DNA of 57,388 nucleotides, filler included, from Hydrolagus affinis (GCA_012026655.1; 3 parts of 3 records of this genome joined end to end with filler, not necessarily neighbours in it), one strand, 5' to 3'. Positions 1 through 57,388 are shown, counted from the first letter of the whole stretch. Translations and numbers: made by a program. Notes: generated by a model from the sequence alone, not told the origin.

Positions 1-2640
1 ATACAGCCACTGTGTTAAATAGGAACAGCCTAATTGATGGAAAATGCTAATAACCGTTGGTCTATAATCTGAGCGAGGGCGACTCCAGTAATGTCCTTTG
101 ACATTTACCAATACAGCAGAACGCTTGGAGTTTTAACTCTTAATTGTTTGAAGTCAGGTATATTTTTAGCAGCTACGCAACATGTTCAATGTCCACGCAT
201 CAAATTTATCATTGTTTTGCACCACATTTTGTTGCCTCCCTCTCTGCTTTCCTTAAAAGCCTCTGCCTCCCTACATATCCAGTTCTGACGAAGAGTTGTG
301 GACCCAAAATGTTGACTCACTTTTCTTATTCCACAGACGCTTCCTGACCGGCTGATTGATCTCAGTGATTTCTGTTTTTGGATCACCTAATGGGAATTTT
401 GAGTTCACAGCATCCTCAGTCTGAAGTGTAGTTGATGCTCGTGAATACTGTTCGGGAGCATCCGCAGTAGTGAAACACGTGTATATTTTGACAGTCTCTG
501 TTTCACCAACAGTGCACAACCTTGATATTGATATTAGGAGAAGGAATGATCACTGTAATGGAGCTCTAGGCTGAGGAATAGGTCACTTATATGTCATTTT
601 AGGCTGATTGCTGTTGAGGGCAGATTGTTCAATGGAGAGAAGAAGAAATTATTATTTGCTTGATGTTTTCCGATTATCAAAGAGACAGTTATGTCCAAAC
701 CCAAATACCCAAATGGCTGATGCAGAATCCAGTCTGTACAGAGCTGGAGTCTGACCACACATTGAGTATTGCACAGTGATGTAGTCACTGTGACATACAG
801 GGGCTGCCCAAGCGGCAATGCAGAGGAAACCAATATGAATGATCCCCAGGATTAGAGGAATGTGCTTTGAGAGGTGTTTAAAATTATCAATGGGATTGGG
901 AAAAGTAAATTTATATCAATAGTTTAGGTTATAACAAAACAGCCGAATAAGAACACATAGGTTTAGAGTTGCTAAGCCAATATTAGGACAGATTCTAGGT
1001 TTATCTTCACCGCAATTAAAATAAAGAATTTAAATAGGTTGGAAGGAAAGTTGGTTGAGGCCACGAGGCCACCTCGTTTAAAACACAGTTAGAGGTTGTG
1101 ATGGGGGGATGGTCGGGAGGGTGTTCTCAAAGGATGAGATCAGATACGCCGAAGGGCCTTCTTTAATTCATCCGATTTCAAGATTTTTTTTTGAAAAAGG
1201 TGTGTGTTAAACCGACGCTATCACTTACAGAACAAACACAACTACAACAGCACCACACGTGGCGAGAATGCATGTCTGTTGTTAAACAAACAGTGAAATA
1301 CTCGCCACAGTAGGTACAGCTGCTTTACTGCAATAGGAACAGCGTAATTGATGATAAAAGTTCATAACCCGCATTCTATAAATAATCTGAGAGAGCAAGA
1401 CTCTTGTAATGGAATACCACTTTGACATTTACAAATACAGCAGAACGATTGCGGTTTTAATGCCGTGTTGTGTCATGTCAGGTATATTCATAGCGGACAC
1501 CTGAATATGTATGCACGTAAGCTTCAATGTTTTTTTTTACTGCATTCGACTATTGCGCCACATGTTGTTGACCAGGTTTTAAATTAGTCCATACCAAATG
1601 TTGTTTCATTGATACTAAAGAGACAGAATAACTAGAGGAGACTGATTTATACAATATGCTTTTTATTCAAATGCTGATCGAGCATGTTACACAGCAGTTC
1701 CTCATATTGTAGTAGCTAACAAGCTAATTGATAATCTAATAATTCAGTGGTTACCTTTACAGATTGATCAGATTCACAGTGAATACATTTTAGCAATTAA
1801 GTATGGTTATATGTGTATTCTAAGCAATAATTTCCAACAAATTTCTTGAGAACGTATTATCTAATAAACTAATAAATGCAATTATATTTGAAACGAGTGA
1901 AAATGGAAAAGCAGTACAAGATTAATGTGCACATTTTTCAATATAGTGGAAAATTGCATCTAATATAAACCAATATCAATTTCAGATGCATTACTTAGAT
2001 CTTGGTTTCCTGCAGATAGTGGCGGTTTCTCCATAGTTTCTCACATGGAGCTCTGCTTACTCTGTATTATTAACGATAGTCAAATTCAACACCACCTAAA
2101 GCCAGCGCCTCATTCTCTGCTCCGTATATCATCTATAAAACATAACGTCACAACAGCAATACATGGTAATTGTAGAACACATTTTATGATGGGAGTACAT
2201 CCCAGGGCACTGAGAGATTGTTGTCTTCACTGTTCTGAGGATTGCTGTATAAGCAATCATCAGAAAATCCACAAGTTTAAATATTGCAAATAATTAATAA
2301 GCAAACTTACAGTTTTACTGAATACTCTGTTAACAATTACATGACATCTCGCATTTAAATGATATATTGAGGCTGCAAAATAGCATGAGGGGATTATATT
2401 TAAAATATTCTTATTTATTGATGATGAACAGTATCTTTCGATTACTACAACTCGGTTTTCAGATTAAACATCTTCTGAAAGGCAATTAATGAATGTACCT
2501 GCTCTTTGCAGTGACTCGATCCTTTCTGATTTCTGCATGGGCCTTTGATAAGAAAGTCAATAAATGAAGAATGCATTTTCGATTATATTTTGCTTAGAAC
2601 AAATGAAAAGCGTTAGGAAGCTCACAAGCTACCAGAGTCT
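1..2640. repeat. Locus-specific duplicated non-coding block lying 3' of each VJ-C1 receptor unit (copy 1)
   Basis: By eye, 1-1000 aligns with 3330-3695 plus 4030-4200 and with 18860-19590. 1230-2640 aligns with 4200-5170 and 21900-23300 (shared strings such as GGAACAGCGTAATTGATG, TTTGACATTTACAAATACAGCAGAAC, CTTAGATCTTGGTTCCCTGCAGATAG). Confidence 0.8.
843..1170 (+). mobile_element. Degenerate CR1-type LINE 3' fragment
   Basis: Decayed similarity to the CR1 ORF2 C-terminus seen at 5288-5701. Boundaries approximate. Confidence 0.55.
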
Positions 2641-2754
2641 GATTTTCGAAATATATATATGTATAAAGTTGTCTTCTTGCATCAAACTGAGTTTATTTAA
2701 AGGCTAATCTGAACACATTAGCCTTTAAATGCTAATTAAAGGCTAATTAGCCTC

Positions 2755-3067
2755 CAACTTAACGTCAACAAACCGGAAGCCCTCCTGATCGACTCACGTC
2801 AATGCCTCAGCACCTGAGGCACTGACAACATCAGCATCCAAGGCTGCTCCCTCCACCTCTCGAAGCCAGTCAGGAATCTGGGCGTCTTGTTTGATCCCGA
2901 ACTGTCCTTCCTCCCTCATATCCACGCCATGACTGGTACAGCCTTCCACCACCTCCATAACATTGTCAGACTCCGCCGCCACCTCATCCTCCCATGCTGC
3001 CGAAACACATCTTCATTACATCTAGGCTGGATTACTGCCTTCCCAGCTCACCCTTTCACAAGCTGCA
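2755..3067 (+). mobile_element. L2-type LINE fragment
   Basis: LNVNKPEALLI...LGVLFDPELSFLPHI...AFHHLHNIVRLR, typical L2 ORF2 C-terminal region, similar to 20116-20856. Confidence 0.75.
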
Positions 3068-3240
3068 CCATGTCTGACTCTGGCTCTGATGATCTGTAAC
3101 ACACAAACGTACAGTATTTGATATGGAGGAAGCAGCTGTGACACTGACTTCCTCTTTTGTTGTGTTGGGGAAATGTGGCTGATGTGGTTGATGTGATTTG
3201 AAATCACAGCAAAATTGTGCAACTGATAACTATTCCTATT
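3068..3240 (-). pseudogene. Orphan promoter, 5'UTR and ATG of a third VJ-C1 receptor paralog; coding exons missing
   Basis: Near-identical to the gene A promoter and 5'UTR at 13389-13545 (TCTGACTCTGGCTCTGATGA...ACACTGACTTCCT...GATGTGATTTGAAATCAC). Homology stops at ATGG, where L2 sequence begins. Confidence 0.8.
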
Positions 3241-3695
3241 AATTGCAGAGAAGGGCCTCCTTCAATGAAGCAAAACTGAAGAGGAATTATTTTTAAACAG
3301 ACACCACTGTGCACAAAGCACTCACAGTGCAACACCACATCATGTAGTAAGAATATGTTGCTCCATAAAGAATGAAATATTGTGCGCAGTTGTTAAAGCA
3401 ACTTTCTTACAATAACAACAGCCTGATTGATGGAAAACGTTAATATCCCATGGTCTATATATAAAATGTAAGAGAGCAAGACTCCTGGAAATTGAATTAT
3501 GCTTTGACATTTACAAATCTAGCAGGATGATTGGAGTTTTAACTCTTAGATGTTTGAAGTGAGGTATAGTTTTACCAGATATGCACAATGTTTAATGACC
3601 ACGCTTCAATTATTTCATTGTTTTGGATGAATAGCACCACATTTTGTTACCTCCCTCTAATTATTAGTCCTCAAATGCCTCTCCCTCCCTACATT

Positions 3696-4027
3696 CCTAG
3701 TTCTGATGAAGAGTCAAATATATTGGTATATCGAAAAATTTGGTATATTAAAAAAAATCGATATATCGCAAATATCGCTATATCATGTCCGGCGATATAT
3801 CGGTATAATACAAACTTTTTCAACTTACCTTGTCGATATCCGAATGCGCGCGCACACCAGAATGTGTGCGCACCCCTGAATACGTGCCCACCTCCAAATA
3901 CACGCGCACCTCCGAATGCGCGCGCATGCGCAGGACAAAAAAAACGCGATATCGATATATCGGTATATATCAATATGGACCAACCGATATATCGATATCG
4001 GAAAATTTCCATATCAACGGACCATAG
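3696..4027. mobile_element. CpG-rich, internally palindromic non-autonomous element (MITE-like)
   Basis: Repeated GATATATCG/CGATATC palindromes flank a GCGCGC-rich core. It interrupts the duplicated block, and a reverse-complement homolog lies at 29813-29950. Confidence 0.6.
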
Positions 4028-5171
4028 CAATCACCCACTGACATTTAATGCTGATCAATGTTGAGCTCAAGAGAAACGGAGATTGTTCAATGGAGAGAAG
4101 TTGTTATTTTCTTACTGTTGTCCGAATATCAAAGAGTCCAAACGAAAATACTCAAATGGCTGAAGCAGAATCCAACCTGTAACTGTGCTCTGGTCTGAAC
4201 ATTCCTCGAGTATTGCCCAGCAAGAAAGAGAGCAAGGCTCTTGCAATGGAATTATACTTTGACATTTACAAATACAGAAGAACGATTGGGGTTTTAATGC
4301 TGAGTTGTTTCATGTCATTCAAAGCAGAAGAGTGAATATCTATGCATGCAAACTTCAATTTTTTTTACTGCATTCGACTATTGTGCCACATATTGTTGAC
4401 CAGCTTTTAAGTTAGCCCATATCAAGCATTGTTTCATGGATACTAAAGAGACAGAATGACTAGAGGAGACTGGTTCATACAATATGCTTTTTATTGAAAT
4501 GCTGATTGAGCATGCTACACAGCAGTTCCTAATATTGTAGTAGAGTTATTCTATATTCTAATAATTCTGTGGTTACCTTTATGGATTGATCAGATTCACA
4601 GTAAATATGTTTTAGCAATTAATTATGGTTATATGTGTATTGTAAACAATTATTTCCAAGAAATTTCCTGAAGACATATTATGTAAATATTAATAAATGT
4701 GATTGAAACAGGTGAAAGCGGAAGAGAATAATTAATATGCACATTTTTCACTATAGTGGAAAACTACATCTAATAATAACATAATAAACAATAATAAATA
4801 TTTGATATAGAGCTTTCCACATCTTATTGATGTCTCAAAGCGCGTATGTATACTGTACACCATTATCAGTGCCTGTTGCATTTCTTAGATCTTGGTTCCC
4901 TGCAGATAGCTGTTGCTTCTCCTCTGTGGTTTCTCACATTCTCTATTCTTAACGGACGTCAACTTCAACGCAACATAAGCCACCACCTTACTCTCTGCTC
5001 CGAGCATCATCGATAAAACATAACACCACAACAACAACACATTGTATTTGTAGAACATCTCTCATGTTGGCAGTAGATCCCAGGTTGCTGATAGATTGCG
5101 GTCTTCACTGTTCTGATGATTTGCTGGATATATATACTCATAAAAAGGCTCACACCTTTAAAATATTTCTA

Positions 5172-5770
5172 ACAGTTAAGATGCAAGTCACAAAGTGCTG
5201 ATTAACTTTTATCAGACTTTGGTTAGGCCTCAGCTGGGGTACTGTGTATAATTCTGGTCACCATACTTTAGGAAGGATATTAAGGCATTGGAAAGGGTGC
5301 AGAGGAGATTTACTAGGATGGTACCAGGAATGAGGGACTTCAGCTACGAGGAAAGGCTAAATAGGCTAGGCTTATTCTCTCTGGAACAAAGAAGATTGAG
5401 AGGAGATCTGAGAGAAGTTTATAAGATTATGAGAGGTTTCGACAGGGTGAATAGCGAAAGACTGTTTCCACTGGTGGGCGAATCAGTGACTTGTGGTCAC
5501 AGATTTAAAATAGTTCCAAAACGAAGCAGAGGGGAGCTGAGAAGAAATTTTTTCACTCAGCGGGTTGTTCAAATTTGGAATGCATTGCCTGAAAAGGTGG
5601 TGGAGGCAGATTCTATAACAGCTTTTAAAAGGGAACTAGATCTTTATTTAGGAAGAGCAGGTCTGTTAGGTTATGGGGAGAGAGCTGGGCAGTGGGATTG
5701 AGTTGCTCTGTTCAAAGAGCCGGCACAGACTAGATGGGCTGAATGACCTCCTTTTGTGCCTTATAAGAAA
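5172..5770 (+). mobile_element. CR1-type LINE 3' end (ORF2 C-terminus)
   Basis: ORF 5288-5701: ERVQRRFTRMVPGMRDFSYEERLNRLGLFSLEQRRLRGDL...RRNFFTQRVVQIWNALP, the characteristic CR1 C-terminus. Confidence 0.9.
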
Positions 5771-6179
5771 AAAAAGTATTATTTGTGTTTTAATTGTGAA
5801 CATGTATCAGTTGAAAAGTCCAATTAGTGATTTCAAACCTAATCGCTGGTGGATTACGCAGGAATCTTGCATTTCAGCCAGATTACCAAAAAGTACAAAA
5901 AAAAACAGAATTGAGATCTTCTTCATTTCAAAACTATATATTTATAGTTGAATGCTAACTACTGTACTTGGCTAAGCTGTATCTGAAGCGTAAGAATTCC
6001 ATGTTATGATGTTTGATTGTTTTATCCGATTCTAGCGAAGAAATTGATTGATCAAATCAAAATCAAGACATTGTGTTCTGTAACTCTTGTTTATTGAAAA
6101 TCACAAAACCACTTCACAGTGTTACAAACTATCAGAACCTAGTTTGAGATTTGAATTGGTATATTTTGTTCTAGTGATG

Positions 6180-7155
6180 TAACAACAACTTTGATTTATA
6201 TAGCGCCCTCCATGCAGGACGGCATCTCAGAGCATTTCAGAGTGCTCGAGCCAAGCGAAGGGGGAAAAAGGTGAGCAAAGGCATGGTTGAACAGAAAGGT
6301 CTTCAACCGAGACCTGCAAGAGAGGGAGTGAGGTGAAGGGAGTGAGGAAGGGAGTTCCAGAGCTTCGGGGCGTAGTGGCTGAAGGCATGGCTGCTGATAG
6401 TCGAGCGGAGGATTCAGGGATAAGGGGATAACCAGAACCAGAGGAGTGAAGGCAACGGGTGCTGTTTTGGCGGAAGTGGAGGTCAGAGAGGTAGGGGGTG
6501 CAGAAGAGTAGAGAGATTTGAAGATAAAAGTGAGGTTCTTTAAATCGATCCTCTCCGGGACAGGGAGCAAGTGAAGTCTGGCAAGGACTGGGGTAATAGG
6601 GGAGCAAAGTTTGGTGCAGGTGAGAATGCGGTTGGCAGAGTTCTGAAGGAGCTGGATTTTATGGATTGTGGTGGAGGGGAGACCAGCGAGGAGTGCATTT
6701 GCACAGTCCAGCCAAGAGGTGACAAACGCATGGACCAAAGTTTCAGCAGCTTTTGGAACAAGGAATTGCTGGAGACGGACAATATGTAGGAGATGGAAAA
6801 AAGCAGTGCTCGTGAGGGACTAGATGTGGGCGAGGAAGGACAGTTGGGGGTCGGACCTGATGCCAAGCTTGCGTACTGGTTCATAGAGTTTTAGGGGCAG
6901 GTCGGTTAGGTGGAGTAGGTGAGAACTGCATGATTGAAGACGATGACGAGAGCCAAAGAGTATGGCTTCCGTCTTGTCAACTTTCAGCCGCAGGAAATTC
7001 ACGCTCATCCAGCTCCTGATGTCTGACAGCCAGGCTGACAGTACATCAAGGTACTGGGTTGGGGGTCGCAAAATGAGGTGGAAAAATAGAGTTGGGTGTC
7101 ATCCGCATACATATGGAAGTGTATCCCATGTCTGCGGATAACATCATCAAGCAGA
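6180..7155 (-). mobile_element. L2-type LINE 3' portion with (TTG)n-like tail
   Basis: YADDTQL-like RT remnant near 7100; LSDIRSWMSVNFLRLKVDKTEAILFG; HAFVTSWLDCANALLAGLP; AACAACAAC tail on + at 6180. Confidence 0.85.
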
Positions 7156-7246
7156 CCAGCATTGATATAAACACTGTCACTAGTCTACATCACTAGGGAT
7201 CTGTGACTAATATACTGTACAGTATTAATTGTCTATTATTGTGACA

Positions 7247-7411
7247 TTATGCGATTCCTGATTCCATGGCAGTGACAGCTTTGTAATTTCTGATATTTAC
7301 CTCCGCATACTCTGAATTCTTGTTGCGGCGTTTAGCTTTTCCTGTTTTTTGGTTGCGAGGGAAATCCAGATCAGCGTAGGTCAGCTTGTCAGTGGCTGCT
7401 CCTTGCTTGGT
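7247..7411 (-). CDS. Gene A exon 7, cytoplasmic, ITIMs LTYADL and SEYAEV, then stop
   Basis: TKQGAATDKLTYADLDFPRNQKTGKAKRRNKNSEYAEVNIRNYKAVTAMESGIA*; polypyrimidine-CAG acceptor. Confidence 0.85.
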   Translation of the reverse strand, partial: TKQGAATDKLTYADLDFPRNQKTGKAKRRNKNSEYAEVNIRNYKAVTAMESGIA

Positions 7412-10400
7412 CTGCAAAAGAAAAATGGTTGGGATTGTCTTTTTGCTGCTTCCATAAATACACATAAATGTACATAGAATGGTAAGGAAACTGAGCAGCT
7501 AGTGTTTATAATTCACACAACATCCATCCTTACCTATTTTCTTCTGTTTCTCTCGAATCTCTTCTCATGTATGCATTAAGTTTTATGTTAATAATATTGT
7601 TACTTTATTGTGAGCCCATCAACCCCATGGCCAATTGATAAATTGGTTTCAAATTGCAATATCCAGTTGCAGATTTAAGGCTTGCCGATCTCAGTGATGA
7701 GCTGACAGCTGCTCTCATGTGTTGGTGCAGATTAGTTAATGTTGCAATTCCTAATTGCTCTATGAGAAATTAACATCTCAGGACATCTGGATCGGAACAC
7801 ATGTGATCCTCTTTAAATTAATTGCTGAATTGTTGATTCTTATATAAAGATATAATCTTAGGAATTGATAGCCCAGAAGGCCAGTCTGCTGGTCGTACAC
7901 AGGCTGCCTATTTGAAGGAATAATGTATTGAGTCCCATTTATTCGGCTTTCACCAACGCTCCTTTAAACTGATCCATTTGGGATGTCCTCTCAAAGTGAA
8001 AGATACTATATAAATGTAAGTTTTTATTGATTGATTTTATAAATACCCTTTATCTTTAGTTTAAAAAATGATATTGGTTAAATGCTGGAAGGTTGAACAC
8101 GTTTGACAACTAAATGGAGCATCAAAACATGTTAGAAGATTCGGTGGATGGAGGGTGGGGGGAACAGAATCGGGGATAAAGTATCAAAGTCAATGATGCC
8201 TATTTACCAAACCTGTTTAATACAAGTTTAATATATGTTGTTTACCTGGGCGTATACTGTCCTCTCTTCCTGGTGTTTAGGTCTTGGAATTTTATTGGAA
8301 CTTCTCAAATCCAATGTTACATAAGCCACGTTGTCACCCACTGCTCCCTCCCCCGTCTGTAAAACAAAGTATAGAGTTAAATGGTTGTTCGGTTGCCTTC
8401 CCAGGTCTGTACTCTTTGACCATGGTATTGAATAAGTAGGGATTTTAGGGAAACAATGGCTACTGTCATTTCAAATAGTTAAAGACAGGTAACATTGAGT
8501 AGGTAGATTCAGTTCTCTCTAGAGTCAGTAAAACTCATGTTTCCAACTGAGGTTTTGCCATCCACCCCCATGAAAATATGTGCAGACCTGATTAGATGGA
8601 CCAAACAAGATGTCTCACATACATAAAGTATTATCACTTAAAACATGCTGGAACTCGTCACAATCCTGACTCAGAATGGTTACTAGAAATGTAAATTACA
8701 GCAAGTAAACCGTATTTATTCAAGTAACAACTTAATCCTGTTATGGGAAATAAATACGTGTGTAATTCTGGAGGAATTATTAAATTTAGAAAACTTTCAG
8801 TCCACAATCCAATTCAACGTAACTGCTGCCTTATTGGGGTGGGACGAGATTTGTCCAGTGTCCTAGTGAATCACAATCATAAGAAATTGACGATACACTT
8901 TGTTATGGTTTTTGGGACCATTTTGTGTGCTGCAGGTTGGTTGCAGTAAATAGAGTTACTACAAAGTCAACGATTCGCAACCGTGAAGCATTTCTTAGAC
9001 CCTTATAGTTATATGGGCCACAATGATAATTACTAAATTGGTCCATTGGTCACCCAAATTATTGGTGATAAACTTACCCGATGTTCAAGATTGCCCAATC
9101 GAGTTGGGTTTCCCTTTGATCCTAAATATGAATAAAATTTATTGAATTATGTATTTACTAAATTTCAATGTTAACACTAAAATAATGCAATTGTTCTACA
9201 TTTCAGGAAGAATGTAATGACAAGTAAAATCTCCACGTCACTAATACTTTCCAAAATCCTTAACACTGTGGAACTCTTATCTTGAACATTTGAAATCTCA
9301 ATGTAATGGGAAATAAAGGCTATGCCTGACAACTATTCCTTAATTCTTTTAGTTTTTCCTCTTAAGAAACTGGGATATTTCCTGCAATCTGGGTCTAGGT
9401 CTGGGTCTAGCTCTCAGTAATAAAAAATATTTTCGAGGTCACAATTTCAATATACTGTAATATATATGGTGAATTTTACTACTGATAAACATACTCTTGG
9501 TTCTAGTCCCTGTATTTTTTGATGTCATTCATCACCACAGTCACTTACAAATGCACAACATTCATCGTATTTTAAGGTGATTGAAATATATTAAGTCAGA
9601 TTTCAGACATTGGGATTTGGAAAATGAGACATCCTGGGATACTAACATTCACCATGAGAAATTGTTACAGTAATGAATCTGTTGCAATAACTACAAGTAA
9701 TTGATATTATATCGTTGACATCATATAAATCTGCCGTCAAATTTGAAGTAACAAGTAATACTTTTTCTCTTTGCTAACCATTAGTGCATTCTTAGTTCTG
9801 ATATCAACGGGTAATATTTACAATGGCAATGAAATGAGAATTTTCTTACCATTTTTCTTTTTCAATTGGCATCGCTTCCCAATTATCATCAAAAGCACCA
9901 GAAATGTGACCACACCCGCAGCACAGCCACCATATAATAAATAACGGGTTTGATTTCCACTCTCTGGAGAAATAGCATACACTGAGGTGAAACTGTACAT
10001 TGCGTAAGGGAACGATTTATAGCTTTAGTACAATAGAAATGTCATGCATATCATTTATGAAGCATATCTTGCGGTAAATTCAAGTAAGTATTAAGCACAA
10101 TAACCGGATTAACTATTATGTCTAATCATAATCTGTGTCTTTATTGAAATAAGAATAAAAATTGGAAGGGGACCTTCACTGACAACATTTTGCTGTTGAT
10201 GTAGGGTAAGAAGGGTACAATCTACATATGCACTCGCATATTTTTATTGTTGTTCTTGATTCTATTACACAGGCGACGGCAATACACAGAATACCAAAAT
10301 GCGATATAAATTTCCAGAGGAACCATCACAAAATACAATCCACACCTGTACATCGCGCCGTCTGCACACCTGTACATCGCGCCGTCTGATCACAGCGATG

Positions 10401-13391
10401 AAACTTGCTCACTTGTTATTAGTAAAAGGGGGGAAGATGTTGGGGTGGAAAAGCATTTGATGACCAAGTGTCCTGTGCTGAAACTGAGATTTTGAAAATT
10501 ATGCAGCTTTTTGAATGTGCTGATGATATCCATAATTTTTAAGTAGAGAATATCAGTTAGACTAACAAAATGTTTGATGATTCAGGTCAAATGTTTCACA
10601 TTCAAACAGGATGATGTAGTTTGTCACCCCCATGCAGAAAACCCTCATCACCATTCTCAACACCTTTGTTCCCTATCAACTCTGGCATTGCTTCCTATTC
10701 CTGCAGATCTCCCGGGATAGCAATATTGGCAGTTCCTCAGGGTTCTATCCTCTGCCTCTCCTCTTCACTATCTATATGTTTCTACTTGGCGACAACATCT
10801 GTAGACATATATTGCACATCCACTTGTATAACGATGAAACCCAAATCTCCCGTCTTCCTCCAGAAAAGGCCTCCAATTCCTTGATGAGTTCTGAACTTCT
10901 TCAGCGGAATAATAATCCCTGCATTTGATACAGCACCTTACAGATCGAATGCAATTATTAGTATTAGTATTATTCTGTTATTGTCATCTAAAATTGCTTC
11001 AGTTGATTCACTTCAATGCAATTAAAGGTCTCTGTGAAAATTCAATGAATAACAGTTGACTCCTTAAAAATCGTTAAGCAGCTTACCAACAATAGATTTT
11101 GTGACAGTGTAGGTGGCAATAGCTGAATTCTTGAGGCTAATGTGGGACACCAGACAGGTAGAAATAAATAGACGCTATCTGGACAGACGTGAATATTCGA
11201 TAGAACTGGAGACCTTATAGATCTTTGTGATTTATATAGCGCCTTATATATCGAATGCAATGATTATGATTATTATTATCTCGTTTATTGACGTCTCAAA
11301 TCGCTTCAAAAGATTCACTTTATGAATCAAGGCAAGTAAACGTGCCTATGAGAATTCAATTAACAAATTAAAAATCGGTTAGCAACTTACCTGCGTCAGA
11401 TTTTGGGTCGGTGTAGGTGGCAATAGCTGAAGTCTTGAGGCTGACATGAGACACCAGACAGGTATAAACAGATGATATCTTGACAGACTGTATATCTTCA
11501 ATAGAGCTAGAGACCTTCTTGATTTCCCCAGAGTTCTGCTTTTCTATGGTTGCTGACCCTTCAAGCTTTGTTTCTGGTGTTGGAATAATTTGGCTCCCAT
11601 CTTTATACCATGTGAAGATAAAATCCTTTGGGTTACACCCGGTAATTTCACACACAAGAGTTTGATGCTCAGTTGAATTTCTAGGGAAAATCCTCAGTGG
11701 AGTTGGGGGAACTGCAGAACAGAGAGTGGAGGATATTCATATTAACTTTGATCAATTGGCGGGACAAACTTTATTTTGATCCATTTCTTTGCAAGACTAT
11801 GAGTCCTGAATGCAAATGGAAGGTTCTTTAGACACACAAATATCCCTCTCATCAGGCGAAATTGATCACTGCGAACTCTCGAACAGACGAGATAGAGAAT
11901 TCCTGACAGGTGTTTATACATTGTATTATTCTGGCTCAATTGGTGGCTTTCTCGCCTCTGAGTTAGAAAGATATGGGTTCAGGCTCCGCATCGGGATCTC
12001 ATGGCATTCTTCAAAAATAGAACACAATTTCCCTGGTGGCCTGCCCTACAATAACGCAAATTTGAAAAAAGAAATGGTCATCCACCCCATGGCTGTTGTG
12101 GGACATTGCTGTGAATAAATTGGTGGCTGTGTTTGCTCATAAATTACTCAGTCTCATCACTTTGGGAAATATGATACATGTGATACATTTGCAGTGGCTT
12201 AAGTTGGTTGGGGGCGCAGCTTTAGAGTCTTGAGCCCCCAAGTGCGTGTGGAGCCAAGGGACCCCAGTGTGTGGAGCCTCAACGAAAACTTAGTTAGGGT
12301 GGGCACCGATATTAAAGTTTGGAAGCCACTTCTCTAGCGGGTTTCAATGGTGTGGCAAGGCACTGTATCAAATGAAGGAATTGTATTATTTAAGTCTTGA
12401 GAGGTTTTGATTAGGTAAAGAGGGAAACAGTCAAAAACAAGAATTCATCAATTAAATTTTTTACCATGAAATAAAGGAGAGGTTGAATACTGATTTTTCT
12501 GAGAGGCGATTGGATCGTAATCAAAATACTGTACTAAAGCAGTATCCATAACAGTTATAAAAAAGGAATTTAAAAATCATAGTTCCTTTGTCTTCTATAT
12601 GGATTTTGGAATACTCGTGCGAATAACATGCATCAATTCTGTAACTGTTATAACGGTAGAATATATAAAATATTTCATTAAGTTGTGGTGACTTGAATTG
12701 TTTTGAGTTTTAGTTGTGTATATGTTGAAATTAAAATATTATTTCACTTAATATATGCCATAAACTAGTACGTGAAAATGATTAATGGACAAACAATATA
12801 CATCAATATACCATACAACGCATCATTACTTTTAATGTAATTTCCAAATACTTTTGCTCTTCATCCACACTCACCGCACACAGTTAAGCTTGATCCAGGT
12901 CCTGTTCCAATTATTGATCCCTGACGGATCAATGTGCAGCGATAGACTCCAGAGTCCTGTAAACTCACATTCAGGAACTGGAAGAAGCCGCTTCCTTTGC
13001 CTTTCACACCAAATGTTTTCCTGCTATCCACCTGTGTATCCAAGTAGCTGTCCTCACCCTCCTTCTCCCACTTCACCTCCTCTCCTGAACTGTCTTGCGA
13101 GAAGGGAAAGATACAGCTGAATGTGACGTTTGTCCCACTGATGGCAGCCACACGTTCAGGGATTTGAGTCACTTTCACTGAAGAATCGCCAGTAACTGTC
13201 AGAAAATAAAGTCAAACACCGATTTCTGAGAAAAAGTAGGTACATAGAGAAAAAAACTTAAATATGTATGATAAATGGCATGTGGAAACAAGGTAGCACA
13301 TAATTCATAGAACAATGAAATTATGCAATAAATATATACCAGTTGAAGCAATATTTAAGACAGCCAGGTACAGAAAGAGAACACTCCCCAT
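7247..13391 (-). CDS. Gene A: non-rearranging VJ-C1-TM inhibitory Ig-superfamily receptor (SIRP/VJC1-like), 7 exons, 375 aa predicted
   Basis: Exons 13391-13340, 13195-12875, 11711-11391, 9963-9850, 9121-9078, 8356-8246 and 7411-7247. All introns are GT-AG with matching phases (1,1,1,1,0,0). Total 1128 nt, open to TAA. Confidence 0.9.
8246..8356 (-). CDS. Gene A exon 6, cytoplasmic, ITIM VAYVTL plus TVYAQ
   Basis: TGEGAVGDNVAYVTLDLRSSNKIPRPKHQEERTVYAQ|GTAAAC; 111 nt, phase 0-0. Confidence 0.8.
9078..9121 (-). CDS. Gene A exon 5, short cytoplasmic exon GSKGNPTRLGNLEHR
   Basis: 44 nt, with TAG acceptor and CGG|GTAAGT donor. It converts phase 1 to phase 0 exactly as the next exon requires. Confidence 0.75.
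9850..9963 (-). CDS. Gene A exon 4, transmembrane
   Basis: ESGNQTRYLLYGGCAAGVVTFLVLLMIIGKRCQLKKKN; uncharged hydrophobic span followed by basic stop-transfer residues. Confidence 0.9.
10605..10900 (+). mobile_element. L2-type LINE RT fragment in a gene A intron
   Basis: AVPQGSILCL..FTIYMFLLGDNICRHILHIHLYNDETQI, a decayed PQG/YxDD RT region. Confidence 0.65.
10960..11225 (-). pseudogene. Partial tandem duplicate of the gene A C1 exon 3' end plus flanking intron
   Basis: KVSSSIE...(TAG)...TCLVSHISLKNSAIATYTVTKSIV|GTAAGC matches the exon 3 end KVSSSIE...TCLVSHVSLKTSAIATYT. It has an internal stop, and the 5' half is missing. Confidence 0.8.
11391..11711 (-). CDS. Gene A exon 3, C1-set domain
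   Basis: VPPTPLRIFPRNSTEHQTLVCEITGCNPKDFIFTWYKDG...VYTCLVSHVSLKT; C-W-C pattern with the C1 Y-x-C-x-V-x-H motif. Confidence 0.92.
12875..13195 (-). CDS. Gene A exon 2, V-set domain with germline J-like motif
   Basis: VKVTQIP..VTFSC..VKWEK..DSGVYRCTLIRQGSIIGTGPGSSLTVC. Has Cys23, Trp41, Cys104 and G-x-G-S-x-L-x-V in a single exon, with no RSS. Confidence 0.92.
13340..13391 (-). CDS. Gene A exon 1, signal peptide MGSVLFLYLAVLNIAST
   Basis: ATG, hydrophobic 17-mer, phase-1 donor G|GTATAT. Confidence 0.85.
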
Positions 13392-13545
13392 TTCTGACTC
13401 TGGCTCTGATGAGCTGTAACACACGAACCTACAGTATTAGATATAGAGCACGTAGCTGTGACACTGACTTCCTGTTTCTTTGGGTTCATGAAATGTCGCT
13501 GTTGTTGTTGATGTGATTTGAAATCACACGTCTACAGTAAAATTG
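13392..13545 (-). promoter_or_regulatory. Gene A proximal promoter: ETS-type site and palindromic GFI1-like element
   Basis: ACTTCCTG at 13467-13474 (CAGGAAGT on minus) and GTGATTTGAAATCAC at 13513-13527. Both are conserved at 3147-3207 and partly at 28296-28330. Confidence 0.55.
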
Positions 13546-13989
13546 TAATTCCCCTGATTAATAGAGAAAGGTTAAACACATATCTAAACATACAACAATA
13601 GCATTCAACCTCACTATCGAGTCAGTGGTGCTTTCTCTAATCGGAAATATTATTTTAAGCGTCAACTCCGCTTGGAGTCAGTAGTGTCAGAAACAGGCCA
13701 ATCTGGTGGCATCTTTCTGCTGATAGTTCTATCTATGCCCTATTTACAGAAATTAACCTTTCCCTCTAAAGCATACCCCGTCCCTCTATACAACCAAATT
13801 ATCGTCCCATCTTAACCTTCTTATCCAAAGTCTTGGCCACTCAACTTTGCTACTACTGTACCTGTTTCTCCACTGAGTCAAAGAAATCCATTTTCTACGC
13901 AAGCAATAGACAGCACAGTCAAAGTCACGATAATATACACTCTCTGTGTTTCTCTCTCTCTCTGGAACTGCAGCCATCTGCCTTTTTGA

Positions 13990-14200
13990 GTTCCTTTATA
14001 TCCAAACAACAAGGACAACACAATTATATTTTTTATAATGCCTTTCACGTCAGGAGGATGTCCCAAGTCTGTCTGTCTGAACAACCAAGGTGCCTCTGGC
14101 CTCTGTCTTTTTGTCCTCTTAGATGTTCTGTTGCACTTTGCACTGGAGATGAAGTGTATTCTTGGCCCACTTCTTGTTCTCATCTACGTGTTCTCTAGGT
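13990..14200 (-). mobile_element. SINE/L2 3' tail fragment
   Basis: AACAACAAG...GCCTTTCACGTCAGGAGGATGTCCCAAG, the same tail family as 25855, 36640 and 37430. Confidence 0.5.
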
Positions 14201-14529
14201 GATACTAACCACAGAAAAGCTATTAACTTCTACATTTATGTGAGTGAAAGAAAAGTCTACTTTCCAATGCTGATTCTCTATCCACTTGTGTGTCAAGATG
14301 TACTGTAGATGACCCCAGATTTCCTCTAATTAATATTGATAATGGAATGCATTCTGCAAATATTTCCTTTCTCCCATGCCTTGCTGGACCACCAATGTGC
14401 CCATACCTTCATTTCTTCTCCACAAAATACACAAATACGTACATAATTTCATAGAGGAAGGTTCTATCACTTGAATTTCCAGTTGTAGACATTAAATCAT
14501 ATGATATTACTTAGGTCAAACAAGATATT

Positions 14530-14680
14530 TGGAAAAACACAAAATACTACAGATGCTGGAAATCTGAAACAAAAACAGAAGTTGCTGGGAAAACTCAGCA
14601 GGTCAGGCAGCATCCATGGAGAAAGGAAAGTGAGTCAATGTTTCGGGTTCATGACCCTTCATCAGAATTGGGCTTTAGGG
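14530..14680 (+). repeat. Short interspersed repeat (possibly Penelope-related); reverse copy at about 283-385
   Basis: AAATACTACAGATGCTGGAAATCTGAAACAAAAACAGAAG...CTCAGCAGGTCAGGCAGCATC...GACCCTTCATCAGAA. Family assignment is from memory of shark repeats. Confidence 0.45.
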
Positions 14681-15419
14681 AGAGGTTTTTAAGGACAAAT
14701 TAGAGAGGGGAGGCAGGACAAGGAAGACAAAGGAGACAAAGAAGACACAGGAAGAAATGCGTTAATTGATAGGCTAAATAGGTGATAACAGTGCGAAACA
14801 AAAGGGGATGGGTTTAAACAGAACTGGGGAGAAGAGATGTTAATGGTGAAGAGCAGCCAAACAGCAGAGAGGCAAGGGGTGTCTGGAGTGATGATTGTAA
14901 TGGGGGAGGGGGAGCTCTTATGGCCTGAAGTGGCTGAAATCAATGTTGAGGCCAGAGGGCTGAAGGGACCCCAGCAGATAGATGAGGTGTTGTTCCTCAA
15001 GCTTTCGCTGTGGGTCACTGGAATAGCACAGGAGACAATGGATGGAGAGATCAGCCTCTGAATATGAGTGTGAGTTGAAATAGAGGGATACCAGTAGATC
15101 AGAGTTGATCAGGGTTGAAGATATCTGCCTTGGAGATGCTGGACTTCCTGAAATCAGTAGTAGAAAGGATCCAATCAGCTGCCTCTGCCCTTCTGTCTAC
15201 TCCCCCTCTCGATCAATCCATCACAGCCAGGCTCCTAACCGTCCCACCTCCCACACCTTTGCATCAGTCTCTGAATTGACTGCGCTTTTGGTCACCTTTC
15301 TACCCCTGCCCCTGGCTCAGTTCCGGGATCCGCTACTGTGAAGCGCTCTGAGACGCCGTCGAGTGTGGAGGGCACTATATAAATTGAAGTTGTTGTTGTT
15401 GAGTCATCGCTTACCACCA

Positions 15420-17000
15420 CTATAACTCGCATAACTAACCACCTGCTCCCTCAACCCCCATCTCCAGCCCACTCCTTACATACCATCACCTTGGCTATCT
15501 ACTCATAGACAAAATAAGCCTCTCGCTGTCCAATGGCAACATTCCCACCTCTTTCAAATGACCTTCATCACTCCTATCTTTAAAAAGCCCTGCCTGACCT
15601 CATTCTTGCTCTGATTCTACCATCCCATCTACGGTCTCCCTTTCCTTTCCAAGGTCCAGGAACAAGTGATTGCTTCCCAGCTTCACTCTTTCCTTTCTTG
15701 CTGCTCCTTTCACAAATCCCTGCAACTGGGTTTCCATGCTGCCCACAGTGCAGAGACAGCCCTGTTCCAAGTGACAAATGGCATTCTGTCCATGTGACCG
15801 GAGCTCCATCTGCCTTCTTGTACACCTTGACCTCTCTGCTGCCTTTCACACCGTTGACCACATTATAGTTATCGACCACAACTCCTACCACCTCAATCTC
15901 ACGTTTCTATCCTTGAATGGTTCAGATGGTTCACACAATCTCCTCTTTCCCTCCTGAAATGGTATCTGCTCCAGCCGCGCATCATTATGTGCGGAATTCC
16001 TCATGGCTGTGTCTTTGGTCCCCATGTCTTCACTATCTTTGTCTATATGCTGCCTCTTGGTGTCACCATTCTCAGACATAGGGTCAACATCCGCATCTAT
16101 GTGGATGACACCCAATTCTGCCGCTCTGCTTCCACCCTTCACTCTATCAGGATCACTGCTTTCCTGACAGAACATCTGGTAGATATGTCCTGGATGAGAG
16201 GTAACTTTCTTCAGTTAAACATGAAGAATATGGAGGCTCCCCTGATTGGCTCCCTTCAGCACATTCACAACTCAGGCACTGACAGCAGCACCATCCATGG
16301 ATGCACATGCAATCTTATTAAGCTAATCCGGAAGCTTGGCATCTTCCTTGAATCTATGCTACGGCCTCTTCTGTCTTCCACTACCTTCACAACATCACCC
16401 AGATCTGCTACTGTCTCACACAACAGGCCGCCAAAATCATAATATATGCATTCATAACATCCAAGCTTGACTATGCAAACACATTGCTTGTCAACATCCC
16501 CAAATCCTCCCTCCACAGGCTGCAAGATCATCGCAATATCTGGCGCCCATGTCCTCTCATGCACGAGGATCTATGACCATATCACCTCTACACTCACCCA
16601 AATCCAGTGCTTCCTATCACACAAGGGATATAATATCATTGTCCGCAGCTTCAAAGCCCTCCAGGGCCTTCTCCTCCATACCTCTGTGACATCCTAACCC
16701 CTTACAAACTTGCCAATATCATCCACTCAATGGGCTCCGGCCTACTTCATGTCCCCCGCTTGCCCACCCAATCATTTATGGGTGGCCCTTTAGCTATGCT
16801 GCCCACAAACTCTGAAACTCCACCCTCTTTTGCTTCCATCGTGGTCAAAGTCAAGACCCTTGTTTTTGACTGTGCTTTTGATCACCCTGCTTCCTACCTG
16901 CCATCCCCAACCTCAACCCCTGCTTGGTTCCAAATCACTGACTATCCAGCAGCTTGGTATGTCCTCCTGACGTGACAGATACTACACAATTGCAACTTTG
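15420..17000 (+). mobile_element. L2-type LINE, degenerate RT and 3' end
   Basis: GFHAAHSAETALFQVTNGIL; GIPHGCVFGPHVFTIFVYMLPLG...YVDDTQ; multiple frameshifts. Confidence 0.85.
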
Positions 17001-17269
17001 TTGTTGCTCTTGTTGTCTATCCTATTTGTGCATCCTGGCGCACATTAATTTACCTATTCTCTCTTTCTGTGAATATATTTAGCACTGCGATGTTACCAAT
17101 TGAGTATGGTTCATTAATACCTGTGATCTTATGTACCTCATGCATATGGATTAAATTCAAATGTGATTTTGATCAGAGTCAATAGTATTCCTTTGGCAAT
17201 ACTCAAAATATGCACGGAGTTTCTTCTTGTGTCATGACCAACAATTTCAGCCAAACAATTTTTGATTCA

Positions 17270-18705
17270 TAAGAACATAAGAAATAGAAGCAGGAGTAAG
17301 GCCATTCAGCCCACAGAGCCTGCCCCACCATTCAATCATGGCTGATATTCTACTCTAACTCCAGCTGCCTGCCTTATCCCCATACCACTTAATCGCTTTA
17401 TAAATGAAAATTCTATCTAACTCTGACTGAGCATCAACAGCCCTTTTGGGTAAAGAATTCCATACATTCACCACCATCTGAGTGAAGAAGCTTTTTCTCA
17501 ATTCAGTGTGAAAGGGCTGACCCCTAACTTTAAGACTGTGACCCCTGGTTTTAGATTCTCCAACCAGGGGAAACAATCTCCCATTATCTACTTTGTCGCA
17601 CCCCTTAATAATCTTATAGTTTCTATAAGATTCCCTCTAATTTTTCTATATTCCAGAGAATATAGGCCCAAATTAATCATCATAACTCATCCTCCTCATT
17701 CCAGGTACTAACCTAGTAAACCTACGCTGCACTCCCGCTGCAAATACATCCTTCCTTAAATAAGAGACCAAAACTGCACACAATATTCCAGGTGTGGTCT
17801 CACCAGTGCACTATCCATCTGCAGCAAGACTTCTCTACTTTTATGCTCTAACACTTTCATAATGAAAGCTCACATACCGTTAGCCTTCCTAATTGTCTGC
17901 TGCAGCTGCATACTAACTTTCTGTATTTGGTGTACTCAGACATCCAAGTCCCTCTGCATGCTAACACTTTCCAATCTCTCCCCCTCTAAAAAATAATCTG
18001 CTCTGATGTTTTTGCGATTTAGGTGGATGACTTTGCACTTCCCTACCTTATACTTCATCTGCCAACTACCTGCCCACTCACCTAACCTATCTATATCTCG
18101 CTAAATTTTTTGAATGTCATCCTTGCTATTAAGACTTCCTCCTAGTTTCATATCATCAGCAAATTTAGTTATAGTAAGCTCGATGTCCTTATCTAGATCG
18201 TTGATGTAGATGGTAAATAGCTGAGGCCCAAGGACTGATCCTTGTGGCACTCCACTAGTCACATCCGCCAATCTGAGAAAGACCCGTTTATCCCTACTCT
18301 TTGTTTCTTACCCGTTAACCATTCCCTAATCTATGTTAATATGTTCCCCCCAATTCCGTAAGCCCCTATCTTTTGGATCAACCTTTTTTGCGGCACCTTA
18401 TCGAATGGCTTCTGGAAGTCCAAATAGACTACATCCACTGATTCACCCCTATCTAGTTTATTCGAAATATCCTCAAAAAATTCTATGAGATTTGTCAAAC
18501 ATGACTTCCTTTTGTAAAGCAATGTTGAGTTGGCCTAATTATATTGTGCTCCTCTAAATACCCCACTAAAACATCCTTAATCAAGGATTCTAAAAATTTT
18601 CCTATCACTGATGTCAGACTAACTGGCCTATAGTTCCCCATCTTTTCCTTTCCACCCTTTTTCAATATTGATGTGACATTTGCTATCTTCCAATCCATGG
18701 AATCT
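17270..18705 (-). mobile_element. CR1-type LINE, degenerate RT through 3' end
   Basis: DWKIANVTSILKKGGKEKMGNYRPVSLTSV; KSCLTNLIEFFED..VDVVYLDFQKPFDKVP; FPLVGESKTRGHSLKVRG..RKSFFTQMVVNVWNSLP. Confidence 0.9.
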
Positions 18706-19649
18706 TTGATTGCTGTTTGTCGTTGCTGTGTACAATTGGCTTACAATTGGTATGGTGTATGTTCTGAAAGGATGAGATTGGATAGGCCAAAGTGCTTTGT
18801 CTGACAAATCCAAGCTATAAATGTATTTTTTTTAAAAAAAGCTTTGTGTTGAACAGGCACTCAAGTGTGCAAAACACACACAGCTAAAACACCATCTCAT
18901 GTAATAAGAATGCATATCTGTTGTTCGATAAATAATGAAATATTGCGCACAGTAGTTATAGCCACTTTGTTACTAATGGAACAGTCTAATTGATGGTAAA
19001 TTTTCTGCAGCGACGGCAGAAGTGAAACTTATCTACATTTTGGAGGGTTAGACTGTAAATCCTAGATGTTCTGCACAAAACATTCGACAGGATATGATTC
19101 ATGAACTCGTTGTGGATCTTAAGAGTAGTAATGATCATGCTAATGGAGCTCAAATTTGAGCAATAGGCCACTTACTTGGCATTTAAGGCTGATCAATGTT
19201 GAGCGCATGGTGAAACCAAGATTGTTCAATGGAGAGAAGAAGAAAAGGTATTATTCTTGTGTTTTTCTGAATCACAAAGGGGCAATTAGGCCCAAACCAA
19301 ATACCCAAATGGCTGAAGCAGAATCCAGCCTGTACAGTGCTCCGGTCTGATTACTATTGTATAGCAGTAGATAGCTTGACTATTGGATATTGGTGTTGTC
19401 ACTGTGACATATTTTGGCTGCCCAAGCAGCAATGCAGAGTAAAGCAATGGGAATGATCTCCAGGATTAGAGGAATGCGTTTTGAGAGATGATCAAATTAT
19501 AAATAGGTTGAGGAAAAGTAAACCCAGATCAATAATTTAGGTTATAACAAAACAGCAGAATAAGAGGACATAGGTGTAGAGTTGCATGGGCAATATCAAG
19601 ACAGATACCAGACTCCAACTGTGAGAGATGCTGGACTTAATCGAATCAA

Positions 19650-21195
19650 AAATTGGAATGAGTCATTCAGCCACCTCTACCCCATTCTCCACTACCTCCC
19701 CACTACCTTTCCCCCAGGATCCATCTCCCTCCCAGCACCCACTACATATCTTCCACCCTATCTCCCCCCACCACCTTGTCTGCTCTCCTCCGCAAAATGA
19801 AACACACCACCTGCTCCATTGACCCCATCTCCACTTCTCTCTTCATCTCCCAGCTTCATCTCTTAGCACCCCCTAACTGAAGTCATCAACCTCTCCCTAT
19901 CTACTCTCCCCACCCCTCTAAAAACTGCTGTCATCACATCCATCTTAAAAAAAACCTTCTCGCAACCCATCCCTACTCTCAGCTATTGCCTCATCTCCAT
20001 CTTCCCATTCCTCTCCAAAGCTCTGGAATAAGTCATTGCTTCCCAGCTTCGTTCCTTTCTCACCCACTAATCCCTCCTCCAACACCTTCAATCTGGTTTC
20101 TGTGCTACTCACAGCATGGAGATAGCACAGGTGAAAGTCACTAATGACCAGGTCTCTATCTGCCTCCTTGTCCTCCTTGACCTCTCCATCACCTTCAACA
20201 CTGTCAAACATTCCAACCTCCTACACCGCCTATCCCCCCTCCTCAATCTCCGAAGAACTGTGCTTGCCTGGTTTGACTCCTACCTCTCTCATCCCGTACA
20301 CTTTGTCACCACTAATGGTTTCTCTTCCAGCCCCCCACCCCACTGTCATCTGTGGGGTCCCCCAGGGTCTGTCCTTGGCCCCTTACTTTTCAACATCCAA
20401 ATGCTCCCACGTGGTGATATCATCTGCAGAGGTGGGGTTAACTTCCACATGTATGTGGATGACACCCAACTCTACCTCTCTGCCTGTACCTTCGACTCCA
20501 GGACTACCACTGTCTTGACAGACTGTCTGTCAGACATCAAGTCCTGGATGAGAGCTAACTTTCTACGGTTGAACATCAACAAGACAAAGGCCCTACTGAT
20601 TAGCTCGCGCCAGCACCTTCCTGCATCAGGTGCTAGCAGCATTAACCTCCATGGTTGCAGACTCAACCTTACCAAGCCAGTCAGGAACCTAGATGTCTTG
20701 TTCAATCCTCAACTGTCTTACCTCCCCCCACATCCAAGCAATAACTCACTCTACCTTTCCCCATCTCTGCAAAATTGCCCAAGTCTGCAATCCCTTAATT
20801 CCTTCCACAACCTCACCCCACCCTGCATTTGTGACCTCATATACCCTTACCAATGAGCCTGCCCCCTCCACTCTTAGCAGGCTCTGGCCTGCTCCACATC
20901 CCTGACTCACCTTCCCATCTTTGGCAGGCAAGTCTTTAGCCACTCTCCTTCAACCTCTGGAACTCCATCCTGCAGTCCCTCTGCCTCGTCCCCTCCCTGG
21001 CCTCCTTCAATTCTTGCCTTAAGACACTCCTCTTTGATGTGCCTATTGGTAATTCCTAATCCCCCCTTCCCACCTCCCCTCTCCCCCCACCCACCCCCAT
21101 CCACAGCTTGGATCTCAAGCAATGGCTGTACAGCGCCTTGGGATGTCCTCCTGATGTGATAGAGGACAGGTGTACACAGATGTAATTTTGTTGTT
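19650..21195 (+). mobile_element. L2-type LINE, RT region to (TTG)n tail
   Basis: ORF 20116-20856: LLVLLDLSITFNTVKH..GSVLGPLLFNIQMLP..HMYVDDTQLYLS..DCLSDIKSWMRANFLRLNINKTKALLI; TTGTTGTTG tail at 21188. Confidence 0.9.
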
Positions 21196-21304
21196 GTTGT
21201 TCATCTTCACTGCAGTTAAAATAAAGAATTGGAATAGGTTGGATAGAAAGTTGGTCAACATCATGAGGCCATGTCATTTGAAAACAGAATTGGAAGCTGT
21301 GATG

Positions 21305-21770
21305 GTGGAATGGTACAACAACAACAACAACAAAATTACACTTATTGAGCGCGTTTCATGTCGGGAGAATGACCCAAGGCGCTGAGCAGTGAGATCGGAA
21401 CCTGAGCAAGGGAGAGGGAACAGGATAGGGGGTAGGGTGGGAAAGAGTTAGGAGTGGAGGGAGAGTGCTGGAAGGGCAGCAGAAGGCATGGTAGAAAAGG
21501 AGGGTCTTAAGACCGGCCTTGAAGGAGGTGAGGGAGGGAGCAAGGCCAAGGGACTGTGCGATGGAGTTCCAGAGTGTTGAGGCAGAAACGCTGAAAGCCC
21601 GTCCACTGATGGTAGGGTAGGTCGGGTGGGGACAAGGAGCATCCTGGAGAGCGCTGAATGGAAAGGGGTGGGGATGTTCTTAGGGGTATAGCAGGTCATA
21701 GAGGTAGGGGGCAGCGAGGCTGTGAATGGCCTTGAAGGTGAGGAGCCGGGTGGGAGTGATGTTGTCACAG
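21305..21770 (-). mobile_element. L2-related 3' fragment/SINE
   Basis: AACAACAACAACAA tail on + followed by typical L2 3'-end sequence. Confidence 0.7.
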
Positions 21771-23479
21771 AGCGTGGTGCGGCTAGGGTGGGTGTTGTGT
21801 AAAGATTATATCAGATATACCAATGGGCCTTCTTCAGTTTAGACAATTAAAACTTTTTTTTAAGTTTGCGTTATGCAGACACTATCACCCACAGCTACAA
21901 CAGAAGCTTACATAGTAAGAATGGAAATCTGTTGTTACATCAACAAAAAAATATATTCCGCAGTATGAGGCTTTAAAGGTGTTACTTTACTGCAATCGGA
22001 ACAGCGTAATTGATGGAAAATGTTCAGAACCCGCAGTCCATATATTATCTGAGAGCGTGAGACTCTTATAAAGGAATTATCGTTTGACATTTACAAAAAC
22101 AGCAGAACGGTTGGGGGTTTAACGCTGAGTTGTTTCATGTCAGATCTATTTTTAGCGGATATGTGAATATTTCAACACCCACGCTTCAAATTTTTTTTTA
22201 CTACTTGACTATTGCACAACATATTGTTGAGCAACTTTTAAGTCAGCCCTTACTGAGTGTTGTTTCATTAATACTGAAGAGATAGAGGGACAAGATGAGA
22301 CTGGTTTATACAACTTGCGTTTTATTGAAAGGCTGATTGTTCATGAGACACAGGAGTTCCTCTTGTTGCAATAGCTAACGAGCTACTTTTAATCAAATAA
22401 TTCAGTAGTTACCTTAAGGATTGATCAGATTTACTGTGAATACATATAGGCAATTAAGCATTGCATTGCACACAGCATACGTGTACTATAAGCAACATTT
22501 TCCAAGAAATTTCTGGAGAGCGTATAATGTAATGTACAAATAAATGCAATTATGGTTGAAATAGGTAAATAGAACAGCAGCACAGGACTAATGTTCACGA
22601 TATTCACTATGTACATATAATATACAACAATATCAGTATCTATCTCTGATGCATTCTTAGATCTTGGTTCCCTGAAGATAGCGGCGGCTTCTTCACTGTG
22701 GTTTCTCGCATGGAGATCTGCTTACTCTGTATTCTTAACGGGAGTCAAATTCAACATGACATAAGGCGCCGCCTCATTTTCTACTTCGAGCATCATCTAT
22801 AAAACATAATGCCACAACAACAAAACAGTTTATTTGTGGAACATCCTTTATGTCGAGAGTACATCCCAGGGCGCTGATAGATTGTTGCCTTCACTGTTCT
22901 CGAGATTGCTGTATATGTAATCATCGGAAAGCTCATAAATTTAAAACATTGCAAATATTTAATAAGTAAACTTACAGTTTTATTGAAAATTCTGTTAAAA
23001 ATTACACGACACTTCATATTTGAATGATACATTAAATCCGAGCATTTGCGCGTAGAGAATATATTTTAAATATTCCTATATATTTATGGTGAACAGTTTT
23101 TTTCCATTGCAACAACCCTGAGTTCAGATTAAATATGTGCTGAAGAACAATTAATGAAGGCGCTTGCTCTTCGCAATGGCACAATCCCTTCTGGTTTATG
23201 TGTGGGCCTTTGAAAGAAATTCAATAAATGAAGTACTGTATACACTTTTGGTTATGTATCGCACAGCCCAAATGTAAAGGATTTAGAAGCTCACAAGCTG
23301 CCTGTCTGTTTTTCTATTAAAAAAAACTCCATCCCAGAGCCCCCCGAATTCTGCCTTTCCCGCAACTGCTTAAAAATCTTTGATGAAACAATCAGGAGAA
23401 TAGATAGTTGAGGGTATAAAATATAAAACCAATAGGTAAAACAGTATAACCTTATATAAATCAGCAGTGACACAGTTGG

Positions 23480-23690
23480 AATAATGTATCCAGGATTGTT
23501 TACTTTGCTTAGGAAATTTACCAGAATGATAACGGGGAAGATACATCTGCCATATGAGCACAGACTGGATGATGTAGAACGTTTCGCCTTGGAACACAGG
23601 CGGTTGAGTGTGGACCTGATAGAGATCTATAAAATCATGAGTTGCGTTGATAGAGTCGATGGAGAGTTTATTTCAAGTGGAAAGTGAGCT
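23480..23690 (+). mobile_element. CR1 fragment
   Basis: RKFTRMITG..LPYEHRLDDVERFALEHRRLSVDLIEIYKIMSCVDRVD. Confidence 0.75.
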
Positions 23691-24684
23691 AGCAAACATG
23701 CAAAAGTGTTGAAACTCTTTAGCACACAACGGGTAGTTAGGTTATACAATCCATCTCGGGATTGCATAACCTATAGGGGTTGCTGAAGTATAGGGGAGAG
23801 GTAGTTAATTTAAATCTATCTCAAGATGTATATTTTTGACCTCAGTTAAAGTCATTTTTCTTATCCCCACTGCCCTATCCCACCACCAGCTGAGGAGCCT
23901 GGCCAGTAGTATAAAGCGCTTTGGGATTTCCTCCAGACTTGAATCGCGCTATATAAATGTATATCTGTGCTGTACTGTTAAATGTCGCCATAATTTACAA
24001 TAACCTCTTAGAATTCTACACCTGCATTTCTATTGATACCTGATACTATGCTCTGTTTATATAAACAATCTGCATTTGGGTATATAGGGCACAATTTCCA
24101 AGTTGGCTAAAGAGACAAAAATGAATCATTGAAGAGATATCAAGACTGGTAGATTGGACAGACAGATTATATATTAAACGTAGAAAAGTACGGTTGTATA
24201 TTTGGGGATTTGTAATCGGGTCTGGCAGCGGGCTGCGGGTTCAGTGGCCCAGGCATAATATGTACTTTACATTATGAAACATTATCTACACATAGTTTGT
24301 AAAACAAATTAATTGTAGCGCTATGTGCAAAAAAAGACAGATTAGTGGGATGTGGACTCCTTAAAGATTAATGAGAGACACTGTAGGGTGAATGGTCTTC
24401 TGTTCTGTACACTTCTATGGTTGTACCACAGTAGATTTCAGACATGCGTTGCATGGAAATTTCTGATTAAACATGAAGCTAAATATATGTAGCGAGACAT
24501 TCTGTGAAGACATTGGCCTTTATGAATTGATCGCATCATATTAATCATTGGAACTGCTTTACACGATTTTCCTCAGATTTTCTCACCTTGCCCCCATCCC
24601 CCAGACTATCAAACCTGTTAACTGAATTGTTGTATTCAATTATATATTTACATTCACATTAACTAAAATAGGAATGAATCTTAC

Positions 24685-24798
24685 CGTTCCTTTTTTTCAA
24701 ATTGCATTGATTCCCAATGATGATCAAAAGCAGCAAAAATACCAGGCCTCCCCCTACACATCCAGCGATCAGTAGGTAGTCAGTCTGAGAGTAATTCT
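24685..24798 (-). CDS. Gene B transmembrane exon
   Basis: ENYSQTDYLLIAGCVGGGLVFLLLLIIIGNQCNLKKRN; 114 nt, the same length as the gene A TM exon. Confidence 0.9.
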
Positions 24799-27700
24799 CT
24801 GCAAGAACATCATAAACTGAGGGTCAGTGATCCCAGCAATGTATTGGTTTTTCAGTAATAGCAATCATGTAGAACATACAGGAATTTAAGATATACATTT
24901 GATAATCTCACTTCTAATTGAACAGAATCCAAGAGTTTGAAGGTTGATGAGTTTTTTAAGAGTCTTCTCGGGGACTAGTATGAATATGTGAATCTGATTT
25001 GATATATATTTCTATGGAGTATACGGACAGAAAATGATATGATTCTCCATTGTCTTCAGTACAAATAAAAATGAAATATTTTCCAATGATAATCTAGCTA
25101 ACAGCAAGTCATTGTAGGATATCTGTAAATTACCTGTGATGGGTTTCGAAATGATGTAGACGCCAATCACTGGAGTGGTGAGGGCGACGTGCTTTGCCAC
25201 ACAGGTATAAACAACCCCGCTCTGTACAGGTTGTGTGTCTTCCATATCAACTTCGAAAAGTCCATCTGATTTTCTCTTTTTTGTCAGATTTGTCCCAGTA
25301 ATAATTTCAATGTCGTCTTTATACCAAGTGAGCGTTATATCCTCCGGGTAAAACCCAGCCGTTTTACACACAAGAGTCTGAGATGTCAACGAATCTCTGG
25401 GGAATATCTTTGGCGAAGTCGGGGGGACTGTAGGACAGACAATGGAGCAGAATTGCATTACTTTTGATCAGTTGGAATGTACAACTTTATTCCCATTTGA
25501 ATTGTATATGAAATCTTTCCCTGCAACAGTATAAGAGGGAAAGTCCTCCGAGACTCTAACCATGTGAGGGCGCAATTCAAATGTTGTTAGAACAAGGAAT
25601 CTAGATTATAACGGAAAGAGACTGATCCTGTTTTTTTTAAACAATGTTTAGGGCAGCAAATGATAAAAAGATGCTTTGCAGGAGTTCCAGCTGTTATTCA
25701 GCCGATTAATAGGTGGATGAAAGGATTTAGGTACGATGATAAAATGGGTAAACATGGTGTATATTTGATGGATTTGGGAAGAATGGCAGGTAATTTTATT
25801 GAGCTGTCAACGAATGCCAAAGTATTGCAGGATGCATAATTTTGATAGAAAACAACAACAACAACAAAATTGCACTTGTATCAGTGCTTTTCACATTGGG
25901 AGGACGTCCCAAAGCGCTGAACAGCCTGGTCGGGACCCGAACAGAGGGGGGAGGGTCGGGGGAGGGGGAAGAGTTAGTGGAGGGGCTGAAGGCGCGGTTG
26001 AAGAGGAAGCTCTTGAGACCGGCCTTGAAGGAGGAAAGGAAGGAAGCGAGGGGGAGGGGCTGCGGGATGGATTTCCACAGTGTGGGAGCAGAGAGGCTGG
26101 AAGCCCGGCTGCTGATGCTTGGGCGGTTAGGGCGGTGGACGCGGAGCAGGCCTGAGTCTGCTGAACGGAGGGTGTGGGCGGCTGATAGGGAGACAGTAGT
26201 CAGAAAGATAGGTGGGGGCAAGGCCGTGAATGGCCTTGAATGTGAGGACGAGGATCTTGAATACGATCTTGAATTAGACGGGTAAAAATACTAAGGTATC
26301 CAACTGTCAAATTTTGGCTGAACCTATTAGATGTGAAATGAAACAGTTCTACTCACATGCAGTTCAGTGAAATTATGAAATTATGGAATCCACTCCGGTA
26401 AGTGGCTTTAAACGCCAATTAAAGTTTGATATTCAAAATGGAGAGATAGGGGTTTGAAAGAGGATTGAAAGTGGCGCGTGAAACAGAATTAAATATTCTG
26501 CCACCATTCTCGAGCAATAATAACCTACATGACTATGAACCATAGAATAGTATCCCGGAGAAAACTGGAAATTGCATTAAAATTAGAGAGAAAGCAAAAT
26601 CTCTCCATTCACACCAAGATTTATTCTGTTCTGATCTCCTTTTTTTTTAATTTCGTAAGTTTCCAACCAATTTTGAATGATTAGAGTAGAGCATTCAAAA
26701 TAACTTAAGGACTGATTGTGGGACATTGTTTCACGTAGATATTTGAGGGCATCTCATATTGTCTACCTGTTTTTAAACATTTACGTTTCATATAAGTTAG
26801 GAAACTGTCAACATCTGGACCAAATAGGGGGAACCTCAAGCCACAGAGCACTCTCTAATAATAATAATAATCATCCTAGCATTTGATATAACGCTTTTCA
26901 CGTCTTTTAAACATCTCAAAGCGCTTCATAGAATATACTATAAAGTGAATTCTCTATATATTTGTGGACGAATCGCAGCAACCAATTGTGCATAGCGGTG
27001 CCCGCAAACATTCGTAGATTGAAATCACCAATTTATTCAAGTTTTTTTTAGGGATTATTATTAGTCGTGTGGAGTAAGGAAACTTGCCAAAGGTTTCGCC
27101 CTGTCTGGATTCAAACATATGGGTCTCACGCTTGTAAGGCGAGCGCTCTATCCACTGAACTACAGATCTCCAGCATGATATTGGATTGTCAGTGTACACT
27201 GTGATCTTCATGTATTGATGTGGAACAATCTGAATCAATGCGTTCAGGACAGAATTAAATATCATACAGAATTAAATATCATATAATTAAATATCATAGA
27301 GATATAAATATCATATAGATTAAATATCATATGATAGCGGTAGGTGGGATACATGCATTTGATAGCATTGCTTAACGCAGTTATAAAGGAACCCAAATTC
27401 CCACTTTGCTGAGTGGTATAAACCCGCTGGCTCACATCAGCACAGCAACAAATGGGCAGAATTGTACTAGAAAAATATTCTACTGATTAATGTGTTTCGG
27501 GTTAAAATCAAATCTGTTCCCGTGTACTGTGCAATCATAGCCTTTTGTGAGAGTTGAAAATTAACCAAATAATGTACCCGTAACAATGTCAAATTGTCCC
27601 CAATACATTCCCCGTTACTATTCTGTCCACACTTACCATGTACAGTTAAACTTGTTCCAGTTCCATTTCCTGCTAGTTTCCCCTGACGGATTATTGCACA

Positions 27701-28202
27701 GTAATAGACTCCGGCGTCGTTGAATTTTACATTTAGAAGTTGGAACGTTTTGCCATCAAATATTTTCCTGTTATCAGGTCTTTGATGTAAATAGTCACTC
27801 TCTCCTTGCTTCCACCAGTAAAATATTGTATTTGCTTCCTCTTGAATAGCCTTGCAGGCGAAGGTAATCTTTTCACCTTGTATTCCTGTTATTTCTGTAG
27901 GATATTGAATCACTTTCATTGTTGCACCACCTGTAACTGAGAAAATAACACACATCGATAACAAGCGATTGTGGAATCTACAATTGATGATTATAGAGTG
28001 GAAGAAAGGTGAGAAAATAGGTGTAGGGAAGGAGAGAGAGAGAAGGCGGAAGAGAGAGGAAGAACGATGGATGCATTCACTTAACATATTTTGAAATTCT
28101 TCATCGATATCGATCTGTATTTAAATGCACTGTTGTGAAACACTTACCTGTGAAGATAATCCCCATTAGAGAAAGACAGGGGGACATATCACTGGCCACC
28201 AT
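24685..28202 (-). CDS. Gene B: paralogous non-rearranging VJ-C1-TM receptor; cytoplasmic tail unresolved, apparently short
   Basis: Exons 28202-28148 (leader), 27936-27637 (V), 25427-25134 (C1) and 24798-24685 (TM). All GT-AG, phase 1, open. Candidate tail exon from 24614 (GLIVWGMGAR*). Confidence 0.88.
25134..25427 (-). CDS. Gene B C1-set exon
   Basis: VPPTSPKIFP..LVCKTAGFYPEDITLTWYKD..DGLFEV..VYTCVAKHVALTTP; canonical C1 motifs GFYP and Y-x-C-x-x-x-H. Confidence 0.93.
25855..26285 (-). mobile_element. L2-related 3' fragment in the gene B V-C1 intron
   Basis: AACAACAACAACAAC tail; LRSADSGLLRVHR..SSLSAPTLWKSIP..FKAGLKSFLFNRAF. Confidence 0.75.
27062..27172 (-). mobile_element. tRNA-derived SINE; other copies at about 38515-38630(-), 39585-39690(-), 44710-44812(-), 46165-46228(-), 53590-53675(-) and 55212-55312(+)
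   Basis: Pol III A/B-box head (GTAGTTCAGTGGATAGAGCG..GTTTGAATCC) followed by a shared body ending TTTCCTTACTCCACACG. Confidence 0.75.
27253..27332. repeat. Minisatellite, about 5 copies of AATTAAATATCATA
   Basis: Visible tandem repetition with a 16-18 bp period. Confidence 0.85.
27637..27936 (-). CDS. Gene B V-set exon with J-like motif
   Basis: MKVIQYP..ITFAC..FYWWKQG..DAGVYYCAIIRQGKLAGNGTGTSLTVH. Confidence 0.92.
28148..28202 (-). CDS. Gene B leader MVASDMSPCLSLMGIIFT
   Basis: ATG plus G|GTAAGT donor; same phase and position as the gene A leader. Confidence 0.8.
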
Positions 28203-29399
28203 TGTGATCAGTTGTTCGGACTCGCTCTGAGCCTCTTGCTGGTGTAACATGGGTTTGCTGGTTGTCTAATATAAAATAATTGGCAGTGTCATGTGACTTC
28301 CTGACAGCGATCAGTTCGATGTGATTTGCAAAGAGAATTGTGCGTTTCAATTGTAACTCAAATCTCTCATCGGATCTGCAGAGAAGGGGAGGGTTACATT
28401 TCCATGTATTATCTGTGTTTGTTTTCTGCGTTCTTCCATTGCCTCTTCCTTTTCATTCCCAAATTCACATTTATGATAAGTACATAAGTAGCTATGTGTC
28501 TTTATAGCTGAAATATATAACTGAAGAAGCCACACTCTCACCAGGTTAAGATCAGTTGTAGCGCATAAAATGGAACGAAAATCTACACTGGAGCACACTG
28601 AGAGCCAAAATGATCTTTGAATTAAACACAAAGATTTGATTCGTTCAACGTTGTGAATAAAGGTACAATAATTCCTGTTGAACCTGAGTGTGTTCTGTAG
28701 ATTTCTATAAATGTATCTCTCAATGAATGCAATACCAGTGTTACAACTGCATTAGATAAATAACTGTGAATAAATAATAATAACCTTGTACACGTGATTG
28801 ATTCGTGCGTATTTTTGCACACGGCAATCGATAATAATAAAGTAAGTAAAAATACAAGTACAGTATATTACAGTAAGATAAGATCTGCCTCTCATGATTC
28901 TATCAGTTTTGACCCTGATAACAAGATGATCTGCATCAGCCCTTCACAAATGGTTGACCACATTGTACGTTTCTGCGTCGTTTGACCCTCCTCTCTGGGA
29001 GGGTTCGGGAAATTGAGTTCATGTAATGAGTGTAATTCGTAAGTATACGTAATCATTAAAGCTACTTCAAGCTTCTGACTCAAGGTGAGAGGGGGTACCA
29101 AATGATCCAGCCTAATACCCAACACTGGGTTCACTTCACACTCCTCGGCAGCTTCAGTTGAGCTACTTGGACATATTTGTAAATCAAATGACTACATATT
29201 ATTAAAATACACATTGAATGGATTCCATTCCAATACAGATAAAAGCGTAATTGATAGTTAAATCAGTTATATTGTTAACATTTAAACATTAACATCATGC
29301 CATATTATCGAGACAAACTCTAATATATTAAATCTGTGGAGTACCAACAACTCAATGTGTTGGATTGTCCTAAAGGGGCAATATTGAGCTAAAATAAAG

Positions 29400-29812
29400 G
29401 GGCAAACATACCACTTTATAAATCAGTGATGCAACCACACTTGAAATAATGAGTGCAGTTATGTTCACCGCAAAAGGAAAGGGATATTGCATTGATTGAG
29501 AGGAAACTGCTAAGGGAGATGGTAAATTCATAGTCAGATGTAATCCGTCACAATTAAAATTGAGATTGGTGAAAGTGGGAGAGCTGAATAACGAGGGAGA
29601 TGAGCAGAGTGTGTCAAGCGGGGAAAAGAAGCCCAGTGATAGGGTACTGGTGAATATGAATATTAAGAATATGTTAACTAGGGATAAAAGCTTGGCAAAG
29701 CAGATAGGGAATCAGAGTAGGAGAAATGGTAGGAACTTAAAAACTTTATATCTGAATGTACGAAGCATTCAGAATAAAACGGATGAATTAAAGGCACAAT
29801 TAGACACTAGGG
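29400..29812 (+). mobile_element. CR1-type LINE 5' fragment reaching the start of the APE endonuclease
   Basis: RNLKTLYLNVRSIQNKTDELKAQLD is the typical CR1 ORF2 N-terminus. It is truncated by the next element. Confidence 0.7.
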
Positions 29813-29950
29813 AACGTCGATATGGAAATTTTCCCGATTAAATATATCGATGGGCTCATATCGAGATATACCGAAATATCGATTTTTCGTACTGCGCATG
29901 CGCGCGCATTCGGACTACGCGCGCATCCCGGGTGCGCGCGCATTCGGGGC
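29813..29950. mobile_element. Second, inverted and partial copy of the CpG-rich MITE-like element
   Basis: GATATGGAAATTTTCC..TGCGCATGCGCGCGCATTCGG is the reverse complement of 3915-4020. Confidence 0.7.
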
Positions 29951-30196
29951 CTATCTTCTCAGGAGGTAAATATCTTTCTCTCTCTGTGTCTCTCACCCTC
30001 TCCATCTCTGTGTTTTTCTGTCTGTGTGTCTCTGTGTCTCTCTCCCTCTCTCCTCTCTCACATCCCCCCCATCTCTATCTATCTATCACATCCACCCTGT
30101 CTCTCCCACTCAACCCCACGCCGTCCCTCTCTCGCACCCCCCACCCCTGTCGTCTCTCTCCCCCTCCCCCCAGCCGTCTCTTTCTCCCTCACCCCC

Positions 30197-30296
30197 NNNN
30201 NNNNNNNNNNNNNNNNNNNNNNNNNNNNNNNNNNNNNNNNTTAATTAATTAANNNNNNNNNNNNNNNNNNNNNNNNNNNNNNNNNNNNNNNNNNNN
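30197..30296. other. Assembly gap: 44 N + TTAATTAATTAA + 44 N
   Basis: Fixed 100-bp spacer with a linker carrying stops in all frames; identical structure at 47287-47386. Confidence 0.95.
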
Positions 30297-31161
30297 CTCA
30301 CCCCATAGCTCTCGCCTCCCCACATAGCTACCACACTTCCCATAGCGACTCCCAGCCCCCCACCCTCCACACACACCTCAATCTCTGAATGAGGTTCAAG
30401 CAGTAACTCTCTTGCACCATTGTAGACTCAAAATTGCTCTCCGGCCTTAAGGGAGGAAAATATATACAAGTTGTTGTATTTGTTCTTGTCATCAAAGGGG
30501 CAATATATCACAACATATTCTGCTGTGAAGTAACTTAAGTGTGTATACATTGGGGAGCGTGACAGCCAGATAACACTGTTCAAGGGCGGATGCGTTCCAG
30601 ATACTCTTGTGAATGGAACCAACCACCAGAACACACTGCATATTTTGCAGCTTCCTACGCTATGGAAAGTAGTCCAGCGGCGCTGTGCCTTCAGTTATTT
30701 TGGAGCCGAGATACAAGTTGGCTGCTCAGGTGGGGTGGAGGGCTGGGCGGGTGCAGATGGAATGGTGACTAACTCTACGGTCAAAGAGGAGAATTACAAC
30801 AAGAAAATTACATTTCTCTGGCGAACTGAACACTGGGCAGATATGCCAGGTTACTGGACAGTTAATGTTTCGCACCAGAGTTTGGGCTCGGAATCGGGAA
30901 GTTTGAAAAGCAGTGGGAGTTGGAGGTTGATTAGAAGCACAGTCTATATAGAGTACCTGTAGATGGGTCTTGAGGGAAATGAAAGAGAGAGAGGGCGAGA
31001 CAAACGTACAGCAATATAGAGCTCCAGGGTATGAGGGCGGAGAATCAACCGACCATCAATGATTTCTTTAGTTTATTGGATCATTTAATCGATTCCCCGC
31101 GAGGCCTCCAGGCCTGACCAAGATTCCTCACACTTTCCAACAAGATGTACAAAATGAAAGC

Positions 31162-31200
31162 AGTTTCTGTTCGAGGCCTGCAGTGTAGTCAACCAGTGTG
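31162..31200 (-). other. 23-RSS of V pseudogene A1
   Basis: CACACTG - 23 nt - ACAGAAACT. Confidence 0.85.
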
Positions 31201-31516
31201 GTGAGACTGAAGGCACAGTGATACTCTGCGCTGTCAGATACCAGCAGCTCAGAGATGGATAAACTGGTGCTAGAACTAGATTCCTGTAGCTGGTGAGCGA
31301 AACGGTTTCCAAATACTGTTCGTTTCACTAGATCGCCATCACCAGAATATATCTCCAGAATGTAACCTCTGGGTGTTTGTCTCGGTAATGTCTGTAACAG
31401 AATAGATAGTAATTGCTGGCAGTAATGGTGCAGGTACATACAAGATTGGCAGCTTCTCCTTCTTTCTTAGCCATCGTCGGCAGCTTTCTGACTGACGGAA
31501 TCGGCGTCACAGAGTT
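31201..31516 (-). pseudogene. TCR alpha/delta-type V pseudogene (family A, copy 1)
   Basis: Homologous to the V at 32706-33018 but has a +1 insertion giving an early TAA, a +2 TA duplication and Trp41>Cys. No leader found. Confidence 0.85.
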
Positions 31517-31879
31517 CTGGAAGAAACCATTAAAAGCACGGCGAAATATTATTCACTAAATTCACAGTTCATTTGTCAGCAATGGAACAATAGTTAGCAA
31601 TACGTTTTTCACAACGTGTTATAGCATCTTTGAGGCGCCTTAATGCGCTGTCCAGAATAGCAATCAAGTGATAAACTGTACATTTTGTCGCCAGAACATG
31701 TCAGCTAATTTTGCACAGCAAAGCCTCACAAAGAGTTGTGGGATGAGTTACTGAACGATTATTGGCACATACATAATTCATTGTTACCATCGGAAAAGAT
31801 ATCTGCCTGTCTGGAAAACAAAGGTTAAAATCGATAAATATTTTTTTTTATTATTAAGGTATGGGTTCAACCCCGTGAT

Positions 31880-32245
31880 AAATCCACTGCATTCCTACAT
31901 TCAAGATCCTGGTCCTCATGCATAAAGCCCTCCACAACCTCGCCCCACCATATGTGACTCAAATACCTTCACTAACCTGACATCCCCCTCACTCCGCCCA
32001 GCAGCCTCTGGCCTGCTCCATGTAACCCTACCCTCCCGCACTACTATTGACGGGCGATCCTTCAGCCACTCTGCCCCCAACATTTGGATCTCCATCCCGA
32101 AGTCCCTCAGCCTCGCCGCGTTTTCCTTCAAGTCTCGTCTCCAGATTGTCGTCTTCAGTGGACCCTAATCCATTCTCCCCACCCACTGTCCTCATCTTGG
32201 GTCTGTAGTGAAAGGCGCTATACAAATGTAATTTTGTTGTTGCTA
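31880..32245 (+). mobile_element. L2-related 3' fragment/SINE
   Basis: L2 3'-end sequence ending AAAGGCGCTATACAAATGTAATTTTGTTGTTG. Confidence 0.7.
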
Positions 32246-32666
32246 TTGTTTATTGGACAGTTTCTTTACTGCAGATTAGTTAGGAGCTTCGTTTTGGAAG
32301 AAAGTTGAAATAGCTTTGCAAGCTGGAGATGAAGATTTGCACATGCCTCGCAAACAGTACCGGAATAGTTGTCCTTTACACGATTTGTCTACAGATAAAA
32401 TAAATTAAAAGATACATTGTATTTGCAAACTGACTTAAATGAATAGTATCTGGACCTATTGCTCCCAACTCGTTCACTAATTGCTCTCTGCATTTATTGT
32501 AACGTATAATGATGTGAGAGTTTAGCTGACCAGCTGACGGGAGGGGAATGTGGTTTCCTCTGAGTCTGGCTGCTGAAGTGTCTGTTCCCCGTAGGGCCTG
32601 AAGGCCTGACCGAGATTCCGCACACGTTTCAAACAGACAGATTGTCCCTATGTATAAAATGAAGGC

Positions 32667-32705
32667 AGTTTTTGTACGAGCCGTGCAGTGTAGTCAACCA
32701 TAGTG
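32667..32705 (-). other. 23-RSS of V A2
   Basis: CACTATG - 23 nt - ACAAAAACT. Confidence 0.85.
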
Positions 32706-33489
32706 GAGAGACTAAAGGCACAGTAATACACTGCGCTGTCAGATACCAGCTGCTCAGAGATGGATAAACTGGTGGAAGAACCAGATTTCTGTAGCTGAGC
32801 AGAGAAACGGTTTCCAAATCCTGTGGCTTTGACTGGATTGTCACTCCAAGAATATCTAAGGACTATAAACTCTGGGTGTTTGTCTGGGTAATGTCTGTAC
32901 CAGTAGACAATGTAACTGTTGGCAGTAGTGGAATATGTGCAAACTAAATCGACAGTACCTCCATCTTTCTTAACCACCGTGGCAGCTTTCTGAATGACAG
33001 AATCAGCGTCACAGAGTTCTGTAATAAACGAAGGAAAGCACAGCTAAACATTCATAGAATCCTGGAATCTTACGGCATAAAGGAGGCCATTCGGCCCATC
33101 GAGTTTGTGTCGGCTCTTTGAAACGAGCAATTCAATCCCACTCCGCAGCTCTCTCCCCATAAATGTGCAAAACTGTCCTCCACAAATAAACATCTAACTT
33201 TTAAAATATATTTTTGCATCGGCCTCCCTACCTTTTCAGGCAATGCTTTCCAGATGCCAACAACGCGATGAATGAAAAAAAACGTTTCCTCAACTCCACT
33301 CTACTTGCTTTGGAAACTATTAGATCATGTCAATTGCGAACTGATTGTTCTGTCCACTCAGCTATAGGTCTCCCTCCAACAATTGTTGTTGAAATGGAGC
33401 TAACAATCAGCAGCGACGCTGAATTAGTTCAACACGACCTCACCTGCCGTAAAGGTTCCCAGCACTAGACAGACAGCAAACAGCCTCAT
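32706..33489 (-). CDS. Intact TCR alpha/delta-type V segment (family A, copy 2)
   Basis: Leader 33489-33444 MRLFAVCLVLGTFTA. V exon 33018-32706: DSVIQK..DLVCTYS..YWYRHYP..RFS..LSISEQLVSDSAVYYCAFSL, with Cys23, Trp41 and Cys104 present. Confidence 0.9.
33055..33300 (-). mobile_element. CR1-type 3'-tail repeat; further copies at about 34012-34265, 40675-40915 and 42236-42490
   Basis: Shared CATAGAATC..ACGGCACAAAAGGAGGCCATTCGGCCCATC start on +, similar to the CR1 end at 17270-17340. Confidence 0.7.
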
Positions 33490-34604
33490 TGCTTCTCCTC
33501 AGCCTTCGCTGTTGTGTCTGTGACATCAGTTTGCTGGAAACCAACAGCAACATGCGTCACTGGCGGATCCCACAGTCCCACGTCACCTCATTGACATCTC
33601 AATTGCTTTTACATTGTGCATTACTCCATTACTGTCTGTCTTAGTGTGGCGGGGATGGGTGGGGTTGTGGGCGGGTGGAAGGTGGGGAGCAGGGAATCCT
33701 CCCACTGAGCTCCTTGTATCCTTACAATCAAACCTTACAAATATACTGTCAATTCACTTAAGAGTACATATTCCGTGAAGTGCTTCGAGACGTCGAAAAA
33801 CTGAAAAGCGCTATTTTGCATTTATAATCAAATGCAAGTATTACTCATATTATTCTAATCCAATAAATGATGGTCATGAACATCGGATTAGTTTACGTAT
33901 ACACAAATGGATAAAGCTATTTTAGTTTCACTCTAAGTAATGTTTTGTACTAATTCAAACACTTCCTCCATCTTATAGCTCAATGGCGGTTAGCAATTTC
34001 ATCTAATATATTCCTAGAATTTTACGGCACAAAAGGAGGCCATTCGGCCCATCTAGCCTGTGCCGTCTCTTTGAAAAATGCGATTCAATTGCACTGCCCT
34101 GCCCGCTCCCCATAGCCTAAAAGACCTGTTCTCCCTATATAAAATCTAATTCCCTTTGAAAAGTTGTTATCGAATCAGCCTCCACCACCTTTTCAGACAG
34201 TGCATTCCAGATTCGAACAACTCGCGGAGTGAAACAATTTCTCTTCAGCTCCCCTCTTAAACTTCTGAAAGTTGTAAAATTACATTTTTAATCCATTCGA
34301 AGACCTTCATTTATCTCCAGTTTCGTTTCGCACCTTACCTTTTTCCATAAACAGCAGTGTTATATTAATAATTCTTTACTTTGTTACAGTATGCTTAAAT
34401 AATTCCCTACATTAAGCCATGTGACTTTCTGTGGCCCTTGTTTTATTGCACGTGGTTGGGAATTGATCATATGATTCCTCTGAGAGACACAGCACTAAAG
34501 TCAAATAGGTCAACTGACAGGAATGACATCTGTGCTGTGAATAAACCCATTAACGCCTCTTTGTAGGTTTATGTACGGCGGTGTAGCCTGGAGGTAACAC
34601 TGTG

Positions 34605-35053
34605 CTAGTGATCCAACAATAGTATGTGGCAGAATCAGATAGAGTCGCAGCCAACACAGTTACAGTGGATGTCTTGCTGCTCGTGTCCAAATTAGTGGAG
34701 AAAAGACCTTCAGCAAATTCGGCTCTGAACGTTTCTCCATCATAATCATGTCTCAGTGTGTACAGAGGAGGCTGTCCTGGATACTGACGGTACCAGTACA
34801 TCAAAACATCGCTGAAACCAGCAGAGTAGGTCCATCTCAGGGTCACAGTCTGGCCTTCAGTGACAGACACTTCCATCTGTGATGATTCAACATTATCTGC
34901 ATTTGCTGTGGCTGTAGGCAGAGATAAAAAGTTATTCACTGTAACGCACATACCAGAGATAAATCTCCAAATTGTCTTCCGAGTGAGAGTAAATTACTTA
35001 CATAAAAGGAACAATAACATTGAAATATGCAAAGCAATATGTTTACTCTCCAT
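34605..35053 (-). CDS. TCR alpha/delta-type V segment (family B, copy 1); open ORF with Cys23>Trp
   Basis: Leader 35053-35002 MESKHIALHISMLLFLL. V exon 34911-34605: ..TVTLRWTYS..MYWYRQYPGQPP..DSATYYCWIT. RSS CACAGTG-23-ACATAAACC at 34604-34566. Confidence 0.85.
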
Positions 35054-37087
35054 GTTTCTAAGTGAGCAAGTAAATCGATGGGAGCTTTTTGAGATGAGAG
35101 ATTGTGTACTGGATTGTGACTCAAAGCAGAGTGAGGAGCAGTGTGGATCACAGCACTGATGGACACGCCTCTGTGTCAGATGACTGTAGTTTCAACCCCC
35201 ACCACCGGATTTGTGAAACCTAAGTAGTCAGATGACGCTACGATCGTGCCTTCTGCGGCCCTCTCAACTCTCTCCACCTGCACCTCCCAACACTCTCCCC
35301 TCTTCTTCCAGCTCTCTCGACCTCCTCTTCCAAATCTCTCCCCCTCCCCTTACAACTCCCTCCCTCTCGACTCCCAACTCTCTCTCCCCCTCCACTCAAT
35401 TCTCTTCCTCCACTCCGAACTCTCGCCCTCCCACTTCTGTCCCCTCCCTCAAAAATCTCTCCCTACCGTCACAACTCTCTCCCACTCACCCCCAAATCTC
35501 TCCCTACCTTCGCAACTCTCTCCCTTCTCTCTCAACTGTCCAACACCGCATTTGCATGTGCCTTCGACGTGAAATATGTTCTATGAATGTAATTTTATTA
35601 TTGTTGTTGCTTTATCCTAATATTGACAGCAGTGCATGACCATCATAATAACATTAACGCTTTCATTTATCTTATCGCCATATCACATCTTTGATTTGAT
35701 TCACAGTACCTCACAGAATATATCATAATTTTATTTCACTACATTTTGACTGGAAATGTGCCAACCGGCAAAGTACTGGTGTTTCACAAGCAGTCGTAGA
35801 TTTTCTCATGTAAGCTTTTGTATGGGATTACAAGGCTTGCGTTCGATATAGCGCTTTTAATATCTTCTCGAAAACGTCTCAAAGCGCTTCACAGAGTATA
35901 CTGTAAAGTGAATTGACGGTATATTTGTCGTCGAAACGCAGCAGTCAATTGCACACAGCAGCGTCCACACAAAGAGTCATGGATTGAAATGACCGATTTC
36001 ATTATTGTGGTTTTTAACTAGTTAATAAATCTTCCTGGAAAGCAAACGGCTGATCGACTACCACCCAGCGGTCACTTAATGCATGGCAACAAGAGTAATA
36101 TGGAAGATGCCAATTTTCCCAAAGTTTATTACTGATAGTTATCAAACCAGAGGTATTCTCTCTGAAATATTTCTCCTACCAATAGGTCAATTCTCTTTAC
36201 AGTATATTCTGTGAAGTGCTCTGAGATGTCGTCAAAATGTAAAAAGTGATACATCAAAAAAGCAAGGATTATTATTATATTATTATAACCTTGCCTCACT
36301 TTCCACTCTACACATATGCTACGTGAGCTGTTGGATAGTTCCAGCGATCTCCGTATATGTTCCCGTTTAAATTATGTTTCGCTGACAAAGCATTAAAGTC
36401 AACACAATGTGTCGTTGAAGTTTGTACAATTAACAATCATTTGGACCAGCGGCTCGAAAATATTTTGCCAAAAGCAAAGCAGTTGAGAAAATGCTACATC
36501 TCAAAAAAGCTACACATGATACTATGTGATATCGAAAAGTGCTGGACAAGATATAGTGTGATATATTTTGACTGTTTCTATCTGCCAAATCGCAGATAAC
36601 TCAATTGGCAATATACTAACTGAAGCACGTTGAGACGTCGAGCAACAACAACAACATTAAATTTACACAGCGCCTTTCACGTCAGGAGCAAGTCCCAAGT
36701 CTCCGAACAGTTGCTGCTTCAGACACGAGCTGAGGACGGGGTGGGAAGGGGAGGGAGCGGAGGAGGTGTTATTGATGTGTCCATCGAAGTGGAATTTCTT
36801 GGGGCGAGAATCGAAGGAGACGAGGGAGACCCTGTAATGCCCTCATACCAAAACTAAAGATTAACATTTCTACTGTTTCCTCTTCTCTTTCACTATATGT
36901 ATAATTCTATCACATTTTCGATTGTGGTTTGGAAATTTTGTCACGTGTTTCCTGTGAGAGACAGACCAGCAAAGTTACAAGTACTCAACTAGGGCAACTG
37001 ACAGGAAAGACATCTGTGCTGTGATTAAACCCATTAACTCCTCTTTGTAGGTTTATGTACGGTGGTGTAGCCTGTATTAACACCGTG

Positions 37088-38022
37088 CGAGTGATAGCAC
37101 AACAGTATGTGGCTGAATCAGATAGAGCCGCAGTAAGCACAGTTACAGTGGATGTTTTGATGCTCGTGTTCAAATTCGTGGTGAAACGATCTTCAGCAAA
37201 TTGAGCTCTGAAAGTATCCCCATCATAATCATGTCTCAGTGTGTACAGAGGAGGCTGGCCTGGATACTGACGGCAACAGCACAACAAAACATTGGTGATA
37301 CCAGCAGAGTAGGTCGATCTCAGAGTCACAGTCCGGCCTTCATTGACAGACACTTCCCTCTGTGATGGTTCAACAACATCTCCATTCGCTGTCACTGTAG
37401 CCCGGAAGAACATGTTACAACACAAATTTTTTTTTTTACGTTGATCGAACCCACTTCACGTCGGTAGGACGTCCCAAGGCGCTGAACCGATAAGCCCGGA
37501 CCCGAGCGGCAGGGGGTGTGTGGTGGTTCAGTGTAGGGGAAATGAAAATAAGCGAGCGGGGAGAGTAAGGAGGGGAGCACAAGGCACATTCGAGAAGGAA
37601 GTTCTTGAGAACGGCCTTGAAGTAGGAACGGAAGAAGTGAGGCGAAGGGTTTGCGGGTTGAAGTTCGACAGTTTGTGGGCAGAGAGCCTGAAAGCCCGTC
37701 CACCGATGGAAGGGCGATTTTTGCGGGGAACGTGGAGCCTGCCAGATCCCGCTGAATGGAGGGAACGAGTAGGTTCGCAGGGAGACAGCAGGTCGGAATG
37801 AAACGCAGGGGCAAGTTTGTGAATGGCCTTGAAAGTGAGGACGATGATCTCGAATTTGACCCTCTGGGTGATGGGGTGCCAGTGGAGACAGGCAAGGGTG
37901 AGAGTGATGTAATTGCAAACACCAGAGATACATCCAGAATTTGTTTCAATAGCGAGAGGAGGTTACTTACATACACGGACCAATAACATTGAAATGAGCA
38001 TAGCAATGAGTTTACTCTCCAT
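37088..38022 (-). CDS. TCR alpha/delta-type V segment (family B, copy 2); open but Cys23>Ser and Trp41>Cys, probably non-functional
   Basis: Leader 38022-37971 and V exon 37394-37088. RSS CACGGTG-22-ACATAAACC at 37087-37050. L2 insertion in the intron. Confidence 0.75.
37425..37910 (-). mobile_element. L2-related 3' fragment inserted in the leader intron of V B2
   Basis: Same family as 25855-26285; absent from the introns of B1 and B3. Confidence 0.8.
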
Positions 38023-39889
38023 GTGTCCAAGCGATGAATCAATTGATTCGATGGGAACAGTTGAGATGATTGGTTGTGTCGGATATGTGCCTGGAAGCAG
38101 AGTGGGGAGCAAAGTTGAATACAGCAGCGATAGATACGCCTCTCTACCAGATGACAGTAGTTTCAAACCCCACCACTGGATTTGTGAACTCCTTTTGATG
38201 AGGTGACGAACCAACTCCTTGGGACGTACAACTACCAATCTAAATTGCTTCTTGTTGTTCTAACGCAATCCTGGCAGTTTAGTGGAATGTGATATGCTAT
38301 AGCTTTGTAGTTAGAATAATCAGATAACAAGCGAGACCCAAAGTAGTGCACTTTAATTACTTATTTTGGTGGAACATTTTGCTAATGATAGAAATAATAA
38401 TAATCCTTTTTTATATTAATAGTATATAACCCTAATCCTAACCCTAATATGATAATGATATTAATAATAATCCAATTTTTATTATCATTTTTTTTAAAGG
38501 ATTATGAGTTCACGTGTGTGTGGAGTAAGGAAACTTACTCAAACTTTCGCTCTGATCTGCCTGAATTCGAACACATGTCTCACACATGTAAGGCAGGTGC
38601 TCTAATCACCGAGATACATGAGCTCCTCTGTTTAAGAATGGAACGCGATAGGTTATGTTAGATGCAGCTCATGTGATCTGTGTCTTTAGTGCGCCATGTG
38701 CTGGTGGATTGGAGCTACAACCCCTTTACAATTGGAGACATATGAAAGCAAACTTGTTTGAACCTTCCTAACATTTCACTGCGATGTGCACTACTTTTTA
38801 AAAAACAATTGATAGACAGGTGAGTGCGACAGCATTCCCCACAAACGATAGTCGGTGAGGTTTTTTCTGTGATAGCATAAGTATTATATTTAATAATAAT
38901 CGTTGGGTTTGAGAATTTGCCATATCACAACTTTCAGTCGCTTGGAAGAGATTTCAAACAGGATAATGTAAATGAATTTACTTCATATTGTGTGGGCGAA
39001 ACACTGCAGAAAACGAGGGTCATCATTGTCCTCATTCTCTGAGTGACCAATTTATTATTATTTTCAGGCAATCACGTATTATTACTTGATGGTGTCTTAT
39101 AGCTCATTCCATAGAGCACAAGCCTTTGAGGCAAGAGCAGTGACTTCACTTATAGACAAGGGGAAAGGTTTGTGAAGTTTCCTTACTCCACACACCTAAT
39201 ATTAATAATCCCTCGAATAATAATAAATTAGTCGTTTCAATCGACGAGAGTTTGTGCCAGATTTGCTTTGTTCAAATGGCTGCCGCGTTTCACCCACAAA
39301 ATATACCATCAATTCACTTTACTTTATATGCTTTATAAAGCAGTTTCAGACGCTTAAAAGACGTGAAGAAAGCTATATCGATGCAAGGATTATTATTAGT
39401 AGAGTCGTAGAATAGTGACGCATTTAGTCGGAAGGAATGAGGCAGGAATTCCAGATTCAGTCTTCGATTCAGTGACCATTATTTGTGGGGAAATCGATAT
39501 TTTGAAAAAATTATTATTCAGAGTAAAGAGATGCACCAGTCGAACATCAACCCTGATCCTACTTATTGCTAGTTATATATCCGTGTGTGTAGTAAGAAAA
39601 CTTGCCGAAGGTTTTGCCATGTCCAGCCCAGGATTCAAACACTTGTCTCTCGTTTGGGAGACGAGTGATCTAACCAACTGAGTTTCTTGTTTCCACAGTT
39701 CATCTCCTGAGCAAGTGATCAAAGGCTTGTCTTGTCTCGAGTGCAGGTCGCTGCTGCTGGTGACTTTTATTTTTGCTTCAGACTACAGTATTAAGCTACA
39801 GGGTCATCGAAAGAATGCATAGCACAAACTGTAACAGACACAGGGCAAGGCAATTTTTCTACGAGGCTGCCATGCAGTCTATCACTGTG

Positions 39890-40349
39890 GTGAGAGTGTA
39901 GCACAGTAGTACACAGCGCTGTCAGACACCTGCAGCTCGGAGATGCTTAAACAGGTGGAAGTATTGGATTTGTGTATCTCAGCAGAGAATCGATTGCCAA
40001 ACACCTTGCCTTTGACTGGATTATCATTGCCAGTAGAGTATCTCCGAAATATATACTCTGGCTGGCTGTGTGGGTGATGTATGTACCAGTAAAGATAGTA
40101 ATTGGCTCCAGTATTTGGATACGCAAAGTCTACAGTCGCAGTTTCTCCTTCTTTCTGAACCACCGCGGCAGCTTTGTAACTGACAGTGTCGCCAGCCCAG
40201 AGTTCTGTAATAGAAAAAGAAGAGTAGGTCCACACATTATCCACGATTTGCCTCAATTAGCTTTTTCTGAGCTTGGGAAATTATCTCGACTTGAACGTTT
40301 CACCTGAAATAATGTTTGCCAGCATTAGGCAGACAGTCAGTAGCCCCAT
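39890..40349 (-). CDS. TCR alpha/delta-type V segment (family A, copy 3); open ORF with Cys23>Phe
   Basis: Leader 40349-40304 MGLLTVCLMLANIIS. V exon 40204-39890: ..TATVDFAY..YWYIHHP..DSAVYYCATLS. RSS CACAGTG-22-AGAAAAATT at 39889-39852. Confidence 0.85.
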
Positions 40350-40435
40350 TGTTGGTCTCCAGCCTCTGTGGTTATGTCTACGGCCTCATCTGGCTGATAT
40401 CCCACAAGCATGAAGTCACCGGCAGAGCCCATATT

Positions 40436-40458
40436 CTCACGTCACCTGATTGACGTCA
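40436..40458 (-). promoter_or_regulatory. CRE/ATF elements in the V A3 promoter
   Basis: Perfect TGACGTCA at 40451-40458 plus CACGTCA about 90 bp upstream of the ATG. Related CACGTCAC/CACGTAAC sites sit at the same position for A2 and A4. CRE-type decamers are established TCR V promoter elements. Confidence 0.65.
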
Positions 40459-41890
40459 CAGAAACGTTACAAGAAACAACAATCAATTGAAATGATTCAG
40501 CGCCAATCGCTGGAGGAGGGAAACCTTCCACTCTGATCCAGATAACAATACAAACAAAGCCCTAATGTGCAGGCTTGTCATTTTATTAACACCATAACAA
40601 TCTTTCCCTTTCTGGTAGCGCCTTTTTCGTCGTCGATATACCACAAAGTGCAACAGAGTCAGTTAAATAGAATTCACAGAATCATAGATTCATACAATTA
40701 TACGGCACAAAAGGAGGCCATTCGACCCATCTATTCTGTGCCGTCTCTTTGAACAGAGCAACTCAATCCGACTGCCCAGCTTTCTCCCCATAACCTAACA
40801 GACCTGCGCTTGCTAATTAACGATCTAGTTCCCTTTGAAAAGCTGTTATGGAACCTGCCTCCACCACCTTTTTAGGCAATGCTTTCCAGATACGAACAAC
40901 CCACTGAGAGAAAAAAACTCTCCTCAGCTCCCCTGTTCCTCAGGCCCGGGGATGTCCGCCCGACGTGAAAGGCGCTTTGTGGATGTACTTTTGTTGTTGT
41001 TTACTCTATATTTTGCGAGCGAATCACAAGACCAATTATGCACAGCAGTGTCGGGTGAACGATCGTGGATTAACCGATGGCCAACAAATGACCAATTTAT
41101 TATCATTGTTTTTTGAAGGAACTACTTCATACGAAAATGACTTTCCACCTATCGACAGGTAAACATATTTCCGTAGAGTATGTAAACTTGCCTAGTATTT
41201 CACTCCCGTGGAAATCGAACCCAGGACTCTCATTTGCGAGTCAATTCCTTTTTTCCCCGCTACTGTTCCGTGAATGGTTGAGCTTCGCTGCCCCCATGGG
41301 ATCATCGAGGTGTTTGACAATTAAATGTAGTACATTGAGGCGTCTAGCAGCCGTGATAAGGTTGTGTGTCAAATAGAAGAATTATTATTATTATTAATTA
41401 CACTCTTTCTCGACTTGAACCACTCTATCACTTCTTCAGCTTGTGGTTGTAAATCAGTCACGTATTTCCACGGAGACACAGCGGCAGAGTGAAGATAATG
41501 TCAAACAGGTCAAAATTCAGTCCAGGCCACTGTGCTGAGATTAATCCATTTCTCTACTATTAGCAGGTTAATGTAAAGTGGGGCAGGCTGACAGCAGTCT
41601 GATTGTAACATGGCTTGTGTGATCGCATGGTAACACGTGGTTGTGTTAGAAGCAGCCAAAGTGACAGACAATCATCTCAGATTGTAACTTATAATGATGT
41701 GAGAGTTTAGCTGACAAGCTGATGGGAGGGGAATGTGGTTTCCACTGAGTCTGGCTGCTGAAGTTTCTGCTCCCCGCAGGGCCTCAAGGCCTGACCAAGA
41801 TTCCGCTCAAATTTCAAACAGACGGATCGTCCCTATGTATAAAATGAAGACAGTTTTTGTACGAGCCCTGCAGTGTAGTCAACCACAGTG

Positions 41891-42678
41891 GAGAGAGTAA
41901 ATGCACAGTAATACCCTGCGCTGTCAGATACCAGCAGTTCAGAGATGGATAATCTGGTGGAAAAAATAATGTGTGTAGTTGAGCTGAGAAGCGGTTTCCA
42001 AATCCTGTGCCTTTGACTGGATTGCCACCCGTAGAATATCTCCGGACTATAAACTCTGGGTGTTTGTATGGGTAATGTCTGTACCAGAAGAGATAGTAAC
42101 TTTTTGCATTGGTGGAATATGTGCAAACCATATCGACAGTATCTCCTTCTTTCTTAACCACGGTGGCAGCTTTCTGACTGACAGAATCGGCGTCACAGAT
42201 TTATGTAATAAACGAGGGAAAGCACAGCTAAACATTCATAGAATCATAGAATCTTCCGGCACAAAAGGAGGCCATTCCGCCCATCGAGTCTTTTCCGGCT
42301 CTTTGAAAATAGCAATTCAATCCCACTCCACAGCTCTCTCTCCCCATATCTGTGCATACTGCGCTCCACAAATAAACATCTACATCTCTTTTAAAATATA
42401 TTTTTACATCGGCCTACCCCACCGTTTCAGGCAATGCAGTCCACATCCCAACAAGTCGATGAATGAAAACATGTTTCCTCAACTCCCCTGTACTTCTATT
42501 AGAAACTATTAGATCATCTCAATTGTGGACTAATTGCTCTGTCCACTCAGCTTCAGGTCTCCCTCCAACAATAGTTGTTGAAATGGAGCTGACAATCAGC
42601 AGCGACACTGAATTAGCTCAACACGACCTCACCTGTCATAAAGGTTCCCATCATTAGACAGACAGCAAACAGCCTCAT
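41891..42678 (-). pseudogene. TCR V pseudogene (family A, copy 4)
   Basis: Leader 42678-42633 intact. Acceptor AG>AT at 42203 and a -1 frameshift near 41960. RSS CACTGTG-23-ACAAAAACT at 41890-41852. Confidence 0.85.
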
Positions 42679-43544
42679 TGCTGCTCCTCAGCCTTCGGGG
42701 TTGTGTCTGTGACATTAGAATACTGGGAACCAACAGCAATATGCGTCACTGGCACATCCCACAGTCCCACGTAACCTCATTGACATCTCAATTGCTTTTC
42801 CAATGTGCAATTCTCCATTACTGTATGTGTTAGTGTGGCGGGGGTGTGTGGGGTGGCTGTCGGGTGGGAGCTGGGGAAAAGGGAATCCTCCCACTCATCT
42901 CCTGGTAACCTTACAATCAAACCTTACAAATATACAGTCAATTTGCTTAAAAGTATATATTCTGTGAAGCGCTTTGAGACGTCGATATACTGTGAAAATC
43001 GCTATATTGCCTTTATAATCCAATGCAAGTATTATTCATATTATTCTAATCCAATAAATGATGGTCATGAACATCGGATTAGTTTACGTATACACAAATG
43101 GATAGAACGTTTTTTATTTCACTTCAACTAATATTTTGTAGTAATTCAAACACTTCCTCCATCTTATAGCTCAATACGTGCGGTTAGCACTTCTAATTAG
43201 ATATCTAAAAGTTGTAAAATTACATTTTTCATCCATTCGAGGAACTTCATTTATCCCCAGTGTTGTTTCGCACGTTAATTATTTCCAGAAACAGCAGCGT
43301 TATATTAATAATTCTTTACTTTTTTACAGTGTGTTTAAATAATTCCGTACATTAAGCCATGTGACTGTCTGTGGCCCTTGTTTTATTGCGTGTGTTTGGG
43401 AATTAATCATGTGATTCCTCCGAGAGACACAACAGCAAAGTCAAATAGGTCAACTGACAGGAATGACATCTGTGCTGTGATTAAACCCATTAACTACTCT
43501 TTGTAGGGTTATGTACGGTGCTGTAGCCTGAAGGTAACACTGTG

Positions 43545-43991
43545 CGAGTGATGCCACAATAGTATGTGGCTGAATCAGATAGAGCCGCAGCCAGCACAGT
43601 TACAGTGGATGTCTTGCTGCTCGTACAAACTAGTGGTGAAAAGATCTTTAGCAAATTCAGCTCTGAAAGTGTCCCCATTGTAATCGTGTCTCAGTGTGTA
43701 CAGAGGAGGCTGGCTTGGATATTGACGGTACCAGTAAATCCAAACACTCGTGAAACCAGCAGAGTAGGTCCATCTCAGGGTCACAGTCTGGCCTTCAGTG
43801 ACAGACACTTCCCTCTGTGATGGTTCAACTTTATCTCCATTCGCTGTCGCTGTAGCCAGAGAGAACAAGTTATTCACTGTAACACACACACCAGAGATAA
43901 ATGTCCAAACAGTTTTCAGCACGAGAGTAAATTATTTGCATAACAGGACGAATAAGATTACAATGATCAAAGCAATATGTTTACTCTCCAT
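43545..43991 (-). pseudogene. TCR V pseudogene (family B, copy 3)
   Basis: Leader donor GT>GC (GCAAAT), Cys23>Trp and a 2-nt deletion near 43626. RSS CACAGTG-23-ACATAACCC at 43544-43506. Confidence 0.85.
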
Positions 43992-45072
43992 GTTTCCAAG
44001 CGAGCAAGTCATTCGATGGGAGCTTTTTGAGATGAGAGATTGTGGCCTTAATTGTGACTCAAAGCAGAGTGAAGAGCAGTTTGGACCACAGCACTGATGG
44101 ATACGCCTCTGTGTCAGATAACCACAGTTTCAAACCCCACCACCGGATTTGTGAAACCTAACTAGTCAGATGACGCTCCAACGCCTTGTGACGTAGCAAC
44201 AACAATTGAAATTTCTTCTTGTTGTTCTGATGCAATGCTGCCAGTTTACTGTTATAATTCAAGTATAATTTTTCTTCTCTCCTTCATCCTTCCTCGACCC
44301 GTCCCCCCGTGCTGTTGTCTCTAACCAACTGTACATCCCCTTGGGACTGTCCTCTCGAAGTGAAAGGAGCTGTATAAGTATAAGTTTTAATTGAGTGATT
44401 TAGTAAATTGTGAAGTCCTATACATCAGTGGTTAAAATAATCATATCACACGCGAGACCCAAGGAGGTGTCATTAATTTGTTTGATGGAAACATTGTGGT
44501 AATAATAAGTATAATCCTTCTGTTTGGCATAGCGATTTTTACATCTTGTCGACGCACAAAAGCGCTTCACACAATACCATATTAACTTTATGTATACTTG
44601 TCAGCGAAATGTGGCAGCCAATTGCACACAACTGCGTCCCACACAAACAGTAGAGGATTGAAATTACCAATTTTATTGTTGTATTTTTTCTCGGAGAGAT
44701 TAATTTGTGCGTGTGGAGTGAGGAAACTTGACCAAGGTTTCGCCCTGAGCTGCCTGGATTCGAACACATGTCTCACAATTGTAATGCGAAATCTAACCAC
44801 TGAGCTACAGGACCTAAACAATTGTGTATGTGAGTGAAAGGCAATAAAATACATCAAGTGACATAGAGATTGCATTTTGATGAACAAAAGCCTTGTGATA
44901 ATCAGATTGCTGATCAAGCTTTGTGCAATGCGGATCAAGCAGCAATAGTGTCTGTGAGGGAAGCAATGTCAACGGTAACAGTAAACACCTGTGAGAGCTG
45001 CCAATGACTTAATTGCAGAAAAGCACATGGCAAGTTACATCATTTGCAGCTGATGTTATCAGGATGTTTCAT

Positions 45073-45086
45073 GCGCCACCTGGTGG
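45073..45086 (-). promoter_or_regulatory. Candidate CTCF site
   Basis: Minus strand reads CCACCAGGTGGCGC, a close match to the CTCF core consensus. Confidence 0.55.
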
Positions 45087-46274
45087 TGGTTTGCAGCTAC
45101 ATCAGGTTTACAATGGAGACATTTGAAAGCAAATTGTTTTAAGACTATCCTGAATTATCTCTTCCTTTCTCCTCTCATGGAAGGATATACTTTGTCTCGT
45201 TTCCCTGCTTGTTCCTCATGTTTTACTAGATTTACCAGAAAATTGGACGCGAATTTAATCCACAATCTCTTGGCGTATACGTGCTCATACTTACGTCCCA
45301 CTGACACCCAATTTAAGGTAATTATTTGATTATCTACTGTACCTGTTTATATTATTTTACAGAACATTGTGGTGACGTTGGTCATGTTATAGTATCGCAA
45401 CAATAAATTTACATTAAAAAGCGTTATCCCAATTTGGAGGAGTTCCAAACATCACTATATTCACTTGGCAAATTATTTATTAGAATAATAAAATAAACTA
45501 ACCATTTTCATTATACAGTATTGTATTACATCAATAATACAACTTGCGTTCTCTCTTTGCCGCATCGCCGATCGGTAGCATCGTGTGTTTACTTTGATTC
45601 CTGGCGTCAATTGTACCAGTTATACATGGGCAACGTGAAATGAGTTAATCAGTAATTCACGCCTCATAATGAGACAATTCTGTATCTCATATTTTGGAGA
45701 CAACACAGAGCATTGATCTCCAATGTGTTTCCGAATTACAGTCATGCTACAGCATTAGTTACAGCCACTCTTGGAGCAATGCATGTTTTTTGTAACTGAA
45801 AAAACTTAGCCCTAAGCTTTGCAAATTTCTGACGAAATCCATCCCTCCTGCCAAACCATCACCCACCCCCACTTACCTCTCCTCACATTCGCCCTATCAA
45901 TCTACCTATAATACAGTTCCTCTTGTCACCACACAGTTCTGGAACAAGCTCCGTCACAGTTATTTAATGTAGAACACGGCCTTGCACGAAATAGGATTAA
46001 TGAGAACAGGAGAAGGCCATTCAACCCCGCGCATAAGGGTGATTATTAAGGGATAATGATCCCTGATAACTATTAAGCTGGTCACTAGTTACCGCTAGGC
46101 AAACAGAGGCGTGTGGGTAAAATAAAGAAGGTTTGTGTACAGTACAGAGTGTTTTGCTATGCAATGAATGGAACCCAGGTGCTCTCGCTTGCAAAGCAAA
46201 TGCTCTATCCACTGAGCTGCAGGCCTCAGCATGTGGGTTTTTGTACGTCAGGAACACTGATCTGTGCCTCTGTG

Positions 46275-46965
46275 TGGCTCAGTGCACAGTAATACATAGC
46301 AGACTCTGTCACTGTGACTTGGGATATATTCAATGGCACGGTTCGCAGCGCTTTATCCAAGTTATTTGAGAAACGTTCTTTTGCAAATTCTGCAGGATAT
46401 TCCTGGTTGCTGTTGATGAATAACTTAAGGATATATTCTGGAGCTGTTTTGGGATAGTGACGGTACCAGAATATATATGGCGTGCCGCCGCTTGTAGCTG
46501 TATAATTACACAGCATATAGGCATATTCTCCTTCATTCACTGTCACAGTAGATTGGAGCTGTGTCACAGAGTCTCCTCCACAAAGCCCTGCAAAACAGAG
46601 ACACATCATCATTCAATACTACCACAATAATTCTAATAATCTTCTTGTGTTTCATACAGCGCCTTATGAAGTCGTTGATACGCCTCCATTCAAGTAATAG
46701 AATAAAGTTTGCAAAAACATTATCGTGTGTGTTAAGTAAGACAAATGGGTAACATTTCGCTCTGTCCTATCAAGGAATCGAACCAATATCCTCTCAGCTG
46801 TGAAGCCAGTGCTACAAACACCGCAACTCCACAAGCTGTTTTGGAGTATTAGTTAGTTATGCAATATAACATAGGCATTGGACAATATTTTCAGAAATAA
46901 ATACTGATAGAATGTCTACCTGACAAGGCAACGATGGTTGATGCGACATAGATATGTATTGCCAT
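46275..46965 (-). CDS. Intact TCR alpha/delta-type V segment (family C)
   Basis: Leader 46965-46920 MAIHIYVASTIVALS. V exon 46587-46275: GLCGGDSVTQ..YMLCNY..IFWYRHYP..ERFS..ESAMYYCALS. RSS CACAGAG-23-ACAAAAACC at 46274-46236. Confidence 0.9.
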
Positions 46966-47286
46966 GTGTATTTAATGTCACGGTTTGTAGGGAGAGCGTT
47001 GATAGTGTGGTTGGAGGATGTTGTCTGGGAGGCAGTGAGATGAACAGTGAATGACACACAGAAGTTGCGATACACTGTGAGGGAGCTGGTCTGAGTTGCT
47101 TGTATGAAAACTTGAGTCTATATCATCGAGCGACATTTGCTCTGCTCTGTCATCTCGCTCATCCATTGGTTCGTTTCCAACACTGACCTCTATTTGATGA
47201 GTCAGCTGTCTGACACATGCAACAAGTTACACCAAGAATCCTATTTCAAATCGTCCAAACACATACATGATTTTCACTTAGCTGTG

Positions 47287-47386
47287 NNNNNNNNNNNNNN
47301 NNNNNNNNNNNNNNNNNNNNNNNNNNNNNNTTAATTAATTAANNNNNNNNNNNNNNNNNNNNNNNNNNNNNNNNNNNNNNNNNNNN
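47287..47386. other. Assembly gap with TTAATTAATTAA linker
   Basis: 44 N + 12-nt linker + 44 N. Confidence 0.95.
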
Positions 47387-47396
47387 GTCCATGCAC

Positions 47397-47442
47397 TGCC
47401 GTACCCACTGTATCCACAGTGATACAGTCCAATGCAAATACT
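47397..47442 (-). other. D segment (GATACAGTGGG[T]) with upstream 12-RSS
   Basis: Minus strand: AGTATTTGC - 12 nt - CACTGTG - GATACAGTGGGTACGGCA. It is 12/23-compatible with the IgH-like V 430 bp upstream. The 3' heptamer lacks CAC, and its spacer runs into the gap. Confidence 0.7.
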
Positions 47443-47848
47443 GAGCCCCAACGTCAGCTCAATACTGGCTGCAGAAATGTATTCAAAGGTTAAATTATCA
47501 TTTGACATGACACCGACTGTGTCTAGTATTTGCTTCGTATCCACAGAAACAGAAAAATATTTATCCCCAGCAGCGTTTAACAAGAGAGTACATCTGAACC
47601 GTTACACAGCCAGTCTCCATTCGCTATCCTTAACACCTCAACAGCAGAGATTCACTTACCAGGTAAAATTATCAAGTATATAATTATATAATATTACAAC
47701 AAACGTGAGCAGCTCATTCGCCCCATTCAAACCATGATTTATTACATTGAATAAGTTTGATAAGAAATCCATTAATTGCTTTTTCTTTAAACTTCGTTAT
47801 ACTAACCCAATGAGTGTAGGGTGGGAGGGGCTGCCTTTCATCCCCTTG

Positions 47849-47887
47849 TGTATTTGTAGCAGCTCAGCCCAGTTTCCTCTCACTGTG
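47849..47887 (-). other. 23-RSS of the IgH-like V
   Basis: CACAGTG - 23 nt - ACAAATACA. Confidence 0.88.
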
Positions 47888-48357
47888 ACTCTGCTCTAGC
47901 ACAGTAATAGGTGGCCGTGTCCTCCACTCTCAGGCTTTTGATTAGCAGATCGAAGATGTTATTGGAATCCTCTCTGATGACAGTGACACGGTTTTCAATC
48001 CCAGCCGCGAAGCCATTGCTGGATGAGCTGTAATGCCAGAGGAGCTGCTCCCGCTGTTTCCCGGGAAGCTGCCGGTACCAGAACATGTTGTACCAGCCAA
48101 TATTGAACCCGCTGGCTCTACAGGTCAGTCTCAGGGACCGGCCAGCTTTCCCGGTTAGAGACTCCGGCTGTGTCAGCACCACAGCGGCCTGGACACCTGT
48201 AAACAACAATTCACCGAAGATTAATGATTGTGCATTATCCTGGCTCGGCGATATGGCAGAGAGAATAACACAGACACTGGAATATTGCGATTGACATAAA
48301 ACAGTACTCACAGGAGAAGAGACACAGCAACAGACTGAGGGATATGAGGGACCTCAT
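47888..48357 (-). CDS. Intact IgH-like V segment within the TCR V array (TAILV/VH-delta-like)
   Basis: Leader 48357-48312 MRSLISLSLLLCLFS. V exon 48196-47888: VQAAVVLTQPESLTGKAGRSLRLTCRASGFNIGWYNMFWYRQ..NNIFDLLIKSLRVEDTATYYCAR. Framework resembles shark VH rather than TCR V. Confidence 0.88.
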
Positions 48358-51300
48358 CTCTCTGGCCACTTATTAGAACTGAGGCTTCTGCCCAATAACT
48401 GAGGGACCGGGAGCTGCCAGATGGACAGATGGGCTCAGTCCCCAGCGACCGCTATTTAACAAGGACAAGGGCGGCAGGTATTGGAGTATCGACCAATACC
48501 TACAGGACTGGGGCGAGTCACGCCTTGGATTCCCTCTGACCTGCAGAGATCAATCATTGTACCTTTGTATTCTACTTATACACCTGATTAATATTAATAT
48601 AGTTCTCAATAGTATCAGTCTCAGCGCTGACCCTTAAGGGTCTTGAATAGTTTCCTTCCAAGCGATTGTGTGTGGATTTGTAAATTCGAAATAAATCAGC
48701 AGAAATACAATTTCATGGCGCGATTGGTAAATATATGGAAGAGCCTCCTTTGAAAGCCGATGAAAGAAAAAAATGTCAATTAATTAAAGCAAATTAGGTT
48801 ACTTTTAGGAAATAAAATATGGGGACAAAGTATATAATTTGGGAGATTAGGTACATGTGAGTTCCGGGATGGTAGACGGCGCGATGGATAGACCTTGCTC
48901 TTATTTAATCTAACTATTCCTATTTTCCTGTTGAAACGATGATTATTATTTTAAGCCCCACATTTGATAAAGAGCCTTACTGGGTCAATAAAAGGTAATA
49001 TTGCCGTGAGTGAAATGACTGAGCATCTTGTTGCCCAAAATTAATATTGTAGCCTCTGGTAGTGTAATGCAGAACAAAGAACATTAACTGAAAATAATAG
49101 CTAGGATATTTAGGAGTGAAAACGCCAAATGGCAATGGAAATCTGGAAATCACTTTCCATCAATACAGTGCATACTTGCTTGACGTGGATAGATATCTGT
49201 TCGGTTAGCTTTGTGTTATTAAGTGATGCGTGGTAAAGACGTATATTGGGAGATGCAGTACAGATCAGCTATGATCTTGTCGAGTTTCAGAACAGGTATG
49301 AGGGGCTGACATGCCTGCTCAAATATCCATGCTCTTAATGTAAAATGTTCGATATTTTAATGAGGTTAAAATTGAGGCTGACGTTTGAAATACAGAATAA
49401 TTTTTTTTTCTCATTTTCATTTCCTGCCAATTTGAGCATCAAGAAATTAATTGTTTTGTTTCCTTCAGCGGATCTCACTTGGCGTAATTTAGACATGCAA
49501 TTTATGTTCCATGCTCTTTTAATCCTTTTTTTCTATTTTGTCTCTTGTCAATATTTTTTTCTCCCTACTAATATTCCCTCTCCTTTCTCTTACTTTTCTC
49601 CTTGATACCGTTGGCATTGTTGAAAATATTTACAACTTTAGCTTCCAGCACAATTCCAGTGATATTCATTACCCTTTTCATGCCCTATATTTGCTTAAAT
49701 CACAAAATTGATTTTGATGAACTAATATGAAGATTATAAACGATTTGATGTGTTGGCTCAGGCTTTCAATTCTGGTGTGATCACTTGATGTGAGAAGCCA
49801 GATGGCGAGAGCTGCTGGTGTAGTCAGATCCCAGTGAACTGCGAGGACCAAAGTCCTGACAGTCTTCCAGGAAAAGAAGAGAAGCAACTGAAGAAGCAAA
49901 CTGCAGAAAAAAAAATGTGATGTGAAGTTTGCATCAGAAGTGATATCAGTGGCTCATTCCTGAAACTCTATCCTCCTTACTCCACACGCAGTAAGTGAAA
50001 ACCCAGGTGTTAGTCGATTGATGGATTGCTTTCCCGGGGTAATAATACGATCAAAACAACCATAATACAGTGAATCTGGTCACTATAGCAAAATCCACAA
50101 AGGCTGTTATCTTATAGCAAACTTGTCAAATCAGACACCCTCGCACGACAGAAAATATATCACTGTAATATACACACTGGGTGCAGAGAACGATTCAGTG
50201 CCAAGCTGACCCACAAAACACTTGGGCATTGAGGGAACATTAAGCAAAAATACAATTTAAAGGTGTATGATTATCCTTCCATTTTACATAGCGCCTCATT
50301 ACATCTTCGAGACTTCTGGAAGGGTTGTTCAGAATATAATGTAAAGAGTTGTGGGAAAAAATACGGTAGATAATTGTATTAGTTTTTATTTTTGAATTAT
50401 TATTCAAGATACGTTTTCATGACATTGTTATTTACAAACAACAGGACAATCCTGGTAATCAGTCTGTCATTGAAAGCGTCATATTTTACATCTTTCGGAA
50501 TGAACCCAAATAATGTAATCATTTGTAAATGATGAATATCTAATACATTTGAAAAAGCTCATTTGAATATTCGTAACACAAGATTGTTCTATATTAGTAT
50601 GTTTTTGGTGTATTGGCAGATGTATCCGGCAAAGTATTCAATAACGTTTTCTGTTGAAATTAAAGAACTCCCAGGCCCCTGGAGCTGTATTGGCTTCGGC
50701 AGCAATTCTCTCTAACATCATTTCTCAATTGTGTCTGCACATTCCTGCATGTCCTCACTTATTATATATCAATTATTCACCTTAACCAACGTCGCAAAAG
50801 ACTGTGATTATGGCATCCTGAGGTTTGGTATTGAATAGTTGTTACACAGTCTCATTGTGAAAATGTCATCAAGTATCCGAGTTGATGAATAATGAACTGT
50901 GTTTTTATATTGTGGTATATCTATAATATAATGAGGCAGAGATAGACAGGTACATTATCCTGTAAATAATACGTTAACGTCTTACATTCAGCTGGTAATG
51001 TGGTTATTTATTCCCTGGAAGGTTAAGCCGATACTGATACATCTTCTGTATTGTCTGTAGTAATCTTGCAGATAAAATAAATAAGAGGGGCTGGCTTCAT
51101 TTAGCATCCATTAGAAACGATGGCAAGTCTTCAGTCCTCATATTGCTGTACTGGTTTGTGTTAATTTCTGTTAGATTAATTCAAGATTGCGTGTTTATAT
51201 GAAGTTAGTTTTGGAAGATTTAACAGAATAATTTATCTGGATGAACTGTTTTTTCGCTAAATGCTACACAAGTTGCTGTTTTTCGTATCTAAAGTTATCT

Positions 51301-53049
51301 GACTAGGAGCACTCTGGGAAGATGTTTCACACAGGGTAAGTCAAGCTGCCTTTAGGTGGGGCGGAAACTCAGAACAGAGTTGCCAGGAAGCAGCTGTGAT
51401 TGTGTGCAGTCAGTCAGTGAGCAGTTTCCTGCCTTCACACCGTGGCGCCCACTCCCTGACTTTTTATATATCAGTGCACTTCCCACCAATAGCAGCAACC
51501 TCAGCGACACCTGCTTGGTCACCAAAGCAGCTGCGATTGTCAGACGAGAAATCGTCGTACAAATACGGATAATAATAGCTTAGACCTAATCTATTTGTCA
51601 AAGCGGCTTTCACACCGGAAGAACAGCTGAAAACACCTGGATGGTTGACTTTAAAATGTGGTGAAGTCCTTTTCAAATCAACTTAATTCAAGCATTTACC
51701 CATTCAAGTCTTGCGATTTCCTCCACAAATTTTTGTCTTTTTCTGTGACAGAAGGGTACTTTGTTCAACAAAATATGCTAAGCATCAGACCATTGTGAGT
51801 GGTAACATAGTTTATCTTCTGGGTGAATTCCATTTAAAATGCCTAGGTTGCCATATGCCAATCTCGTATTATAGATTACATTAATTATTCAGTTGCATTA
51901 ATCTTGTGATATATTTAAACTACTGGTTCAATGAGAAATTGGCATAACAATTATTATTGTTCTGAGTGAAAGTGTGCGGGCTGATACACAATTTCGAGAT
52001 TACTGAACTCACAGTTTAATTGAGGAGTAAGTAAAATATTATATACACTTCGCAGTGAAATCCATATCGATTCTACCGTATCAAAGATTTCAGATTTAAT
52101 ACTCAATTAGTCTACTTGTATTATTTACTAATCCTTAGATTGTTACACAACTGTATTATTTGTCTCTGCACAAACGTTTGAAGTACACTGCAGTCTATCT
52201 GTTGCAATATCAGACAGGCCCCTTCCCTCACCTCACAGCTTCCCCTTGTGAATAGACATGGTCGGCCTGAGGTTTGGGGAATTATTTTAATTCACGGAAT
52301 AGCTATCTTGAATCACAGTTGTAATATATTCATTTGGTAATTTGTTCAATTTATGTAATTTTTAATTGAAACCTGAGCGTTACCAAAGTCTTAAAATATA
52401 TATTTTTTAAAATAGTAATCCCTTTGTGCACCAGTAATTATACGGACAAAAGGAAAAGACTGAGATATATTCGTTTACTCTTTGAACATTATACCAAATC
52501 AGCGTTAGGCAGGAATAAACAATAAGAATAAACAATCAGTTGAATTTCAATGCATGATGTGTCAGAGAGACGATGATCCTTAGAGCAGCAAGACGTGATG
52601 AACGAACCGACGAGCTTGGAGCTTTTCTATCTCCAGAATAGCCGACAAAAGTGGGATCAAATAGAGCTGATTAAATCTTATCTGAAATTGTTGAAGTAAA
52701 GACAGATAAATATTGTTGTTTGCAAGAAGCAAGTTTTGGCCGCAAGATTCTGGATATTATGGGAAATTTCATTGCGCACACCAGAATATGTTTCTTCATT
52801 CTGCGTGCAATATACAACTGGCAAATGTTGATCAGATATGTGTTTCTTTGAAAATGTATTCAATAAAAACGGTTTGATGCTGTGATGTGGGCATCATGGT
52901 TGTTGTTCTGGAAGGATTGTATGGGATTTGACCAAGGCGATTATTTTTCTAATTCTGTTGACACAGAACCAAACGCTGACATGTGGTGACTAGCTTCCTC
53001 AAGAGAAGACTCGCTTGAGAAACTCCAAATGTTGTATATCTGACAACGA

Positions 53050-53200
53050 TTGAGTGAGTGAGTGAGTCAGTCAGTCAGTCAGTCAGTTATTCATTCAGTC
53101 GGATGGACGGACTGAGGGACGGACGGACGTACGGTCAATCGGTCGTTCGGTCGGTAGTTAAGGGAGTCGGCCATTCGATTGGTCGGTTAGTTCACTAGTT
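53050..53200. repeat. Compound tetranucleotide microsatellite (GAGT/CAGT/GGAC/CGGT)
   Basis: Successive 4-bp-period tracts that drift in sequence. Confidence 0.8.
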
Positions 53201-53699
53201 AGTACTTCAGCAGCAGTGCACTTCCCTGTCCTGCCAATGAGCCATTCTGGGCAGTGCGGACTAAATGCGGACCTTCCTTGTTCAGAGACCGGATTAGAAA
53301 CAGTCCTGGACAGGATTCTGATATTGTGCTACCAAGCAACAATTCCCCTCTATTCAGGCCAGCTCCTCTCCCCTCATTGATCTCAAGAACGCAAACCCCA
53401 ACCAAAGTATTGAATGGCAATTACAGGGGGCAATGGCTCTCTCTGGCGGCAGCACATACGTTTCTTGATCATTTGTATACACAGTGAATGATTGTGTAAT
53501 ACGAATAATCCGTGCAGTAGATAGAGTGGATTTCATATCTTCCAGACGTCTGAAAGCGCTTCAAAGAACACACTGTTAAGATGAATTGACCGTAATTGGG
53601 GGGCGAAACCTGACCAATGTTGGAATCGAATTCAGGTCTCTCACTTGTAAGGCGAGCCCTCACTGCAGTAATACCGCAGTCAGCCACCGGGAGGGGTGG

Positions 53700-55190
53700 T
53701 GGTGGGGAGAACGTGAAAGAGAGATACTCACAGAATGAGATAGAGAGAGTGAGGGAGAGAGTCTGAGATATACACACTGAGGGAGACACATGCAGTGAGG
53801 GAGAGACAACCACAGTCTGTGTATGACTCTCTATCTCTGGGAAAAACAAACACACCCGAGAGAGTAAGACACACACACACACTCGCAGCCTCACATACAG
53901 AGAGAGACACACACACAAATAAACTCGCAGACTCACATACAGAGAGAGACACACACACAAATGTACTCGCAGACTCACATACAGAGAGAGATACGCGCAC
54001 ATTCACACGCCTTAAAGACACTCGGAGACAGACGCAAACAGAGAGAGAGGTGGGGGTAGGGGATACAGGCACACATACTGAGTGTGAGAGAGACACACAC
54101 ACACACACACAGAGAGGCGGTGGGGTGGGGAGAAACACACTCATACAGAGAGAGAGGGAGGTGGTAGACATACATATATAGAGAGAAAGGGTGGAAACAT
54201 TCACACGTATGGAGCGAGCGACACACACACATTTACAGAGTGAGAGGGTGTGGGAGACACATGAATATACATAGAGAGAGGAGGGCGACATACATACAGA
54301 TAGAGAGAGAGACACACACACATGCAGAGAGAGGACTGAGAAACATACTCATAAAGAGAGGGGAGACACACATTTGCACAGAGAGAGGGGGGAGACACAC
54401 ACAGATACATAGAGGGGGAGATATAGACACACATACATACAGAGAGAGGTGAGGATAGACACACACATATACAGAAAGGGGGGTGGGAGACACACACATA
54501 CAGAGAGGGGAGGGGGGTGAGAGACACATGCAGAGAGCGCTGGCGAGAAACACATTCATACAGAGAGAGGTTGAGGCACACACATGCACAGAGAGAGTGA
54601 GGGGAACACACACACATACAGAGAGAGAGAGGAGACACCCATATATACAGATATATATATATATAGAGAGAGGGGGAGAAATACACTCATATAAAGAGAT
54701 GAGGGGGAGACATACATATATAGAGAGGGTGGAGACATACACACATATGGAGCAAGAACACGCTCTCATGCAGAGAGAGGGAGAGAGGGGGTGGGAGACA
54801 CACACAAAGATAGGGATGGGGGGGATACACACATACAGAATGAGAGAGACACGCACACACACATTCAGAGGGAGGGAGGCTAGAAACATACGCACAGAGA
54901 CAGGGTAGGAGACACACACACTCAGCCCCCGTCTCTCACACAGAGACACACAGCCCCCACACATATACAGCCCCTCGCACAGAAACACAGCCACAACCCC
55001 CACATACACCCCCCTCGCACAGCCACCCACAACCCCCCCCATACAGCTCCCCCTTCCCACACACATACACTCAGCCCCTCCACACACATAAAGCCCCCTC
55101 ACGCAGAAATACACCCCCACCCACACCCACACGCACATAGTATCCCCTCAAACAGCCACACAGCCCCCCACCCACACACACACATACAGT
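53700..55190. repeat. Low-complexity (CA)n/(GA)n-rich tract with an internal ~44-bp tandem at 53860-53995
   Basis: Dinucleotide runs; three copies of ACTCGCAG(A/C)CTCACATACAGAGAGAGA. Confidence 0.9.
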
Positions 55191-55775
55191 TATAATGTAT
55201 ATGTTGGTGCAGTCCTGTAGCTCAGTGTTTGGAGCAATCGCCTTACAAGCCAGAGAACTGGGTTCAATTCCAGACAGGGAGCAGCTTGGGCAGGTTCCAT
55301 CTCCACACGTCTAATAACAACCCCACACACAAAACAAATAATTACATAATACTGAAATCATAGTTAGATAAGAAATAATAATTAATTCATTAACTATTTG
55401 AAAAAATTAATGCGAAACAATTGAAATAATTAATAAATTATTTATTAATTTATTTTTTTAATAATGTATTAATTATTAAAGTAATCAATAAATTGGTTAA
55501 AAAAATACAAAACAACTAAAATATATCTATATTATAAAAGGTCATTTCAACCTGTGAGTGTTTGTGGCCAATGCTGTGCGCAATTGGCTGCCTTGTGTTG
55601 CCCACACACATATATAGAGTCACTTCACTTTACAGTGAATTGTGTGAAGCGCTGTGAATACAGTACAGTATATACCATGACATGTCAGGCCTGGAGGGTG
55701 ATACACACCATCACTGTGTTGTCTGTTCATCAGGACAACAATCCAGTGAGAGCCAGTGGGCGGGTCTCTCTCTCC

Positions 55776-55992
55776 TGTCAATCACTGGTAACCAGGGAAA
55801 CGGGGGGGGTCCCTCTCATTTGTCAATGAATGGTTACCAGGGAAACGGGGGGCGTCTCTCTCACTCTGCAGTCAATTAGCCGTTACCAGGGAAAGGAGGG
55901 ATGCTCCCTCTCCTGTCAATGACTGGTTACCAGGGAAACGGGGGGCGTCCCTCTCTCTCTTTCTCCTGTCAATCACTGGTTACCAGGGAGAC
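55776..55992 (+). promoter_or_regulatory. Five tandem units, each with GTCAAT plus an RFX X-box-like GT(T/A)ACCAGGGA(A/G)A core
   Basis: Units start at about 55776, 55821, 55870, 55913 and 55966; the core resembles the RFX consensus GTTRCCATGGYAAC. Confidence 0.55.
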
Positions 55993-55999
55993 ATTGTAC

Positions 56000-56089
56000 G
56001 CGCAGGCAAATTGCGTCATCAAAGTCCGTCAGCAGATCACGTGCTCAGTGTCCCTGTTGGCGGCGGCAGAGACACAGAGAGAGGAGAAG
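56000..56089 (+). other. Probable non-coding first exon of a plus-strand gene
   Basis: CpG-containing stretch with TGCGTCA (56012) and CACGTG (56038), ending in a GAAG|GTGAGA donor and directly downstream of the X-box array. Confidence 0.4.
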
Positions 56090-56099
56090 GTGAGAGCTC

Positions 56100-57388
56100 G
56101 ATACAGACGGTCAGGGGGAGAGAGAGAGAGAGGGTGAGTCTGTGTGTGAGTGTGTCCCTGAAGGAGGGCCTGGTGTGAGGGTGAGTGTGTGTGTGTATCT
56201 CAGTATGTGTGTCTCTCAGTATGTGTGTCTCAGTGTGTGTGTGTGTGTCAGTGTGTGTGTGTGTCAGTGTGTGTGTGTGGCTGTGTGTGTGTTTCTCCCT
56301 GACCCGCCCTGGTCTTCCTTGTAAGGGGTCCTGGTGTGAGGATGAGTGTGTGTGTCTGTTTGTGTCTCTTGTGTGTGTCTCCCTGACCCCCTCTCCCCCC
56401 CGCCCCCCACCCTTCCTTGTCTCCTTGTCGCGGGTCCTGCTATGAGGNNNNNNNNNNNNNNNNNNNNNNNNNNNNNNNNNNNNNNNNNNNNNNNNNNNNN
56501 NNNNNNNNNNNNNNNNNNNNNNNNNNNNNNNNNNNNNNNNNNNNNNNNNNNNNNNNNNNNNNNNNNNNNNNNNNNNNNNNNNNNNNNNNNNNNNNNNTGT
56601 GAGTCTGTCTGTGTGTGTGAGGGTGTGTGTAGCTGTGGCTGCGTCTCTCTGTGAGTGTGTGTGTATGTGGGTGAGTTTGTTTGTAGTCTCCCTGATCCCC
56701 CCACCCCCCCACCCCACGCCCCTTGACTCCAGCCTGGTGTGTGGCTGCTATCTGTATCTATGTGTGTCCCTGACAGCCTTGTTTCCCTCTAGGTGGTTCT
56801 GGTGTGAGGGTGGGTATGGCTGCTGTGTGTGTGTGTGTGTGTGTCTCCCTGACCCTCCCTCCCCACCCCCCTCTCCCACCCCTTGTCTCCCTATAATACG
56901 TTCTGATGTGAGTTTGTGTGTCTCTGTGTCTTCCTGACGCCTCTCCCCCTTGACTTCCCTGTAAGCATTCCTGGTGTGACGATGAGTGAATCTGTGTGTG
57001 TCCCTGACCCCCCACCCCCCTCTTGTCCATCTGTTGAAGAGCCTGGTGTGAGGGTGAGTGTGCTTATGTGTCTGTGTCTCTGTGTGTGTGTCTATGTATG
57101 TGTTCCTGACCCCCCTTGCCTCCCTGTAGAGGGTCCTGGTGTGAGGGTCAGTGTGGCTGACCCTGTATGTGTGTCTGTGTGTTTGTGTCTCTGTGAGAGT
57201 GTGTATATGTGAGATGAGAGTGAGTGTGTTTGTGTATGTTGTCTTCCTGAACCCCCCCCCCCCCCGACCCCACGAATCCCTTGTCTCCCTATCAGACGTC
57301 CTGGTGTGAGGGTGAGTGTGTCTGTTTGTGTGTCTGTGTCTCCGTGTGTGTCTCCCTGACCCCCCATTGTCTCCCTGTAGGGGCTGCA
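56100..57388. repeat. TG-rich minisatellite built on CTGGTGTGAGG...TCTCCCTGACCC; 150-N gap at 56448-56597
   Basis: Recurring motifs with variable (TG)n spacers. Confidence 0.85.

What the first reader, a model, noticed from the sequence alone, without database searches (positions are those of the whole stretch)
7247..13391. Complete non-rearranging antigen-receptor-like VJ-C1 inhibitory receptor next to TCR V segments
Seen: a spliceable 375-aa type I protein with leader, a V domain carrying a germline G-x-G-S-x-L-x-V J motif, one C1 domain, an uncharged TM and Tyr motifs VAYVTL, TVYAQ, LTYADL and SEYAEV. There is no RSS at the V/J boundary. Known: C1 domains are confined to Ig, TCR, MHC, B2M, tapasin, SIRP and a few B7-like molecules. 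SIRP-alpha has LTYADL and SEYASV motifs but a V-C1-C1 ectodomain. Non-rearranging VJ-C1 genes have been proposed as resembling the antigen-receptor ancestor. Inference: an ITIM-bearing VJ-C1 family physically beside a TCR alpha/delta V array may be an undescribed relic of the pre-RAG receptor or a divergent SIRP lineage.
Basis: partly seen in the sequence, partly recalled or inferred. Interest (0 to 1): 0.9.

Follow-up and report, generated by a model that had tools for sequence, protein, structure and literature searches.

The report
Shark-lineage SIRP-like inhibitory receptor gene
This is an intact gene for a non-rearranging immune receptor (one antibody-like V domain, one C1 domain, an inhibitory tail) from a gene family found across chimaeras, sharks and rays. 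It resembles the mammalian SIRP-alpha "don't eat me" receptor, but this piece gives no sign that it sits beside T-cell receptor genes.

Summary
The gene is real and intact on the minus strand. It has seven coding exons and encodes 381 aa, not 375. A 44-nt mini-exon (9121-9078) is needed to keep the tail in frame, and it is conserved in Callorhinchus.

- **Domains.** The V exon carries a germline-joined J-like strand. The next exon is a genuine C1-set domain. The TM is uncharged.
- **Tail.** It has VAYVTL, TVYAQ, LTYADL and SEYAEV arranged as two two-tyrosine modules, as in SIRP-alpha.
- **No rearrangement signals.** There is no RSS anywhere in the 30-kb piece and no TCR V segment. The only other Ig exons belong to a tandem paralogue with a degenerate tail.
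- **Relatives.** Every homologue that could be named comes from Chondrichthyes (Callorhinchus, sharks, rays). They form large tandem clusters and include short-tailed members with an Arg in the TM, so the family looks like paired receptors. RefSeq names them inconsistently: SIRP-alpha-like, SIRP-beta-like, tapasin-related-like.
- **Affinity.** Ectodomain similarity to SIRP-alpha, UrIg2 and Ig chains is about equal, so SIRP or PRARP orthology is unresolved.
- **Expression.** No RNA evidence could be obtained.

Verdict: a SIRP-like V(J)-C1 inhibitory receptor, a new variant of a known kind. The "pre-RAG relic beside TCR" reading is unsupported.

The parts
13340..13391 (-). Gene A exon 1: start codon and most of the signal peptide (split leader, ends in phase 1)
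   Evidence: ATG at 13391, donor CTG|gtatat. The leader is 71% identical to the Callorhinchus leaders in L002/L003.
12875..13195 (-). Gene A exon 2: end of the leader plus a V domain with a germline-joined J-like G strand (GTGPGSSLTV), 321 nt
   Evidence: Pfam V-set 33.6 bits. Family V HMM E 2.5e-44. AF2 model pLDDT 89.9. Foldseek neighbours are VNAR, VH/VL including the J strand, NKp30, CD79b, CD8b and SIRPa d1. The G-x-G..L.V motif is nearly invariant in 47 family V domains.
11391..11711 (-). Gene A exon 3: C1-set Ig domain, 321 nt
   Evidence: Pfam C1-set 27.7 bits against a cut-off of 21. The best PDB sequence hits are IgM C domains, TAPBPR, SIRPg/a and MHC II b2. AF2 pLDDT 77.5. All the top Foldseek hits listed are C1-set domains.
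9850..9981 (-). Gene A exon 4: stalk, uncharged transmembrane helix and KRCQLKKKN stop-transfer, 132 nt (phase 1 to 1)
   Evidence: Acceptor cctcag|TG, donor ATG|gtaaga. 58-65% identical to Callorhinchus TM exons. Hydrophobicity scan.
9078..9121 (-). Gene A exon 5: 44-nt mini-exon (GSKGNPTRLGNLEHR) that shifts phase 1 to 0 and so keeps the ITIM tail in frame
   Evidence: Best of 48 candidate exons in the intron. 87% identical to GSKGNLTRLGNLEDR at the same position in L003. Also present in the RefSeq model P0180.
8246..8356 (-). Gene A exon 6: first two-tyrosine tail module (VAYVTL ... TVYAQ, tyrosines 23 residues apart)
   Evidence: 81-86% identical to Callorhinchus. The tyrosine positions are conserved in the family consensus.
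7247..7411 (-). Gene A exon 7: second two-tyrosine tail module (LTYADL ... SEYAEV, 23 apart) and the stop codon
   Evidence: 65-67% identical to Callorhinchus. Related to exon 6 at 30-33% identity, which points to an internal exon duplication.
11094..11225 (-). Pseudo-exon: copy of the 3' half of the C1 exon, with a stop, inside intron 3
   Evidence: tblastn 57% identity with an in-frame stop. Family C1 HMM positions 80-101 only.
22656..28202 (-). Gene B, a tandem paralogue upstream of gene A. Exons: leader 28202-28148, V(J) 27936-27637, C1 25427-25134, TM 24816-24685, mini-exon 23211-23168 (donor GC, not GT), and a last exon ending at a TAA where the TEYA tyrosine codon should be.
   Evidence: It groups with Callorhinchus P0024/P0171 at 100/100 support. 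Its tail has no canonical ITIM.
1994..5010 (-). Orphan tail-exon relics downstream of gene A: a tail-module-like exon 5010-4900, a mini-exon copy 2549-2496, and a last-exon copy 2074-1994 with a stop at the Tyr codon
   Evidence: tblastn with Callorhinchus P0171/P0024.

Best explanation
Gene A is an intact, non-rearranging type I receptor gene. It is one member of a tandemly duplicated V(J)-C1 receptor family that is present in both chimaeras and elasmobranchs.

The protein has a signal peptide, one V domain whose J-like G strand is encoded in the same exon, one C1-set domain, an uncharged transmembrane helix, and a tail of about 110 residues. The tail is built from two duplicated modules, each carrying two tyrosines 23 residues apart.

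Inferred mechanism: the V domain binds a ligand that is still unknown. Src-family kinases then phosphorylate the tail tyrosines. Each two-tyrosine module engages the tandem SH2 domains of SHP-1/SHP-2, which damps activation of the cell. This is how SIRP-alpha works.

Other family members have short tails and an Arg in the TM, so the family probably works as paired inhibitory and activating receptors.

Inclusion of the 44-nt mini-exon is required for the inhibitory tail. Skipping it would give a tail-less form.

Shown here: the gene structure, the domain types, the motifs, the family and its phyletic spread. Inferred: expression, phosphatase recruitment, ligand binding and the splice switch.
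For: - **Gene structure.** Open exons with canonical splice sites and a 1146-nt CDS. The same 7-exon layout, including the mini-exon, occurs in several Callorhinchus copies.
- **Domain types.** V-set and C1-set by Pfam. The AF2/Foldseek neighbours listed are VJ-type V domains and C1-set domains.
- **Non-rearranging.** No RSS anywhere in 30 kb.
- **Tail motifs.** Three canonical ITIMs and four conserved tyrosine positions. The motifs stay identical or nearly so while the rest of the protein evolves fast (dN/dS 0.75-0.87 in V and C1).
- **SIRP-alpha comparison.** SIRP-alpha carries ITYADL, TEYASI and LTYADL, and its ITYADL...TEYASI peptide (tyrosines 24 apart) activates SHP-2 (PMC5413580, PMC5589908).
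- **Family.** Of 231 library hits to the C1 exon at E<=0.001, about 60 of the 150 listed align to gene A at E<1e-10 in a local BLASTP. Every one that could be named is chondrichthyan, from at least 14 species. The tree has two deep clades, each containing both holocephalan and elasmobranch genes.
- **Paired forms.** Arg-in-TM, short-tail members exist.
- **Closest named kind.** The nearest named protein-language-model clusters are SHPS-1-like and SIRP-alpha, both at 0.96.
Against: - No transcript evidence. The only RNA runs offered (single-cell, a differently labelled organism) put no reads on any exon, and the one 'holder' run turned out to be DNA.
- The ligand and the phosphatase binding are untested.
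- TVYAQT is not a canonical ITIM or ITSM.
- dN/dS is above 1 in the tail exons. The counts are small, but this could mean relaxed constraint.
- The neighbouring paralogue has a decayed tail, so pseudogenisation does occur in this cluster.
Confidence: 0.7

Rival explanations
1. The family is the true chondrichthyan (co-)orthologue of the tetrapod SIRP cluster. On this reading SIRPs date back to the jawed-vertebrate ancestor, which had a V-C1 ectodomain, and tetrapods later added a second C1.
For: - RefSeq automatic names: SHPS-1/SIRP-alpha-like and SIRP-beta-1-like.
- The family profile hits SIRP-alpha d1-d2 at 104 bits across V plus C1.
- SIRP-alpha d1 is among the V-domain fold neighbours.
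- The nearest named language-model clusters are SIRP.
- The tail has four tyrosines in two pairs, with LTYADL identical to the mammalian motif.
- The family has paired inhibitory and Arg-TM members.
- A skate member has V-C1-C1 by exon duplication.
Against: - UrIg2 (115 bits) and IgA (124 bits) score as high or higher with the same profile.
- Per-domain C1 scores do not favour SIRP over IgM, TAPBPR or MHC II.
- The automatic names are inconsistent: tapasin-related, CD276, NCR3LG1, Ig lambda, MHC II.
- Short ITIM-type motifs can converge.
- No tree with real SIRPs and no synteny test could be run.
Confidence: 0.3
2. The family is the cartilaginous-fish counterpart of PRARP, the non-rearranging VJ-C1 genes first reported in chicken (Fu et al. 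2019). By my recollection, which was not checked here, PRARPs occur from bony fish to birds and carry ITIM-bearing tails.
For: If my recollection is right, the architecture is the same: VJ exon, one C1, TM and an ITIM tail. What I could read confirms only that PRARP is cited as a VJ gene in the MHC, and that the Fu et al. title speaks of two non-rearranging IgSF genes in chicken (PMC10751288).
Against: The PRARP paper and its sequences could not be obtained, so nothing was compared. No SIRP-like or tapasin-related-like name appears in the shark MHC gene lists that could be searched; those files were truncated when stored.
Confidence: 0.15
3. It is a surviving relic of the pre-RAG antigen-receptor ancestor, retained beside the TCR alpha/delta locus.
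For: - Single-exon VJ, split leader and C1 domain, as in UrIg and UrIg2 (PMC12227049).
- The family profile scores UrIg2 at 115 bits.
- The V fold is closest to rearranged Ig V and VNAR domains.
Against: - There is no TCR or other RSS-bearing segment in the piece.
- The claimed adjacency came from a window stitched out of unrelated pieces.
- UrIg and UrIg2 have many C domains, and the paper that describes them never mentions an ITIM.
- The family evolves fast by birth and death, which is typical of innate paired receptors and not of a conserved relic.
Confidence: 0.07
4. Gene A is a recently inactivated or unexpressed copy in a decaying cluster.
For: - The neighbour, gene B, has a GC donor at its mini-exon and a stop in its tail.
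- There are orphan tail exons and a half C1 pseudo-exon nearby.
- dN/dS is high.
- No RNA reads were obtained.
Against: All seven exons are open with good splice sites. All the tyrosine motifs and the Ig hallmark residues are intact. The RNA runs that were available were uninformative, not negative.
Confidence: 0.1

Closest known systems
SIRP-alpha (SHPS-1/PTPNS1) and the SIRP paired-receptor family
   Same: - Non-rearranging V domain with a J-like strand, followed by a C1-set domain.
- Type I membrane protein.
- A tail with four tyrosines in two pairs, including an identical LTYADL and SEYAEV against SEYASV.
- Tyrosine spacing of 23 residues against 24 in the SIRP-alpha SHP-2-activating peptide.
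- The family includes short-tailed members with a basic TM residue.
- Tandem gene cluster.
   Different: - One C1 domain, not two.
- The V domain is short (about 58 residues between the cysteines, VNAR-like, with no evident C'' strand).
- Sequence similarity to SIRP is no higher than to Ig, UrIg2 or TAPBPR.
- Orthology, synteny and CD47 binding are untested.
- SIRPs are reported only from mammals, chicken and Anolis, and their origin is called unknown (PMC9652883).
[quoted passage not shown] 2019)
   Same: By my recollection of the paper, which was not checked here: a non-rearranging VJ exon, a single C1 domain, a TM and an ITIM-bearing tail.
   Different: By the same recollection, PRARPs were described from bony fish to birds as one or two genes. 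Here there is a large, fast-evolving chondrichthyan multigene family. No sequence comparison was possible.
UrIg / UrIg2 (elasmobranch non-rearranging Ig-like genes)
   Same: Single-exon VJ, split leader and C1-set domains in cartilaginous fish. UrIg2 is the second-best PDB hit of the family profile, at 115 bits.
   Different: - UrIg2 has 9-11 C domains.
- It forms disulfide-linked homodimers with an Fc-like C2-C3.
- It is a single gene.
- The paper that describes it never mentions an ITIM (PMC12227049).
NITR (teleost novel immune-type receptors)
   Same: Diversified multigene families of ITIM-bearing and activating type I receptors (PMC2442602, abstract seen). From my own knowledge, their V domains often carry a J-like motif.
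   Different: From my own knowledge, the second NITR domain, when present, is not C1-set. NITRs are found in bony fish (same abstract). No sequence relationship was tested.
Tapasin-related protein (TAPBPL) and B7-H6
   Same: A V-like domain followed by a C1-set domain. The TAPBPR C1 is among the best PDB sequence hits and the B7-H6 C domain is among the fold hits. These are frequent automatic names for family members.
   Different: From my own knowledge, TAPBPR has a large N-terminal domain and no ITIM tail, and the B7-H6 V domain lacks the J-type G strand pattern. The automatic names are not orthology calls.

Membership tests
SIRP family | N-terminal V-set domain with a germline-encoded J-like G strand | tested here: met
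   Pfam V-set. The G-x-G-S-x-L-x-V motif lies in the same exon. The AF2 model aligns through the J strand of VH/VL, NKp30 and SIRPa d1.
SIRP family | Three-domain ectodomain V-C1-C1 (PMC12975943) | tested here: not met
   Gene A has only one C1 exon, and all Ig exons in the piece are accounted for. One skate paralogue, P0006, has two near-identical C1 domains.
SIRP family | Cytoplasmic ITIM tyrosines that recruit SHP-1/SHP-2 | tested here: inconclusive
   The sequence motifs are present and conserved: VAYVTL, LTYADL, SEYAEV, plus TVYAQ, in pairs 23 residues apart. Phosphatase binding cannot be tested with these tools.
SIRP family | Phylogenetic grouping or synteny with the tetrapod SIRP cluster | not tested
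   No bona fide SIRP sequence could be fetched as a usable record. The word-indexed searches returned only chondrichthyan proteins. The flanks of the Callorhinchus loci showed only family members.
SIRP family | Binding of CD47 by the V domain | not testable with these tools
   Needs protein binding assays.
SIRP family | Paired activating members with a basic TM residue and a short tail | tested here: met
   Family members P0167, P0060, P0080, P0141, P0031 and P0038 have an Arg in the TM and short tails. None lies in this window.
PRARP | Non-rearranging VJ-C1-TM protein with an ITIM tail (feature list taken from my recollection of Fu et al. 2019) | tested here: met
   Gene A has this architecture. 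This shows resemblance only.
PRARP | Sequence or phylogenetic relationship to chicken and bony-fish PRARP genes | not testable with these tools
   The paper and its sequences are not held.
UrIg/UrIg2 | VJ exon followed by several to many C1-type domains | tested here: not met
   Gene A has a single C1 exon, against 9-11 C domains in UrIg2.
Rearranging antigen receptors (Ig/TCR) | Separate V and J segments flanked by RSS | tested here: not met
   V and J are contiguous in one exon. There are 0 RSS-like sites in 30 kb on either strand (heptamer at least 6/7 starting CAC, nonamer at least 7/9, spacer 12 or 23 +/-1).
C1-set Ig domain | Match to the C1-set profile above the curated threshold, and a C1-type fold | tested here: met
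   27.7 bits against 21 for gene A, and 48-65 bits for relatives. All the top Foldseek hits listed are Ig C, MHC, b2m, TCR C or IgNAR C domains.

The most novel reading that the evidence does not exclude
The family is the cartilaginous-fish root of the SIRP (and perhaps PRARP) lineage. If so, paired V(J)-C1 receptors with a double two-tyrosine SHP-binding tail already existed in the last common ancestor of jawed vertebrates, alongside the first rearranging receptors. In addition, a conserved 44-nt frame-setting mini-exon would act as a splice switch between an inhibitory form and a tail-less form of the same receptor.
Probability: 0.3. Interest if true: 0.65.

Novelty: new variant of a known kind. 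Interest (0 to 1): 0.5.

Why it matters
A 2022 review says SIRPs are known only from mammals, chicken and Anolis, and that their evolutionary origin is unknown (PMC9652883). Non-rearranging VJ-C1 genes are currently the main candidates for what the RAG transposon invaded (UrIg and UrIg2, PMC12227049).

A large, old V(J)-C1 family in chimaeras, sharks and rays, with a SIRP-alpha-like inhibitory tail and activating partners, bears on two points. It could push SIRP-like paired receptors back to the base of jawed vertebrates. It also adds another class of VJ-C1 genes to compare with Ig/TCR ancestors.

It also flags that current RefSeq names for these genes (tapasin-related, CD276, Ig lambda, MHC II beta, NCR3LG1) are unreliable.

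It does not, on present evidence, support a receptor relic sitting in the TCR locus.

Tried and rejected
- **Alternative TM-exon acceptor at 9992 (143 nt).** It gives stops in the TM frame and was rejected.
- **Direct TM-to-tail splicing.** It is out of frame and would end after 7 residues. I keep it only as a possible tail-less isoform, because the Callorhinchus short model P0152 ends in a short out-of-frame stretch in the same way.
- **RNA support.** Two run searches and one read-laying gave nothing. X1 proved to be genomic DNA about 97% identical to the window. The three single-cell RNA runs hit only repeats.
- **Papers.** The PRARP, UrIg (2023) and 'primordial immune complex' papers are not held. 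Literature searches for a description of shark or chimaera SIRP-like genes found none.
- **Reaching tetrapod SIRPs.** I tried a homologue as query and then a 20-sequence family profile. Both returned only chondrichthyan proteins, so no SIRP/PRARP tree was built.
- **Tail exon against PDB.** Only chance hits.
- **Synteny from +/-10 kb flanks of Callorhinchus and Chiloscyllium loci.** Only family members were seen, or no DNA was returned.
- **Activating-type TM exon in the window.** None found.
- **Supplementary gene lists of the shark MHC paper.** No SIRP-like entries, but the files were truncated when stored.
Full report
**What is in the sequence.** The feature lies on the minus strand. Reading the three frames and the splice contexts gives these exons:
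- leader exon 13391-13340, ending in phase 1
- 321-nt V exon 13195-12875
- 321-nt C1 exon 11711-11391
- 132-nt stalk/TM exon 9981-9850
- tail exons 8356-8246 and 7411-7247.

All have AG acceptors and GT donors. Joined directly, the TM exon (which ends in phase 1) and the first tail exon (which starts in phase 0) are out of frame.

I enumerated every AG...GT interval of length 3n+2 in that intron and scored the candidates against the matching segment of homologues. The clear best was a 44-nt exon at 9121-9078 (GSKGNPTRLGNLEHR), with a pyrimidine-rich acceptor and a gtaagt donor. The Callorhinchus RefSeq model P0180 contains GSKGNLTQLGNPEDQ at that point. Callorhinchus loci L002 and L003 hold the same seven exons in the same order, with a mini-exon 77-87% identical.

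The full CDS is 1146 nt and encodes 381 aa, not 375.

**Domains.**
- The V exon scores above the Pfam V-set cut-off and the next exon above the C1-set cut-off. Relatives reach 48-65 bits for C1-set.
- An AlphaFold model of the C1 exon (pLDDT 77.5) finds only C1-set domains among the top matches listed: MHC II beta-2, IgNAR C1/C3, beta-2-microglobulin, the B7-H6 C domain, CD1, TCR C-beta, and Ig C-lambda, mu and delta.
- The V model (pLDDT 89.9) aligns over its whole length, including the G strand, with shark VNAR, rearranged VH and VL, NKp30, CD79b, CD8-beta and SIRP-alpha d1.
- The G-x-G...L.V motif is nearly invariant in 47 family V domains.
- The V domain is short, with about 58 residues between the cysteines. 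That fits the VNAR-like neighbours.

**Non-rearranging, and no TCR segments here.** A scan of both strands of the whole piece found nothing. The criteria were a heptamer of at least 6/7 starting with CAC, a 12- or 23-bp spacer (+/-1), and a nonamer of at least 7/9. HMMs built from the family V and C1 alignments, run on all six-frame open pieces, find exactly two V exons, two C1 exons and one C1 fragment. The claim of adjacency to a TCR V array therefore has no support in this piece.

**The tail.** It contains VAYVTL (Y302), TVYAQT (Y325), LTYADL (Y339) and SEYAEV (Y362). Three of these fit the ITIM consensus. The two tail exons are related to each other at 30-33% identity. Each carries two tyrosines 23 residues apart.

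In SIRP-alpha, ITYADL and LTYADL are conserved ITIMs (PMC5413580). The ITYADL...TEYASI peptide, with tyrosines 24 apart, activates SHP-2 when it is phosphorylated (PMC5589908). The family consensus keeps all four tyrosine positions.

Against the Callorhinchus copy in L003, the motifs are identical or nearly so. The rest of the protein changes quickly: dN/dS is 0.87 in V and 0.75 in C1, and above 1 in the tail exons on small counts.

**Relatives.** An exhaustive HMMER search with the C1 exon gave 231 hits at E<=0.001.
- In a local BLASTP, about 60 of the 150 listed align to gene A at E<1e-10, many over V, C1, TM and tail.
- Every family member that could be named is chondrichthyan. The genera are Callorhinchus, Heptranchias, Heterodontus, Mustelus, Pristis, Mobula, Hypanus, Chiloscyllium, Scyliorhinus, Cetorhinus, Carcharodon and Amblyraja.
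- The automatic names disagree: SHPS-1/SIRP-alpha-like, SIRP-beta-1-like, tapasin-related-like, CD276, NCR3LG1-like, Ig lambda-like and MHC II beta-like.
- In Callorhinchus the genes lie in one orientation over at least 250 kb of one scaffold.

In a maximum-likelihood tree of ectodomains, gene A pairs with Callorhinchus P0003 at 100/98 support. The second gene in the window falls in a Callorhinchus clade at 100/100. Two deep clades each contain both holocephalan and elasmobranch genes. The family therefore predates the split between those two groups.

Some members have short tails and an Arg inside the TM. That is the usual signature of activating partners in paired-receptor families.

**Which known family?** With a 20-sequence family profile, the best PDB hits are an IgA1 heavy chain (124 bits), UrIg2 V-C1-C2-C3 (115) and SIRP-alpha (104, aligned across V plus C1). 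SIRP-gamma scores 89.

Per-domain scores for the single C1 exon are all 20-25 bits, for IgM domains, TAPBPR, SIRP-gamma/alpha and H2-M. Protein-language-model neighbours put SHPS-1-like and SIRP-alpha clusters first among named clusters, both at 0.96.

So SIRP-alpha is the closest characterised analogue, mainly by architecture and tail. The ectodomain is about equally distant from all C1-bearing families. The three-domain ectodomain that defines SIRPs is not met.

From what I recall of the paper, PRARP (Fu et al. 2019) has the same VJ-C1-TM-ITIM plan. Neither the paper nor its sequences could be obtained. UrIg and UrIg2 share the single-exon VJ but have many C domains, and the paper that describes them never mentions an ITIM.

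I could not import true SIRP or PRARP sequences, so no decisive tree or synteny test was run.

**Expression.** The one run that holds the sequence proved to be genomic DNA about 97% identical to the window. The three single-cell RNA runs laid reads only on repeats. There is therefore no transcript evidence for or against. The support for the exon model is comparative only.

**Neighbourhood.** Upstream lies a paralogue, gene B. It has a leader, V, C1 and TM exon, a mini-exon whose donor is GC, and a last exon that stops at the codon where the TEYA tyrosine should be. Its tail has no canonical ITIM. Downstream of gene A are orphan copies of tail exons. Inside intron 3 is a half C1 pseudo-exon. 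The rest of the piece is largely retroelement debris.

**Verdict.** The gene is best read as an intact SIRP-alpha-like inhibitory V(J)-C1 receptor from an old, fast-evolving chondrichthyan paired-receptor family. Databases already predict this family, but I found no paper that characterises it. A 2022 review states that SIRPs are known only from mammals, chicken and Anolis and that their origin is unknown (PMC9652883). That gives the family moderate interest. The 'pre-RAG relic next to TCR' reading is not supported.

Noticed in passing
window 22656-28202 (-): A second family gene, gene B, lies in tandem. Its leader, V(J), C1 and TM exons are intact. Its mini-exon donor is GC instead of GT, and its last exon ends at a TAA that replaces the tyrosine codon of the TEYA motif. 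It is either a tail-less variant or a pseudogene.
   Followed up: partly
window 1994-5010 (-): Orphan copies of tail exons and of the mini-exon lie downstream of gene A, with no V, C1 or TM exon. One has a stop at the Tyr codon. They look like remnants of a partial duplication.
   Followed up: partly
window 11094-11225 (-) and about 10910-11290: A half C1 pseudo-exon with a stop sits in intron 3. It lies inside a block of about 350 bp that reads and contigs skip or invert (joints 10934/11285 and 10914/11259). This is probably a repeat or an insertion/deletion difference between individuals.
   Followed up: no
Callorhinchus proteins P0152, P0158 (short isoforms) compared with window 9078-9121: The Callorhinchus short model P0152 ends just after the TM in a short out-of-frame stretch. 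That is what skipping the 44-nt mini-exon would produce. P0158 also ends just after the TM. The mini-exon may act as a switch between an ITIM-tailed form and a tail-less form.
   Followed up: partly
family proteins P0167, P0060, P0080, P0141, P0031, P0038: These members carry a different TM type, with an Arg inside the helix and a VDH/FDH/MDH motif at its end, followed by short tails. They are putative activating partners. No exon of this type is in the window.
   Followed up: partly
protein P0006 (Amblyraja radiata): A skate member has V-C1-C1 with two nearly identical C1 domains, evidently from a recent exon duplication. The number of C1 domains therefore varies within the family.
   Followed up: no
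window 5288-5701 (+), 6196-7141 (both strands), 15987-16442 (+), 20116-20856 (+): Long open frames that look like retroelement remains fill the space between the receptor genes. Two carry a YVDDTQ motif typical of reverse transcriptases. One abuts the 3' end of gene A.
   Followed up: no
window 10341-10388: A perfect tandem duplication of a 24-bp unit in intron 3.
   Followed up: no
window 9800-10600: The only DNA run that holds this locus (X1, about 97% identical) has no contig over this stretch, which includes the TM exon. The tool warns that such holes prove nothing.
   Followed up: no
gene A residue Cys124 (window about 12877-12879) and Cys150: An extra cysteine sits at the V/C1 junction (LTVC). 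It is conserved in the Callorhinchus gene-A-type copies and could make an interchain disulfide. A second extra cysteine in the C1 domain (ITGCNP) is not conserved.
   Followed up: no
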